Shown here: piece after piece, positions 1 through 64,000 of the stretch
How positions within the stretch are numbered: the first letter of the stretch is position 1
Layout of the letters: each line of letters begins with the position of its first letter
Notes under the pieces: model-generated
What the model was told of the DNA's origin: nothing
The model's input: only the letters and a program-made list of their open reading frames with translations
Database searches by the model: none
Position numbers and translations under genes: made by a program
Assembly: GCF_006345805.1 (NCBI RefSeq)
Contig: NC_043017.1
Coordinates: forward strand, 31,992,001-32,056,000
From: Octopus sinensis
Lineage: Eukaryota
Length of the DNA stretch: 64,000 nt
Reading direction: 5' to 3'

Positions 1-135
1 CGATCCCTCCAAGTTAATCAGGTCCATTGCCAGAGACATGGGAGTGTCTGAGATTCTTATCAGGCAGGTAGTGCATGAAGATATTTGATATTCCTCACAG
101 AAGATGAGAAAGGGCCAGTTTTTATCCCAAGCCAT
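1..135 (+). mobile_element. Tc1/mariner-superfamily transposase fragment (HTH region)
   Basis: Translates DPSKLIRSIARDMGVSEILIRQVVHEDI*YSSQKMRKGQFLSQA, resembling the HTH/linker of DD37D-type transposases; contains a stop. Confidence 0.6.
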
Positions 136-151
136 CATATTGTTAAAATTT

Positions 152-497
152 ATCTCTCTGTATATAAATGGCAAAATGTCTGTGTGTGTGTCCTTTATAC
201 AAATCCACAATGTTTCAGTTAGAGGGCTTGCACTTTCTATGGTCATTCAAAACCATCCAAGGGTAGTCGTGCACATCTTTACATTTCCCCAGTAGCCCCA
301 CAAGGCCATTAAAAATCAATAGAAGTGACTTTTCTGTGAATTTTCTATCCAAAACCCAATCAAAATGCCCAAAACTGAATGCCATCTAGATGTATGTAAT
401 TTGTCAGAGATTTGGACAATACTCACGTGTATGTGTGCCCGCACGCAGCTGTATGCACTAGCACCATGACCTGGCGTTGCCGGGTCATGGTGCTAGT
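152..497 (+). mobile_element. Non-autonomous Helitron-like element
   Basis: 5' TC..TATATAAATGGCAAAATGTCTGTGTGTG start; 3' hairpin ACTAGCACCATGACC..GGTCATGGTGCTAGT (457-497) ending in CTAG/T. Confidence 0.55.
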
Positions 498-1085
498 CTG
501 TAATAAATTGAATATATTCCTACAATACACAAAGTATTTTTTTTTTTTTTATACAATTCCTAATAATTTTTAATTATAAAAATATAATAGGATTTTTTTA
601 AATGTTGAATGGTTATGAGAGCTCACCTGAGTAAAACAGGAATCAAAGGGGTCTATAGGTAAACAATGGTTGAAAAGCACTTACCTGGAGGATTATAATA
701 AATAGAACAGGACTAAGAACTGAACCTTGATGAACGCATAGCAGCTCACCCCAAATTCATTGTTATATTCACTGTTAATTGTCATCTAGCTGTTCCTGGT
801 TTCCAAATCCCTCGCAAACCATTCCCAAGGGGCCATCAAATCACAAAGTACAGAGGCTCACTCCTTGATTTGTTCACTAGGGATATACCGTCAGTACTTC
901 CAGGTACAATGTTGAACCGAATCACATCTTGATTAATCCATTCCCAATGGATTAAATTATAAATCTTCTATATAATTCTGTTGTGTCTGGGTAGAGTCAT
1001 TTTGTTTTTATGCCTTATAATCTAACACATTCACCGGTAAAATTTCCACTTTTAAAATTTTTTTTTATTTTAAAAGGTTGCAAGA

Positions 1086-1292
1086 CTCTTTTACTCTTTA
1101 CTCTTTTACTTGTTTCAGTCATTTGACTGCGGCCCTGCTGGAGCACCACCTTTAGTCGAGCAGATCGACCGCGGGACTTATTCTTTGTAAGCCCAGTACT
1201 TATTCTATTGGTCTCTTTTTGCCAAACCGCTAAGTGACGGGGACGTAAACACACCAGCATCGGTTGTCAAGCAATGCTAGGGGGACAAACAT

Positions 1293-1325
<33 letters not shown>

Positions 1326-1506
1326 ATATATATATACATATATACGACAGGCTTCTTTCAGTTTCCGTCTACCAAATCCACTCACAAGGCATTGGTCGGC
1401 CCGGGGCTATAGCAGAAGACACTTGCCCAAGTTGCCACGCAGTGGGACTGAAGCCGAAACCATGTGGTTGGTTAGCAAGCTACTTACCACACAGCCGCTC
1501 CTACGC
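1086..1506 (-). mobile_element. tRNA-headed SINE family A, full length
   Basis: Head with A box TGGCTGTGTGG and B-box-like motif, internal (TA)n, tail (GTAAAAGA)n; about 20 related copies in the window. Confidence 0.9.
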
Positions 1507-1964
1507 AACGAAAATTTTAGGAAAATGAAGATAAGAAAACAAAGTGGAAATTTTACCAGTGAGTGTGTTATATATTATAAGGCATAAAAAGAAAATGACT
1601 CTCCCCAGACACAACAGAATATGCTTCAACACACGAACTCATATAAAGAATCTTGCAAACCAAATCCAAAAACGAAATCTTCTATATAAGTTTTAGAAGA
1701 AGTCCAACAATTTGGACCCTTTGTAATTCCCTCCTCCCTATACTTTATCTCTTTTGCCCTCGCAACAGTTGATGATGGGGTTGCTATGCCAGACATTTGA
1801 TCTAGCAATTTCCGTATTACCTAATTGACTAAGCAGGTGACTAGCTCAGTCTGTTTATTTATTCACTGTGGTTACATGCAATCGGAAAAATATTTTTCAA
1901 TTATGTTCCAAGGCAATTACTAAATAACAAACTCTCCATGCTGTAATCATCATCATCCACATTC

Positions 1965-2236
1965 ATTATTATTATTATTATTATAAATATTATTATTATT
2001 ATTATCATTATTATTGTTATTTTTATTATTATTTTATTATTATTTTTATTATTATTATTTTTATTATTATTATTTTTATATTATTATTTTTTTATTGTTG
2101 TTATTATTATTGTTATTGTTATTGTTATTGTTATTATTATTTTTATATTATTATTATTATTATTTTTATTATTATTTTTTTTTAATTGTTGTTATTATTG
2201 TTATTGTTATTATTTTTATTATTTTTATTATTATTA

Positions 2237-2267
<31 letters not shown>

Positions 2268-2318
2268 TTATTGTTGTTGTTATTATTGTTATTGTTATTG
2301 TTATTGTTATTATTATTA

Positions 2319-2350
<32 letters not shown>

Positions 2351-2366
2351 GTTATTATTATCATTA

Positions 2367-2404
<38 letters not shown>

Positions 2405-2590
2405 GTTATTATTGTTATTGTTGTTATTATTATTATTATTATTATTATAATTATTATTATTATTATTATGATTATTATTATTGTTATTGTTAATATTGTT
2501 ATTACTATTATTATTATTATTCTTATTGTTATTATTAGTATTATTATTATTATTATTGTTGTTGTTCTTGTTCTTGTTGTTGTTGTTATA
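1965..2590. repeat. (ATT/GTT)n microsatellite
   Basis: About 620 bp of trinucleotide repeat. Confidence 0.95.
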
Positions 2591-3233
2591 ATCCTTATTT
2601 AGTAAGCCATCATGTGTTCAAGCATGTTTGTTTTACTAGAAATTCAGTTTGCCCCGAAGCATTCTAACGAAAACCATCGCCAACGTCATCGTCATAAGTG
2701 TCTGTTTTTGTTTGTTGCACTAAACAAAGCACATGCAGATATTTCCAGCTGTCTTCCGACAATAGCTACCCAACAACACCAATCAATTTATTTTTGTCAT
2801 CGCCTTTATCACCATCACCATCTCCATCATCATCATCATCATTGTAATAACCAAAAAACCAATAACAGCTATACAATTCCATAAACAGTTATTTTATCCT
2901 GTTTTGATTATGATTTGACAAATTTTTCTCAATGGATATTTTCAATATTATTTGAACACCAGAGATTCTTTCTTCTAATTCCTTTTTTTAAAAATTAGTT
3001 TATTTATCAATGGTTTGGCCTGCCAGAAAGATCTGAGCCCCAAGTTTTCACAAGTCCTACAGGATTGGTGAGATTAACAAAGTCAATGTTGTTCCTGAAG
3101 AGTTACCTAGTTTAACAACACCACTAGACCCTTGGGTTTCTGTAGCAGGGTCCTGTCTGTTGCAAGCACTTATGTCATATCACCAATCGGTCCTGGGAAC
3201 TCTTTGAAATCAAACTCAACTGATAAAGCAATA

Positions 3234-3522
3234 CTCTTTTACTCTTTTACTTGTTTCAGTCATTTGACTGCGGCCATGCTGGAGCACCGCCTTTGGTCAA
3301 GCAAATCGACTCCGGGACTTATTCTTTTTGTAAGCCCAGTACTTATTCTATCGGTCTCTTTTGCTGAACCGCTAAGTGACGGGGATGTAAACACACCAGC
3401 ATCGGTTGTCAAGCAATGCTAGGGGGACAAACACAGACACACAAACACACACACATACATATATATATATACATATATACGACAGGCTTCTTTCAGTTTC
3501 CGTCTACCAAATCCACTCACAA
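3234..3522 (-). mobile_element. SINE family A, 5'-truncated
   Basis: Matches the 3' two-thirds of the family A sequence. Confidence 0.85.
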
Positions 3523-3774
3523 TGCAAACATATAATAAATAAATTGGTTTATCCTTTTATCTGTAACTTGCTTTAGTCATTATAATGTGGCCATGCTGGG
3601 GCAACACCTTGAAGAATCTTCCGTTAAATGAATCAACCCCAATATTTTTTTTCTTTTGTTAAAGCCTGATACTTATTCAATCAGTTGCTTTCGCTGAACC
3701 GCTAAGTTACAGGGACGTAAACACAGAAGCACCAGTTGTCAAGACACATACACAAACACACATACACATATATA

Positions 3775-3980
3775 CTCTCTTTACTTGTTTCAGTCATTTG
3801 ACTGCGCCCATGCTGGAGCACCGCCTTTAATCGAGCAACTCGACCCCGGGACTTATTCTTTGTAAGCCCAGTACTTATTCTATTGGTCTTTTTTGCCGAA
3901 CCGCTTGTCAAGCAATGTTGGGGGGACAAACACAGACATATAAACATACATGCACACGTATATATATATATATATATATA
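3775..3980 (-). mobile_element. SINE family A, 3' half (split by the 605-bp array)
   Basis: Tail and 3' body up to the internal (TA)n; the 5' half resumes at 9761. Confidence 0.8.
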
Positions 3981-4274
3981 GTTATCCGTAATAATGAAGG
4001 GTGAAATTAATTAATTTGGAATAATTATCAATTACACCAAGTAGTCTTCGGCATGTAAAAGCCTCATTTGAGGAAAATTTAAGCAATACTAAGCAATAAG
4101 GGTTCAGCAACGAATTGCCTTACCACATACCGAATTTAGAAATAGCAGTCAAAGGGTTATAGCTATTTCTTCTACTAAAAAGGGAGATCTCAGTAGAAAC
4201 AGCAATTGGAAGGCTGACACAAACAGGTAAGAGAGAATGAATTAACCGCAATCTATCAAACATTTTTAAAGTTA

Positions 4275-4388
4275 TCCACGGACGTACGTTTCGAAATCAA
4301 GTTTTAGGAAAGCATAAGAATTAAAATATTAAATATTAAATATTAAATAATTCTATCTTACCGAAACTTCTTTTCTCTTCAGCGTGGA
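4275..4388 (-). ncRNA. Type I hammerhead ribozyme, unit 1
   Basis: UCCACG-CUGAAGA-GAAA..UUUC-GAAAC-GUAC-GUC/CGUGGA; stems I, II and III all pair. Confidence 0.85.
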
Positions 4389-4877
4389 ATACTATAATCA
4401 TAAATGATTATATATTGAATTTTGAGATACTAGGAGGTACCAACTCAACTCAGTATCAGAGCGAGCCAGATCCTCAACTAGTATCACACGAATTCAAATT
4501 TGTGAATGAACGATTGTGTCAACAGCCCCTCCCACCGCGTGTAGCCAAACCAGATGCTGTAGTCATCTACTTGAGATAAAATATGGTTATCCGTAATAAT
4601 GAAGGGTGAAATTAATTATTTGGAATAATTAATTATCAATACACCAAGTAGTCTTCGGCATGTAAAAGCCTCTTTGAGGAAAATTTAAGTAATACTAAGC
4701 AATAAGGGTTCAGCAACGAATTGCCTTACCACATACCGAATTTAGAAATAGCAGCAGTCAAAGGGTTATATTTCTTCTCTACTAAAAAGGGAGATCTCAG
4801 TAGAAACAGCAATTGGAAGGCTGACACAAACGGTAAGAGAATGAATAAACCGCAATCTATCAACATTTTTAAAGTTA

Positions 4878-4992
4878 TCCACGGACGTACGTTTCGAAAT
4901 CAAGTTTTAGGAAAGCATAAGAATTAAAATATTAAATATTAAATATTAAATAATTCATCTCTTACCGAAACTTCTTTTCTCTTCAGCGTGGA
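4878..4992 (-). ncRNA. Type I hammerhead ribozyme, unit 2
   Basis: Same core and stems as unit 1. Confidence 0.85.
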
Positions 4993-5484
4993 ATACTATA
5001 ATCATAAATGATTATATATTGAATTTTGAGATACTAGGAGGTACCAACTCACTCAGTATCAGAGCGAGCCAGAATCCTCACTAGTATCAACCGAATTCAA
5101 ATTTGTGAATGAAACGATTGTGTCACACAGCCCTTCCCACCCGCGTGTAGCCAAAACAAGATGCTGTAGTCATCTACTGAGATAAAATATGGTTATCCGT
5201 AATAATGAAGGGTGAAATTAATTAATTTGGAATAATTATCAATTACACCAAGTAGTCTTCGGCATGTAAAAGCCTCATTTGAGGAAAATTTAAGTAATAC
5301 TAAGCAATAAGGGTTCAGCAACGAATTGCCTTACCACATACCGAATTTAGAAATAGCAGTCAAAGGGTTTAAGCTATTTCTTCTACTAAAAAGGGAGATC
5401 TCAGTAGAAACAGCAATTGGAAGGCTGACACAACAGGTAAGAGAGAATGAATTAACCGCAATCTATCAAACATTTTTAAAGTTA

Positions 5485-5597
5485 TCCACGGACGTACGTT
5501 TCGAAATCAAGTTTTAGGAAAGCATAAGAATTAAAATATTAAATATTAATATTAAATAATTCTATCTTACCGAAACTTCTTTTCTCTTCAGCGTGGA
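5485..5597 (-). ncRNA. Type I hammerhead ribozyme, unit 3
   Basis: Same core and stems as unit 1. Confidence 0.85.
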
Positions 5598-6087
5598 ATA
5601 CTATAATCATAAATGATTATATATTGAATTTTGAGATACTAGGAGGGTACCCAACTCAACTCAGTATCAGAGCGAGCCAGAATCCTCAACTAGTATCACC
5701 GAATTCAAATTTGTGAATGAAACGATTGTGTCAACAGCCCCTTCCCACCCGCGTGTAGCCAAAACAAGATGCTGTAGTCATCTACTGAGATAAAATATGG
5801 TTATCCGTAATAATGAAGGGGTAATTAATTTGGAATAATTATCAATTACACCAAGTAGTCTCGGCATGTAAAAGCCTCATTTGAGGAAAATTTAAGTAAT
5901 ACTAAGCAATAAGGGTTCAGCAACGAATTGCCTTACCACATACCGAATTTAGAAATAGCATCAAAGGGTTATATAGCTATTTCTCTACTAAAAAGGGAGA
6001 TCTCAGTAGAAACAGCAATTGGAAGGCTGACACAAACAGGTAAGAGAGAATGAATTAACCGCAATCTATCAAACATTTTTAAAGTTA

Positions 6088-6201
6088 TCCACGGACGTAC
6101 GTTTCGAAATCAAGTTTTAGGAAAGCATAAGAATTAAAATATTAAATATTAAATATTAAATAATTCTATCTTACCGAAACTTCTTTTCTCTTCAGCGTGG
6201 A
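6088..6201 (-). ncRNA. Type I hammerhead ribozyme, unit 4
   Basis: Same core and stems as unit 1. Confidence 0.85.
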
Positions 6202-6694
6202 ATACTATAATCATAAATGATTATATATTGAATTTTGAGATACTACTAGGAGTACCAACTCAACTCAGTATCAGAGCGAGCCAGAATCTCAACTAGTATC
6301 ACCGAATTCAAATTTGTGAATGAAACGATTGTGTCAACAGCCCCTTCCCCCCGCGTGTAGCCAAAACAAGATGCTGTAGTCATCTACTGAGATAAAATAT
6401 GGTTATCCGTAATAATGAAGGGTGAAATTAATTAATTTGGAATAATTATCAATTACACCAAGTAGTCTTCGGCATGTAAAAGCCTCATTTGAGGAAAATT
6501 TAAGTAATACTAAGCAATAAGGGTTCAGCAACGAATTGCCTTACCACATACCGAATTTAGAAATAGCAGTCAAAGGGTTATAGCTATTTCTTCTACTAAA
6601 AAGGGAGATCTCAGTAGAAACAGCATTGGAAGGCTGACACAAACAGGTAAGAGAGAATGAATTAACCGCAATCTATCAAACATTTTTAAAGTTA

Positions 6695-6807
6695 TCCACG
6701 GACGTACGTTTCGAAATCAAGTTTTAGGAAAGCATAAGAATTAAAATATTAAATATAAATATTAAATAATTCTATCTTACCGAAACTTCTTTTCTCTTCA
6801 GCGTGGA
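6695..6807 (-). ncRNA. Type I hammerhead ribozyme, unit 5
   Basis: Same core and stems as unit 1. Confidence 0.85.
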
Positions 6808-7300
6808 ATACTATAATCATAATGATTATATATTGAATTTTGAGATACTAGGAGGTACCAACTCAACTCAGTATCAGAGCGAGCCAGAATCCTCAACTAG
6901 TATCACCGAATTCAAATTTGTGAATGAAACGATTGTGTCAACAGCCCCTTCCCACCCGCGTGTAGCCAAAACAAGATGCTGTAGTCATCTACTGAGATAA
7001 AATATGGTTATCCGTAATAATGAAGGGTGAAATTAATTAATTTGGAATAATTATCAATTACACCAAGTAGTCTTCGGCATGTAAAAGCCTCATTTGAGGA
7101 AAATTTAAGTAATACTAAGCAATAAGGGTTCAGCAACGAATTGCCTTACCACATACCGAATTTAGAAATAGCAGTCAAAGGGTTATAGCTATTTCTTCTA
7201 CTAAAAAGGGAGATCTCAGTAGAAACAGCAATTGGAAGGCTGACACAAACAGGTAAGAGAGAATGAATTAACCGCAATCTATCAAACATTTTTAAAGTTA

Positions 7301-7414
7301 TCCACGGACGTACGTTTCGAAATCAAGTTTTAGGAAAGCATAAGAATTAAAATATTAAATATTAAATATTAAATAATTCTATCTTACCGAAACTTCTTTT
7401 CTCTTCAGCGTGGA
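7301..7414 (-). ncRNA. Type I hammerhead ribozyme, unit 6 (reference copy)
   Basis: CUGAAGA = plus 7402-7408; GAAAC = 7314-7318; predicted cleavage after GUC between 7307 and 7306; stem I = 7409-7414 pairing 7301-7306. Confidence 0.87.
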
Positions 7415-7905
7415 ATACTATAATCATAAATGATTATATATTGAATTTTGAGATACTAGGAGGTACCAACTCAACTCAGTATCAGAGCGAGCCAGAATCC
7501 TCAACTAGTATCACCGAATTCAAATTTGTGAATGAAACGATTGTGTCAACAGCCCCTTCCCACCCGCGTGTAGCCAAAACAAGATGCTGTAGTCATCTAC
7601 TGAGATAAAATATGGTTATCCGTAATAATGAAGGGTGAAATTAATTAATTTGGAATAATTATCAATTACACCAAGTAGTCTCGGCATGTAAAAGCCTCAT
7701 TTGAGAAAATTTAAGTAATACTAAGCAATAAGGGTTCAGCAACGAATTGCCTTACCACATACCGAATTTAGAAATAGCAGTCAAAGGGTTATAGCTATTT
7801 CTTCTACTAAAAAGGGAGATCTCAGTAGAAACAGCAATTGAAGGCTGACACAAACAGGTAAGAGAGAATGAATTAACCGCAATCTATCAAACATTTTTAA
7901 AGTTA

Positions 7906-8016
7906 TCCACGACGTACGTTTCGAAATCAAGTTTTGGAAGCATAAGAATTAAAATATTAAATATTAAATATTAAATAATTCTATCTTACCGAAACTTCTT
8001 TTCTCTTCAGCGTGGA
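7906..8016 (-). ncRNA. Type I hammerhead ribozyme, unit 7 (1-nt deletion at the cleavage site/stem I)
   Basis: Plus strand reads CCACGACG instead of CCACGGACG; may be a sequencing error. Confidence 0.65.
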
Positions 8017-8506
8017 ATACTATAATCATAAATGATTATATATTGAATTTTGAGATACTAGGAGGTACCAACTCAACTCAGTATCAGAGCGAGCCAGAAT
8101 CCTCAACTAGTATCACCGAATTCAAATTTGTGAATGAAACGATTGTGTCAACAGCCCTTCCCACCCGCGTGTAGCCAAAACAAGATGCTGTAGTCATCTA
8201 CTGAGATAAAATATGGTTATCCGTAATAATGAAGGGTGAAATTAATTAATTTGGAATAATTATCAATTACACCAAGTAGTCTTCGGCATGTAAAAGCCTC
8301 ATTTGAGGAAAATTTAAGTAATACTAAGCAATAAGGGTTCAGCAACGAATTGCCTTACCACATACCGAATTTAGAAATAGCAGTCAAAGGTTTATAGCTA
8401 TTTCTTCTACTAAAAAGGGAGATCTCAGTAGAAACAGCATTGGAAGGCTGACCAAACAGGTAAGAGAGAATGAATTAACCGCAATCTATCAACATTTTTA
8501 AAGTTA

Positions 8507-8618
8507 TCCACGGACGTACGTTTCGAAATCAAGTTTTAGGAAAGCATAAGAATTAAAATATTAAATATTAATATTAATAATTCTATCTTACCGAAACTTC
8601 TTTTCTCTTCAGCGTGGA
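8507..8618 (-). ncRNA. Type I hammerhead ribozyme, unit 8
   Basis: Same core and stems as unit 1. Confidence 0.85.
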
Positions 8619-9108
8619 ATACTATAATCATAATGATATATATTGAATTTTGAGATACTAGGAGGTACCAACTCCAACTCAGTATCAGAGCGAGCCAGAA
8701 TCCTCAACTAGTATCACCGATTCAAATTTGTGAATGAAACGATTGTGTCAACAGCCCTTCCCACCCGCGTGTAGCCAAAACAAGATGCTGTAGTCATCTA
8801 CTGAGATAAAATATGGTTATCCGTAATAATGAAGGGTGAAATTAATTAATTTGGAATAATTATCAATTACACCAAGTAGTCTTCGGCATGTAAAAGCCTC
8901 ATTTGAGGAAAATTTAAGTAATACTAAGCAATAAGGGTTCAGCAACGAATTGCCTTACCACATACCGAATTTAGAAATAGCAGTCAAAGGGTTATAGCTA
9001 TTTCTTCTACTAAAAGGGAGATCTCAGTAGAAACAGCAATTGGAAGGATGACACAAACAGGTAAGAGAGAATGAATTAACCGCAATCTATCAAACATTTT
9101 TAAAGTTA

Positions 9109-9219
9109 TCCACGGACGTACGTTTCGAAATCAAGTTTTAGGAAAGCATAAATTAAAATATTAAATATTAAATATTAATAATTCTATCTTACCGAAACTT
9201 CTTTTCTCTTCAGCGTGGA
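9109..9219 (-). ncRNA. Type I hammerhead ribozyme, unit 9
   Basis: Same core and stems as unit 1. Confidence 0.85.
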
Positions 9220-9760
9220 ATACTATAATCATAAATGATTATATTGAATTTTGAGATACTAGGAGGTACCAACTCAACTCAGTATCAGAGCGAGCCAGAA
9301 TCCTCAACTAGTATCACCGAATTCAAATTTGTGAATGAAACGATTGTGTCAACAGCCCCTCCCACCCGCGTTTAGCCAAAACAAGATGCGTTTCATCTAC
9401 TGAGATAAAATATGGTTATCCGTAATAATGAAGGGTGAAATTAATTAATTTGGAATAATTATCAATTACACCAAGTAGTCTTCGGCATGTAAAAGCCTCA
9501 TTTGAGGAAAATTAAGTAATACTAAGCAATAAGGGTTCAGCAACGATTGCCTTACCACATACCGAATTTAGAAATAGCAGTCAAAGGTTATAGCTATTTC
9601 TTCTACTAAAAAGGGAGATCTCAGTAGAAACAGCAATTGGATTCTACTGAGATCTCCCTTTTTAGTAGAAGAAATAGCTATAACCCTTTGACTGCTATTT
9701 CTAAATTCGGTATGTGGTAAGGCAATTCGTTGCTGAACCCTTATTGCTTAGTATTACTTA

Positions 9761-9953
9761 TATATATATATATATATACACACATATATACGACGTGCTT
9801 CTTTCAGTTTCCGTCTACCAAATCCACTCACAAGGCTTTGGTCGGCCCGAGGCTATAGTAGAAGACACTTGCCCAAGGTGCCATGCAGTGGGACTGAACC
9901 CGGAACCATGTGGTTGGTAAACAAGCTATTTACCACACAGCCACTCCTGCACC
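9761..9953 (-). mobile_element. SINE family A, 5' half (tRNA head)
   Basis: (TA)n followed by CGAC..CTTCTTTCAGTTTCCGTCTACC..CCACACAGCCACTCCTGC; complements 3775-3980. Confidence 0.85.
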
Positions 9954-10034
9954 TGGTTTGACAGGAAAAGGTTTTAAAAATCATTCACTTCAGTTGAAAC
10001 TCTTCATGGGTGGAAGATCATTACAGAGGAAACT

Positions 10035-10380
10035 GAATACATATTAGTTAACTGAGTTCCTTTTGAGTGTTGGGTCCCATGGAGGTAATGACCAAGGCCC
10101 TTGGCATTATGTCATGCTTGAGAAGACCCATCAAGCTAAGCAAAAACGCAGTGTCATGGCAGATACCAGTGTCATTCAAATGGTACCCTCTGGTGGCATG
10201 TAAAAAAAAGCACCCATTACACTCTCGGAGTGGTTAGCATTAGGAAGGGCATCCAGCCATAGAGAACTATGCCAAATCAGACTGGAGCCTGGTGCAGCTT
10301 TCCAGTGTGCCAGCCCTGGCCACACCGTCCAACCCATGCCAGCATGGACAATGGACGTTAAATGATGATGATGATGATGT
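10035..10380 (+). mobile_element. RTE-type 3' tail element ending in (GAT)n
   Basis: GCATTAGGAAGGGCATCCAG..CCAACCCATGCCAGCATGG..(GAT)n; related copies at 18052-18240, 40780-40912, 63195-63450. Confidence 0.65.
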
Positions 10381-10557
10381 GTTGTTGTGGAGTACTGCCT
10401 GAAACATTAGCAATATTCTCATCCTCAAAGTAAATCAATTGGACTAGTGAAACAATTATGAGAATGGAACAAGGGATAAGCCCCACTTTCTGGCAGAGTT
10501 TTGCCCTCTCTGATTGCTCTTGTCATTATTTATATTATATTATCATTATTATTATAT

Positions 10558-10598
<41 letters not shown>

Positions 10599-10614
10599 GA
10601 TATATATATATAGT

Positions 10615-10822
10615 AATATGATCATAATAAAAAAATGAAAACAAAAACAACGCGAGGACGTGGAACAAATCTAGTATTATTGGATGCTCAGGAAGGAAGG
10701 GAAGAAGGAGGGTTTAGCGTTTCGAGCGGAGCTCTTCATCAGAAACATAGGAAAAGGAAAGATCCAGAGAAGGGAAGACGGAGGAAAAAAAATCACCAAC
10801 GGTACACACGCAGTCACATTTA
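10615..10822 (-). mobile_element. Penelope pLTR-like fragment with a minimal hammerhead motif at 10712-10746
   Basis: Minus strand GUUU-CUGAUGA-A-GAGC(UCC)GCUC-GAAA-CGCU-AAAC; flanked by (TA)n. Confidence 0.6.
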
Positions 10823-10825
10823 TAC

Positions 10826-10869
<44 letters not shown>

Positions 10870-11567
10870 TTATGCATATATAAGTTTATATTCCCTGATT
10901 GTTTATATTCCCAGACCCTCATCACTAATTCCATCAGATTCTCTATTAACTCTGGCTCAAATAGTCTATCTACTTTACATTCAAACTGGTCCAATCTGGC
11001 CCCTCACACCTACCCTACAATGTCATTCTAACAATAAACTACCACATCATCAAACACTTGAAGCTACAACGTAATTCAAGATTAAATTCAAAACATTGGG
11101 AATTTATAAGCATTAATCATCTGAATACTGAACGGTTTAAACAGTTTATATTCCTTAATTGCTATCCACCTATCTTTAGTTGAAGTCAGTGAAGGAGCCT
11201 CTTGGTGGTTGCCCAGCCTGCCAGAAATAGACGACAACTAAACCTCAATTAACTTATTGACTGCCACATACACCACCCCTAGTTAATCACAACAAGCCAC
11301 CATATGCACCACCTGTGATACATTTTCAAAATTTGAGAAAATATTTTATTCTATATCTTGGAAATGATTTCAAGGTTACTGAAACAATATGAGTGCAAAA
11401 TATTGGTTTCAAATTTTGGCACAAGGCCAGCAATTTCACGGGAGGGGTTAAGTCGATTACATTGACCCCAATGTTCATTGGTACTTATTTTTTAAAACCC
11501 CAAGGATTATTATTGTTGTTGTTGTTGTTGTTGTTGTTATTATTATTATTTATTATTATTATTATTA

Positions 11568-11626
<59 letters not shown>

Positions 11627-11944
11627 GTTATTATTCTATGTTTGACTTTTGCTTTATATTTGTACAAGTTGGCTCCAAGTCTCACCCAGAGACCTCAAGA
11701 GACAGCAGGTTGGAAGTTCATGTTGTTGTTATACCTAGTGTGCCATATATTTGGGTTTTTGGTGTTGTACTAGTGAATGTCTAAAAGAAAAAAGAAAAAA
11801 AAACCCGAAAATTATGTTTGTTTTAAACCTTAAGATTACATAGAAAGTATTTTGTGTAGGATATGAGCAGTTCCCATGAGCACTATCTTTTGAATTTCTG
11901 CCATTTTTGGGTTTCCTGGTATCTGAGTTAGGTTATTATTATTA

Positions 11945-12001
<57 letters not shown>

Positions 12002-12167
12002 TTTTCCTACATTATATTGGCACAGCTCGGTGCAAACCCAAGAAACTACTATTGCCAGTTGATATCATTAGACTGTAGCTGACATAATAAAATAGGACCT
12101 TTTATATGCATATTCAAAAATGTTTCCTGTAAATGAACTTAGAAGATATATATATATATATATATAT

Positions 12168-12304
12168 CTGTGTCCCTTTCTGTAGAAGAGCATAGGCTCG
12201 AAAAACGTAAAAGACTTTTACTATTCCTGAGCATTATACTAATACATCTGTTTGTTTTCTACACCACCTGTCTTCATCTTTTGGTTTTCCTTCGTAAACT
12301 CTCC

Positions 12305-12306
<2 letters not shown>
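12168..12306 (+). mobile_element. Hammerhead-variant repeat (second family) between (TA)n tracts
   Basis: CUUU-CUGUAGA-A-GAGC(AUAG)GCUC-GAAAAA-CGUA-AAAG at 12176-12213; homologous to 60648-60790 and 21399-21447. Confidence 0.55.
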
Positions 12307-12347
<41 letters not shown>

Positions 12348-12420
12348 TCATTATATTATTATTATTATTATATCATATATATATTATATATATATATATA
12401 TGGAGAGAGAGAGAGAGAGA

Positions 12421-12816
12421 TAAAGGGTGAAATATAATTAATTTACTAAAATCAAATTCCTTTGTCTATATAAATGTGGATATGCTAGCGGACTCTTATA
12501 TCTTTCAATGTCGCTTGATCGAATATAGGAGGTAAGTTTTTCCTAGCATTTCTAGATTTATGGGAAATATCATGTTGATTATGATGTTGATAAGGAAATG
12601 AACTTTTCGATTCTAATCCAGAAACGATCGTCCATAATTAATCCATTAGACTGTGTGGTTTCGCTATTTTCCTTTCTTCTTTTACCATATATGAGTTACA
12701 TATACTGTTGTTTGTGGAGACTTATTTTTGTAGTAAAAAAAATAGTAGCCCTTTGACTGCTATTTCTAATATTTTCAGTATGTGGTTTAAGCAACTTGTT
12801 GCAAATAACCCTTTAT
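12421..12816 (+). mobile_element. Diverged single-copy relative of the 605-bp monomer with a decayed hammerhead (12578-12638)
   Basis: Shares CCCTTTGACTGCTATTTCTA..GTATGTGG and AAGGGTGAAAT..AATTAATTT with the array; AUUAUG-augUUGA..GAAACGAUCGUC/CAUAAU. Confidence 0.65.
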
Positions 12817-14839
12817 TATAATTATATATATATATATGTATATGTACTAGATGACGTACCTGGTAATTCCTGGAAAGTAGGGCTTATCCCTTGGTTCCGT
12901 TCTCATAATTGTTTCACTCGTCTAATATCAGTGGTGTGCAGTGATTTCTGCAGTTGGTCATGCAATAAATACTTGGTGCACATGATGGAGACATAATGCA
13001 ACCCCTCCCCACCCTTAAATTTTTTTTTTTTTACGGAAACCCACGTTTTCGACTATGGAGATTCCAATTCTGAAAAAAAAAATTGCGCAAATTGCAACTT
13101 CAGAATTTCGATTCCCCCAATTTCTTCATTTTCCCCTTTTCCCAAAAATTTTCTTGTGGGGTAAATATGTAGAAAAATACTGAAAAAAAAATAGTTTGTA
13201 ATGTTTCAATTTTTCAAAAAAATGAAAAATTACCCCAACCTCCTCCCCTCCCTATATCCTTCAAGCAGGCTAGCCGCATGCTAGAAATAACAGCCAAATC
13301 TCACAAGAATTTGTTGGGTGGGAAAAACTGTAATAAAATAATGAAAGAAACATGTAATCAATCTACTCACCATTCTGCAAAGATTTCTTTCAGAGAAATT
13401 TCCTGCAGTAAAATGAGGAATACTCTGACAAATTGTAAAAAAGAGTTAGATTTGACTTATTTCTGTACCCATATTTTTTGCAACTTTCAAGTTTCATTTT
13501 GTAGAGAGAAAAAACACACTTTCAGTTGCAAAAAAAAAAAAAAAATGAACACTTTAATTTCACTTTGTCATAGTCTACCTTATTATACTGCAATCGTGAA
13601 TTGTAAATCAGTTTCAGCAAAACAGAAAGATAATTTTAGTAAATCAAAAAAAAATTAATTAGCTATATTATATTTCTGATTTCAGACTTTTTTTGTTCAA
13701 TACAGAGAGGATGGTTAATGAAAATAATTTCAAAACTTTTCACTGGGTGAAATAGATATTCCAAAGTCATGGCAACATTTGAGTTGACTAATTAAGAATT
13801 ATGGGATTGGTGATATGTTTTGGCCACAATTTTCACAGGTCAAAAAATCAAACCCATTCAACCATTTTGCCTGTCACATTAACAACATCAATTACGAAGA
13901 ATTGTTGACAAGGAAGAACTGATAGAAAGGGAGGGGAAGCCAAAATATGCATTTTTCTGAAAGCATGCCTTCCGTAGTTATTTCATCAAGATAAAAAGAA
14001 TCTTGCAGGCATTGAAATGATAGTTATTGAAAGATAGGAAGGTGGAGACAAAAGATATCATATGCGTTTTTCTTTAAGCATGCCTAGAGGAAGCAAAATG
14101 GAAACGCAGCAAAGTATCAACCTGGACAAGTTTCCTTTGAAACAGAAACTATTTTTAGCTCAGTTTCCTATGATTTGGACAAACTTTTCAATATGGTTTT
14201 AAATACATTACGTTCTTAAATTGATTTTTTGCTTTGAGTTATATAAAATCAACGGACATGCAGTGCCTCACTAACATATCTAAACTGCACATCACTGATA
14301 TATATATAAACGAGGACATTTGAATAGTAACCATGAGTGTAATGGGTAAAACTGTTTACAAATCTGACCTTGTGCAGACGTCCTAGTATGCAGTTCTGCA
14401 AATTATATTCATTGGATGGTCACACCGAAGATCTACGAACATCTTACGTAAGTAAAAATACGTAATATGTTATTAGTGAAGCATGTATGTGAATAATCCA
14501 TATTTTTATTGCTTTTCTTTTGTCTTGCTCGATTACGTTTTGGGTGTTTTGCTAAATTTTTCTAGAGAACATTTTTTAGTGGTAAGACCATAGAGGATCT
14601 ATTTCTAGCATAAGGGTGTCCACATAGTAGTTTCCCTCTAATATGTATATAATACAATTTTACTGAACCTTCAGTTTTTTTTTATATGCTAGACCACTGG
14701 TGTGAAATTGATGTTAATTAAATTGATATCTAATTTTTCACCCTCCTTTTAAATTTTAAATTTATATAATGGCGGTGCCCCAGCATGGCCACAGCTCGTG
14801 AGCTGAAACTAGATAAAATAACAAAAATAAAATAAAAAT

Positions 14840-14879
<40 letters not shown>

Positions 14880-15464
14880 TGTGTGTGTATAATGTAGAAT
14901 ATGAAATAATGTTGCAAGTATTAATGGGAGATATTTCATTTTAAAATATACTTTTAGTCCTTATGTTAGAGGAACATAAAAATTCTATATTCAGTTTCTG
15001 TTGCCCTAATCAAGATTGACAAGACAGATTTCCATACGGTAATTCTCCAATTTGGAAGAAAGTTGGAAAAAACTGCAGTGACTAACAATTGGGAACTTAG
15101 TCAAAGATCAGCTCCAACAGTTGAACTTCAGGAACAAAGATGAGTAAATTTAGATGAATGGTTTTCAAGCTGTATACTACATTGCATTACATGTGCTGAG
15201 AAATTTAACTGCTAATTATGAGGACAGAAACACACCAACACCGGTTGCCAAACAGCAGTAGGTTATACACATAGACAAAAAAAAAACCTTGAATTTCATT
15301 TTTTTTAAAACTGCAATTTAGGGTTTTAGAAAATATTTATTATTGCTGAATATCTTGAAAAATATGTCACTGGCTGTGTGGTAAGAAGTTTGCTTCCAAA
15401 CTACATGGTCTCAGGTTCAGTCCCACTGTATGGCACTTTAGTCGAGTGACTTCTGAATTAGCTT

Positions 15465-15685
15465 TAAGGTGGCAAGCTGGCAGAAACGTTAGCACGCCAT
15501 GTGAAATGCTTAGCAGTATTTTGTCTGCCGTTACATTCTGAGTTCAAATTCTGCCAAGGTCGACTTTGCCTTTCATCCTTTCGGGGTCGATAAATTAAGT
15601 ACCAGTTCTGCACTGGGGTCGATGTAATCGACTTAATTTGTTTGTCTGTCCTTGTTTGTCCCCCTCTGTGTGTAGTAAAGAAATA
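15465..15685 (+). mobile_element. SINE family B (AAGGYGGYGAGCTGGCAGAA head)
   Basis: GTTCTGAGTTCAAAT B-box-like motif, GGTCGACTTTGCCTTTCATCC body; many copies in the window. Confidence 0.8.
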
Positions 15686-16014
15686 GAAATAGCTTTAGAT
15701 GGACAAATACCTTATGAGTAGATTTGGCAGATGGAAACTGAAAGAAGCCTGTCATATGTGTGTGTGTGTGTTTGTCCCCTATCATTGCTTGATAACTGGT
15801 GTTGGTGTCTTTATGTTCTTCTAACTTAGCAGTTTGGCAAAAGAGACTAATAGAAGAAATACCAAACTTAAAAAAAATTTTTTTTAAATACTGGGGTTGA
15901 TTCATTCAAGTAAAATTCTTCAAAGTGGTTCCCCACCAAGGCCCCAGTCTAACGACTGAAATATTTCCAATGATTTATGTAAAGTAAGCAATAGCTGTCT
16001 TTCTTTATTCATTT

Positions 16015-16551
16015 TCTTTTACTTGTTTCAGTCATTTGACTGTGGCCATGCTGGAGCACCGCCTTTAGTCGAGCAAATCGACCCCGGGACTTATTCTTTG
16101 TAAGCCCAGTACTTATTCTATAAGGCTCTTTTGCCAAGTTATACTCTTTACTCTTTTACTTGTTTCAGTCATTTGACTGTGGCCATGCTGGAGCACTGCC
16201 TTTAGTCGAGCAAATCGACCCCGGGACTTATTCTTTGTAAGCCCAGTACTTATTCTATCGGGCTCTTTTTGCCGAACCGCTAAGTGATGGGGACGTAAAC
16301 ACACCACCATCGGTTGTCAAGCAATGCTAGGGGGACAAACACAGACACACAAACACGCATATTATAGATATATATATATATATATATACGACGGGCTTCT
16401 TTCAGTTTCCATCTACCAAATCCACTCACAAGGCTTTGGTCGGCCTGAGGCTATAGCAGAAGACACTTGCCCAAGATGCCACGCTGTGGGACTGAACCTG
16501 GAACCATGTGGTTGGTAAACAAGCTACTTACCACACAGCCACTCCTGTGCC
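16015..16551 (-). mobile_element. SINE family A, full copy (16144-16551) plus an adjacent duplicated 3' fragment (16015-16140)
   Basis: Family match; 3' 125 bp repeated in tandem. Confidence 0.85.
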
Positions 16552-17205
16552 TTATTTTTAAATGTTTAAGACCAGAAGCATAGATTCCTAAAGTTTCCAT
16601 GCAAAACCAGCCAATAATAATTTACTTTCTGTATGAAGGACTTCTATAATTCATCTATCTATTCATTCATTTATTTATCGCCATTGTGCCATCAAGTTAA
16701 AAAGGATGAGAAACACTGTTTTTGATAAAAAGACAAAAAATGCCAAAGACTTCCATGAAATATTTCATAAAACAACACTCTTTTCACATCAATTGACAGA
16801 CCTTTATTCTCTCAGCATTTCAATGCTCAATGGCAAATGTCTGTCATGACATTTAAGAACCTAAATAAATTTGATATGCATAATAGTTTTTCAACCATTC
16901 TGTTCTCAAAACTTTCCATCAGAATATTCTAATTTTTTTTCTTGTATTTTTCAATAATTGTTTGACAATCAGACAATTAACAGTGATGCAGCATGGAAAG
17001 AAAAACAGAAATAATTGTTTGTAAAAAAGAAAACTACTGATTATAGAACAGCAATATGATAAAGATTTGCTACTCAAGATATAATAATTGTATTGAATTA
17101 TATAGAACTTCGGTTAAAGCTTGATTTTCAATTCCGTGTTGTGTCATTTCAAGCATTCTTAATAAATATTGAAACCAATATCAGATCATTGATAATGATC
17201 TGATA

Positions 17206-17920
17206 GGCGCAGGAGTGGATGTGTGGTAAGTAGCTTGCTTACCAACCACATGGTTCCGGGTTCAGTCCCACTGCGTGGCATCTTGGGAAAGTGTCTTCAG
17301 CTATATGCCTCGTCAGTGGATTTGGTAGACGGAAACTGAAAGAAGCCCGTCATATATATGTATATCATCGTGATCACTGTGACTGACCAGGCTATCAGAT
17401 GTTGCTACACATCGCTGGTCACAATGCGCTTCACATTGTTTTAGCCTTAGAATGACGCCACCCCACTGGCTAAGCGAGCAGGCCAACAGAAGAAAGAGTG
17501 AGAGAAAGTTGTGGCGAAAGAGTACAGCCGGGATCGCCACCACCCCCTGCCGGAGCCTCGTAGAGCTTTCGGTGTTTTCGCTCAATAAACACTCACAACA
17601 CCTGGTCTGGGAATCGAAACTGCGATTCTACAACCACGAGTCCGCTGCCCTAACCACTGGGCCATTGCGCCTATATATGTATATATATATATCTATATAT
17701 ATATATGTATGTGTGTGTCTTTGTTTGTCCCCCTAGCATTGCTTGACAACCGATGGTGGTGTGTTTACATCTCCGTCACTTAGCGGTTCGGCAAAAGAGA
17801 CCGATAGAATAAATACTGAGCTTACAAAGAATAAGTCCCAGGGTCGATTTGCTCGACTAAAGGCGGTGCTCCACCATGGCCGCAGTCAAATGACTGAAAC
17901 AAGTAAAAGAGTAAAAGAGT
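17206..17920 (+). mobile_element. SINE family A with a nested family C SINE
   Basis: Head at 17206, tail at 17920; insertion inside the internal (TA)n. Confidence 0.85.
17365..17671 (-). mobile_element. tRNA-headed SINE family C
   Basis: GGCGCAATGGCCCAGTGGTTAGGGCAGCGGACTC..GTTTCGATTCCC head; related copy at 41013-41165. Confidence 0.8.
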
Positions 17921-18398
17921 AATAGGCTTGCTTCACTTGGCTTAATCTATGATTAAACAACAACACTATATGTTCTTTATTCCATATTCTGAGTTCAAAT
18001 CTGTTGAAAGCCAATCTTTGCTTTTATTACTACTCAGGCTGATAAATAGCTAACATCATTATCATCATCATCAGCACTTTATGTCCATTTTTCCATGCTG
18101 GCATGGGTTGGATGGTTTGACAGGAACTTGCAAGGCCAGAAGCTGTACCAGGTTCCATAGTTTGTTTTGGCTTGGCTTCCATACCTGGATGCTCTTCCTA
18201 ATGCCAACTACTTCACAGGCCATAGTGGTACAATCCTCAGTGCTTTTTACACAAACACCAATGCCTCTTGCACAGCATCTAGTTTATAAAGCATCAGTTC
18301 TGCTGTGGTGAGCAGGTGACCTTGGGGACAGCAATACACCACATGTCTCAGTCCTCTGAAATAAATCAATATTAATTTTACCCTGCTTTTCGAATTTA

Positions 18399-18964
18399 TT
18401 GGGTTGTCTGAAAAGTTTGTGCTGATTTTTAAAGGAAAGTAAAAGGTCAATAAATACTTGCCATTATATTTTTAATCAACCAAATATGAACCATTTTGTT
18501 GCCCAATGCATCTCCATCTTTCCTTTAACTTGGAAATACCCTCTTCCCAGAATCGAGGTGGTTTCATGGCAAAGAACTCATCAAGGTATCTTTTTACATC
18601 ATCCAAGGAATTGAAATTTTTACCATTAAGACTATTCTGCAGAGACCTGAATAAGTGGAAATCCAAAGGAGCAATATCTGGTGAATATGGAGGGTGGGGT
18701 AACACATCCCAGCCGAGCTGCAGCAATTTTTGTCTGGTTCCCAAAGCATCAAGTGCCGAAAATGAACTTTCTTATCTTCCATTTTAAAGGGTTACAAAAT
18801 TAACACAGGTTATAGGAACATAAACCTTCTTCCACGAAAAGATAGCTTAAATTATGCTCTAAATGGAAGTGTAGTTAAATCCTATTTTATGGACTCAACC
18901 ATGTTCTAAAATAAGTTGAAAGGTAAGCTACTATAAATCGACATGAACTTTCCGGACAACCCAA
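18399..18964 (-). mobile_element. Internally deleted mariner with both TIRs and TA target duplication
   Basis: TIR TTGGGTTGTCYGRAAAGTT; ORF 18472-18744 with HPPYSPDIAPLDFHLF (YSPDLAPSD motif). Confidence 0.92.
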
Positions 18965-19157
18965 TATGTTGCTGACTTAGTGATAAGGATGTTGTTGTTG
19001 GGACCCTAAATCAGCAATAGGCAACCTTTATCAAGAAGTGGTCTGCATGTGAAACTAAGAAATTCGCTGCTAAAGAAATTCAAGGTAACATTTCATTAAA
19101 CAAGCAATTCAGAAACTCCAGCTGGTCACAGATTGACTATGACTGCCCTAAAGTTCT

Positions 19158-19756
19158 GTTTTTGATTCGACGGTCATTCAGAATGCTCACAGCAGCCATA
19201 TTCCTACCGCTCTATGTCACGCTGGTGAGACCCATATTGGAGTACAGGATTCAAGCCTCTTCTACTTATCTCCTCAAAGACATACATTATCTCGAAAGAG
19301 TCCAGAAGCTGGCTACCCGCATGGTTCTTGGTCTCAAGCATTTGTCTTATGAAGAAAGGCTGAAGACGCTCGACCTTTATTCTCTAGTAAAACAACGATG
19401 CCGTGGTGATCTCATTCTTGCTCACAACATCATAAGCGGAAAGTGTAACCTTGCGAAAGAGCTGTTCTTCACTCCTGCTCCAGGGCGTTGGCTGCGGGGT
19501 CACTCCGAAAAGCTCTATCTGCGACGATTTCATCTCAATCGAAGGAGAGGGGCTTTCTCTGTCCGGGTTGCGAATCCATGGAATAAGCTGCCGGACGAGA
19601 TAGTGATGATGCTGACGACCACTCGGTTCAAAGTCTCCCTTGACCACAAATGGCCTGAACTCTTTGCATGACACCACCCTGTACATAACTCCATGTCCCC
19701 CTACATGGCCTTGCTTTTTGCTTTTTGAGCCAAAAAATTTACTAACTAACTAACTA
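19158..19756 (+). mobile_element. 5'-truncated CR1/L2-clade LINE (ORF2 C-terminus 19162-19671, 3' UTR, (ACTA)n tail)
   Basis: LYVTLVRPILEY..LERVQKLATRMV..LSYEERLKTLDLYSL..RGDLI..FSVRVANPWNKLP is typical post-RT CR1-like sequence. Confidence 0.88.
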
Positions 19757-20359
19757 AATCAATCCCAGTCAAACAGAAAAATAATCTAAGTCATTCCAGC
19801 AAAGTCCACCCCCGCTTTTTCAAACATCAACATGCTGAGGGCATTATCCTGTAGATCCTACTTTTAAAAACTATATATGGTTTGAGGAAGCAATATGACT
19901 ACTATTTCTAGTAGATGCAACAACAACAACAACAAAAACCTTCACAGCTGCTCTCATAAGCTCAGCTGATTCAGTAATCCTTTTTAGCAATGCTGTTTCT
20001 ATTTGTGTTGTTGTTGCTGTTGTTGTTGGTTCTTTGACAAAAGTGGTTGCTCACATGTCATATTTTAAAGCAAGTTGGTAAATAATCAAAAAAACACACA
20101 CAAACACACAATGAAGAACAATGTTGTCCACCACCACCACCACCACCAGCAGGGTTGTCATTAACATCATCACCACAATAACTGCTGCTGCTGCTGCTGC
20201 TGCGGCTGCTGCTGCGGCTGCTGCTGCTGTTTCAGTGATGCCTCTTCCAACTTAAACTTAAGCTGGCCTGAAGTGATTATCGCTGGATGAGAAGAATGTA
20301 AACAATTATGCAAATCATTAAGGGCATGATACCTGAAATCTAGTTTTATGCTTATATAC

Positions 20360-20439
20360 ACATATGTATATATATATACATGTATATGTGTGTGTGTGTA
20401 TGTATATATATATGTGTGTGTGTGTGTGTGCATACGTGT

Positions 20440-20484
<45 letters not shown>

Positions 20485-20803
20485 TATATATATGTGCATT
20501 ATATGTGTGTGTATATCGGTATATATATGTGTGTGTGTGTATATATATATATATATGCATATATATATGTGTGTATGTGAGCATGTGTCTATATATGTAT
20601 ATGTGTATATATATATCTGTGCACATGTGTACAAATATATATATATGTGCATTATATGTGTGTGTGTATATCGGTATATATATATGTGTATGTATATATG
20701 TTTATATATATGTGTATGTATATATATATATGTATATATGATTGTATTTGTGCGTGTGTGTGTATATGTGTGTGTATGCAAGTGTGTGTGTGTGTGTACA
20801 TAC

Positions 20804-20834
<31 letters not shown>

Positions 20835-21280
20835 TACATGCACACACACACACACATACATGCACACACACACACACGCACACACACCTAGGTACTAGAG
20901 AGAGGAGATGGAAGCAATAAAACCCCCAATTGCTTAAACTACTTCCATTTACTCACTGTTAATGTTCCTGTAAAACCTTCTTCTTCAAGATGGAAAGCAA
21001 CAAGATCAGTTTTGATGAGCTTTTAATGTGGATAATTTCAGCCGTTGGCGTTGGTTATGTAAGGGGGGGAGGGGCACGGATGGAATTGTTTATTGGTTCT
21101 TCAAAACTTATGCAAAGCGTAGTGCAGATGGTGTGTGTATGTATATATATATATACATACCATACAAAATGCATATACATGCACACACTTATATAAAAAG
21201 GTATGGCATGTATATATGTATGCATGGATTTATGTGCACACAGATATGTACTTACAAACACACATATATGTATACGTATG

Positions 21281-21311
<31 letters not shown>

Positions 21312-21332
21312 ACACACACATATATGTATATG

Positions 21333-21399
<67 letters not shown>

Positions 21400-21666
21400 A
21401 AGGGAAACTTTACGAAAAATAAACAAAAGACGAAGACAGGTGGTGTATGTATATATATATGTATATATATGTATGTATACATCATGTATATATCATATGC
21501 GGTGTTAGTGAGGTCTCTAAAATAAATGAGAAAGTTTTGTAAGACAAATTACAAAAATCTACATTTTTATGCTTGAAAAATCTTCAACTAACTTCGGAAC
21601 CGATATGTTTTTTTTGGTGTATACATGTATGTATATATGTATATATATGTATACATATATGTATAT

Positions 21667-21710
<44 letters not shown>

Positions 21711-21735
21711 ATATATATAATATATATATATACGT
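20360..21735. repeat. Compound (TA)n/(TG)n/(CA)n microsatellite blocks
   Basis: Blocks at about 20360-20890, 21140-21490 and 21610-21735. Confidence 0.9.
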
Positions 21736-22176
21736 GTGTGGGGGGGGGTATTTATACATGTTGGTTTTAGTTTTTTGCAATGGGAAAAACTTCAGTTACA
21801 TTTAGAAAATATATTTGTATGTATTTAATCTTCTTGCACAGAAAAATAGTGAGTAATTGAGAGGTTTCTTTTAAAGATTTATGAGCAGTTTAAAATTCAT
21901 GAGCGCAGTTAGTTATGTTAAATTTTCGTTTACTTTTCAAATTATTTTTTCCTTTTCTTTTTCTTTATTATCATTATTATTATCATCAGTATTATTATTA
22001 CTATTATTATTATTACTATTATGATCATTATCATCATCATCATCATCATCATCATTATTATTATTATTACTGAGGGGCCAAGCAGGGCAAAATGCTTAGC
22101 GTCATTTTGTCAGTCTTCAGGTTCTGAGTTCAAATTCCGCCGAGGTTGACTTTGTGTTTTATCCTCCCGGGGTGTA

Positions 22177-22561
22177 CTCTTTTACTCTTTTACTTGTTTC
22201 AGTCCTTTGACTGCGGCCATGCTGGAGCAAATCAACCCTGGGACTTATTCATTGTAAGCCCAGTACAGTACTTATTCTATCAATCCCTTTTGCCGAACCG
22301 CTAAGTGATGGCGACGTAAACACTCCAGCATCGGTTGTCAAGCAATGCTAGTGGGACAGACACAGACACACACACATACATATAAATATACGTATATACG
22401 ACAGGCTTCTTTCAGTTTCCGTCTACCAAATCCACTCACAAGGCTTTGGTCAGCCCGAGGCTATAGCAGAAGACACTTGACCAAGATGCCACACAGTGGG
22501 ACTGAACCCGGAACCAAGTGGTTGGTAAGCAAGCTACTTACCACACAGCCACTCCTGTGTC
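22177..22561 (-). mobile_element. SINE family A inserted in a family B SINE
   Basis: Family B sequence at 22075-22175 resumes at about 22570. Confidence 0.8.
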
Positions 22562-23461
22562 TATGTTAAAATAAGTACTGCTTAAGTACTGGGGTCGATG
22601 TAATCAACTTACCCCTCCCCCCAAAATCTCAGGCTTCATACATATAGTAGAAAGGATTACTATTATTCTGCTGAGATCCACTTTGCCTTTCTTTCTTTCT
22701 TTCATTCAGGGGGCAATAAAATAAGTACCAGTTGAGTATTGGGGGTCAATGTAATCAACTTACTTCCACCCCCGAAATTGCTGGCCTTGTGCGAAAATTT
22801 GAAATCATAAGCTGGCAGAATCATTAGAATGGCAGGGATAATGTTTAGTGACATTTTGTCCGTCCTTACGCTCTGAAATCAAATTCCGACGTGGTCAACT
22901 TTGCCTTTCATCCTGTAGGGGTCAACAAATTAAGTATCAGTTAAGCACTGGGGGTCAATGTAATTGACTATCTCCCTCCCCCAAAATTTCAGGCCTTGTG
23001 CCTATAGTAAGGTTTATTATTATTATTTATTAGAAAATTACTATTTTTAAAATCTCACAGCGTGAGATATTCAGCAACAGCACTTTGTAGTAAAGATTGT
23101 TTGCCAAGGACTACCATGTTACGTTGGCAAACGGTCTTTCCTATTATTATTTATGTTGAGTTGATTTAATTTACTATTGGTAAACACGTAAGCCAGTACA
23201 GACTTTTGTATATTTGGGTCTCCAGCAACTAAGCTACGTTGGTAAGTACCAGTCAGGAATGAATGTTAATTTACTTAACCCCGCCCCCAAAATTACTGGC
23301 CTTGTGCCAAAATTTGAAACCATTCACACCAGGCAAAATCCTAAGAGGTATTTTTATCCATTTCTATGACCTGAGTTGAAATTCTGCTGAGGTTGGGATT
23401 TTGTTGAAATCATTGTTATTATTATTATTATTACTATTATTATTATTATTATTATTATTAC

Positions 23462-23861
23462 TTTTTTTTCTTCTTTCAAATTTGCTTCCATTTCTTGCCG
23501 AGTGTCTTCCCGACTCCTAGGGCAAAGAAACTCATAGTATACATTGGTAGGCCATTAAACCAAACTCAATTGTTCGTTCATTTTTTTTTTTTAAAGTTAA
23601 ATTAAAATACATGAGCAGCAACAGTTCTCACATCGACAATGCTCTTCTCAATACGTGTGATGTACCAGTTAAGACAATCTTTTGCACTTCTTGCAGGGAT
23701 GGTAAGCCAGGGATCATTCTCATATAATTTTCGGTTCTCTTCTTGATCATTCCTAGTGCTTCTACAATCACTGGTATTGTAACCGCCTTGAGATGCCACA
23801 TTTTCTCAATTTCAATGAGTAGGTCTTTATATTTTCTGAGCTTGTCAAACTCTTTCGCTTT
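23462..23861 (-). mobile_element. R4/Dong-like (restriction-like endonuclease) LINE 3' end in a (TAA)n tract
   Basis: Open frame 23861-23628: KAKEFDKLRKYKDLLIEIEKMWHLKAVTIPVIVEALGMIKK..VQKIVLTGTSHVLRRALSM*; (TAA)n on both sides. Confidence 0.85.
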
Positions 23862-23878
23862 CGTTATTATTATTATTA

Positions 23879-23929
<51 letters not shown>

Positions 23930-24149
23930 CATTATTATTATTATTGTTTAAGGCAGCGAGGTGGGAGAATCATTAACATGCTGGTTGAAATACTTGGCAG
24001 CATTTCATCCGTACTTGCGTTCTGAGCTCAAATTTGCCTTTCATCCTTTCAGGGACAATAAATCAAGTACCAGTGAAACACTAGGGTCCCCTCCCACCAA
24101 ATTTCAGGCCTTGTGCCTATAGTAGAAAGGATTATCATTATTATTATTA

Positions 24150-24189
<40 letters not shown>

Positions 24190-24559
24190 GTTATTATTAT
24201 TGTTATTATTATTGTTGTTGTTGTTGTTAGTAGTAGTAGTAGTAGTAGTAGTACTAATAGGCGTTTTGATAATTGCGATAGTCTGAGCATTTATTCAACC
24301 GTTAACATCGCCATATTGTTTCTCCAGATGTGAACATTTCGTGGGTAACAAAGAATTTTTAGTAATTAAGTCTGCATTTACATATATCTAGGTATTCCTA
24401 GAATATGGATGCACTTTTATCGATTTGATTGCTCGCATGGGATGTCCCTTTATATTGAGAAAGCGGACGTGTTTATCGATCGAATATTTTCCTGGAAAAT
24501 GTTGAATAACTCCAGCAATTTAGCTTGGAAAAGTATATTAATAAGCCAAATTTTAAAAT

Positions 24560-27500
24560 TTCGGATAAACTTTAATTTTTGAAATGCTGGTAGCCAAACG
24601 AACTAGATCCGCATTTGCTCCAGCAAAGACGTGTTATGTGACTCTTCTCTATCGACTTCTTCTTTGCCATCAAACATTGACCAATGAAGCTATGAAACCT
24701 TCACACTTGAAATATTACTTTGATGCAAAGCATTGACAAGAAAGACAAGCCATTTTCATACTTTCTGCAACTGAGTGCCTCTTTCAAAAAGCAAATACAA
24801 ACATTCGACACGCTACTCCAGGAAACTAGTAAACAGGCGAATGACGGGTTGATTGCATTGTACAACATTGCATTGCTTGTTGCAAGTCTGGGAAGTCTCA
24901 CACAATTGAAGAAACATTATTTCCTCCCTGGTTATCGAAGAGTTTTTGTCAACCGTTATGCACAAAAAAACCGATAACATTATGAATAAAATCCCACTTA
25001 GTAATAATACAAATCCTCGACACATTGATGAAATGGGCAACTATGTCAAACATCAGCTCATTAATATTCTCCAAAGTTCTGAATTTTCTACACAAGTGGA
25101 TGAGTCAACTGTTGTGGACAATTAATGTTTGATGACGGCATATGTTCAGTATTTCAGCATTTCCTTACAAGCTTTCAACTTCGTGAGGAAATGCTGTTCA
25201 CAGAGAAATTGTCGCTTGATTCAAAAGGTGCAACTATTTTTCCCACTCTCAAGTCTTTCCTTTTCGAACATAATAATCCCACTCAGTAATATTCTTGTCT
25301 CTGCTTCTGATGGAGCCCCTTCGATGATAGAGAGATACAGGGGTTTTTCAGTTCTCCTAAAGTGTGAAATTTCTCACCAGACACTAACTGTTCATTGCTT
25401 GGCACACCGGCAGTACTTAGTGGCAAAAAATATGAACAGTAGATTGAACGATGCGCTGCAGTTAGTTATCAAGGCAGTGAACAAATTGAAGTCCAGTCCC
25501 TTGTCTGATCGAATTTTCCGTCAACTCTACCTGAGAAATGATGGGGACTATGCTAAACAACTATATTCTACCGAAGTGCAGTGGCTGTCAAAAGAAAACT
25601 GTTTTACGCTTTGTTGAACTGTTTTATGTAATCATATCTTTCTTTGAAGATACTCTACTATCCGCTTCATTTATGGCTGCAAGGTGCGATATCTTTTTTC
25701 TTTGTGATATATTCACAAAATTAAATGATTTGAATAAGTTATTGCAAAGAAACAGAAAAACTCTTGTTGATTGTAAATCATTTATCACTACCTTTGTTTC
25801 GAAATTGGTGTTAACATTTCAAACCGTGAATTCCATCAATTTTCCCAATTTGATTCTTTGAAAGATGAATTGGTTGATGAGGATTTACCTGCATGTTGCA
25901 ACTATTTACAATCATTGCACGGTGACACAGTGGAGCGATTTCAAAATGTTATTATGCTGAATATTCCAAATTGGTATGGCAGTCTGTTTGAGGTCAATGC
26001 AGTCAATTGCGAAGACGACGTTCAGGAAGAATTAATAGAATTACAAGATGACAATGACTCCACAATGCGATATTGCCGTAATAGCAAAGAAGGTTTGGAC
26101 TACCATCAAAGTTTATTGAATTGAGGCCATTGGCGATATTGCCATAATTGCAAAGAAGGTTTGGAGTACCATCAAAGTATATTGAATTCCTACCCGAATC
26201 TGTGGAAACATCTGAAATTACTTTTGCTTGCCTTCCCTATCTCATACCTTTTTGAATCTGGTTTTAGCTGTTATAGATGATGGTTGGTTACTGTAACCTT
26301 GAACGTTCAGCCACTGAAATAAGAATTAAGACTGGCCTTGTTACTACTGGAACCAAAGATTAATTAAGAAGCAAAAATCCTCGTGTTATGAAAGAATAAA
26401 AGCATTTTTGGTTGGAAAGAATGAAAGAGACTTCGTTAAACTTCCCGAATAATTTAATACAATTCAGAACAGGGAGGAATTCACCAATAGTATGCTTCGG
26501 TTGAAGCGGTACATGAATGCGACAGTGTACATTACTGTCTTGTCTTGTTGCGTTCTGTCTGGGGAAATTAAATGGGGAAATTAAATGTACGAGGGAATCC
26601 CGTACCCCGCTTGGGGTTACTTCTAGTGAAAGAGCAGGTAGAGCACATGGTGTGTAACTTGATAACTTTGTAATACTAGGCTGCTGGTCGGAGGCACTTG
26701 TTTGCTTAGGCCACGTGTAATAAAATCTGTGTGCTCTCAAACGCAGAGACATGTCCAGGTCAAAGAGAGGTGGAAATCCCGCGGCTATTCAGTATATAGC
26801 CCCAAAGACTGCTGCCCACCCCCTCGGCGACTAAAAAAAAAACTTCTAGAACATTCCGCGGCTCAATGAGATTAGTAAAAGTGACATAAATCCGATTTCT
26901 TGGAAGCTTCTAGAATGTTTTTCATGGAAGATCTCTATGGGTAACTCCCATGGTTCACCAACGTTAAATAGGTACTGATAAACCTGTTTCCAATTACATA
27001 ACTCCTTCATACACATGTTGGAATTTTACTTTCCCATAAAAGAATTGGACTGAATGTGACACAACAAAGAGACTTGCGGCTAAAGTTGATAAGTTTGAAA
27101 CCAAATGTATCTGCACTAGTAGCAGACACATGGTTCCCATTAAAAAGTTGTATTCTTTTCCTTTGTAATACAATCATTAATTATTTTTGCATCGGTAATT
27201 CTAATCAAATGGTTCATTTGGGGAAAATAAAAACCAGTGTAAAAGAAAGCGGAAGTTTACTGAAGTTTATCTGTCAGCATAATCTAGAGGTAACATAAGC
27301 ATTTTATTCACACTAATGGCAAAACTAAACTCACAATAAAGGACTTGTAAACAATTTCATGTTTAGTCCAAACAGTACTAACTGGGCAACGAGTCTACGA
27401 TATAGTCTGTGTCAAATGATACGGGAGGGAGGGGTCTCCTAGAGGATTTAGTGTTGGTGGTGTGTCAGGGATTTTTTTTTCTACACCAGTGGGTGATGGA

Positions 27501-27564
27501 GCATTTTTTTTGGCTGATATGTGGGCGATATTGCAATTTGGCACAAAAAGTTTGGGAAACACTG
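24560..27564 (+). mobile_element. Degenerate Buster/Charlie-type hAT transposon
   Basis: Fragments NEAMKPSHLK, QVDEST, DGAPSM, HCLAHR, TEVQWLS, FPISYLFESGFS, QRDLRLKL; right TIR AGTTTGGGAAACACTG followed by CTCTAGAG (nnnTAnnn); left TIR not found. Confidence 0.88.
26269..27013. mobile_element. Probable solo LTR inside the hAT transposase
   Basis: TG..CA bounded 745-bp insert that splits ESGFS from HVGILLSHKR; AATAAA motifs present; no clear TSD. Confidence 0.55.
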
Positions 27565-27785
27565 CTCTAGAGAATTTCGCGAGAATTGCCATTACGGTTG
27601 GAGAACAAATATACAATTTGCAACGAGTGAAAGTCTAGCTATATATGAAACAGTGAAAGAAAAAGGAAAAAATCATGGTTGAGGCAAGTCAAGAAACACT
27701 ATCACCTCATGCAAGAAATTTACAAAGAAAAGGGAAAGGAAAGAAATTATTCACTCATTTTTCCAAACAACAAGGAAGGTATGTA

Positions 27786-29055
27786 CGAGGGGCGTTCAAT
27801 AAGTAATGCCCCTGACCCAACTGCAGTTATTTGATCTAGCTGATATTTTGCATGTGCACTTAATAATACCTCTATAGATTAAGTGGCGAATTACAGCTCT
27901 GAACTAATTGTGGTTTCTGATTTACAGGTATTTGAACTGAGTCAAGTGTGAAATGGAGCCCGTTGAGTGTCGAGCAGTGATCTGGTTTTTGTATTTGAAA
28001 TGACGCACACCACAGGAGACTTTTGATGAAATGAAAGTAACTTATGGTGATGATGCCCCATCACATGACCTTGTAAAACACTGGCATTGTGAATTCAAAC
28101 ATAGTCGGAACTCTGTGGAAACAGCTCCCAGATCTGGTCGCCCCCTTCTGCCGTTGATGAGACGTCTGTCCGTCAAGTTGAGGCTGCTATTTTGGAAGGT
28201 CAACGCATAACTATTCGCCAAATAGCCCATAAGGTCAAGATTAGTACCGGGTCTGTGGAAACTATCATTCATGAACATTTGCATATGCAAAAGGTGTCTG
28301 CCAGATGGATTTCCAGGTTGCTCACACCTTTCCAGAAGCAAGAACGCGTTGAGTGCTCGAGGATGAATTTGGAGATGTGCCAAGAAGATGAGTCAAAATT
28401 TTTCAAAAGACTGATCACACAGAATAAAACCTGGATCCATCACTATGATCCAGAGACCAAAGCCCAGTCAATGCAGTGAAAGCACCGTTACTCACCTCCT
28501 CCAAAGAAGGCAAGGGTGCAGCCCTCCGCTGACAAGGTTATGCTCACAGTCTTCTGGGACCAGGACGAAGTAGTGATGACAGATGTCCTGGCAAAGGGTA
28601 CCACAATTACAGGAACCTATTATGCTTCACTTTTGAGGAAATTAAGAGAAGCTATCAAAATCAATAGGCGGGGCAAGATCAGCAAAGGCATCCTCCTCCT
28701 GCAGGACAACGCTCCGGTCCACAACTCGCGTGTCGCCAGATTAGAAGCACAGGCGTGCAGCTATGAACTCCTCCCCTTGCACCCTCTGATTTTCACCTCT
28801 TCCCAGCCATGAAGTTTATTTTGAAAGGAAAGCGTTTCCCAGATGATGCAGCCTTGATTCCTGAAGTCACGTCGTGGTTGGAGGACCAAGGTGGGGTCTT
28901 CTACAAAAACGGTCTCCAGAGCTGTATCAAACGATGGGAGAAATGCATAACTCTGAGTAGTTCCTATGTAGGAAAAGACTAATAACTGTGCCAAGTGTCG
29001 TTGTTCTACTACTATGGGAAGTGGGTCAGGGGCATTACTTATTGAACGCCCCTCG
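27786..29055 (+). mobile_element. Full-length mariner (irritans-like) with TIRs and TA TSD
   Basis: TIR CGAGGGGCGTTCAATAAGTAATGCCCCTGACCCA at both ends; 1270 bp. Confidence 0.95.
27953..28982 (+). pseudogene. Mariner transposase pseudogene
   Basis: MEPVECRAVI..PRSGRP..KVSARWISRLLT..TWIHHYDPETK..KVMLTVFWD..LLQDNAPVH..LAPSDFHLF; stops, frameshifts and loss of HPPYSPD. Confidence 0.92.
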
Positions 29056-32000
29056 TATGTTATAATTATTGATGTAATGATTCTTCCAAGACACAGCAAA
29101 ATTTGTTTCAACATACGAACTCACATAAAAAAATTATGCAAACTAAAACCAATAATGAAAAACGACAATAGGTATAGTAAATTTTTTATTGTTCCATTAC
29201 ATTGTACGCCTATGACAGAGCTCCGCAAAAAACCAAATTTCGGTTTGATTTCCTTGGGTTACAAAAAATACGTGTTCTGGTTTTACTAAGTGGAGGCCTT
29301 CGGATTGTTTAACTACCTACCCCATTACCTGTGAAAAGCGAAAGTTTGTCTTCAGATATTTTTAACTACATATGTGTTTTTGGCAAATCGCCATTTATAT
29401 TGTTTAATTGTGGTTTAAAATGGTCTCAGGAGTAGCAGAAAGTTCACAACAGTGGTAGTAGCCATAGCCACAACAATATAAACAAACACGTCGCCAAACT
29501 ATTTTGAACAAAAAAATAAAAACTTAAAAAACCGCAGACAATGGAAAATATCGAACATATGTACATATATAGAGTTCCAACGTTAAATAATTATGGTTCT
29601 CAGTGGAAAGCCTCACAAAAGAATAATATTCGAAACATTAATTTGAATGGCCAAAATCAGTAGAAATAGCAGCAAAATATTGAAAATACAACAATATTTT
29701 ATCTTGCAAATGTCGTAGGATGAAATAGGTGAATGGGCTCGAACCAATGTCAGGAAAAGGAGAAGCGACGAGAACGGTTTTTAACAGGGAAAGTGTCGCG
29801 TTACCCCTGTAAGTTATTCAGGAAAAGACAAGAAAGAAGGCAACATACTCCATTAAAAAAAAAAAAAATATGGGCTTCCGTATTCATTCGAAGAATAGCT
29901 GAAGGGAGTCCTGGATAATGTGCAAGAGAATGTTGTTCCATTGATTGAAATGAGGTATAGGGAAGTGTGTGCTTGACTTTTGATCAATCACACGTTTTTG
30001 TGTAACAAGACGAGTAGAATTGGTTTGCTTCGTGTCTGCTCCACAGGTTGGGGGTCTAAGTACAGTAATACGTCACTTTGTGAGATCCCAGCTTTATTTT
30101 TCAAGCACAAGATCCAAATTTTGAACGAAGGGCAAAAGTCTCTGCTACCACAACAAATGCTTCTGCGTGATACTATTGAAAAGGTTGTAAGACGCAACGA
30201 AAATTTTAGGACAATTAAAATAAGAAAAAAGTGGATATTTTACCGGTGAGTGTGTTATATTATAAGGCACAAAAAAGGACTCTCCCCAGACATAACAGAA
30301 TATGCTTCAACACTCGAACTCATGTAAAGAATCTTGCAAACCAAATCCAAAAACGAAATAGCTCTAGACTTGTTTTTTGAAAAGGAATCTACAAGTCCAT
30401 CTACGAGTGCTTGTGAATCAACGATCGCGTCTGCAAGTGATTGTGTGCGCAAGTCTAGTGCGAGGGGAAAGTGATTCAGAAAACGATTATAATAGCAATA
30501 TTTTTTTTATTACGAATGATCTTGACATTCTTTTTACTTTCATAAAATATTCTTTACATTCTATTGTAATTTTATTGTCATTTATTCACGAGTATCATAA
30601 AGTTTTAGATAAAATATTTTTCTGGGAACAAATTACGATTCATAACGTTGTTACAATGCCATGCAGGCACTCTAATAATGCAAAACAAAGTGGTTGGGTG
30701 TCTTTTCGACTGCCATCCCCATTAGCCACTGAGCTGACCGCCTTTTATCTGTGACGGCGTATTTAACAATGTGAAACTAAATGCATTTAGTTTCGTGTCA
30801 TTACAACATTCCCCCGCTTTTCTTTAAGCAATTCACAGACAAATAAAACTGGCAAAGGAAAATTGAAAATAGGTTTTTTCTCCCTCTCAAAGAAAGAAAA
30901 AAAAACTGTTTTGTTGCAAGAGCAATATGCAACATGCATTTCAAATAACATGAACAGTTTTATGGTACTAAGTTTTTGTAGCACTCTGATGTTTTCACTT
31001 GTGATTTTTTGCGGGGTTGGCATTGAGCATTTCTCATGCGTCTGACCATTATTTTGTGTTTCTGCATTATTATCAGGAGAAGCATTTATGATTTCTTTCC
31101 TTGAATCCTGTTGAGTAACATGTTCCGTGGAGTTTGTAGGATCTGTAACCTGTTTCCTGGAGGTTGTAGGGTCTGTTGTTCGGTTGTCTGTCCCCATAGT
31201 GTTGGGTAATCTGGCAGGCATTTCAATCTGAGCAGTCTGTTCATACTGTTTGTCTATGCCTATACCAGTATCTCTTATTTCTCGTCTGTTTCTCCGCAAA
31301 TCTCCATCTGTTGTTTTCACAATGTAAGACCTCGGTTCTTCACATTGTCTTGCTATTTCTGCAGGTATCCAACGTTTGTTGTTTTTTTCAAGGATTTGTA
31401 CAGGTTGTCCTGTGTGCAACGGAGGTTATTCCGTCTTTGCATGCTGGTCATATGCAGTTTTCATTTGTATTTTCTTTTCTTCAAGAAGTTTTCTCTGTCT
31501 TTGAGTTTCAGGAGAATAGCTCCAGCGTAATGGATCTCAGCGGGAGACGGCATCTTTGAGTTTAATGGTGTGGCTCTTAGATTCAACAATCCATTTTTTA
31601 AGTCTTCTTTGCTTTGTTCCCATTTTTGGATTGTCTTTTTGATGGTCTGTACTTGTCTCTCTATGAATCTGTTTGATTGGGGGTGCCTTGGTGATGATGT
31701 AGTATGTTGAATTCCCCGCTCCTGTATGAATTATTGAAATGGTTTTCTGGTATATTGAGGACCATTGTTGCTGAAGATTTCATCGAGTCTGCCAAAGAGA
31801 GACACAGTCTTTTTGAATTCCTCTGTGACTGCTTTGCTTGTGATTTGGCTGAGGTGAGTCACAATCGGAAATTTGGAGAAGTAGTCACAAATTAGCAGAT
31901 AAGTTTTGCCGTTGATTTCAAATAGATCTGTTCCTAGTTTTTTCCATGGTGCACTGGGAATGTCACGAGGTGTCAGTGGCTCTTTGTTGTTGGAAGTTGC

Positions 32001-32070
32001 AAATCCTTGGTATATTTGACAGGATCTGCACATTTCTTTGATGCCTTTGTTGATGTATTACCAATAGACA

Positions 32071-32478
32071 GGCGTAGGAGTGGCTGTGTGGTAAGTAGCT
32101 TGTTTACCAACCACATGGTTACGGGTTCAGTCCCACTGCGTGGCACCTTGGGCAAGTGTCTTCTACTATAGCCTCGGGCCGACCAAAGCCTTGTGAGTGG
32201 ATTTGGTAGACGGAAACTGAAAGAAGCCCGTCGTATATATGTATATATATATATATGTATGCGTGTGTGTTTGTGTGTCTGTGTTTGTCCCCCTAGCATT
32301 GCTTGACAACCGATGCTAGTGTGTTTACGTCCCCGTCACTTAGCGGTTCGGCAAAAAGAGACCGATAGAATAAGTACTGGGCTTACAAAGAATAAGTCCC
32401 GGGGTCGAGTTGCTCGATTAAAAGGCGGTGCTCCAGCATGGCCGCAGTCAAATGACTGAAACAAGTAAAAAGAGTAAA
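32071..32478 (+). mobile_element. SINE family A nested in the Gypsy integrase
   Basis: Full-length family match. Confidence 0.9.
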
Positions 32479-32796
32479 AAAAGCGAGACACCTTAACGAG
32501 TGTGAAGGCGTCTATTGGTCATACATCTTTTCTATCCCTTGACGAGAGGCGTGGAGCTGTACTAGAAAGTCCTATTGTAGAGGAGGAGGTATCAGCACTT
32601 GTGTCCCTTTGAAGACGATTCCATCTTCTACAGCCAATTTGTCTCCAAAAGACCAGTATGTCATTACATCGCCTGGGACTTGTTTGATGTTGTCTGGCCA
32701 CCCACAAGTGATTGTTTCCATCGGTGTAGCAAAAGAAGAATCTCTGCTGGTGAACTCCCACAGTTGGTAACGTTTGTTGATGGAAAAACTGACAAC

Positions 32797-32978
32797 GTGT
32801 AGGAGTGGCTGTGTGGTAAGTAGCTTGCTTACGAGCCACATGGTTCCGGCTTCAGTCCCACTGCGTGACACCTTGGGCCAGTGTCTTCTTCAATAGCCTC
32901 AGGCCGACCAAAGCCTTATGAGTGGATTTGGTAGACGGAAACTGAAAGAAGCCTGTCGTATATATGTGTATATATGTA

Positions 32979-33009
<31 letters not shown>

Positions 33010-33292
33010 TTATGTATGTATGTATTTATGTATCTATGTTTGTATCTATGTATGTATGTATCTATGTATGTATGTGTGTGTAAATGTTTGTGTGTCTGTG
33101 TTTGTCACCCCTCAACATCGATTGACAACCGATGCTGGTGTGTTTACGTCCCTGTAACTTAGCGGTTCGGCAAAAGAGACCAATAGAATAAGTACTAGGC
33201 TTACAAAGAATAAGTCATGGGGTCGACTTGCTCGACTAAAGGTAGTGCTCCAGCATGGCCGCAGTCAAATGACTGAAACAAGTAAAAGAGTA
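32797..33292 (+). mobile_element. SINE family A nested in Gypsy pol
   Basis: Family match with an expanded internal microsatellite. Confidence 0.88.
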
Positions 33293-34056
33293 AGATCAAA
33301 TTCCGATTGGTGGATTTCTCTTGCAGTAAATTCGATCCTATCCACTCTCAAGTCCAGGTCAGTGTCTTCATTGTCTTCACAGCTTGGAAAACGAGAGGCA
33401 GTGTAAGCCAATGTCATGGTGTGCTCTGGGCAGTATTTGATTTTGAAATCATATCCCTGAATTTTCTGGAGCATCGGTTGTTGGGGTAGTGCTCAAAGAA
33501 GAGGGGTTTTTCTGCAATCACCTCCAGGGGTTTGTGGTCTGTGATGACTTGTGGAAACAAGTGATTCTGAATACCTATTTCTTTATTACCCACAAGGGGC
33601 TAAACACAGAGAGGACAAACAAGGACAGACAAACGGATTAAGTCGATTATATCGACCCCAGTGCGTAACTGGTACTTATTTAATACCACAGCCAGCATTT
33701 CGCGATCGATGTTTGGGTAGTTTGACTGAGTTTTGTCAAGGGCTTTTGATGCAAATGCTACAGGTTATCCATCTTGTACATTAGCTGCTCCAAGTCCTTT
33801 CAAAGAGCTGTCTACTTCTAATTGAATGATCCTTTGTTCAAGTTCTTTTTCTTCAAACTCACGTTTTTTCCCTATTGTTTGGACTCTTGTAACAAAGCCA
33901 TCAATTGTCTCATCATGTCGCTGTCTATCAGTTTAAGGCGATGTATTCCGAAACTGGTGTTTGTCTTGACTTGTGCTTCAAACAATTTCCACAGTTTATT
34001 TGGGAATTTCTTGTCAGCGCCAGATGCATTCAGACGTTTGAATCCTTCACTTCCAA

Positions 34057-34248
34057 TACCTATTTCTTTACTACTCACAGAGAGGACAAACAAGGACAGA
34101 CAAACGGATTAAGTCGATTACATCGACCCCAGTGCGTAACTGGTACTTAATTTATCGACCCCGAAAGGATGAAAGGCAAAGTCGACCTCGGCGGAATCTG
34201 AACTCAGAACGTAACGGCAGACGAAATACGGTTACGCATTTCGCCTTC
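34057..34248 (-). mobile_element. SINE family B with an ~11-bp TSD (CTTCCAATACC)
   Basis: Direct repeat on both sides; family match. Confidence 0.8.
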
Positions 34249-34276
34249 CAATACCACTTAATATTTTTAATGCTAA

Positions 34277-34491
34277 AGTGGTGAGCTGGCAGAATCGTTA
34301 GCACACCTGGCAAAATGCTTGGTGGCATTTCATCTGTCTGCACGTTTTGTGTTCAAATACCGTCAAGGTCGACTTTGCCATTCATCCTTTTGGGGTCGAT
34401 TAAAAAAAAATCCCAGCCATGTACTGGAGGTTGATGTAATAGATTATCCCCACCCCACCAAATTTCAAGTTTTGTACCTGTAGTAGAAAGG

Positions 34492-34575
<84 letters not shown>

Positions 34576-35980
34576 TATTAAGGTGGTGAGCTGGCATAAT
34601 CGTTAGCACACCTGGCAAAATGCTTAGTGGCATTTCGTCTGTCTGCACGTTTTGTGTTCAAATTCCGTCAAGGTCGACTTTGCCATTCATCCTTTTGGGG
34701 GTCGATTAAAAAAAGTTCCAGTCAGGTACTGGGGGTTGATGTAATTGATTATCCCCCTCCCCAAATTTCAAGTTTTGTACCTGTAGTAGAAAGGATTATT
34801 ATTACTATTATTAGTATTGAGTGAGAGAGCAGTGCATGCCATCAAAGTGACACTGGGGTAAAATATACGAAACCCAGTATACCCATCATGACTACCCGTC
34901 TGATAAGGGTACACCAGGCACATGCATCACAACCATATGTGCGCGACATGGTGATCTCATATCAAGATAAACAGCACATGACCTTACAGGTGGGGCCCAG
35001 TTAGAATTTTCTTCTGGTTGTGTAGCCCATCCCGCTCAAAAGGTCCCTGAATAAGGGTTGTTTAAGGATGTTGAATGAAACACCCATGTTTCCAAAGGAG
35101 AATTATCCAAACCTCGAAGAATTCCTTTCAACACATGGCTATGATGCTCCCCCACTACTTCTGCTCGTGATCAGAGATGCACATATCGTCAGCCACTAAG
35201 GGACATGCTCAACTGGTTAAGATCAAACAACTGACAGGCAAATCTGTGGTATTGAGCAGAATATTTGCTGTAGCCCATCTTTTATACCAAGACGAACAAT
35301 GTACATGATAACACTTCCAATCAGTTAAGATCAGAAGCCATGAGATCTGCTGCTTGGTACTGCATCAGGGCATTTATTGTTATTATTATTATTATTATTA
35401 TTTATTAAGGTGGTGTGCTGGCATAATCGTTAGCACACCTGGCAAAATGCTTGGTGGCATTTCGTCTGTCTGCACGTTTTGTGTTCAAATTCCGTCAAGG
35501 TCGACTTTGCCAATCATCATTTTGGGGTCGATTAAAAAAAAATCCCAGTCAGGTACTGGGGGTTGATGTAATTGATTATCCCCCCACCCAAATTTCAAGT
35601 TTTGTACCTGTAGTAGAAAGGATTATTATTACTATTATTATTATTGAGTGAGAGAGCAGTGCATGCCATCAAAGTGACACTGGGGTAAAATATACGAAGC
35701 CCAGTATACCCATCATGACTACCCGTCTGATAAGGGTACACTAGGCACATGCATTCACAACCATATGTGCTCGACATCGTGATCTCACATCAAAATAAAC
35801 AGCACATGACCTTGCAGGTGGGGCCCAGTTAGAATTTTCTTCAGGTTGAGTAGCCCATCCCACTCGAATGGTCCCTGAATAAGGGTTGTTTAAGGATGTT
35901 GAACGAAACACCCACGTTTCCAGAAGTGAATTATTCAAACCCCAAAGAATCCCTCTCAATACATGGCTATGATGCTCCCC

Positions 35981-36069
<89 letters not shown>

Positions 36070-36302
36070 TATTATTATTTATTAAGGTGGTGAGCTGGCA
36101 GAATCGTTAGCACACCTGGCAAAATGCTTGGTGGCATTTCGTCTGTCTGCACGTTCTGTGTTCAAATTCCGTCAAGGTCGACTTTGCCATTTTATCTTTT
36201 TGGGGTCGATTAAAAATAAAGTTCCAGTCAGCTACTGAGGGTTGATGTAATTGATTATCCCCCTCCTCAAATTTCAAGTTTTGTACCTGTAGTAGAATGG
36301 AT
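34277..36302 (+). repeat. Four locally amplified family B SINEs separated by (ATT)n (34277, 34579, 35406, 36083)
   Basis: Shared variants CACCTGGCAAAATGCTT, GTCAAGGTCGACTTTGCCA, TTTTGTACCTGTAGTAGAA. Confidence 0.8.
34819..35374 (-). mobile_element. ~555-bp (TAA)n-associated non-autonomous retroelement, full length
   Basis: Same ends as 49114-49664; truncated copies 35646-35980 and 49803-50118 share only the end next to the TAA tail. Confidence 0.7.
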
Positions 36303-37639
36303 TATTATTACTATTATTATTATTATTAATATTATTATTATTATTATTATTATTATTGCTTGGCTAAAGCTGTAAGCATTCGCAAGAAACTTTTGGAGGG
36401 GCGCGGTTTACGAAAACTGAAAGGAGCTCTGTCTTTTCCGAGTAGGGAATTAGCTGGATTCTAGTTGGTTGGTGAGTTTTCACCTTCGGTTGGGCCTCTT
36501 GCTCTTATTTATACTTAAATGCATTTGTTTAGCGCAAACATTTTAACACGTTTTAATATATTCTAATACATTTTGTTCCCCACAACCAGCGCTCTTATCA
36601 AATAGATGTGCATTCCCACACGTATTGTAACCCTTTTTTAATGACACATTTTGTATTGTATCTATGGTCTATTGTGGCCAATAAAAAGGATTGTTATTAC
36701 TATTAGAGCATAAATATAATGGAAATAGTTGAGTGCCTGATTTAATGTATTACAACAAAATATTCTGTTCGCTGCATAACGATAGATGTGAGTTTAATTA
36801 CCCCCACCGACATCTACCTCACCTTTCATGCCTCCATTTAGAAGTAGTAAGCCACCAGAGAAATGAAGATTGCATTGACTTTATTTCTCTACTAAAATAA
36901 TTGGCCAAAAATAATTGCTTTAGTAAGAAATAATTATGTTTTTATATTCTCCTTGCTATGGTGTAAAGAGATGTGTTGTTGCCAAGTAGATGATGTTCTA
37001 AGTGTAGACCTCATGGGACACAGTTCAAATCTCTACTAAAATAATCGGTCTCTTTCTGTTGGCTTAACTGAGAAATAATTGGTACAGACAGGACGATAGT
37101 GCAGTTAAAGATTTTGTAAAAGTTAATTTATAGTTCAAATTTCTTTCTCACAACAAGGTACCTTGGTTGACAATCTTTACCGCAGCCCCAAGTCAGTCAA
37201 CTCCTTGTAAGTGGAATTTGAGTTTTGGAAATTGTATGGAAGGATGGCAGATTGGACTGTATTTGTGCTTGTGTGATAAACTTTGCCCATCACCAGCTTA
37301 ATGCGGATGTGCTTGGCTTAGTGGTTAGGGTGCTGGATTCATGATCATAAGATTGTGGTTTCAATTCCTGGACCGGGCAACGCATTGTATTCTTGAGCAA
37401 AACACTTCATTTCACATTGCTCCAATCCATTCAGCAGGCAAAAATGAGTAATCCTGTAATGGACTGTTGTCCCATCCAGGTGGGGAAATTTATACACCAT
37501 GAAACCAGGAAACTAGCCCTTATGAGCTGGCACGGCTCAAGAAGATAACTTTACCTCTACCATCATTGATTTAACAGCACCCATTGGAACTTAGGTGACT
37601 TTAGCAGTATTCACTCTGTTGGAAGCATTCAAACTGAGT

Positions 37640-38120
37640 CTAGGACATTTACACCCTCTAGGACAATAACCCCCACCCCAAGGACAACAACCTCCCTAGG
37701 ACAATTACCCACTAGGACAACCACCCCCTAGGACAATTACCCCCAGGACAATTACCCACTAGGACAATTAACCACTAGGACAATTAACCACTAGGACAAT
37801 TAACCACTAGGACAACTACCCACTAGGACAATTACCCACTAGGACAACCACCCCCAAGGACAATTACCCACCAGGACAACCACCCACTAGGACAATTACC
37901 CATCAGGACAATTACCCACTAGGACAATTAACCACTAGGACAACCACCCCTAGGGCAATTACCCACTAGGACAATTAACCACCAGGACAATTAACCACTA
38001 GGACAATTACCCACTAGGACAACCACCCCCTAGGACAATTACCCACTAGGACAATTACTCCCTAGGGCAATTACCCACTAGCAAAATTACCCACAAGGAC
38101 AACCACCCACTAGGACAACA
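37640..38120. repeat. 16-18-bp minisatellite (CTAGGACAATTACCCA-like)
   Basis: Over 25 variant units. Confidence 0.95.
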
Positions 38121-38980
38121 TTAATTTTGATTCATGTACCATTTTGTTATTAAGGCATCTAGCATCTTCTCTAGTGAGTTGGTTTTGTGAAATTTTCATG
38201 TAACCGAGGTGGCGTTTGGAACTTGAAGAAGTTCATGTACATGCTTGTTTTTAAAAACAATATGTGCTGTCATGGCTGTGTGGTAAGAAGCTTGCTTCCC
38301 AACTACAAGGTTCCAGGTTCAGTCCCACTGCATGGCACCTAGGGCAAGTGCCTTCCACTATTGTGAGTAGATTTGGTAGACAGAAACTGAAAAAAGTCTC
38401 TCATATATATGTGCATGTGTGTTTGTCCCTGTAACTTAGCAGTTCAGCAAAAGAGACTGATGGAATAAGTCCTGGGGTTGGTTTCCTCTACTTTAAGATG
38501 GTGCTCCTCAGTCAGGTAACTGAAACAAGTGAAAGAATAAAATAGTTCTTCAAATCAAAGAAGGAGATGGCTTTCGGAAAAGCCGTTATGAAGCAGTTTC
38601 TCACCACTCCGTGCTACTGTTAACAGAGAATGCATAATTAACAATAGCAATGACAACAACAACAACAATAGTGACAAACATGACAAAAACCATTGAAAGA
38701 AACCTGACCTTCTCCACCAGCACAAACTTTAATACAATAAAAACTCTGTAAACACCAAGGCTTGCATACAAAGTGGGAACAGGTTTGGAAATGTATGCAG
38801 AAAACTAGAGCCAGTTCATCAGGATACGAATTCAGAAATGCAAAACACATTTTAATGTGGATGGCAAAATGATTCCTACACCTCACAGCAAATTCTAGAG
38901 GAAACCCAAAAGGATTGGACAAAAAATTAGATGATCTGAGTAGAATGAACAATGCAGGACCAGATTGAAAAGTGCCATAA

Positions 38981-39968
38981 CCCTTTCGTTACCGACCCGG
39001 CTGAAACCGGTTCTAACTCTGTTGTACAAATGTCCTGTTTTCATAAGTTTTGAATTAAAATCTTCCCCCAAACCTTAGTTACAATTTATGTTCCTAATTC
39101 TAGCTTAATGATAACCAAGTTATTTCACTAAATTCTTTGTTACATTTAAAATTAATTGAAAGAAACACAGAGCATCTCAACAGAATTATAGTAATGAAAG
39201 GGTTAAGTCATGGCTAAAATTGAAACAGACCTAATTAGGTCTGAAGAAGTTACCAAATTCTTAGAACTCCATATACAGAATTATGTAAAACCTTTAGTAT
39301 TAATATAACTCAACTAACAAATAAGATCAGTTGAACCCAGTTGATTATCTTAAGGAATATCTCATCCTCTTAACCCTTATGTTACCAACCTGGCTGAAAC
39401 CAGCTCTGGCTCTGAGTTCAAATGTCTTGTTTTCATAAGTTTTGAATTAAAATTTTCCACCAAACCTTAGTCACAGTTTATGTTCCTAACACTCGCTGAA
39501 TGATAACTAAGTTATTTTTGCAAAATTCTTTGTTATATCCAAAATAATTGAGAGAAAGACAGAACATCTCAAAATATATACAGTAACGAAAGGGTTAAGA
39601 AGAAAAATAATCAGCAGAAGACATGAGAGAAGGAGACCTCAATGTGGTCACTCTATATGCTAGAAATAGTAACCTAAATTTCCTTCAATCCACACCCTTC
39701 CAACGACTTCTAATGTGCATCTGCCCAAATGTAAAGGCGTGTTTAACCCTTTTGATACCAACCCGACTAAAACCACCTCTGGCTCTGTAGTACAAATGTC
39801 TTGTTTTCGTAAGTTTTGAATTAAAATCTTCCACCAAAACTTAGTCACAAATTATGTTCCTAAAACTAGCTTAATGATAACTAAGTTATTTTACAAAAAT
39901 TCTTTGTTATATCCAAAAGAATTGAGAGAAAGACAGAACATCTCAAAATAAATACTGTAACGAAAGGG
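38981..39968 (+). mobile_element. Three ~221-bp TTAA/CCC..GGG/TTAA MITEs (38981-39202, 39374-39594, 39747-39968), piggyBac-type termini
   Basis: TIR CCCTTTCGTTAC; TTAA flanks (first left flank is ATAA). Confidence 0.85.
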
Positions 39969-40094
39969 TTAAACCAACCTGGAGCTCAAAAGCTGTGCTA
40001 TTTTGACTCATTCGAGAAAATGTTTCAAACTAAACACACAAATGAATATTTGACAACATTAGATTACCTGAACTCCACTAGATTTATACATACC

Positions 40095-40469
40095 AGGCGT
40101 AGGAGTGGCTGTGTGGTAAGTAGCTTGCTAACCAACCACATGGTTCTGGGTTCAGTTCCACTGCGTGGCATCTTGGGCAAGTGTCTTCTGCTATAGCCCC
40201 GGGCCGACCAATGCCTTGTGAGTATGTATATATATATGTATGTATGTGTGTGTATGTGTTTGTGTGTCTGTGTTTGTCTTCCTAGCATTACTTGACAACC
40301 GATGCTGGTGTGTTTACGTCCCCGTCACTTAGCGATTCGGCAAAAGAGACCGATAGAATAAGTACCGGGCTTACAAAGAATAAGTCCCGGGGTCGATTTG
40401 CTCGACTAAAGGCAGTACTCCTGCATGGCCGCAGTCAAATGACTGAAACAAGTAAAAGAGTAAAAGAGA
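40095..40469 (+). mobile_element. SINE family A with short TSD (ATACC)
   Basis: Family match. Confidence 0.85.
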
Positions 40470-41944
40470 TACCTTGATCAGAGAGTTGGAAAAGTAAAAG
40501 CAGCAGAGGTCCCACCTGAAGCAAAATGCCTTCTTGCTTGTGGCAGGTGTAACATACGACAGAAAATTAATGAAATCTTCTGGAAATTGGGAATGGAAAA
40601 ATTTTCAGGCACAGGGATGGAACTATTTTTCCAAACATAACAAGATATCACAGAGGCCATCCCAAATGGTTTTCTGTTTTGCAAGTACTTTTAGGACAGA
40701 AGGTTGAAATTTCCTGGTATAGTTTCTATGGCTAGATGCCCTTCCTAATGCCAACCACTTAGCACCCAGCACATTCTGTTAAGTGGTTGGCATTAGGAAG
40801 GGCATGCAGCCATAGAAACCATGCCACAACAGACAGTTGGAGCTTGAACAGCTCCCTCCTCGCCAGCTCCATGTCTGCATGTAACGTAGACATTAAACGA
40901 TGATGATGATGAGGGGATGCAAACCATGTAAGTTCTTTTGCATTCACTACAAAAAAGGAGGAGGACTTCTTCACCACAACAGCAGCAGACCCCCAAGCAG
41001 CAACAAGAGTGGAGGCGCAATGGTCTAGTGGTTAGGGCAGCGGACTAGCTATCGTAAGAACAGAGTTTCAATTCTCATTGTGAGTGTTTATTGAGCAAAA
41101 GCACCTAAGCTCTATGAGGCTCCGGCGGGGATGGGTGGGGTGAACTCTGCTCTACTCTTTCTGCTGGGGTCGATGTAATCAACTTAAACCCCGCCCCGCA
41201 AAATTCCTGGCCTTGTGCCAAAATTTGAAACCATTATTATCGTTATTATCATTTAGTGATCTGGCAGAACCAAATGGATGCTGGATGAAATATTTAGTGG
41301 CATGTCTTCTAGCTTTATGTTCTGAGTTCCAGTTCCGATGGGGCCAACTGTGCCTTTTATTTTTCTAGGTCTGATAAGTAAAGTAAAATTAAGTGAAGTT
41401 CTAGGGTTGATGGTATTAACTAGTCCTTCACCCTAAATTTCTGACCTCGGGTCTCTGTTAGAAACAAACAGAATTATCATTTCTGCAACAAGATACATAA
41501 GAAAACTTTGCTGTTTGACTTTACAAATCTGTAGCTACCCACCAAGAAACTTTGCCAATTAATTTATATTAAAGTTCAGAGCCTTAGAGATAAAACAGAT
41601 ACCAAACATTATGTAAGAAACACATGTAACAGGATGAAGGTCTCAGGAACACTTGAGGGGTGTTGGTCTTATCTTGTTACATTCAATTGTGTTGAAAGGA
41701 AAACCAAAACTTTGACTATCTTCAAAAGCAATAAATAATATTTTATTCTTGTCTCGATTCACAAATAAAATACATACACATTCAGTGGGAACAGGTAGCC
41801 AAGTCTGTAAAACTATTCATAAAAGTTAACTTGTGTGAGCCAAAATGCTGTCTCCGTTCCCGCGTAGAAGGGGGCTTCTCTGCGTGTTGGGTTTTCTTTG
41901 AGAGAAGGTTGAGCTGTGTCCACTTGATAGGGCTGCAGATACAA

Positions 41945-43285
41945 AAAGACAGATCTAGCGGGAAAACCTTCTGTTGGCAGTTCTCTGTGCATGCACATGA
42001 GGGAACTTCCGGCAGCCTACCAGAAGTAATCCAACTCTGCTCATGCACATTGGAAACTTCTAAAAATAGCGTCACTACACACAGCACAAACAGTAACATT
42101 AACCAAAAAAAAAAGACCTGTCTAGCGGGAAATCTTTCTTGTGCATGAGGGAACTTCCGACAGCCTACCAGAAGTAATCCAACTCTGTGCATGCACACTG
42201 GAAACTTCCAAAATAGCGTCACTACACACAGCACAAACAGTAACATTAACCAAGAAGAAGGCCCACGTCTAGCGGGAAATCTTTCTGCTGCATGAGGGAA
42301 CTTCCGGCAGCCTACCAGAAGTAATCCAACTCTGCGCATGCATGCTGAAAACTTCCAAAATAGCGTCACTACACAGCACAAACAGTAACATTAACCAAAA
42401 AACAAGACCTGTCTAGCGGGAAATCTTTCTGTTGCATGAGGGAACTTCCGGCAGCCTACCAGAAGTAATCCAACTCTGCGCATGCATGCTGAAAACTTCC
42501 AAAATAGCGTCACTAACACAGCACAAACAGTAACATTAACCAAAAAACAAGACCTGTCTAGCGGGAAATCTTTCTGTTGCATGAGGGAACTTCCGGCAGC
42601 CTACCAGAAGTAATCCAGCTCTGCGCATGCATGCTGAAAACTTCCAAAATAGCGTCACTACACAGCACAAACAGTAACCTTAACCAAAAAACAAGACCTG
42701 TCTAGCGGGAAATCTTTCTGTTGCATGAGGGAACTTCCGGCAGCCTACCAGAAGTAATCCAACTCTGCGCATGCATGCTGAAAACTTCCAAAATAGCGTC
42801 ACTACACAGCACAAACAGTAACATTAACCAAAAAACAAGACCTGTCTAGCGGGAAATCTTTCTGTTGCATGAGGGAACTTCCGGCAGCCTACCAGAAGTA
42901 ATCCAGCTCTGCGCATGCATGCTGAAAACTTCCAAAATAGCGTCACTACACAGCACAAACAGTAACCTTAACCAAAAAACAAGACCTGTCTAGCGGGAAA
43001 TCTTTCTGTTGCATGAGGGAACTTCCGGCAGCCTACCAGAAGTAATCCAACTCTGCGCATGCATGCTGAAAACTTCCAAAATAGCGTCACTACACAGCAC
43101 AAACAGTAACATTAACCAAAAAACAAGACCTGTCTAGCGGGAAATCTTTCTGTTGCATGAGGGAACTTCCGGCAGCCTACCAGAAGTAATCCAGCTCTGC
43201 GCATGCGTGCTGAAAACTTCCGAAAATAGCGTCACTACACACAGCACAAACAGTAACTTTAACCAAAAAAAAAACCTGTCTAGTG
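41945..43285. repeat. 144-bp tandem repeat, 9 units plus a partial
   Basis: TCTAGCGGG at about 41955, 42121, 42269, 42412, 42557, 42701, 42845, 42989, 43133. Confidence 0.95.
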
Positions 43286-44784
43286 CCAGATGTGAAGCTA
43301 AAGTACTCCACCACCAACATTAAGCGATGGAATATATTCTAGTTGAGTTAGAGCAAGCTACACAGAGATCTTAATAACTCTAACAGCTTTTAGCTTTTAA
43401 TTTTCAATAACATTTTGCTTAAAGAGTTTTAATTTAAAAGCTTCTGATACAGTCAAAGATATTTTTCGTTTTCATGTTGATGTCGATGTTCTATTGTTTT
43501 GTTTGTTGATGAAGCTGTTTGTTGTTGTTTTTTTTAATGCTGTTTTTTCCTGTTTTTTCTTAATGCTGTTTTTTTCCTGTTTTTTTTTTGTTTTGTTTTT
43601 GGCTCGCTTGCAAGGGGAATTATTTTTTGTTGCTGTCCTCCTCTGTTGTTGCTGTTCCTATTATTATTACTATTGTTGTTGTTGTTGTAATTTTTACTGA
43701 AGTCATAAAACTATACATTATTATGTCCTAGTTGCAGCAGGTAATAAAAACAACTTATAAATTAATTAATTAGCCATAGCATTAGCATGAACTTTGTAAA
43801 TGGTCATAAAATTTCTAATGTATACGTGTATATATATAAATGTGCGTATGTGTGCATATTAATCGTGTGTATGTATATATGCATGTATATAAATCTAAAT
43901 TATGCATACACATATGAAATATATATACATATATATATATATATACATATAAATAATTATTATAATACATAATATATATATGTATATATATACATATATA
44001 TATGCATATAAATAATTATGTACATACATATGTATGTATACATATAAATAAGTGTGTTTATGTATGTATGCATATAAATGTGTATGCATTTATGTATGTA
44101 AATATAAATGCAGATGCAAAGATTCACCATATATATATACTAGTGTGTGTGAGTGGTGTGTGTGTGTGTGTGGTGTGTGTGTGTGTGTGTCATTTATGTT
44201 GCTATATCATGATGGTCTTTCAGTATTATTTTTTTTTATTCTCTTTTTGCCTTTGAAAATATGCAATTTGATTTTTTTTCTTTTCCTTTTTTTTTTTTAT
44301 CGTTATATAGAAAGTTATTAAAAAATATATCGACATAAAAACAGGAATAGAGATAAAACAAAAAAAAAAAAAGCAATGAGGTAAAAAAAACACTGAAAGC
44401 TTTCTGTTTACCGCTTCTTTTAGTAACGCAGTATTTCAACCCTTCATTTTGTTTCTAATGGAAGCAACATTTTATATTCTCTGAGATAAGACTAATGTTA
44501 TAGCAAGATCAGTAACAAACACATAACTTTCATGGTGTTTAAGTTATCCTAAAATGCTTAACTAATGTGTTAATAATAGTTACTGATAATAAGATAAAGT
44601 CATCATCATCGTCATTATTATTATTATTATCATCATTATCATTATTATTATTATTATGGTTATTATTATTATCATTATTGTTGTTATTATTATTAGAAAG
44701 GAATGATGTTTGTTATTATGCTCACTGTAATTGGTGTCTGGTTTTTACGAGAATCAAATGTAGGGTGAGCCTGACATGGTTTAA

Positions 44785-46082
44785 CCCTTTCGTTACCTTA
44801 TTTATTGTAAGATACTCTGTGTTTCTTTCAATTAATTCTAAATATAACAAAGAATTTAACAAAATAACTTGGTTATCATTCAGCTAGTTTTAGGAACATA
44901 ACTTGTGACTAAGGTTTGGTGGAAGATTTTAATTCAAAACTTATGAAAACAAGACATTTGTACTCAGAGCTAGAGCCGGTTTCAGCCAGGTTGGTAAGGA
45001 AAGGGTTAAGGGGATGAGATATACCTTAAGATAATCAACTGGGTTCAACTGATCTTATTTGTTAGTTGAGTTATATTAATACTAAAGGTTTTACATAATT
45101 CTGTATTTGGAGTTCTAAGAATTTGATTACTTCTTCAGACCTAATTAGCTCTGTTTCAATTTTAGCCATGACTTAACCCTTTCATTACTATAATTCTATT
45201 GGGATGCTCTGTGTTTCTTTCAATTATTTTAAATATAACAAAGAATTTAGTGAAATAACTTAGTTATCATTCAGCTAGTGTTAGGAACATAAATTGTGAC
45301 TAAGGTTGGTGGAAGATTTTAATTCAAACCTTTTGAAAACAAGACATTTGTACTCAGAGCTAGAGCCGGTTTCAGCCAGGTTGGTAAGGAAAGGGTTAAG
45401 GGGATGAGATATACCTTAAGATAATCAACTGGGTTCAACTGATCTTATTTGTTAGTTGAGTTATATTAATACTAAAGGTTTTACATAATTCTGTATTTGG
45501 AGTTCTAAGAATTTGATTACTTCTTCAGACCTAATTAGCTCTGTTTCAATTTTAGCCATGACTTAACCCTTTCATTACTATAATTCTATTGGGATGCTCT
45601 GTGTTTCTTTCAATTATTTTAAATATAACAAAGAATTTAGTGAAATAACTTAGTTATCATTAAGCTAGAGTTAGGAACATAAATTGTGACTAAGGTTTGG
45701 TGGAAGATTTTAATTAAAAACTTATGAAAACAAGACATTTGTACTACAGAGCCAGAGGGGGTTTTAGCCGGGTTGGTAACGAAAGGGTTAAAGATACTAA
45801 GCCATGATACCATTCAATATACTAAAACTGGGATCACATGCTTACAAAGAAAGCTTCTTAACCCTTTCATGACCAACTTGGCTGAAACCACCTCTGGCTC
45901 TGTAGCACAAATGCCTTGTTTTCATAAGTTTTGAATTAAAATCTTCCACCAAAACTTAGTCACAATTTATATTCCTAACACTAGCTTAATGATAACCAAG
46001 TTATTTCACTAAATTCTTTGTTACATTTAAAGTAATTGAAAGAAACAGAGAACCCCTCAAAATAAATACAGTAACGAAAGGG
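44785..46082. mobile_element. Four TTAA MITEs: 44785-45005, 45177-45395, 45567-45787 (minus) and 45862-46082 (plus)
   Basis: Same family as 38981-39968; the first three form a 390-bp tandem with a shared spacer. Confidence 0.85.
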
Positions 46083-46447
46083 TTAAACAACAGCCATCCC
46101 TGAAACTCAACCACAAACAGTATCATACATCACAGAAAATGATCTGCAGAGATAAACTAGTGTTAAATGAGACAGATGGTTATAGCAAAAAAAGGAGTAT
46201 TTCAAATAATCTTTTTGTTGTTGTTTCACTGCTGATCCGCCTTGTTTAAAACAACCTAAAATGAAAGCCAATCCAACTTTGACTCTCCTGTCTTTCTAGT
46301 GGTATCTTGGACTACTTTTGCCTTAACCATTTTCTATTTAAATCAGCCATATCTCGCTCAAATATTCTACTTGCTTTATATTCAAAACTGGCAAGATTCG
46401 GCCTTTCACACTTACCCTACAATGTCATTGTAAAGATGAACAATCAT

Positions 46448-46830
46448 AGGCGCAGGAGTGGCTGTGTGGTAAGTAGATTGCTTACCAACCACATGGTTTC
46501 GGGTTCAGTCCTACTGCCTGGCACCTTTGGCAAGCAAGTGTCTTCTACTATAGCCTCGGGCCAACCAAAGCCTTCTGAATGGATTTGGTTGATGGAAACT
46601 GAAAGAAGCCCATCGTATGTATATATCTATGTATATATATGTGTGTGTGTTTGTGCATCACTTGACAACCGATGCTGGTGTGTTTATGTCTCCATAACTT
46701 AGCGGTTCGGCAAAACAGACCAATAGAATAAGTACTAGGCTTACAAAGAATAAGTCCTAGGGTCGATTTGCTCGACTAAAGGCGGTGCTCCAGCATGGCC
46801 ACAGTCAAAATGACTGAAACAAGTAAAAGA
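46448..46830 (+). mobile_element. SINE family A
   Basis: Family match. Confidence 0.85.
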
Positions 46831-47204
46831 TTAATCATATCATTGAAATCTCAATGCTACAAGATAATACATGGTTAATTCAAAGCAATGTGAGTAATTA
46901 ATTATTACATTTGACAGAGGAATCTGAAGGCTAAAGGGGTAATCAAAAATTATCTGGCATAAAGCATTGCAGCTGTAGCAATCCGTTTTATATCTTCATT
47001 ACATATGGTGTGATTTGAAGGTGATTTTGATTGCTATTTCTAGCTATTTGGGCGACCATGTAGAAAGTCCTGTGCTGCACATTGTAACCAGTTGACATCA
47101 GGTGATGTCATCCTACATGAAGGAAATATTGTTTAGGCAATAATACAACAAGGAAACCAGATGGTACTCTCACCTGCCAGTAAACATCCCTCTTTTCCTG
47201 TCAG

Positions 47205-47244
<40 letters not shown>

Positions 47245-47488
47245 ACTTTCTATCTTTTTCTATTTCCTTATTTCAGAGCAATAACTATTGTAAGATGTGA
47301 TATCAGGTGTAAGCTAGTTCTCTTTTGTAGCTTCAGAAGGCTGTTAATGAAATATAAAAGATAAGGTGAGGTACAATTCGCAGAAGAAGGATGTGAGAGG
47401 TGGCGAAAATAAAGGGCTAACTTGCATTTCAGTTACATACCTCCAGTAGATATACTAATAAAAGGCAAATCAAAAACAAAAATAAAAA

Positions 47489-47890
47489 CAGGAGTGGCTG
47501 TGTGGCAAGTAGCTTGCTTACCAACCACATGGTTACGGGTTCAGTTCCACTGCATGGCAACTTGGGCAAATGTCTTCTGCTATAGCCCCGGCCTGACCAA
47601 TGCCTTGTAATTGGATTTGGTAGACGGAAACTGAAAGAAGCCTGTCGTATATATGTATGTGTGTGTATATGTTTGTGTGTCTGTGTTTGTCCCCCTAGCA
47701 TTGCTTGACAACCAATGCTGGTGTCTTTACATCCCCGTAACTTAGCGGTTCGTTCGGCAAAAGAGACCGATAGAATAAGTACTGGGCTTCCAAAGAATAA
47801 GTCCCAGGGTCGATTTGCTCGACTAAAGGCGGTGCTCCAGCATGGCCGCAGTCAAATGACTGAAACAAGTAAAAGAGAGTAAAAGAGAAA
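47489..47890 (+). mobile_element. SINE family A
   Basis: Family match. Confidence 0.85.
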
Positions 47891-48099
47891 AGTGAAAAGA
47901 GTGTATGCGATGAATGTATCAGGTTGATGCTTAAAGGAAGTTTAAGTTGGTAAAAAATGAAAAAAAGGGTGTGACATTTTGCGCATGGGTTTTCATTAGA
48001 AAGGAGAAAGAGGTAAAAGCCTAGCGGGAAGGAAGAGAAAGTTTGACAAAGCCACACATGCTGTTACATGGCCGCAGAATAACTGTGTGCAAGCACAGG

Positions 48100-48243
48100 C
48101 ATGGCTGTGTGGCAAGGAGCTTGCTTCCCAACCACATGGTTCCGGGTTCAGTCCCACTGTGTGGTACCTTGGGAAAGTGTCTTTTACTATAGCCTTGTCA
48201 GTGGATTTGGTTGATGGAAACTGAAAGAAGCCCGTCATGTGTG

Positions 48244-48323
<80 letters not shown>

Positions 48324-48800
48324 ATGTATGTATATATATGTGGTGTGTGTGTGTGTGTGCATGTGTGTGCATGTGTGTCTTTGTGCTTGTCCCCTTATTA
48401 CCTATTTCTTTACTACCCACAAGGGGCTACACAAAGGCAGGGGGACAAACAAGGACAGACAAACAGATTAAGTCGATTATATTAACCCCAGTGCATAACT
48501 GGCATTTATCTAATCGACCCTGAAAGGATGAAAGGTAAAGTTGACCTCGGCGGATTTGGTTGATGGAAACTGAAAGAAGCCCATCATGTGTGTGTATCTA
48601 CATATATATATGTGTGTGTGTGTGTGTGTTTGTGCTTGACAACTGGTGCTGGTGTGTTTCCATCCCCATAACTTAGCGGTTTGGCAAAAGAGACCAATAT
48701 AATAAGTATTAGGCTTACAAAGTATAAATCCTGGGGTTGATTTATTTGACTTAAACCCTTCAAGGTGACGCTCCAGCATGGCCACGGTTAAATGACAGAA
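48100..48800 (+). mobile_element. Older family A SINE with a family B 3' fragment (48395-48555, minus) at its internal microsatellite
   Basis: Family matches on both sides of the insert. Confidence 0.7.
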
Positions 48801-49113
48801 GCAAATAAAAGGATATAGAGGCAAATCAAAAATAAAAACAAAAACAGGACAAACAACAAGGGCCAAGAGGTAAAAAATTTAGGGAGAAAGAAAGGACTAA
48901 TCCATGTAATGCATGGACTAGTCCATTAAAATATATATTAGGGATTCACTCTCACAAAAGGACATTGTCTTCAAGATTGTCCTTTGTATCATCACCATCA
49001 TCATTATCATAATCATCACTATTATTATTATTATTATTATAATCATCATTATTATTATTATCATCATCATTCTTCTTCTTCTTCTTCTTCTTATTATTAT
49101 TATTATTATTATT

Positions 49114-49695
49114 GAGAGCGGTGCATGTCATCAAAGTGACACTGGGGTAAAATATACGAAGCCCAGTATACCCATCACAACTACCCGTCTGATAAGGGTA
49201 CACCAGACACATGCATCACAACCATATGTGCGCGACATGGTGATCTCATATCAAGATAAACAGTACATGACCTTGCAGGTGGGGCCCAGTTAGAATTTTC
49301 TTCAAGTTGAGTAGCCCATCCCGCTCAAACGGTCCCTGAATAAGGGTTGTTTAAGGATGTTGAAAGAACCACCCATGTTTCCAGAGGTGAACTATTCAAA
49401 CCCCAAAGAATCCCTCTCAACACATGGCTATGATGCTCCCCCACTACTTCTGCTCGTGATCAGAGATGCACATATCGTCAGCCACTAAGGGACATGCTCA
49501 ACTGGTTATGGTCAAACAACTGACAAGCAAATCTGTGGTATTGAGCAGAATATTTGCTGTAGCCCATCTTTTATACCAAGACAAAACAATGTACATGATA
49601 ACACTTCCAAGCAGTTAAGATCAGAAGCCATGAGAGCCACTGCCTGGTACTGCATCAGGGCATTTATTTTATTATTATTATTATTATTATTATCA

Positions 49696-49726
<31 letters not shown>

Positions 49727-49733
49727 CATCATT

Positions 49734-49802
<69 letters not shown>

Positions 49803-50116
49803 GAGAGCGGTGCATGTCATCAAAGTGACACTGGGGTAAAATATACGAAACCCAGTATACCCATCACAACTACCCGTCTGATAAGGGTACACCAGGCACA
49901 TGCATCACAACCATATGTGCACGACATGGTGATCTCATATCAAGATAAACAGCTCATGACCTTGCAGGTGGGGCCCAGTTAGAATTTTCTTCAGGTCGAG
50001 TAACCCATCCCGCTCAAAAGGTCTCTGAATAAGGGTGGTTTAAGGATGTTGAACGAAACACCCATGTTTCCAAAGGTGAATTATCCAAACCTCTAAGAAA
50101 TCCTCTCAACACATGG

Positions 50117-50118
<2 letters not shown>
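49114..50118 (-). mobile_element. Two tandem copies of the (TAA)n-associated element (49114-49664 full, 49803-50118 truncated)
   Basis: High similarity to 34819-35374. Confidence 0.8.
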
Positions 50119-50119
<1 letters not shown>

Positions 50120-50157
<38 letters not shown>

Positions 50158-50158
50158 C

Positions 50159-50190
<32 letters not shown>

Positions 50191-50192
50191 TA

Positions 50193-50239
<47 letters not shown>

Positions 50240-50923
50240 ATTATTATTATATTTACCCTTAACATTGCTGTCATCATTAGTACCACAACCACCATCATCA
50301 TTAACAGCATCATTATCACCAACACCATTGTTATACCTGCCATCATCATCATCATCAGCCTCATCATTGTTACCGTCACCATCGCCACTACCACAACTGC
50401 CACCGCCATTATCCTCTTTACTACAATGGCCACCACCACTGACAACACCCTTCCAACACCAATATCCTCATTTTTTCCCATTATTACCATCGCTACCAGT
50501 ACAATTATCATCATCACCATCATCGTTATTTGCACCGCCAAACCACTAATACCATCGACATTAGCATTACCACTACCACCACCACCACCACCACCAGACC
50601 TATCACCTTCACCATCACCACCGGCATCACCACCCTAACCACTGATACCATATTTTGAAGAAATGTTTTCCAAAGTTACTTTTTGTTTACATTGTCTAAT
50701 CGATAACCAATTTAGCAGAAAGATTAGCTTGACGAGTGAAAGAAACAAGAAAACGAGTGGGGGGGGGGAAATGGTAAAAAAAAAAGAAAAAAATTACAGA
50801 AATGAACAAAGAAAAGAGAATAGAGCGACACACACACACACACACATACGCACACACACACGCATACTTACACACTGATGCGTCCACTTTCACATAGACA
50901 CACGCACTGACATACACATGCAT

Positions 50924-50954
<31 letters not shown>

Positions 50955-51120
50955 TATATGCACAGATTAAAGAGAGAATAAAAGGTAAAGAAAAATGAAA
51001 AAAAGTGCAACAAAATATAAAAAAAAACAAGTAAAATGCCAAAACGTAAGACTACCGAAATATATATACATAGATACATGTGTATATATAGATATATATA
51101 TGTATATATATATATATATA

Positions 51121-51164
<44 letters not shown>

Positions 51165-52021
51165 TATATCTATATATACACATGTGTGTGTGTGTTTATG
51201 TATATATATATATATATACATATATATACACGTGTGTGTGTGTTTATGTATAATATATATATATATATATATAAAATGTAACAAATAAATCAGATCAAAA
51301 CAGAAAGTGAAAGTAAAAAGAAAGCCAGCAACAACAACAAGAACAGCATTGAGAAAAGCCAGAAGTTCAATGTGTTTGGCACATTAGCTTAAGAGATATT
51401 TACGAAAGTGTTGTTGTTAGACTAGTCAAGTACAAGTTAGTCTTTTAGTTAAACATGGCTAGTAACCGTCTTCGTTATTTAATTCTACTAATATCACACT
51501 TTTTTTTTACTGATTTACTTGTTTTATTTTTATTATTCTTGTTGTTGTCGTTGTTTGGCGGTTCTTTTCAACTCTATTTTTACTTACTTGTTAGAGTGAA
51601 CAGAGAAGGTCACGGAAGCATTACTAATCACAGGTAAATTCGTTGTCGTGGTCACCGTCGACATCATACCATCGTCGCCTTCATCCTTGTCTCGTCATCG
51701 TTGTCACCATCATCGAAATTGACATTATCTTCCTCATCTTGAACCTCTTCCTCCTCTTCTTCATAATCATCACCATCATCAAGATGCCATCATCATCATC
51801 ATCATCCTCATCACCATGCTATCATCTTCATCGTTATCATCATTGAAATTCTCATCCTCATCCTGAACCGCCTCACCCTTCTCATCATTATCACCATCAT
51901 CATGACATCAAAATTGTCATCACCATCATCGTACCATAATCATCTTCATAATTATCATCATCATCCTCAACCATCATTGTCATCGTCTCCATTGTTGTAT
52001 TCATCCAATAACAGCATCATC

Positions 52022-52055
<34 letters not shown>

Positions 52056-53353
52056 TCATTATCGTTGCTCTCTTTGTCATTGTTATCTGTTGAGCACTTC
52101 ATGTCCTAAGATTGTACATACTCAATAAAGACAGAAACTCCTTTGGGTTTAATGTTCTCTTGGGACAGGTGACAGTGTCCTTAACCCACCTGCAAAAACT
52201 TACTTCACTTATAATGGGGATCTAGATGGGATTTCGAAATGCAGAACACAGAAAAAACCGAGTACCACAAACCTCTGACAATTTCGCCAATCCACCAATC
52301 TCGACTGGAGTCTTTTGCCGACCCTGAAAGAATAAAAAACAAATTTGACCATACAGAGATTTGAACTCAAGAGTCTAGATATTCAGAACAAATACTACAA
52401 GGTATCTAGTTTGATTCTCTAACAACTTTGCCAGTTTGCTACCTTTCATTGTTTCTCCTGTGGAATCTGAGATGCTTGGAGCAGTTTGGTCACTGACTAC
52501 AAAGCTTTTGATTTCTTTGGAATTTCTTGGAATTTCAGTCAGACAAGGTGTAATGTCAAGAAAAGTCTGTGAATGTGTGTGACTGTTCTAAACTCTTGGC
52601 TTTGCAATTGTTTGTAGTGATATTTGTGAGTGTCTTGTGTTCGGCTTTTATTGAAAATGAGAAAAACGGAAAAAAGTAAAGACACTAAAAGGAAAACTTT
52701 TGGGGAGGGGGAAATTCACAACCAAATTTAACGACCTGTTATATTAATGATGATGTGATAATGAGGAGGCAGAGGAGGATGAACATGATGATGATAATGG
52801 TGGTGATGGTGGAGTAGTAAGGGATTGTAAATTCCACAGTCTTTTCAAATGGCTAATAATGGCTCAAAATCTCTCGTGGAAGCGTCATCCAACCAAAGTA
52901 CAAATATATGGGGAATTACCACCTGTATCATCTCTTGTGAAAGGTAGAAGAGTCCAGTTTGCTGGACATTGTTGTAGAACTGAAAACGAGGCAATTTCTA
53001 CTCTTCTCCTCTAGAAGCCATCTGCTCACGACACCCAGAGTGGCGCACACTCTCCTACCCTGTTGAAATCTCCAGGGATACAGGCATCCAGCAACGGGAC
53101 CTCCTAATGCTATGATGGACCTGAAGTCTGGTGTGACATAGTAAATTCCATTGTCTCAACCACGGTCGAACAATGACTATGAGTAAGGGATTTGGAGAAA
53201 ACTGCAGAATATATTTCTTATCCCTTATCCTTGTTAGTTCAAGAACATCAATAACAAAAAAATGTCTTCTCTGTGCTCTTCCTCTTTATCTCTATCATCA
53301 TCATCATCACCATCATCTGCACCACCACCACCACCACCATATCATCATCATCA

Positions 53354-53385
<32 letters not shown>

Positions 53386-53540
53386 ACCATCATCATCACC
53401 ATCATCATCATCATCACCGTCATCATCATTATCATCACCATCATCATCATCATCATCATCACCGTCATCATCATTATCATCATCATCATCATCATCACCA
53501 TCATCATCATCACCATCATCACCATCATCATCATCATCTA
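50120..53540. repeat. (ATT)n, (CAT/CAC)n and (TA/CA)n low-complexity blocks
   Basis: Blocks at about 50120-50640, 51060-51275, 51640-52090, 53290-53540. Confidence 0.85.
52835..53176 (+). mobile_element. RTE-clade LINE 3' fragment
   Basis: AQNLSWKRHPTKVQIYGELPPVSSLVKGRRVQFAGHC..ISRDTGIQ..MMD..IVSTTVEQ* with frameshifts. Confidence 0.75.
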
Positions 53541-53727
53541 TTTTTCTTCCTCATACTCTCCTTTTCTAAACCTTCCTTAATATATAATTCATGGTAAAAT
53601 ATTATTAAAATTATTTGAAAGACACTTTCATAGAGAATAAAAGAAGCAGGTCCATCACCCAGAGTTGAATGAGCCCTAGGAACAAAATAATTTCATAACC
53701 CAAGTTATAGGTTTCTAGGCTTTAGAA

Positions 53728-53946
53728 CAGTGCTTTTCAAACTTTTTGCTGGAGCGGAACCCCAAGGAAACATTCCACTGGCTCGAGGAACCCCTGTGCA
53801 ATAATTTAATAGTCTTATGCACACATATCTGCACAGGAGAATTTAAAATTATTGCCAATTTTAGCAGTTTTGCAACTTCTTGCAGAACCCCTGTTCTGTA
53901 CTGGCGGAACCCTAAGGTTCCGCGGAACCCTGGTTGAAAACCACTG
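53728..53946. mobile_element. hAT MITE with a perfect 8-bp TSD CTTTAGAA
   Basis: TIRs CAGTGCTTTTCAA / TTGAAAACCACTG; TSD at 53720-53727 and 53947-53954. Confidence 0.92.
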
Positions 53947-54249
53947 CTTTAGAAATAAGACCAATACAAGATTTAATCTTGTATTGGTCTTGTTTCTAAA
54001 GCCTAGAAACCTATAACTTAACAAGACCACCATATACCAGAGACCCTACCTTTCCAGGAGAAATATGCTAAAGGCTTTATTATTAGAGAATTGTATTGGG
54101 TTCAGCTTTTATGAACCCCTGGTGTTTAACCATTTAGCATTTAATCTGATCGTTTCTGGCCCAAATATTCTGCTTGTTATGTGTTAAAATTGACCAGATC
54201 CAACTTCTCACACCTGTCTTACAATGTCAATCTAAAAATATACAAACAC

Positions 54250-54413
54250 AGGTGTGGCTGTGTGGTAAGAAGCTAGCTTCCCAACCACATGGTTCCAGGT
54301 TCACTCCCAATGTGTGGCACTGTGGAAAAGTGTCTGCTATTATACCCTTGGTCTGAACAACACCTTATGAGTGGATTTGGTAGAGAGAAATAGAAGGAAG
54401 CCTGTTGTATATC

Positions 54414-54453
<40 letters not shown>

Positions 54454-54461
54454 CACACACC

Positions 54462-54492
<31 letters not shown>

Positions 54493-54527
54493 TATATATA
54501 TACACACACACACATATATATGTATAT

Positions 54528-54576
<49 letters not shown>

Positions 54577-54830
54577 TATATATGTATATATGCACACACA
54601 TATATATATATATAATGTGTGTCTTTGTTTGTCCCTCACCACCGTTTGACAACCAGTATTGGTTTATTTACATCCCCATAACTTAGCAGTTTGACAAAGG
54701 AGACTGACAGAATATGCATTAAGCTTAAACAAAAACCAAGTATTGTGGTCGATTCATTTGACTAAAAGTTCTTCAAGTCAGTGCCCCAGCATGGCCAGAG
54801 TCTAATGACTGACACCAGGGAAAGATAAAA
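54250..54830 (+). mobile_element. Diverged SINE family A with an expanded (TA/CA)n
   Basis: Head, body and tail recognisable. Confidence 0.7.
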
Positions 54831-55103
54831 CACACCATTGAAATTTTGAAGCTATAGGATAATATGCGATTACTTCAAAATGATGTGAATGAATAAACAG
54901 GAAACTTGACTACGAAATCTGATTGCTTATGGGTTAAAGTGGACCCTGTGTTTGCAATGGTTGTTGGAAATGATACCTTTGAAATTAAAAGCTTATAAAC
55001 AATCAGTTCTGATTCAGTGATTCTGCACGTATTCTGTTATTCCATCTAAGAGAAAGAAAGACCCCCTTCTGGGTCATTTTCTGCTAGTCCCCTACTTGTA
55101 ATT

Positions 55104-55524
55104 GGATCTCTTCAGTTTGAACGGAAGTTTTTTCTAGCGGTGTCATATGAAATAGTCACCCATTATTATGACCCTAGTATCGATCTATTGCATTTCAATC
55201 TATTTTAGGCTTAGGGTTAGTTAGGGGTGGGGAGGAAGGGTATCTTTTTTTTTTCACAAATGTAAATAAACCCAATCTGAATTTTAAACAAGGGACATAT
55301 TCATACGACACAGAATGCTTTTTAACTCAATAGATATCACTGATTGGTTGAAATTGCAGAAATTGAAGAAAAAAACAGCAAATATCTCACAAACTATAGA
55401 ATTTTCTCAATAATGCCAAGAGAAAAGATGTTTTATAAACACATTCTACCAATATACGAAGTTTAAAAGTGTTTAGTTACCTAGAAATTATTTTTAAAAT
55501 CTGCCATTCAAACCGAAAAGATCC
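55104..55524. mobile_element. MITE with ~21-bp TIRs
   Basis: GGATCTCTTCAGTTTGAACGG versus reverse complement of CCATTCAAACCGAAAAGATCC. Confidence 0.65.
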
Positions 55525-55639
55525 TTATAATTTGCGTAATTTTTCTGAGATGTTGCATCAAATTTTTCTTTGCATCGTTTATTCGTCTAATAGTGCTTTC
55601 TTGCTTAATAAATATTTCTTTTGTTGCTTTATTGCAGCC

Positions 55640-55970
55640 TTCATCAGTGGTTAGAGCAACAGGCTCACACTCATGAGGTAGTGAGTTCGATTCCTGGACT
55701 GGGCTGTGTGTTGTGTTCTTGAGCAAGACACTTTATTTCACGTTGCTCCAGTTCACTCAGCTGTAGAAATGAGTTGCGACGTCACAGGTACCAGATGTAT
55801 CGCCTTTGCCTTTCCCTTGGATAACACTGGTGGTGTGGAGAGGGGAGGCCGGTATGCTCGGTGACTGGTTGTCTTCCATACATAACCTTGCTCAGACTTT
55901 TTACATTAGATGGGAACTTTCTAGGTATAATCCCATGGTCATTCAGGACCAAAGAGGGTATTTTCTCCTT
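55640..55970 (+). mobile_element. tRNA-headed SINE, family D
   Basis: TCAGTGGTTAGAGC A box, GAGTTCGATTCC B box, TTCTTGAGCAAGACACTT core; related copy at about 37310-37540. Confidence 0.65.
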
Positions 55971-56114
55971 TTAGTTTCACTCTTTTAAACAATGGCGGTG
56001 CCCCAGCATGGCCACAGCTCGTGAGCTGAAACTAGATGAAATAAAAAAACTTTAAAAAACTCAAAAGTAGTCCATGTGGTCATTTATCATGCTAAAAATA
56101 GCAAGGATCAGGTG

Positions 56115-56148
<34 letters not shown>

Positions 56149-56876
56149 TAAAAGGAATTCCAACCTTGTCTGATTTTCACATTTTATTTACAATCTTATA
56201 ATGATATAATATAATATAATAAAATAAAATAAAATAATAGAATGTTAAATGTTCATTCTGATTGAACTAGTACTTTCATGGATTAAATTATGCAATCTTC
56301 AGGTTCATGTAGTAGTGGTGACAGTCATGCTTCACAATTTTTGACTGTAGCGAGATGGTTAAATCTGTACCTTAAATATACCTGTGTAGGCACCAGATTG
56401 CTAGGTTTTGCAAACTGTATTCTGACCAATCAGTGTGTAGCATCACTCAATTACTTAAGCTGATTGGTTTAGGCATCACGCTTTGTTGAACATGTCAAGA
56501 TTCCTGTATCTTAACCCTGGCCGAGGCAGCAAGTATATATGTATATGTATGTATATATATGTATATATACATATATATATATATTATATATATATATTAT
56601 ATATATATATATATTTACATTAAGGGCTTTTATGTATAATACAATGTGTTTATTATGGTATCTTTTTACATTAAGAGTCCCTCCTAGCATGAGGCATTTA
56701 TGTGTAGTAATGCCCTTAATATAAATAGATATCTTTAAAGGGTATTATTAATAAATTTTTCCCTTATGAGGTTTTTCACACTAACAACTTGATAAATTCT
56801 TATAAAGATTTTATCCTATTTTTAAATTGTATATATATATATATATATACATATATATATAAAATATCAATATATA

Positions 56877-57699
56877 GGCGCAGGAGTGGCTGTATGGTAA
56901 GTAGCTTGTTTACCAACCACATGGTTCCGGGTTCAGTCCCACTGCGTGGCACCTTGGGCAAGTGTCTTCTGCTATAGCCCCGGGCCGACCAATGCCTTGT
57001 GAGTGGATTTGGTAGACGGAAACTGAAAGAAGCTGTCGTATATATGTATATATATATGTATGTGTGTGTGTTTGTGTGTCTGTGTTTGTCCCCTAGCATT
57101 GCTTGACAACCGATGCTGGTGTGTTTACGTCCCCGTCACTTAGCGGTTCGGCAAAAGAGATAGATAGAATATGTACTGGGCTTACAAAGAATAAGTCCCA
57201 GGGTCGATTTGCTCGATTAAAGGCGGTGCTCCAGCATGGCCGCAGTCATATGACTGAAACAAGTAAAAGAGTAAAGAGTATATATATATACTCTTTTTTT
57301 TACTCTTTTACTTGTTTCAGTCATTTGACTGCGGCCATGCTGGAGCACCGCCTTTAATCGAGCAAATCGACCCTGGGACTTATTCTTTGTAAGCCCAGTA
57401 CTTATTCTATCTATCTCTTTTGCCGAACCGCTAAGTGACGGGGACGTAAACACACCAGCATCGGTTGTCAAGCAATGCTAGGGGGACAAACACAGACACA
57501 CAAACACACACACATACATATATATATACATATATACGACAGGCTTCTTTCAGTTTCCGTCTACCAAATCCACTCACAAGGCATTGGTCGGCCCGGGGCT
57601 ATAGCAGAAGACACTTGCCCAAGGTGCCACGCAGTGGGACTGAACCCGGAACCATGTGGTTGGTAAACAAGCTACTTACCATACAGCCACTCCTGCGCC
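56877..57699. mobile_element. Tail-to-tail pair of family A SINEs (56877-57281 plus, 57294-57699 minus)
   Basis: About 400-bp inverted arms with an ~12-bp AT spacer. Confidence 0.92.
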
Positions 57700-58672
57700 A
57701 AATATCAAATATGAATATATATACATCATATATTCTGATATGCCATGTAAAGCATACCAATATACCATACCAACAAATTTATCTCAGATCTTTTGTTGTT
57801 TTTTTTATGTGTTCTTTTTTTATTATTATGCTGGTATAGCAATTTCAGATTCTTCCACCCCACCAGCAGTGCTGAACAGGGTAATTTGAAATCATGTTCG
57901 GATTAAATGGGATTGGAAGTTGGGGCTTGAATGATATTGATTTCAAACTACCCTGAGATGGTGGGGGTGTAATTTGAAATTACATGTGGGTAATTTGAAA
58001 TTACCCCTGGGGTGTAACTTGAAATCAGTCTCTTCCTACTGGCTAGGATTTCAGATTACCCACTTAAATCCTTTTCCAAATGCTTGTTGCCGTGGTAGCA
58101 AATACAGTGTGCTTTGTGAGTGTGCGTGTACACATTAGGTACAAATGTGTAAATCACAGAGAAATAATTTTGGGTGTCCACTTAAAATTGAAAAAAGTCA
58201 CATTTAAAGTGTATAAATATATATTTTTTTTTTTAGATAATAGTTGTGTATGAATATATTTTGTTTTGTGTACAAGCATATATATTTCACTTACATTTAA
58301 AGCATATGTATAATAATGTATTTTGTTTTGTACAACATATATTGATTGCTAGTTTTTTTTATTAAAAAACTGTTTTTGTTAATAAAAAATTGTAGACTCA
58401 GAGTCTCTGATGTTTAAAGTGTTTTTTAAAGGCATCATAAAAATATAAAGAGTTGTACTGGAGAAATTGATATCGAAGACCTTATTGTAGGTTCTAACAC
58501 ACGTGATTTTTTCATTGACATATTACATTGTATGTTTTAGTATTTATAACTTTTATAAACACTCTACAAATGTACAGAGATGAGAAATGATACTTTTTAT
58601 TCCTGCTCGCCGTATGAATTATTATAACATGAACAGAGGAGGTTTCAGTAAAGGAGTTAAAGATCAGAAATA

Positions 58673-60010
58673 TCTATTATATAAAATCTGTTCTGTCTGT
58701 CTGTGTGTGTGTGTCTTCTAGGATCTTGGGCATCCTCCATCCGATTGTGCTCAAATTTGATATGTAGATACTGATGGTATCTACATATGTATAAGTCTTG
58801 AAAAATCACAAAAATCGATTCCTGGTGAGAATGCAATCAATAAAGCCGTGGGGACGTGCATTTGTACCTGCAAGTACATCAGCTGTTGCGCGAGAAAAAT
58901 GCACATGCAGTTTCCTACATGTTTTTCAGATAAACTTATTATTGTCCCAGGTACGTTCTCATAAATTCATCATGCTTTTCCATCTAGATTTACCTCCTGT
59001 TAACCCATTTGCATGCATAGTTTTTGTCCTGCTTTTCTTCCGTCAATCTGTACATAACTGCACCTTCCGTTTATCGTTGTTTTTGTACTGCTTAAAGGCA
59101 CGTTTCTTTCCTGCCAAGCTTACTGTTTAAACCATGCTTGTGTTCTCCCAGTCAACAGTGTTATCATTACTAGTACTATAAACTCTTTGATTGCATACTT
59201 GTGTGAATAAAATCGTTTTTCTTTGGAATAGAAAAAAGTCTATCTTTATTTCTTCTTTTGCTGGTGTCTCAAATTTAAGTTAAATCAGTGTTTCTCAAAG
59301 GGGAGGCCTATGGGACGGTGGGACAAGTTGTTTTGAGAAAATTTGGATTAAATGTTTGACAACTCAGCATCGTCCATTGGACGGTGGGCGTTTTGCTTGT
59401 ATATATATATATATATATAAGAGACAGAAAGATAGATAGACACATAAAGAGAGAGAGATTGTTGCTCAAATAACTGATATACAAATCTAAGACATTAAAA
59501 ATGCATGTCACAGTAAATAGAATTATGTGTTTGGATTAACATTTAGGTGAAATTTTCAATAATACAAGAATTTTAATAACCATATTTCGATAAAAAAAAA
59601 TTTGATTCGAAAAGTATATGAATCTGCTAGACAGTAAAGACTTTAATAATTGCTTCCGTATAATAAAAGTTACATAATCACAACTAATTAAAGCTCAGGA
59701 GATTACAGTGAAGGAGTTAGCTATCAGAAAAATATACACATAGAAAAAGACGGAAACAGAGAAAAAAAGAGAGATTGTTACTTCATTGTTGGTTTATAAA
59801 TGTGAGACATTAAAAAAAAGCATGTCGTAGTGAATAAAATTATGTGTTTTCATTAGCATGAAGTCAAAATCTTCAATAATACAAGAAGTTTAAAAACCAC
59901 ATTTTGGTTAAAAAAAATAATAAATAATAAATGTGGAAATTTGCTAGACAGTAAAGACTTTAATAATTACTTCCTTTTAATAAAAGTTACATAATCATAA
60001 CTAATTAATG
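58673..60010 (+). mobile_element. Helitron-like non-autonomous element with an internal ~320-bp-period duplication
   Basis: TCTATTATATAAAATCTGTTCTGTCTGTCTG start; 59500-59690 repeated at 59818-60008; 3' end not defined. Confidence 0.4.
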
Positions 60011-60351
60011 AGCAGCTTTCTTTATTATTATTATCGTTATTACACTACTATGAATACTCTCAATACACACTTTTGGTTTTGCTCTTTTGATTAACTTCTG
60101 TCTTTTACTTGTTTTAGTCATGAGGCTGTGGCCATGCTGGGGCACCACCTTGAATTGAGGGTGAACTTATTGACACTAACACTTATTGGTACTATTTTTT
60201 ATCAGTCTGTTTTGCTGCTAAGTTACAGAGAGATAAACACACACTCACCAATTGTCAAGCGGTGTGGGGGACAGATGCATGCACAAATATGCATGTATGC
60301 ACACACACACACACGCATGCACACACACACGTATGCACACACACACCACAC

Positions 60352-60388
<37 letters not shown>

Positions 60389-60578
60389 TATCTTTTCCGA
60401 TCGCCAGATAATTGAAGAGATGGCGGTGTGGATTTCCACCCCGAAATCTGAAACTCAGAGTTTTATCTTGGCTACTGAATAATTATCACATATTACATTA
60501 CAGATAATTCCTCTATTTACATAATATCGAGGTCTCTTTAATTCTTTTGTTGTCTTACCATTTCTATCAATATATATA

Positions 60579-60634
<56 letters not shown>

Positions 60635-60647
60635 ATGGAGAATTCAC

Positions 60648-60790
60648 ATAAAAAAACAAAAGACAAAGACAGGTGGTGTAGACCACAAACAGATGTATTA
60701 GTATAAGGCTCAAGAAGTGAAAAAGTCTTTAATGTTTCGAGCCTACACTCTTCCACAGAAAGGAACACAGAAAGAAACATGGAAAAAAAA
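60648..60790 (-). mobile_element. Hammerhead-variant repeat (second family); motif at 60727-60762
   Basis: CUUU-CUGUGGA-A-GAGU(GUAG)GCUC-GAAA-CAUU-AAAG; flanked by (TA)n. Confidence 0.55.
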
Positions 60791-61353
60791 GAATGTGTAG
60801 TGGCTAGCAATCTATCATATATATATATATATATATACATATATATACATGTATATATATACATATATATACATATATACATATGTATATATATATACAT
60901 ATATATACATATATACATATATATACATATATTTTCTTTAAGGGAACATTTTTCTGGTTGAAATACACCGGAAAATGGCGACACAGCAGTAAAAAAATCG
61001 TAAAATATAGGGATTTTCATAGAAAAAAAAGTACCTTTTTGATGTAAATAATTTTTGGTGTTAACATGGTTCAATTTGAATTTTTTCTTCTACAGAACGA
61101 AGAGCAAGCCTTCTTCTATCATACTTTCAATTTTGGTCAACTTGCGTTGCAGGGTCTCGGAGGAGATAGTGTTAGCTGAAGGCTACCAAACCTGCCACAC
61201 ACAGACAACTTCAGCTTTATATAGAGAGAGGTTTGGTGAAATATTTTATTTCTGTCTGGAAATTTGCTTGTGACCATTGCTTGTCAAATGTTTGAAATAT
61301 TTTGTGTTGTTTTTAAATTTTTTATGTTGTTTTACAGATGCGTACACATATGC

Positions 61354-61392
<39 letters not shown>

Positions 61393-62424
61393 GATTCTTA
61401 TTTCTGTACATAGATTTACATAGCTGTATATGCAAAGTGTGTGCATGTGAAGAAGGCAATGAAAACAAAAAAGAAGTTCATTAAAACAGTTTTAATTAAT
61501 GTTGCCTTATTTTAATGCTTAAAAGGAATGGAAAACAGTCTTCATGTTTCTGATGCTAGCTCTTCATCAGAAGAAAAATAGAAAAGAAGAAACTAAATAA
61601 AAGAATAATAAAAGGTGTTTCAAAAAATATTTTTTAAATTGAGTAAAGGTGGTTGGAGAAAAAAAAATGTGGACAGGGGCCAGGTGAGAATACAGTTCTA
61701 TAAGGTATACAAAAATGTTCAACGAACGGGAATGCAAAACTCTGTGCATCAGTCTTTGTGATATTTTTGCTGCTTTTTAATAAAGCATATTACTCACAAG
61801 GCTTTGGTCAGCCCAAGGCTATAGTAGAAGACACTTGCCCAAGGTGCCACACAGTGGGACTGAACTTGGAACCATGTGGTTGTTAAGCAAGCTACTTACC
61901 ACACAGCCACTCCTGCACCTACATACATATTTATAATCATAACAGCTGTTTTCCAATGAAAACAAAAAGAAATAGCTTGAGTCGTTAGCTGTTGAAGAGG
62001 TTACATTCTCTTAAAGGCCATACTGGTTAACTGCTGGAAATGTCGCAGCATACAGTCTTACAATAAATTATTGTTATATACGGGATACCACTGTCAAGTT
62101 TTATGAACATCTGGGTGTTTAAGGTTGATCCCATTCATAGAGTACTTCCAGAGTTCAATGTTCTTTAAATTAAACAAATTACAATAATTGAATTCAAAAG
62201 CAACAATAAATGGGTAGTCTTCATTTTTGCCATCTTATTCACTACTTTGATACATTTAACTTGTAATACAATACCAGAGCGTAATTACTATTTTTCCCCG
62301 TAAACAAAATCAGTTTGAATTTATCAGATTACAAGGAAGCCTAAATTGAAACGAGGTGTCTTAAATTAAAAACCTAGCCATTTTATTGTGCATCCAACTG
62401 CATGTTTGAACAGCCAACATAGCT

Positions 62425-62453
62425 ATCTATCTGTCTGTCTATCTATCTATCTT

Positions 62454-62508
<55 letters not shown>

Positions 62509-62561
62509 GTCTATTTGTCTATCTATCTGTCTATCTGTCTATCTATCTATCTATCTATCTT

Positions 62562-62596
<35 letters not shown>

Positions 62597-62609
62597 GTCT
62601 ATTTGTCTG

Positions 62610-62680
<71 letters not shown>

Positions 62681-62775
62681 GTCTGTCTGTCTGTCTGTCT
62701 ATTTGTCTGTCTGTCTATCTATCTACCTGTCTTATCTGTCTATCTTAGTTATCTATCTATCTGTCTATCTGTCTA
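62425..62775. repeat. (TCTA/TCTG)n tetranucleotide repeat
   Basis: Seen directly. Confidence 0.95.
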
Positions 62776-62779
62776 TGTA

Positions 62780-62929
62780 TGCATGGCTGTGTGATAAGAA
62801 ACTTGCTTCCCAATTACATGGTTCCAGGTTCAGTCCCACTCTGTAGCACCTTGAGTAGGTGTCTTCTATACCTTCAAGCCAACCAAAACCTTGTCAATGG
62901 ATTTGATAGATGGAAACAAAAAGAAGCCT

Positions 62930-62967
<38 letters not shown>

Positions 62968-63170
62968 CGTGTGTGTATGTTTTGCCCCCCCCCCCATTCC
63001 CCATATCGAGAGTTGTTGTTGTTGTTGTGTTATGTCCCCATGACTTAGTGGTTTGGCAAAGGTGATCAACAGAAGAACTACCAGGCTCAAAAAAATAAGT
63101 ATGGGAGTCAATTCATTTGATCAAAATTCTTCAAGGCAGTGCCCCAGCATGGCCATAGTCTAATGACTGA
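62780..63170 (+). mobile_element. Diverged SINE family A
   Basis: Head and tail recognisable. Confidence 0.7.
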
Positions 63171-63194
63171 AAGATGCCACAGAGCAAAGATACA

Positions 63195-63450
63195 TCATCA
63201 TCATCTTCATCATCGTTTAGCATCCGCTTTCCGTGCTAGCATGGGTTGGACGGTTCAGCAGGGGATCTGGGAAGCCAGAAGGCTGCACCAGGCTCCAGTC
63301 TGATTTGGCAATGTTTCTACAGCTGGATGCCCTTCCTAACACCAACCACTCTGAGAGTGTAGTGGATGCTTTTTATGTGCCACCGGCACAGGTGCCAGAC
63401 AAGGCTGGCAAACGGCCACGATCAGATGGTGTTTTTTACATGCCACCGGC
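63195..63450 (-). mobile_element. RTE-type 3' tail element
   Basis: (CAT)n then GCATGGGTTGGACGG..CTGGATGCCCTTCCTAAC. Confidence 0.65.
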
Positions 63451-64000
63451 ATGGAGGCCAATTTATTTGTAAAGACATACGTGTATGTTATGCCCAAGGA
63501 AACAGAAACTTCAGGTTTGATATTGAGATATGCATTTAGCCTTCTAGAGTTGCTTGGACTCTAAGCAAGGATAAAAGCAACTGACGCAGGAGATGGAGAA
63601 CCCAGGAGATGGGTTTGCAGCAGACAATTGCAACAACTTTCTGCTGTTACCTTTTCCAAAATGTGTGGCTGGTTCTGCACAATCCTTTACAACTAAAAAG
63701 AAATCTTTTATGCGGATAGCCTTGCAGCTATAATATGATATCAGTTGCTAGACCCTCACATGTTGAAACTGATAGGTGAATCCACACACACACACACACA
63801 CTCACGCGCACACACAAACACACACAGAGCTAGATATTGCAAAGCCTCCCTGTGGATGGCCTAACAATGTAAGTACATTCCTTCTATGTTATTGATGTGT
63901 AGAAAAAAATTATAGAACCTCCTGATACACTGTTTCATGATTTGTTGATCATTCTTCAGGGAACTTTTTTCAGCACATCAATAGCATTGAAAGGCTGTAC

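What the first reader, a model, noticed from the sequence alone, without database searches (positions are those of the whole stretch)
3981..9760. Retrozyme-like concatemer: nine tandem ~605-nt monomers, each with a hammerhead ribozyme
Seen: the minus strand of every full unit reads UCCACG-CUGAAGA-[stem II]-GAAAC-GUAC-GUC/CGUGGA. That is the conserved hammerhead core (CUGANGA, GAAA, NUH = GUC) with stems I-III pairing in type I topology, once per ~605 nt. No protein frame runs through the unit. Established: tandem type I hammerhead repeats (schistosome Sm-alpha, newt satellite 2, cricket pDo500, metazoan retrozymes, Penelope pseudo-LTRs) self-cleave to monomer RNAs, and retrozyme monomers circularise. 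Inference: this is a young non-autonomous ribozyme retroelement that would yield ~605-nt linear or circular RNAs, copied as a multimer by a Penelope-type RT. The monomer is longer than the few-hundred-nt animal retrozymes I know, and I am not aware of a described octopus family, though I could not search. Caveat: copy number may depend on the assembly.
Basis: partly seen in the sequence, partly recalled or inferred. Interest (0 to 1): 0.93.

Follow-up and report, generated by a model that had tools for sequence, protein, structure and literature searches.

The report
Tandem hammerhead-ribozyme retrozyme array insertion
A 5.8-kb block of about nine near-identical, non-coding 607-bp repeats, each carrying a complete self-cleaving hammerhead ribozyme motif, sits as a clean insertion inside an ordinary SINE-like repeat; it is a fresh example of a known class of animal mobile elements (non-LTR "retrozymes"), not a new kind of thing.

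Summary
On the minus strand, 9641..3976 is a head-to-tail array of a 607-nt unit: one 5'-truncated unit, eight full units and one 3'-truncated unit. It carries nine type I hammerhead motifs, UCCACG-CUGAAGA-[~80-nt helix II]-GAAAC-GUAC-GUC|CGUGGA. Eight are intact and one lacks C1.1.

Rfam does not call it at gathering score. Hammerhead_1 still aligns end to end (20.4 bits against a cut-off of 34), and the shortfall comes from a 79-nt insert in helix II. A structural descriptor finds 8 hits in the window and none in 200 shuffles.

New findings:
- Joining the two flanks rebuilds a ~400-bp SINE-like repeat that has at least seven paralogues in the window. The block is therefore an insertion into that repeat's internal (TA)n.
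- A 130-nt inverted, 5'-truncated copy abuts the array's 5' end. Together with the (TA)n target and the tandem form, this matches published Penelope-like element insertion architecture.
- The eight full units differ by 6 substitutions in 4.8 kb. The remaining differences are mostly homopolymer indels.
- ACGUACGU allows a double hammerhead.
- The predicted 607-nt circle is strongly structured (z = -7.5).

Verdict: a new member of the metazoan non-LTR retrozyme class with an unusually long helix II. RNA, cleavage, other genomic copies and host species remain untested.

The parts
3976..9641 (-). Head-to-tail array of the 607-nt unit. It comprises a 5'-truncated unit (consensus 71-607, 9641-9115), eight full units (9114-4281) and a 3'-truncated unit (consensus 1-305, 4280-3976).
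   Evidence: blastn and nhmmer of the consensus against the window. Unit boundaries were set at the GUC| sites.
9109..9219 (-). Hammerhead motif 1 (type I), cleavage after C at 9115.
8507..8618 (-). Hammerhead motif 2, cleavage after C at 8513.
7906..8016 (-). Hammerhead motif 3, cleavage site C at 7911. C1.1 is missing (a one-base deletion in a CC run), so helix I is out of register. This is probably an assembly error.
   Evidence: This was the only copy reported by Rfam in the 7-kb scan (16.2 bits).
7301..7414 (-). Hammerhead motif 4, cleavage after C at 7307.
   Evidence: Rfam RF00163 alignment over model positions 1-45/45, 20.4 bits. Also.
6695..6807 (-). Hammerhead motif 5, cleavage after C at 6701.
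6088..6201 (-). Hammerhead motif 6, cleavage after C at 6094.
5485..5597 (-). Hammerhead motif 7, cleavage after C at 5491.
4878..4992 (-). Hammerhead motif 8, cleavage after C at 4884.
4275..4388 (-). Hammerhead motif 9, cleavage after C at 4281.
9634..9763 (+). Inverted, 5'-truncated copy of the unit (consensus ~73/83-204), joined head-to-head to the array's 5' end. Its outer end abuts (TA)n.
   Evidence: blastn 97% identity; nhmmer E = 7.6e-41; sequence read directly.
9605..9666 (.). Head-to-head junction. Two 25-nt perfect arms flank a 12-nt spacer, ACAGCAATTGGA, which contains the palindrome CAATTG. This junction caused the sub-threshold 'miRNA' hits in Rfam.
3951..3975 (.). (TA)n target tract on the left flank.
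9764..9782 (.). (TA)n target tract on the right flank.
3773..3975 (+). Left half of the host SINE-like repeat that was split by the insertion.
   Evidence: The joined flanks align across the junction to at least 7 paralogues at 80-83% identity.
9764..9955 (+). Right half of the host SINE-like repeat.
12716..12812 (+). An older, diverged fragment (~78% identity) of the same unit, consensus ~89-182. The homology runs on to about position 204 and is then followed by (TA)n. This is the same end point as in the inverted piece.
   Evidence: nhmmer E = 2.7e-8; three-way alignment.

Best explanation
This is a very young insertion of a non-autonomous, non-LTR 'retrozyme': a non-coding 607-nt unit carrying one type I hammerhead ribozyme (HHR), present as a ~9.4-unit head-to-tail array.

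Proposed mechanism:
1. The minus strand is transcribed as a multimer. (Inferred.)
2. Each HHR cleaves after GUC. It acts either alone, with a weak 2-bp helix III capped by a GUAC tetraloop, or more stably as a double hammerhead. In the double form, the palindrome ACGUACGU of two motifs makes an 8-bp helix III. (The motif and its folding are shown in silico; cleavage is inferred from established hammerhead chemistry.)
3. Cleavage releases 607-nt monomers with 5'-OH and 2',3'-cyclic phosphate ends. A host RtcB-type tRNA ligase circularises them into a highly base-paired circRNA. (Inferred by analogy with mussel, coral and axolotl retrozymes, PMC7229834.)
4. A reverse transcriptase supplied in trans copies a circular or multimeric template. 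The most likely source is a Penelope-like element (PLE) with a GIY-YIG endonuclease. Synthesis is primed at a nicked (TA)n tract through A/U-rich microhomology inside the unit. This gives a tandem cDNA whose ends are not at the ribozyme site, plus an inverted 5'-truncated copy at the 5' junction. (The insertion, its phase, the inverted copy and the (TA)n target are shown; the enzyme is inferred.)
For: Ribozyme motif:
- The core is complete: C3-A9, G12-A14, A15.1-U16.1, G10.1-C11.1 and C17.
- Helix I is a 6-bp Watson-Crick helix.
- This holds in 8 of 9 copies.
- Rfam Hammerhead_1 aligns end to end.
- The unconstrained MFE of the 121-nt region already forms helices I and II (-22.9 kcal/mol, against -21.8 for the full HHR fold).
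- Cofolding two motifs gives the double hammerhead as the MFE (-58.2 against 2 x -22.9).

Whole unit:
- The circular 607-nt sense RNA folds to -162.3 kcal/mol, z = -7.5. The antisense gives z = -4.8.
- No ORF exceeds 68 codons.
- No other ribozyme was found on either strand.

Insertion:
- The joined flanks are collinear with at least 7 paralogous SINE-like copies across the junction. The break point lies in that repeat's internal (TA)n.
- The array starts at consensus position 71 and ends at about 300-305, not at the cleavage site.
- An inverted 5'-truncated piece lies at the 5' end.
- PMC8557442 describes the same three features for PLE insertions: partial tandems, an adjacent inverted 5'-truncated copy, and a microsatellite bias that includes (TA)n.

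Age:
- There are 6 substitutions in 4,834 nt of full units and none is shared between units.
- There are 76 indel nucleotides, of which 70% are homopolymer-associated.
- An older 78%-identical fragment lies 3 kb away.

Literature:
- Tandem type I HHR repeats are non-LTR retrozymes that are expressed as circRNAs (PMC7229834).
- Retrozymes are related to PLE pseudo-LTRs (10.64898/2026.07.22.740005).
Against: - Rfam scores it below the gathering threshold (20.4 against 34 bits).
- All copies are essentially identical, so there is no covariation support. The evidence amounts to one motif.
- Helix II is about 80 nt long. Canonical animal HHRs have 4 bp, and PLE minimal HHRs have 7-8 bp (PMC4209133). 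The usual loop 1-loop 2 contact therefore cannot form as such, and activity is not guaranteed.
- No RNA data are available.
- No RT or GIY-YIG ORF was found among the ten tested ORFs of the window. This was not a full six-frame scan.
- No other full copy could be retrieved. Three collection scans and one search with a translated frame of the unit found nothing, but these collections do not hold animal genomes.
- The array could have grown by unequal crossing-over after a smaller insertion.
- The copy number depends on the assembly.
Confidence: 0.78

Rival explanations
1. This is an ordinary local tandem duplication or satellite that happens to contain a hammerhead-like sequence. It has no ribozyme activity and no RNA-mediated origin.
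For: The Rfam score is below threshold. There is no covariation. My rough estimate is that loose hammerhead descriptors match by chance about 1e-8 per position, which is tens of hits per Gb-sized genome (own calculation). Arrays can also expand by unequal crossing-over.
Against: The block is an insertion with sharp ends inside a SINE-like repeat, not an in-situ duplication of local sequence. The motif satisfies every core position and pair, and it also has a palindromic helix III. There were 0 descriptor hits in 200 shuffles. The chance that one given 607-bp unit carries such a motif is about 1e-5. The sense RNA is more structured than the antisense. A diverged second fragment lies elsewhere in the window.
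Confidence: 0.08
2. The array is a run of pseudo-LTRs (3' ends) of an autonomous Penelope-like element, not a separate non-autonomous retrozyme family.
For: PLE pseudo-LTRs carry type I hammerheads and form tandem or inverted structures (PMC4209133, PMC8557442). Retrozymes and pseudo-LTRs are phylogenetically intermixed in Xenopus.
Against: Nine consecutive units have no ORF between or beside them, and the flanks are (TA)n and SINE sequence. [quoted passage not shown] It is not the PLE minimal type (one search compared).
Confidence: 0.06
3. The multimer is partly an assembly artefact. The element is real, but the number of units (about 9.4) or the inverted junction was created or miscounted by a long-read assembler.
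For: Differences between units are dominated by homopolymer indels (76 indel nucleotides against 6 substitutions). That is the signature of imperfectly polished long reads. Near-identical 600-bp repeats are hard to count.
Against: Both outer junctions are clean and rebuild a known repeat. The inverted piece is short and internal, not at a contig end. Assemblers usually collapse arrays rather than expand them. This cannot be tested without reads.
Confidence: 0.1
4. The array is an integrated cDNA of an exogenous viroid-like or satellite-like circular RNA replicon rather than a genomic retroelement family.
For: It is a small non-coding unit with a hammerhead and strong predicted structure. Multimeric copies are what rolling-circle intermediates would yield.
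Against: Only one polarity carries a ribozyme. A 78%-identical older fragment in the same window indicates long residence in this genome. Scans of the viral and metagenome collections gave no match.
Confidence: 0.03

Closest known systems
Metazoan non-LTR retrozymes (Cervera & de la Pena 2020, PMC7229834: Mytilus galloprovincialis ~350-390 bp, Acropora ~220-240 bp, axolotl ~330-350 bp)
   Same: Head-to-tail repeats with one type I hammerhead per unit. No ORF and no LTRs. Low GC (34%). Predicted highly self-paired circular monomer. Helix III of 2 bp capped by a tetraloop, which the paper describes as typical of invertebrate HHRs.
   Different: The unit is 607 nt. That exceeds the 170-400 nt of that paper but lies inside the 51-972 bp range of the 2026 preprint. 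Helix II is about 80 nt instead of 4 bp plus a loop, so the motif falls below Rfam's threshold. There is no expression or cleavage data here.
Newt satellite 2 and the Schistosoma Sm-alpha hammerheads
   Same: A type I hammerhead in tandem repeats. Helix III is weak and palindromic, which allows a double hammerhead between neighbouring motifs (Forster et al. 1988 as cited in PMC4209133).
   Different: Those units are about 330 nt with compact ~45-50-nt ribozymes and a defined loop 1-loop 2 contact. In this element, internal loops occupy those positions.
Dolichopoda cave-cricket pDo500 satellite (PMC2837043)
   Same: A roughly 500-bp non-coding tandem unit with one hammerhead. Both single and double hammerhead models have been proposed. 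The C1.1-G2.1 pair is conserved.
   Different: The pDo500 ribozyme is 49 nt, and it is a large, old satellite with covariation across 12 species. Here there is a single young 9-unit insertion with no comparative data.
Penelope-like element insertions and their pseudo-LTR minimal hammerheads (PMC4209133, PMC8557442)
   Same: The insertion architecture matches: partial tandem, an inverted 5'-truncated copy at the 5' end, and a microsatellite (TA)n target. A type I hammerhead is present.
   Different: There is no RT/GIY-YIG ORF. The hammerhead is not the minimal type: it has no bulged base after A9, helix III is present, and helix I is 6 bp rather than 4-5 bp.
Plant LTR retrozymes (PMC4918200)
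   Same: A non-autonomous element that is processed by hammerheads into a circRNA of about 600-1000 nt.
   Different: The plant elements use type III hammerheads inside LTRs, have PBS and PPT motifs, GC above 55% and 4-bp TSDs, and are mobilised by Gypsy elements. None of these features is present here.

Membership tests
Hammerhead ribozyme, type I (Rfam RF00163) | Conserved core: C3 U4 G5 A6 N7 G8 A9, G12 A13 A14, and H17 (not G) at the cleavage site | tested here: met
   CUGAAGA, GAA and GUC are present in all 9 copies.
Hammerhead ribozyme, type I (Rfam RF00163) | Three helices around the core, with helix I open (type I), and with the G10.1-C11.1 and A15.1-U16.1 pairs | tested here: met
   Helix I is UCCACG/CGUGGA (6 bp) in 8 of 9 copies. 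Helix II starts with G-C. Helix III is A-U plus C-G capped by GUAC.
Hammerhead ribozyme, type I (Rfam RF00163) | Score at or above Rfam's gathering threshold (34 bits) | tested here: not met
   The score is 20.4 bits over model positions 1-45/45. The deficit is explained by a 79-nt insert in helix II where the model has 10.
Hammerhead ribozyme, type I (Rfam RF00163) | Compensatory changes that maintain the helices | tested here: inconclusive
   The copies differ by 6 substitutions in 4.8 kb and none lies in a helix I or III pair. No relatives could be retrieved.
Hammerhead ribozyme, type I (Rfam RF00163) | Site-specific self-cleavage | not testable with these tools
   This needs in vitro transcription of monomer and dimer constructs.
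Metazoan non-LTR retrozyme | Head-to-tail repeats, each carrying a type I hammerhead | tested here: met
   About 9.4 units and 9 motifs at a spacing of 602-607 nt.
Metazoan non-LTR retrozyme | Non-coding, no LTRs, GC below 50% | tested here: met
   The longest open frame is 68 codons. The array abuts (TA)n directly on both sides. GC is 34%. PBS and PPT motifs were not searched for specifically.
Metazoan non-LTR retrozyme | Monomer predicted to form a stable, highly self-paired circle | tested here: met
   Circular MFE is -162.3 kcal/mol, z = -7.5, with 64% of bases paired.
Metazoan non-LTR retrozyme | Dispersed genomic copies that arose by insertion | tested here: inconclusive
   This locus is shown to be an insertion, and one diverged fragment lies at 12716-12812. 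A genome-wide copy count is not possible with these tools.
Metazoan non-LTR retrozyme | Expressed as linear and circular monomer RNA | not testable with these tools
   No transcriptome is available.
Metazoan non-LTR retrozyme | Co-occurrence with autonomous Penelope-like elements in the same genome | not testable with these tools
   No PLE domain was found among 10 ORFs of the window. If the host is an octopus, O. vulgaris has 31 recently active PLE families (PMC13282606). The host was not verified.
Penelope-like element (autonomous) | ORF encoding an RT plus a GIY-YIG endonuclease | tested here: not met
   There is no ORF in or next to the array. The element is therefore not filed as a PLE.
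PLE-type insertion architecture | Partial tandem, plus an adjacent inverted 5'-truncated copy, plus a microsatellite target | tested here: met
   compared with the description in PMC8557442.
PLE minimal hammerhead (min-HHR) | [quoted passage not shown] | tested here: not met
   G10.1 follows A9 directly, helix I is 6 bp, and helix III has a GUAC tetraloop. The motif is canonical-like, not minimal.

The most novel reading that the evidence does not exclude
This would be the first retrozyme family described in a cephalopod, carrying a structurally distinct hammerhead subclass. The subclass would have an ~80-nt helix II in which internal loops replace the usual hairpin-loop tertiary contact. One 2x2 internal loop lies 6 bp up helix I and another lies 4 bp up helix II, which are the canonical distances. 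Standard Rfam annotation would miss this subclass systematically.

The clean junctions would also give the first locus-level evidence that retrozyme circRNAs are integrated by Penelope-type machinery. Those junctions are a (TA)n target, A/U-rich microhomology at two recurrent 3' end points (consensus positions ~204 and ~305), and an inverted 5' copy.
Probability: 0.25. Interest if true: 0.55.

Novelty: new member of a known kind. Interest (0 to 1): 0.4.

Why it matters
Retrozymes are the main source of ribozyme-processed circular RNAs in animals. Two things about them remain open: how they are mobilised, and how many are missed by annotation.

This locus is useful on three counts:
1. It is a near-pristine insertion whose empty site can be rebuilt. 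Its junctions can therefore be read directly, and they look like Penelope-type integration. The literature infers this link mainly from co-occurrence and pseudo-LTR similarity. The 2020 review notes that the repeats themselves show no motif pointing to a partner (PMC7761336).
2. Its hammerhead escapes Rfam's threshold only because of a long helix II. Searches based on covariance models may therefore undercount such elements.
3. If the host is a cephalopod, it extends retrozymes to a clade in which I found none described.

It does not open a new category.

Tried and rejected
- **Rfam at gathering score on the whole window:** nothing found. The sub-threshold 'miRNA' hits at 9575-9695 are the head-to-head junction hairpin, not miRNA genes.
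- **Retrieving relatives:**
  - Two metagenome scans and one viral-contig scan with exact or gapped ribozyme patterns gave 0 hits.
  - A protein search with the unit's longest open frame, hoping to catch gene calls on assemblies, gave 0 hits.
  - These collections do not contain animal genomes, so the negatives say nothing about copy number.
- **Identifying the host:** a search with a 212-aa retroelement-like ORF (30790-31425) gave no hit. The host remains unverified.
- **Other CUGANGA...GAAAC matches**:
  - 63932-63959(-) and 38481-38511(-) lack helix I or the cleavage site and are rejected as chance.
  - 10719-10742(-) and 61546-61570(-) resemble decayed PLE minimal hammerheads, but their flanks are only about 50% alike. 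They are noted but not counted.
- **tRNA-like or Pol III origin:** ARAGORN finds nothing. The sense strand has six T4-5 runs, which argues against Pol III read-through.
- **Similarity of the unit to the flanking SINE:** nhmmer E = 0.23-2.4, not significant.
- **Conservation of the ribozyme region compared with the rest of the unit:** uninformative, because variation is dominated by homopolymer indels.

Full report

Yes. Direct-repeat detection shows a ~605-nt period across 3976-9640. TRF missed it only because its maximum period is 500. I cut the minus strand at every GTACGTC|(C)GTGGA. This gave eight full units of 602-607 nt and a 607-nt consensus.

The consensus maps back as follows:
- 9641-9115, consensus positions 71-607.
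- Eight full units.
- 4280-3976, consensus positions 1-305.
- All of these are on the minus strand.
- A piece covering positions 73-204 lies at 9634-9763 in the opposite orientation.

The motif occurs nine times. The copy at 8016-7906 lacks C1.1.

No frame stays open for more than 68 codons, and 607 is not a multiple of three.

**2. Is the motif a hammerhead, and is it more than chance?**

Every invariant core position is present:
- C3-A9 as CUGAAGA.
- G12-A14.
- The A15.1-U16.1 and G10.1-C11.1 pairs.
- C17 at the cleavage site.

Helix I is six Watson-Crick pairs. Helix III is A-U plus C-G capped by GUAC.

Rfam gives no hit at gathering score. When a single copy is searched, Hammerhead_1 (RF00163) aligns over model positions 1-45/45 at 20.4 bits, with E = 0.0079 for that 151-nt search. 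There are 79 inserted nucleotides in helix II where the model has 10. The shortfall against the 34-bit cut-off is therefore an insertion penalty, not a core defect.

Further checks:
- A descriptor of my own finds the eight intact copies and nothing else in the window. It finds nothing in 200 dinucleotide shuffles.
- My rough calculation puts chance matches to such a loose descriptor at about 1e-8 per position. That means tens per Gb-sized genome, but only about 1e-5 for any one 607-bp unit.
- The unconstrained MFE of the 121-nt region already forms helices I and II (-22.9 kcal/mol). Forcing the full hammerhead costs 1.1 kcal/mol.
- Because the copies are duplicates, this is one independent motif. 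There is no covariation evidence.

**3.

(a) *Helix III.* It lies within ACGUACGU, a perfect 8-nt palindrome. Cofolding two motifs gives the classic double hammerhead as the MFE: an intermolecular 8-bp helix III with strand-swapped helix I. Its energy is -58.2 kcal/mol against 2 x -22.9. The isolated helix III hairpin has no predicted stability. This is the arrangement described for newt, schistosome and many animal type I hammerheads (PMC4209133).

(b) *Helix II.* It is an ~80-nt imperfect hairpin with an (AAUAUUU)n tip. That is far longer than the 4 bp of canonical animal motifs or the 7-8 bp of PLE minimal motifs. In the predicted folds a 2x2 internal loop follows the first 4 bp of helix II, and another follows the 6 bp of helix I. 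These are the canonical distances of the loop 1-loop 2 contact. That these internal loops substitute for that contact is my inference only.

(c) *The whole unit.* The 607-nt sense circle is predicted at -162.3 kcal/mol, z = -7.5 and 64% paired, with helices I and II retained. The antisense gives z = -4.8. No second ribozyme appears on either strand.

**4. It is an insertion, and its junctions are informative**

Both ends abut (TA)n. I joined 3640-3975 to 9764-10000. The result aligns without interruption across the junction to at least seven paralogous copies of a ~400-bp SINE-like repeat in this window, at 80-83% identity. Examples are 32476-32069, 57301-57699, 16149-16547 and 1099-1502. The break point falls in that repeat's internal (TA)n. 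The joined (TA)n is longer than in the paralogues. This could be a target duplication or microsatellite growth, and I cannot tell which.

The array is out of phase with the ribozyme:
- It starts at consensus position 71.
- It ends at about 300-305, where CAUAU of the unit overlaps the (TA)n.
- The template was therefore not a cleaved linear monomer.

At the 5' end, a ~120-130-nt copy of positions ~83-204 is joined head-to-head through a 12-nt spacer containing CAATTG. Its outer end again meets (TA)n.

A 78%-identical older fragment at 12716-12812 runs on to the same position ~204 and is also followed by (TA)n. This recurrent end point is unexplained. It could be a preferred priming site or the 3' end of an ancestral module.

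Three features are those described for Penelope-like element insertions, non-autonomous ones included (PMC8557442):
- Partial tandems.
- An inverted 5'-truncated copy adjacent to the 5' end.
- Insertion into microsatellites such as (TA)n.

**5. Age and assembly quality**

Against the consensus, the eight full units carry 6 substitutions in 4,834 nt and none is shared between units. They carry 76 indel nucleotides, 70% at homopolymers.

This is what lightly polished long reads look like. The true divergence is about 0.1% or less, and the single 'broken' ribozyme is probably an error. The unit count cannot be verified without reads.

**6. Mechanism (most likely)**

1. The minus strand is transcribed as a multimer.
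2. Each hammerhead cleaves after GUC, singly or as a double hammerhead.
3. This releases 607-nt monomers with 5'-OH and 2',3'-cyclic phosphate ends.
4. An RtcB-type ligase circularises them.
5. A trans-acting RT, most plausibly from a Penelope-like element, reverse transcribes the circle or multimer. Synthesis is primed on a nicked (TA)n, giving tandem cDNA.

The motif, the folds, the insertion, the phase, the inverted copy and the target are shown here. Transcription, cleavage, circularisation and the identity of the RT are inferred from PMC7229834, PMC7761336 and the 2026 preprint linking retrozymes to PLE pseudo-LTRs.

No PLE domain was found among ten ORFs tested. Only a mariner Transposase_1 fragment and a weak integrase match appeared. 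This was not a full six-frame scan.

**7. Comparison and novelty**

The element meets the testable defining features of metazoan non-LTR retrozymes: tandem type I hammerhead units, no coding capacity, no LTRs, GC of 34% and a self-paired circle.

- It is not a PLE, because it has no ORF.
- Its ribozyme is not the PLE minimal type.
- The unit length is not exceptional. Family consensus lengths of 51-972 bp are reported, with a mean of 650 bp in ray-finned fishes.
- The long helix II is unusual and explains why Rfam fails to call it.
- I found no paper describing hammerheads or retrozymes in octopus or other cephalopods.
- O. vulgaris is reported to have 31 recently active PLE families.
- I could not confirm the host species.

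Verdict: a new member of a known kind, of moderate interest. Its value lies mainly in being an unusually clean insertion for studying how retrozymes integrate.

Noticed in passing
window 12716-12830 (+): A diverged (~78%) fragment of the retrozyme unit, consensus ~80-204. It ends at (TA)n at the same consensus position as the inverted piece at 9634-9763. Position ~204 may be a recurrent 3' end point, or this segment may be an independent module.
   Followed up: partly
window 10719-10742 (-) and 61546-61570 (-): Two motifs of the form CUGAUGA-A-GAGC...GAAAC, with a 4-bp helix I candidate and a bulged A after position 9. They resemble decayed Penelope-type minimal hammerheads. In both, the cleavage triplet is mutated (GCU / AUG). 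The flanks are only about 50% alike.
   Followed up: partly
window, e.g. 1099-1502, 16149-16547, 32069-32476, 46448-46827, 47489-47881, 56876-57273, 57301-57699: A ~400-bp SINE-like interspersed repeat with an internal (CA/TA)n microsatellite is very abundant: more than 15 full or partial copies in 64 kb. One copy hosts the retrozyme insertion.
   Followed up: partly
window 3976-9641 (and by implication the whole window): Copies of one sequence differ mostly by homopolymer indels (76 indel nucleotides against 6 substitutions). This suggests an imperfectly polished long-read assembly. Frameshifted ORFs elsewhere, such as the three overlapping frames at 25126-26121, may be artefacts of the same kind.
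   Followed up: partly
window 41996-43283: A tandem repeat with a 144-bp period, 8.9 copies, 95% matches. It has no hammerhead core. An overlapping 199-202-codon open frame on the minus strand is probably an artefact of the repeat.
   Followed up: no
window 44781-45791: A tandem repeat with a 390-bp period, 2.6 copies, 94% matches. It was not characterised.
   Followed up: no
window 37696-38118: A 16-bp minisatellite (CTAGGACAATTACCCA), 26.6 copies.
   Followed up: no
window 28105-28809 (+), 18475-18771 (-), 31734-32057 (-): Transposon remnants. There is a mariner-type transposase (Pfam Transposase_1, E = 5e-18) with an upstream HTH-like ORF, and a second mariner-like C-terminal fragment recognised by eye. 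There is also a weak integrase-core (rve) match, E = 6e-4, below Pfam's cut-off.
   Followed up: partly
window 1965-2557: A very long (ATT)n microsatellite, about 200 copies. Many further (ATT)n and (TA)n tracts occur throughout the window.
   Followed up: no
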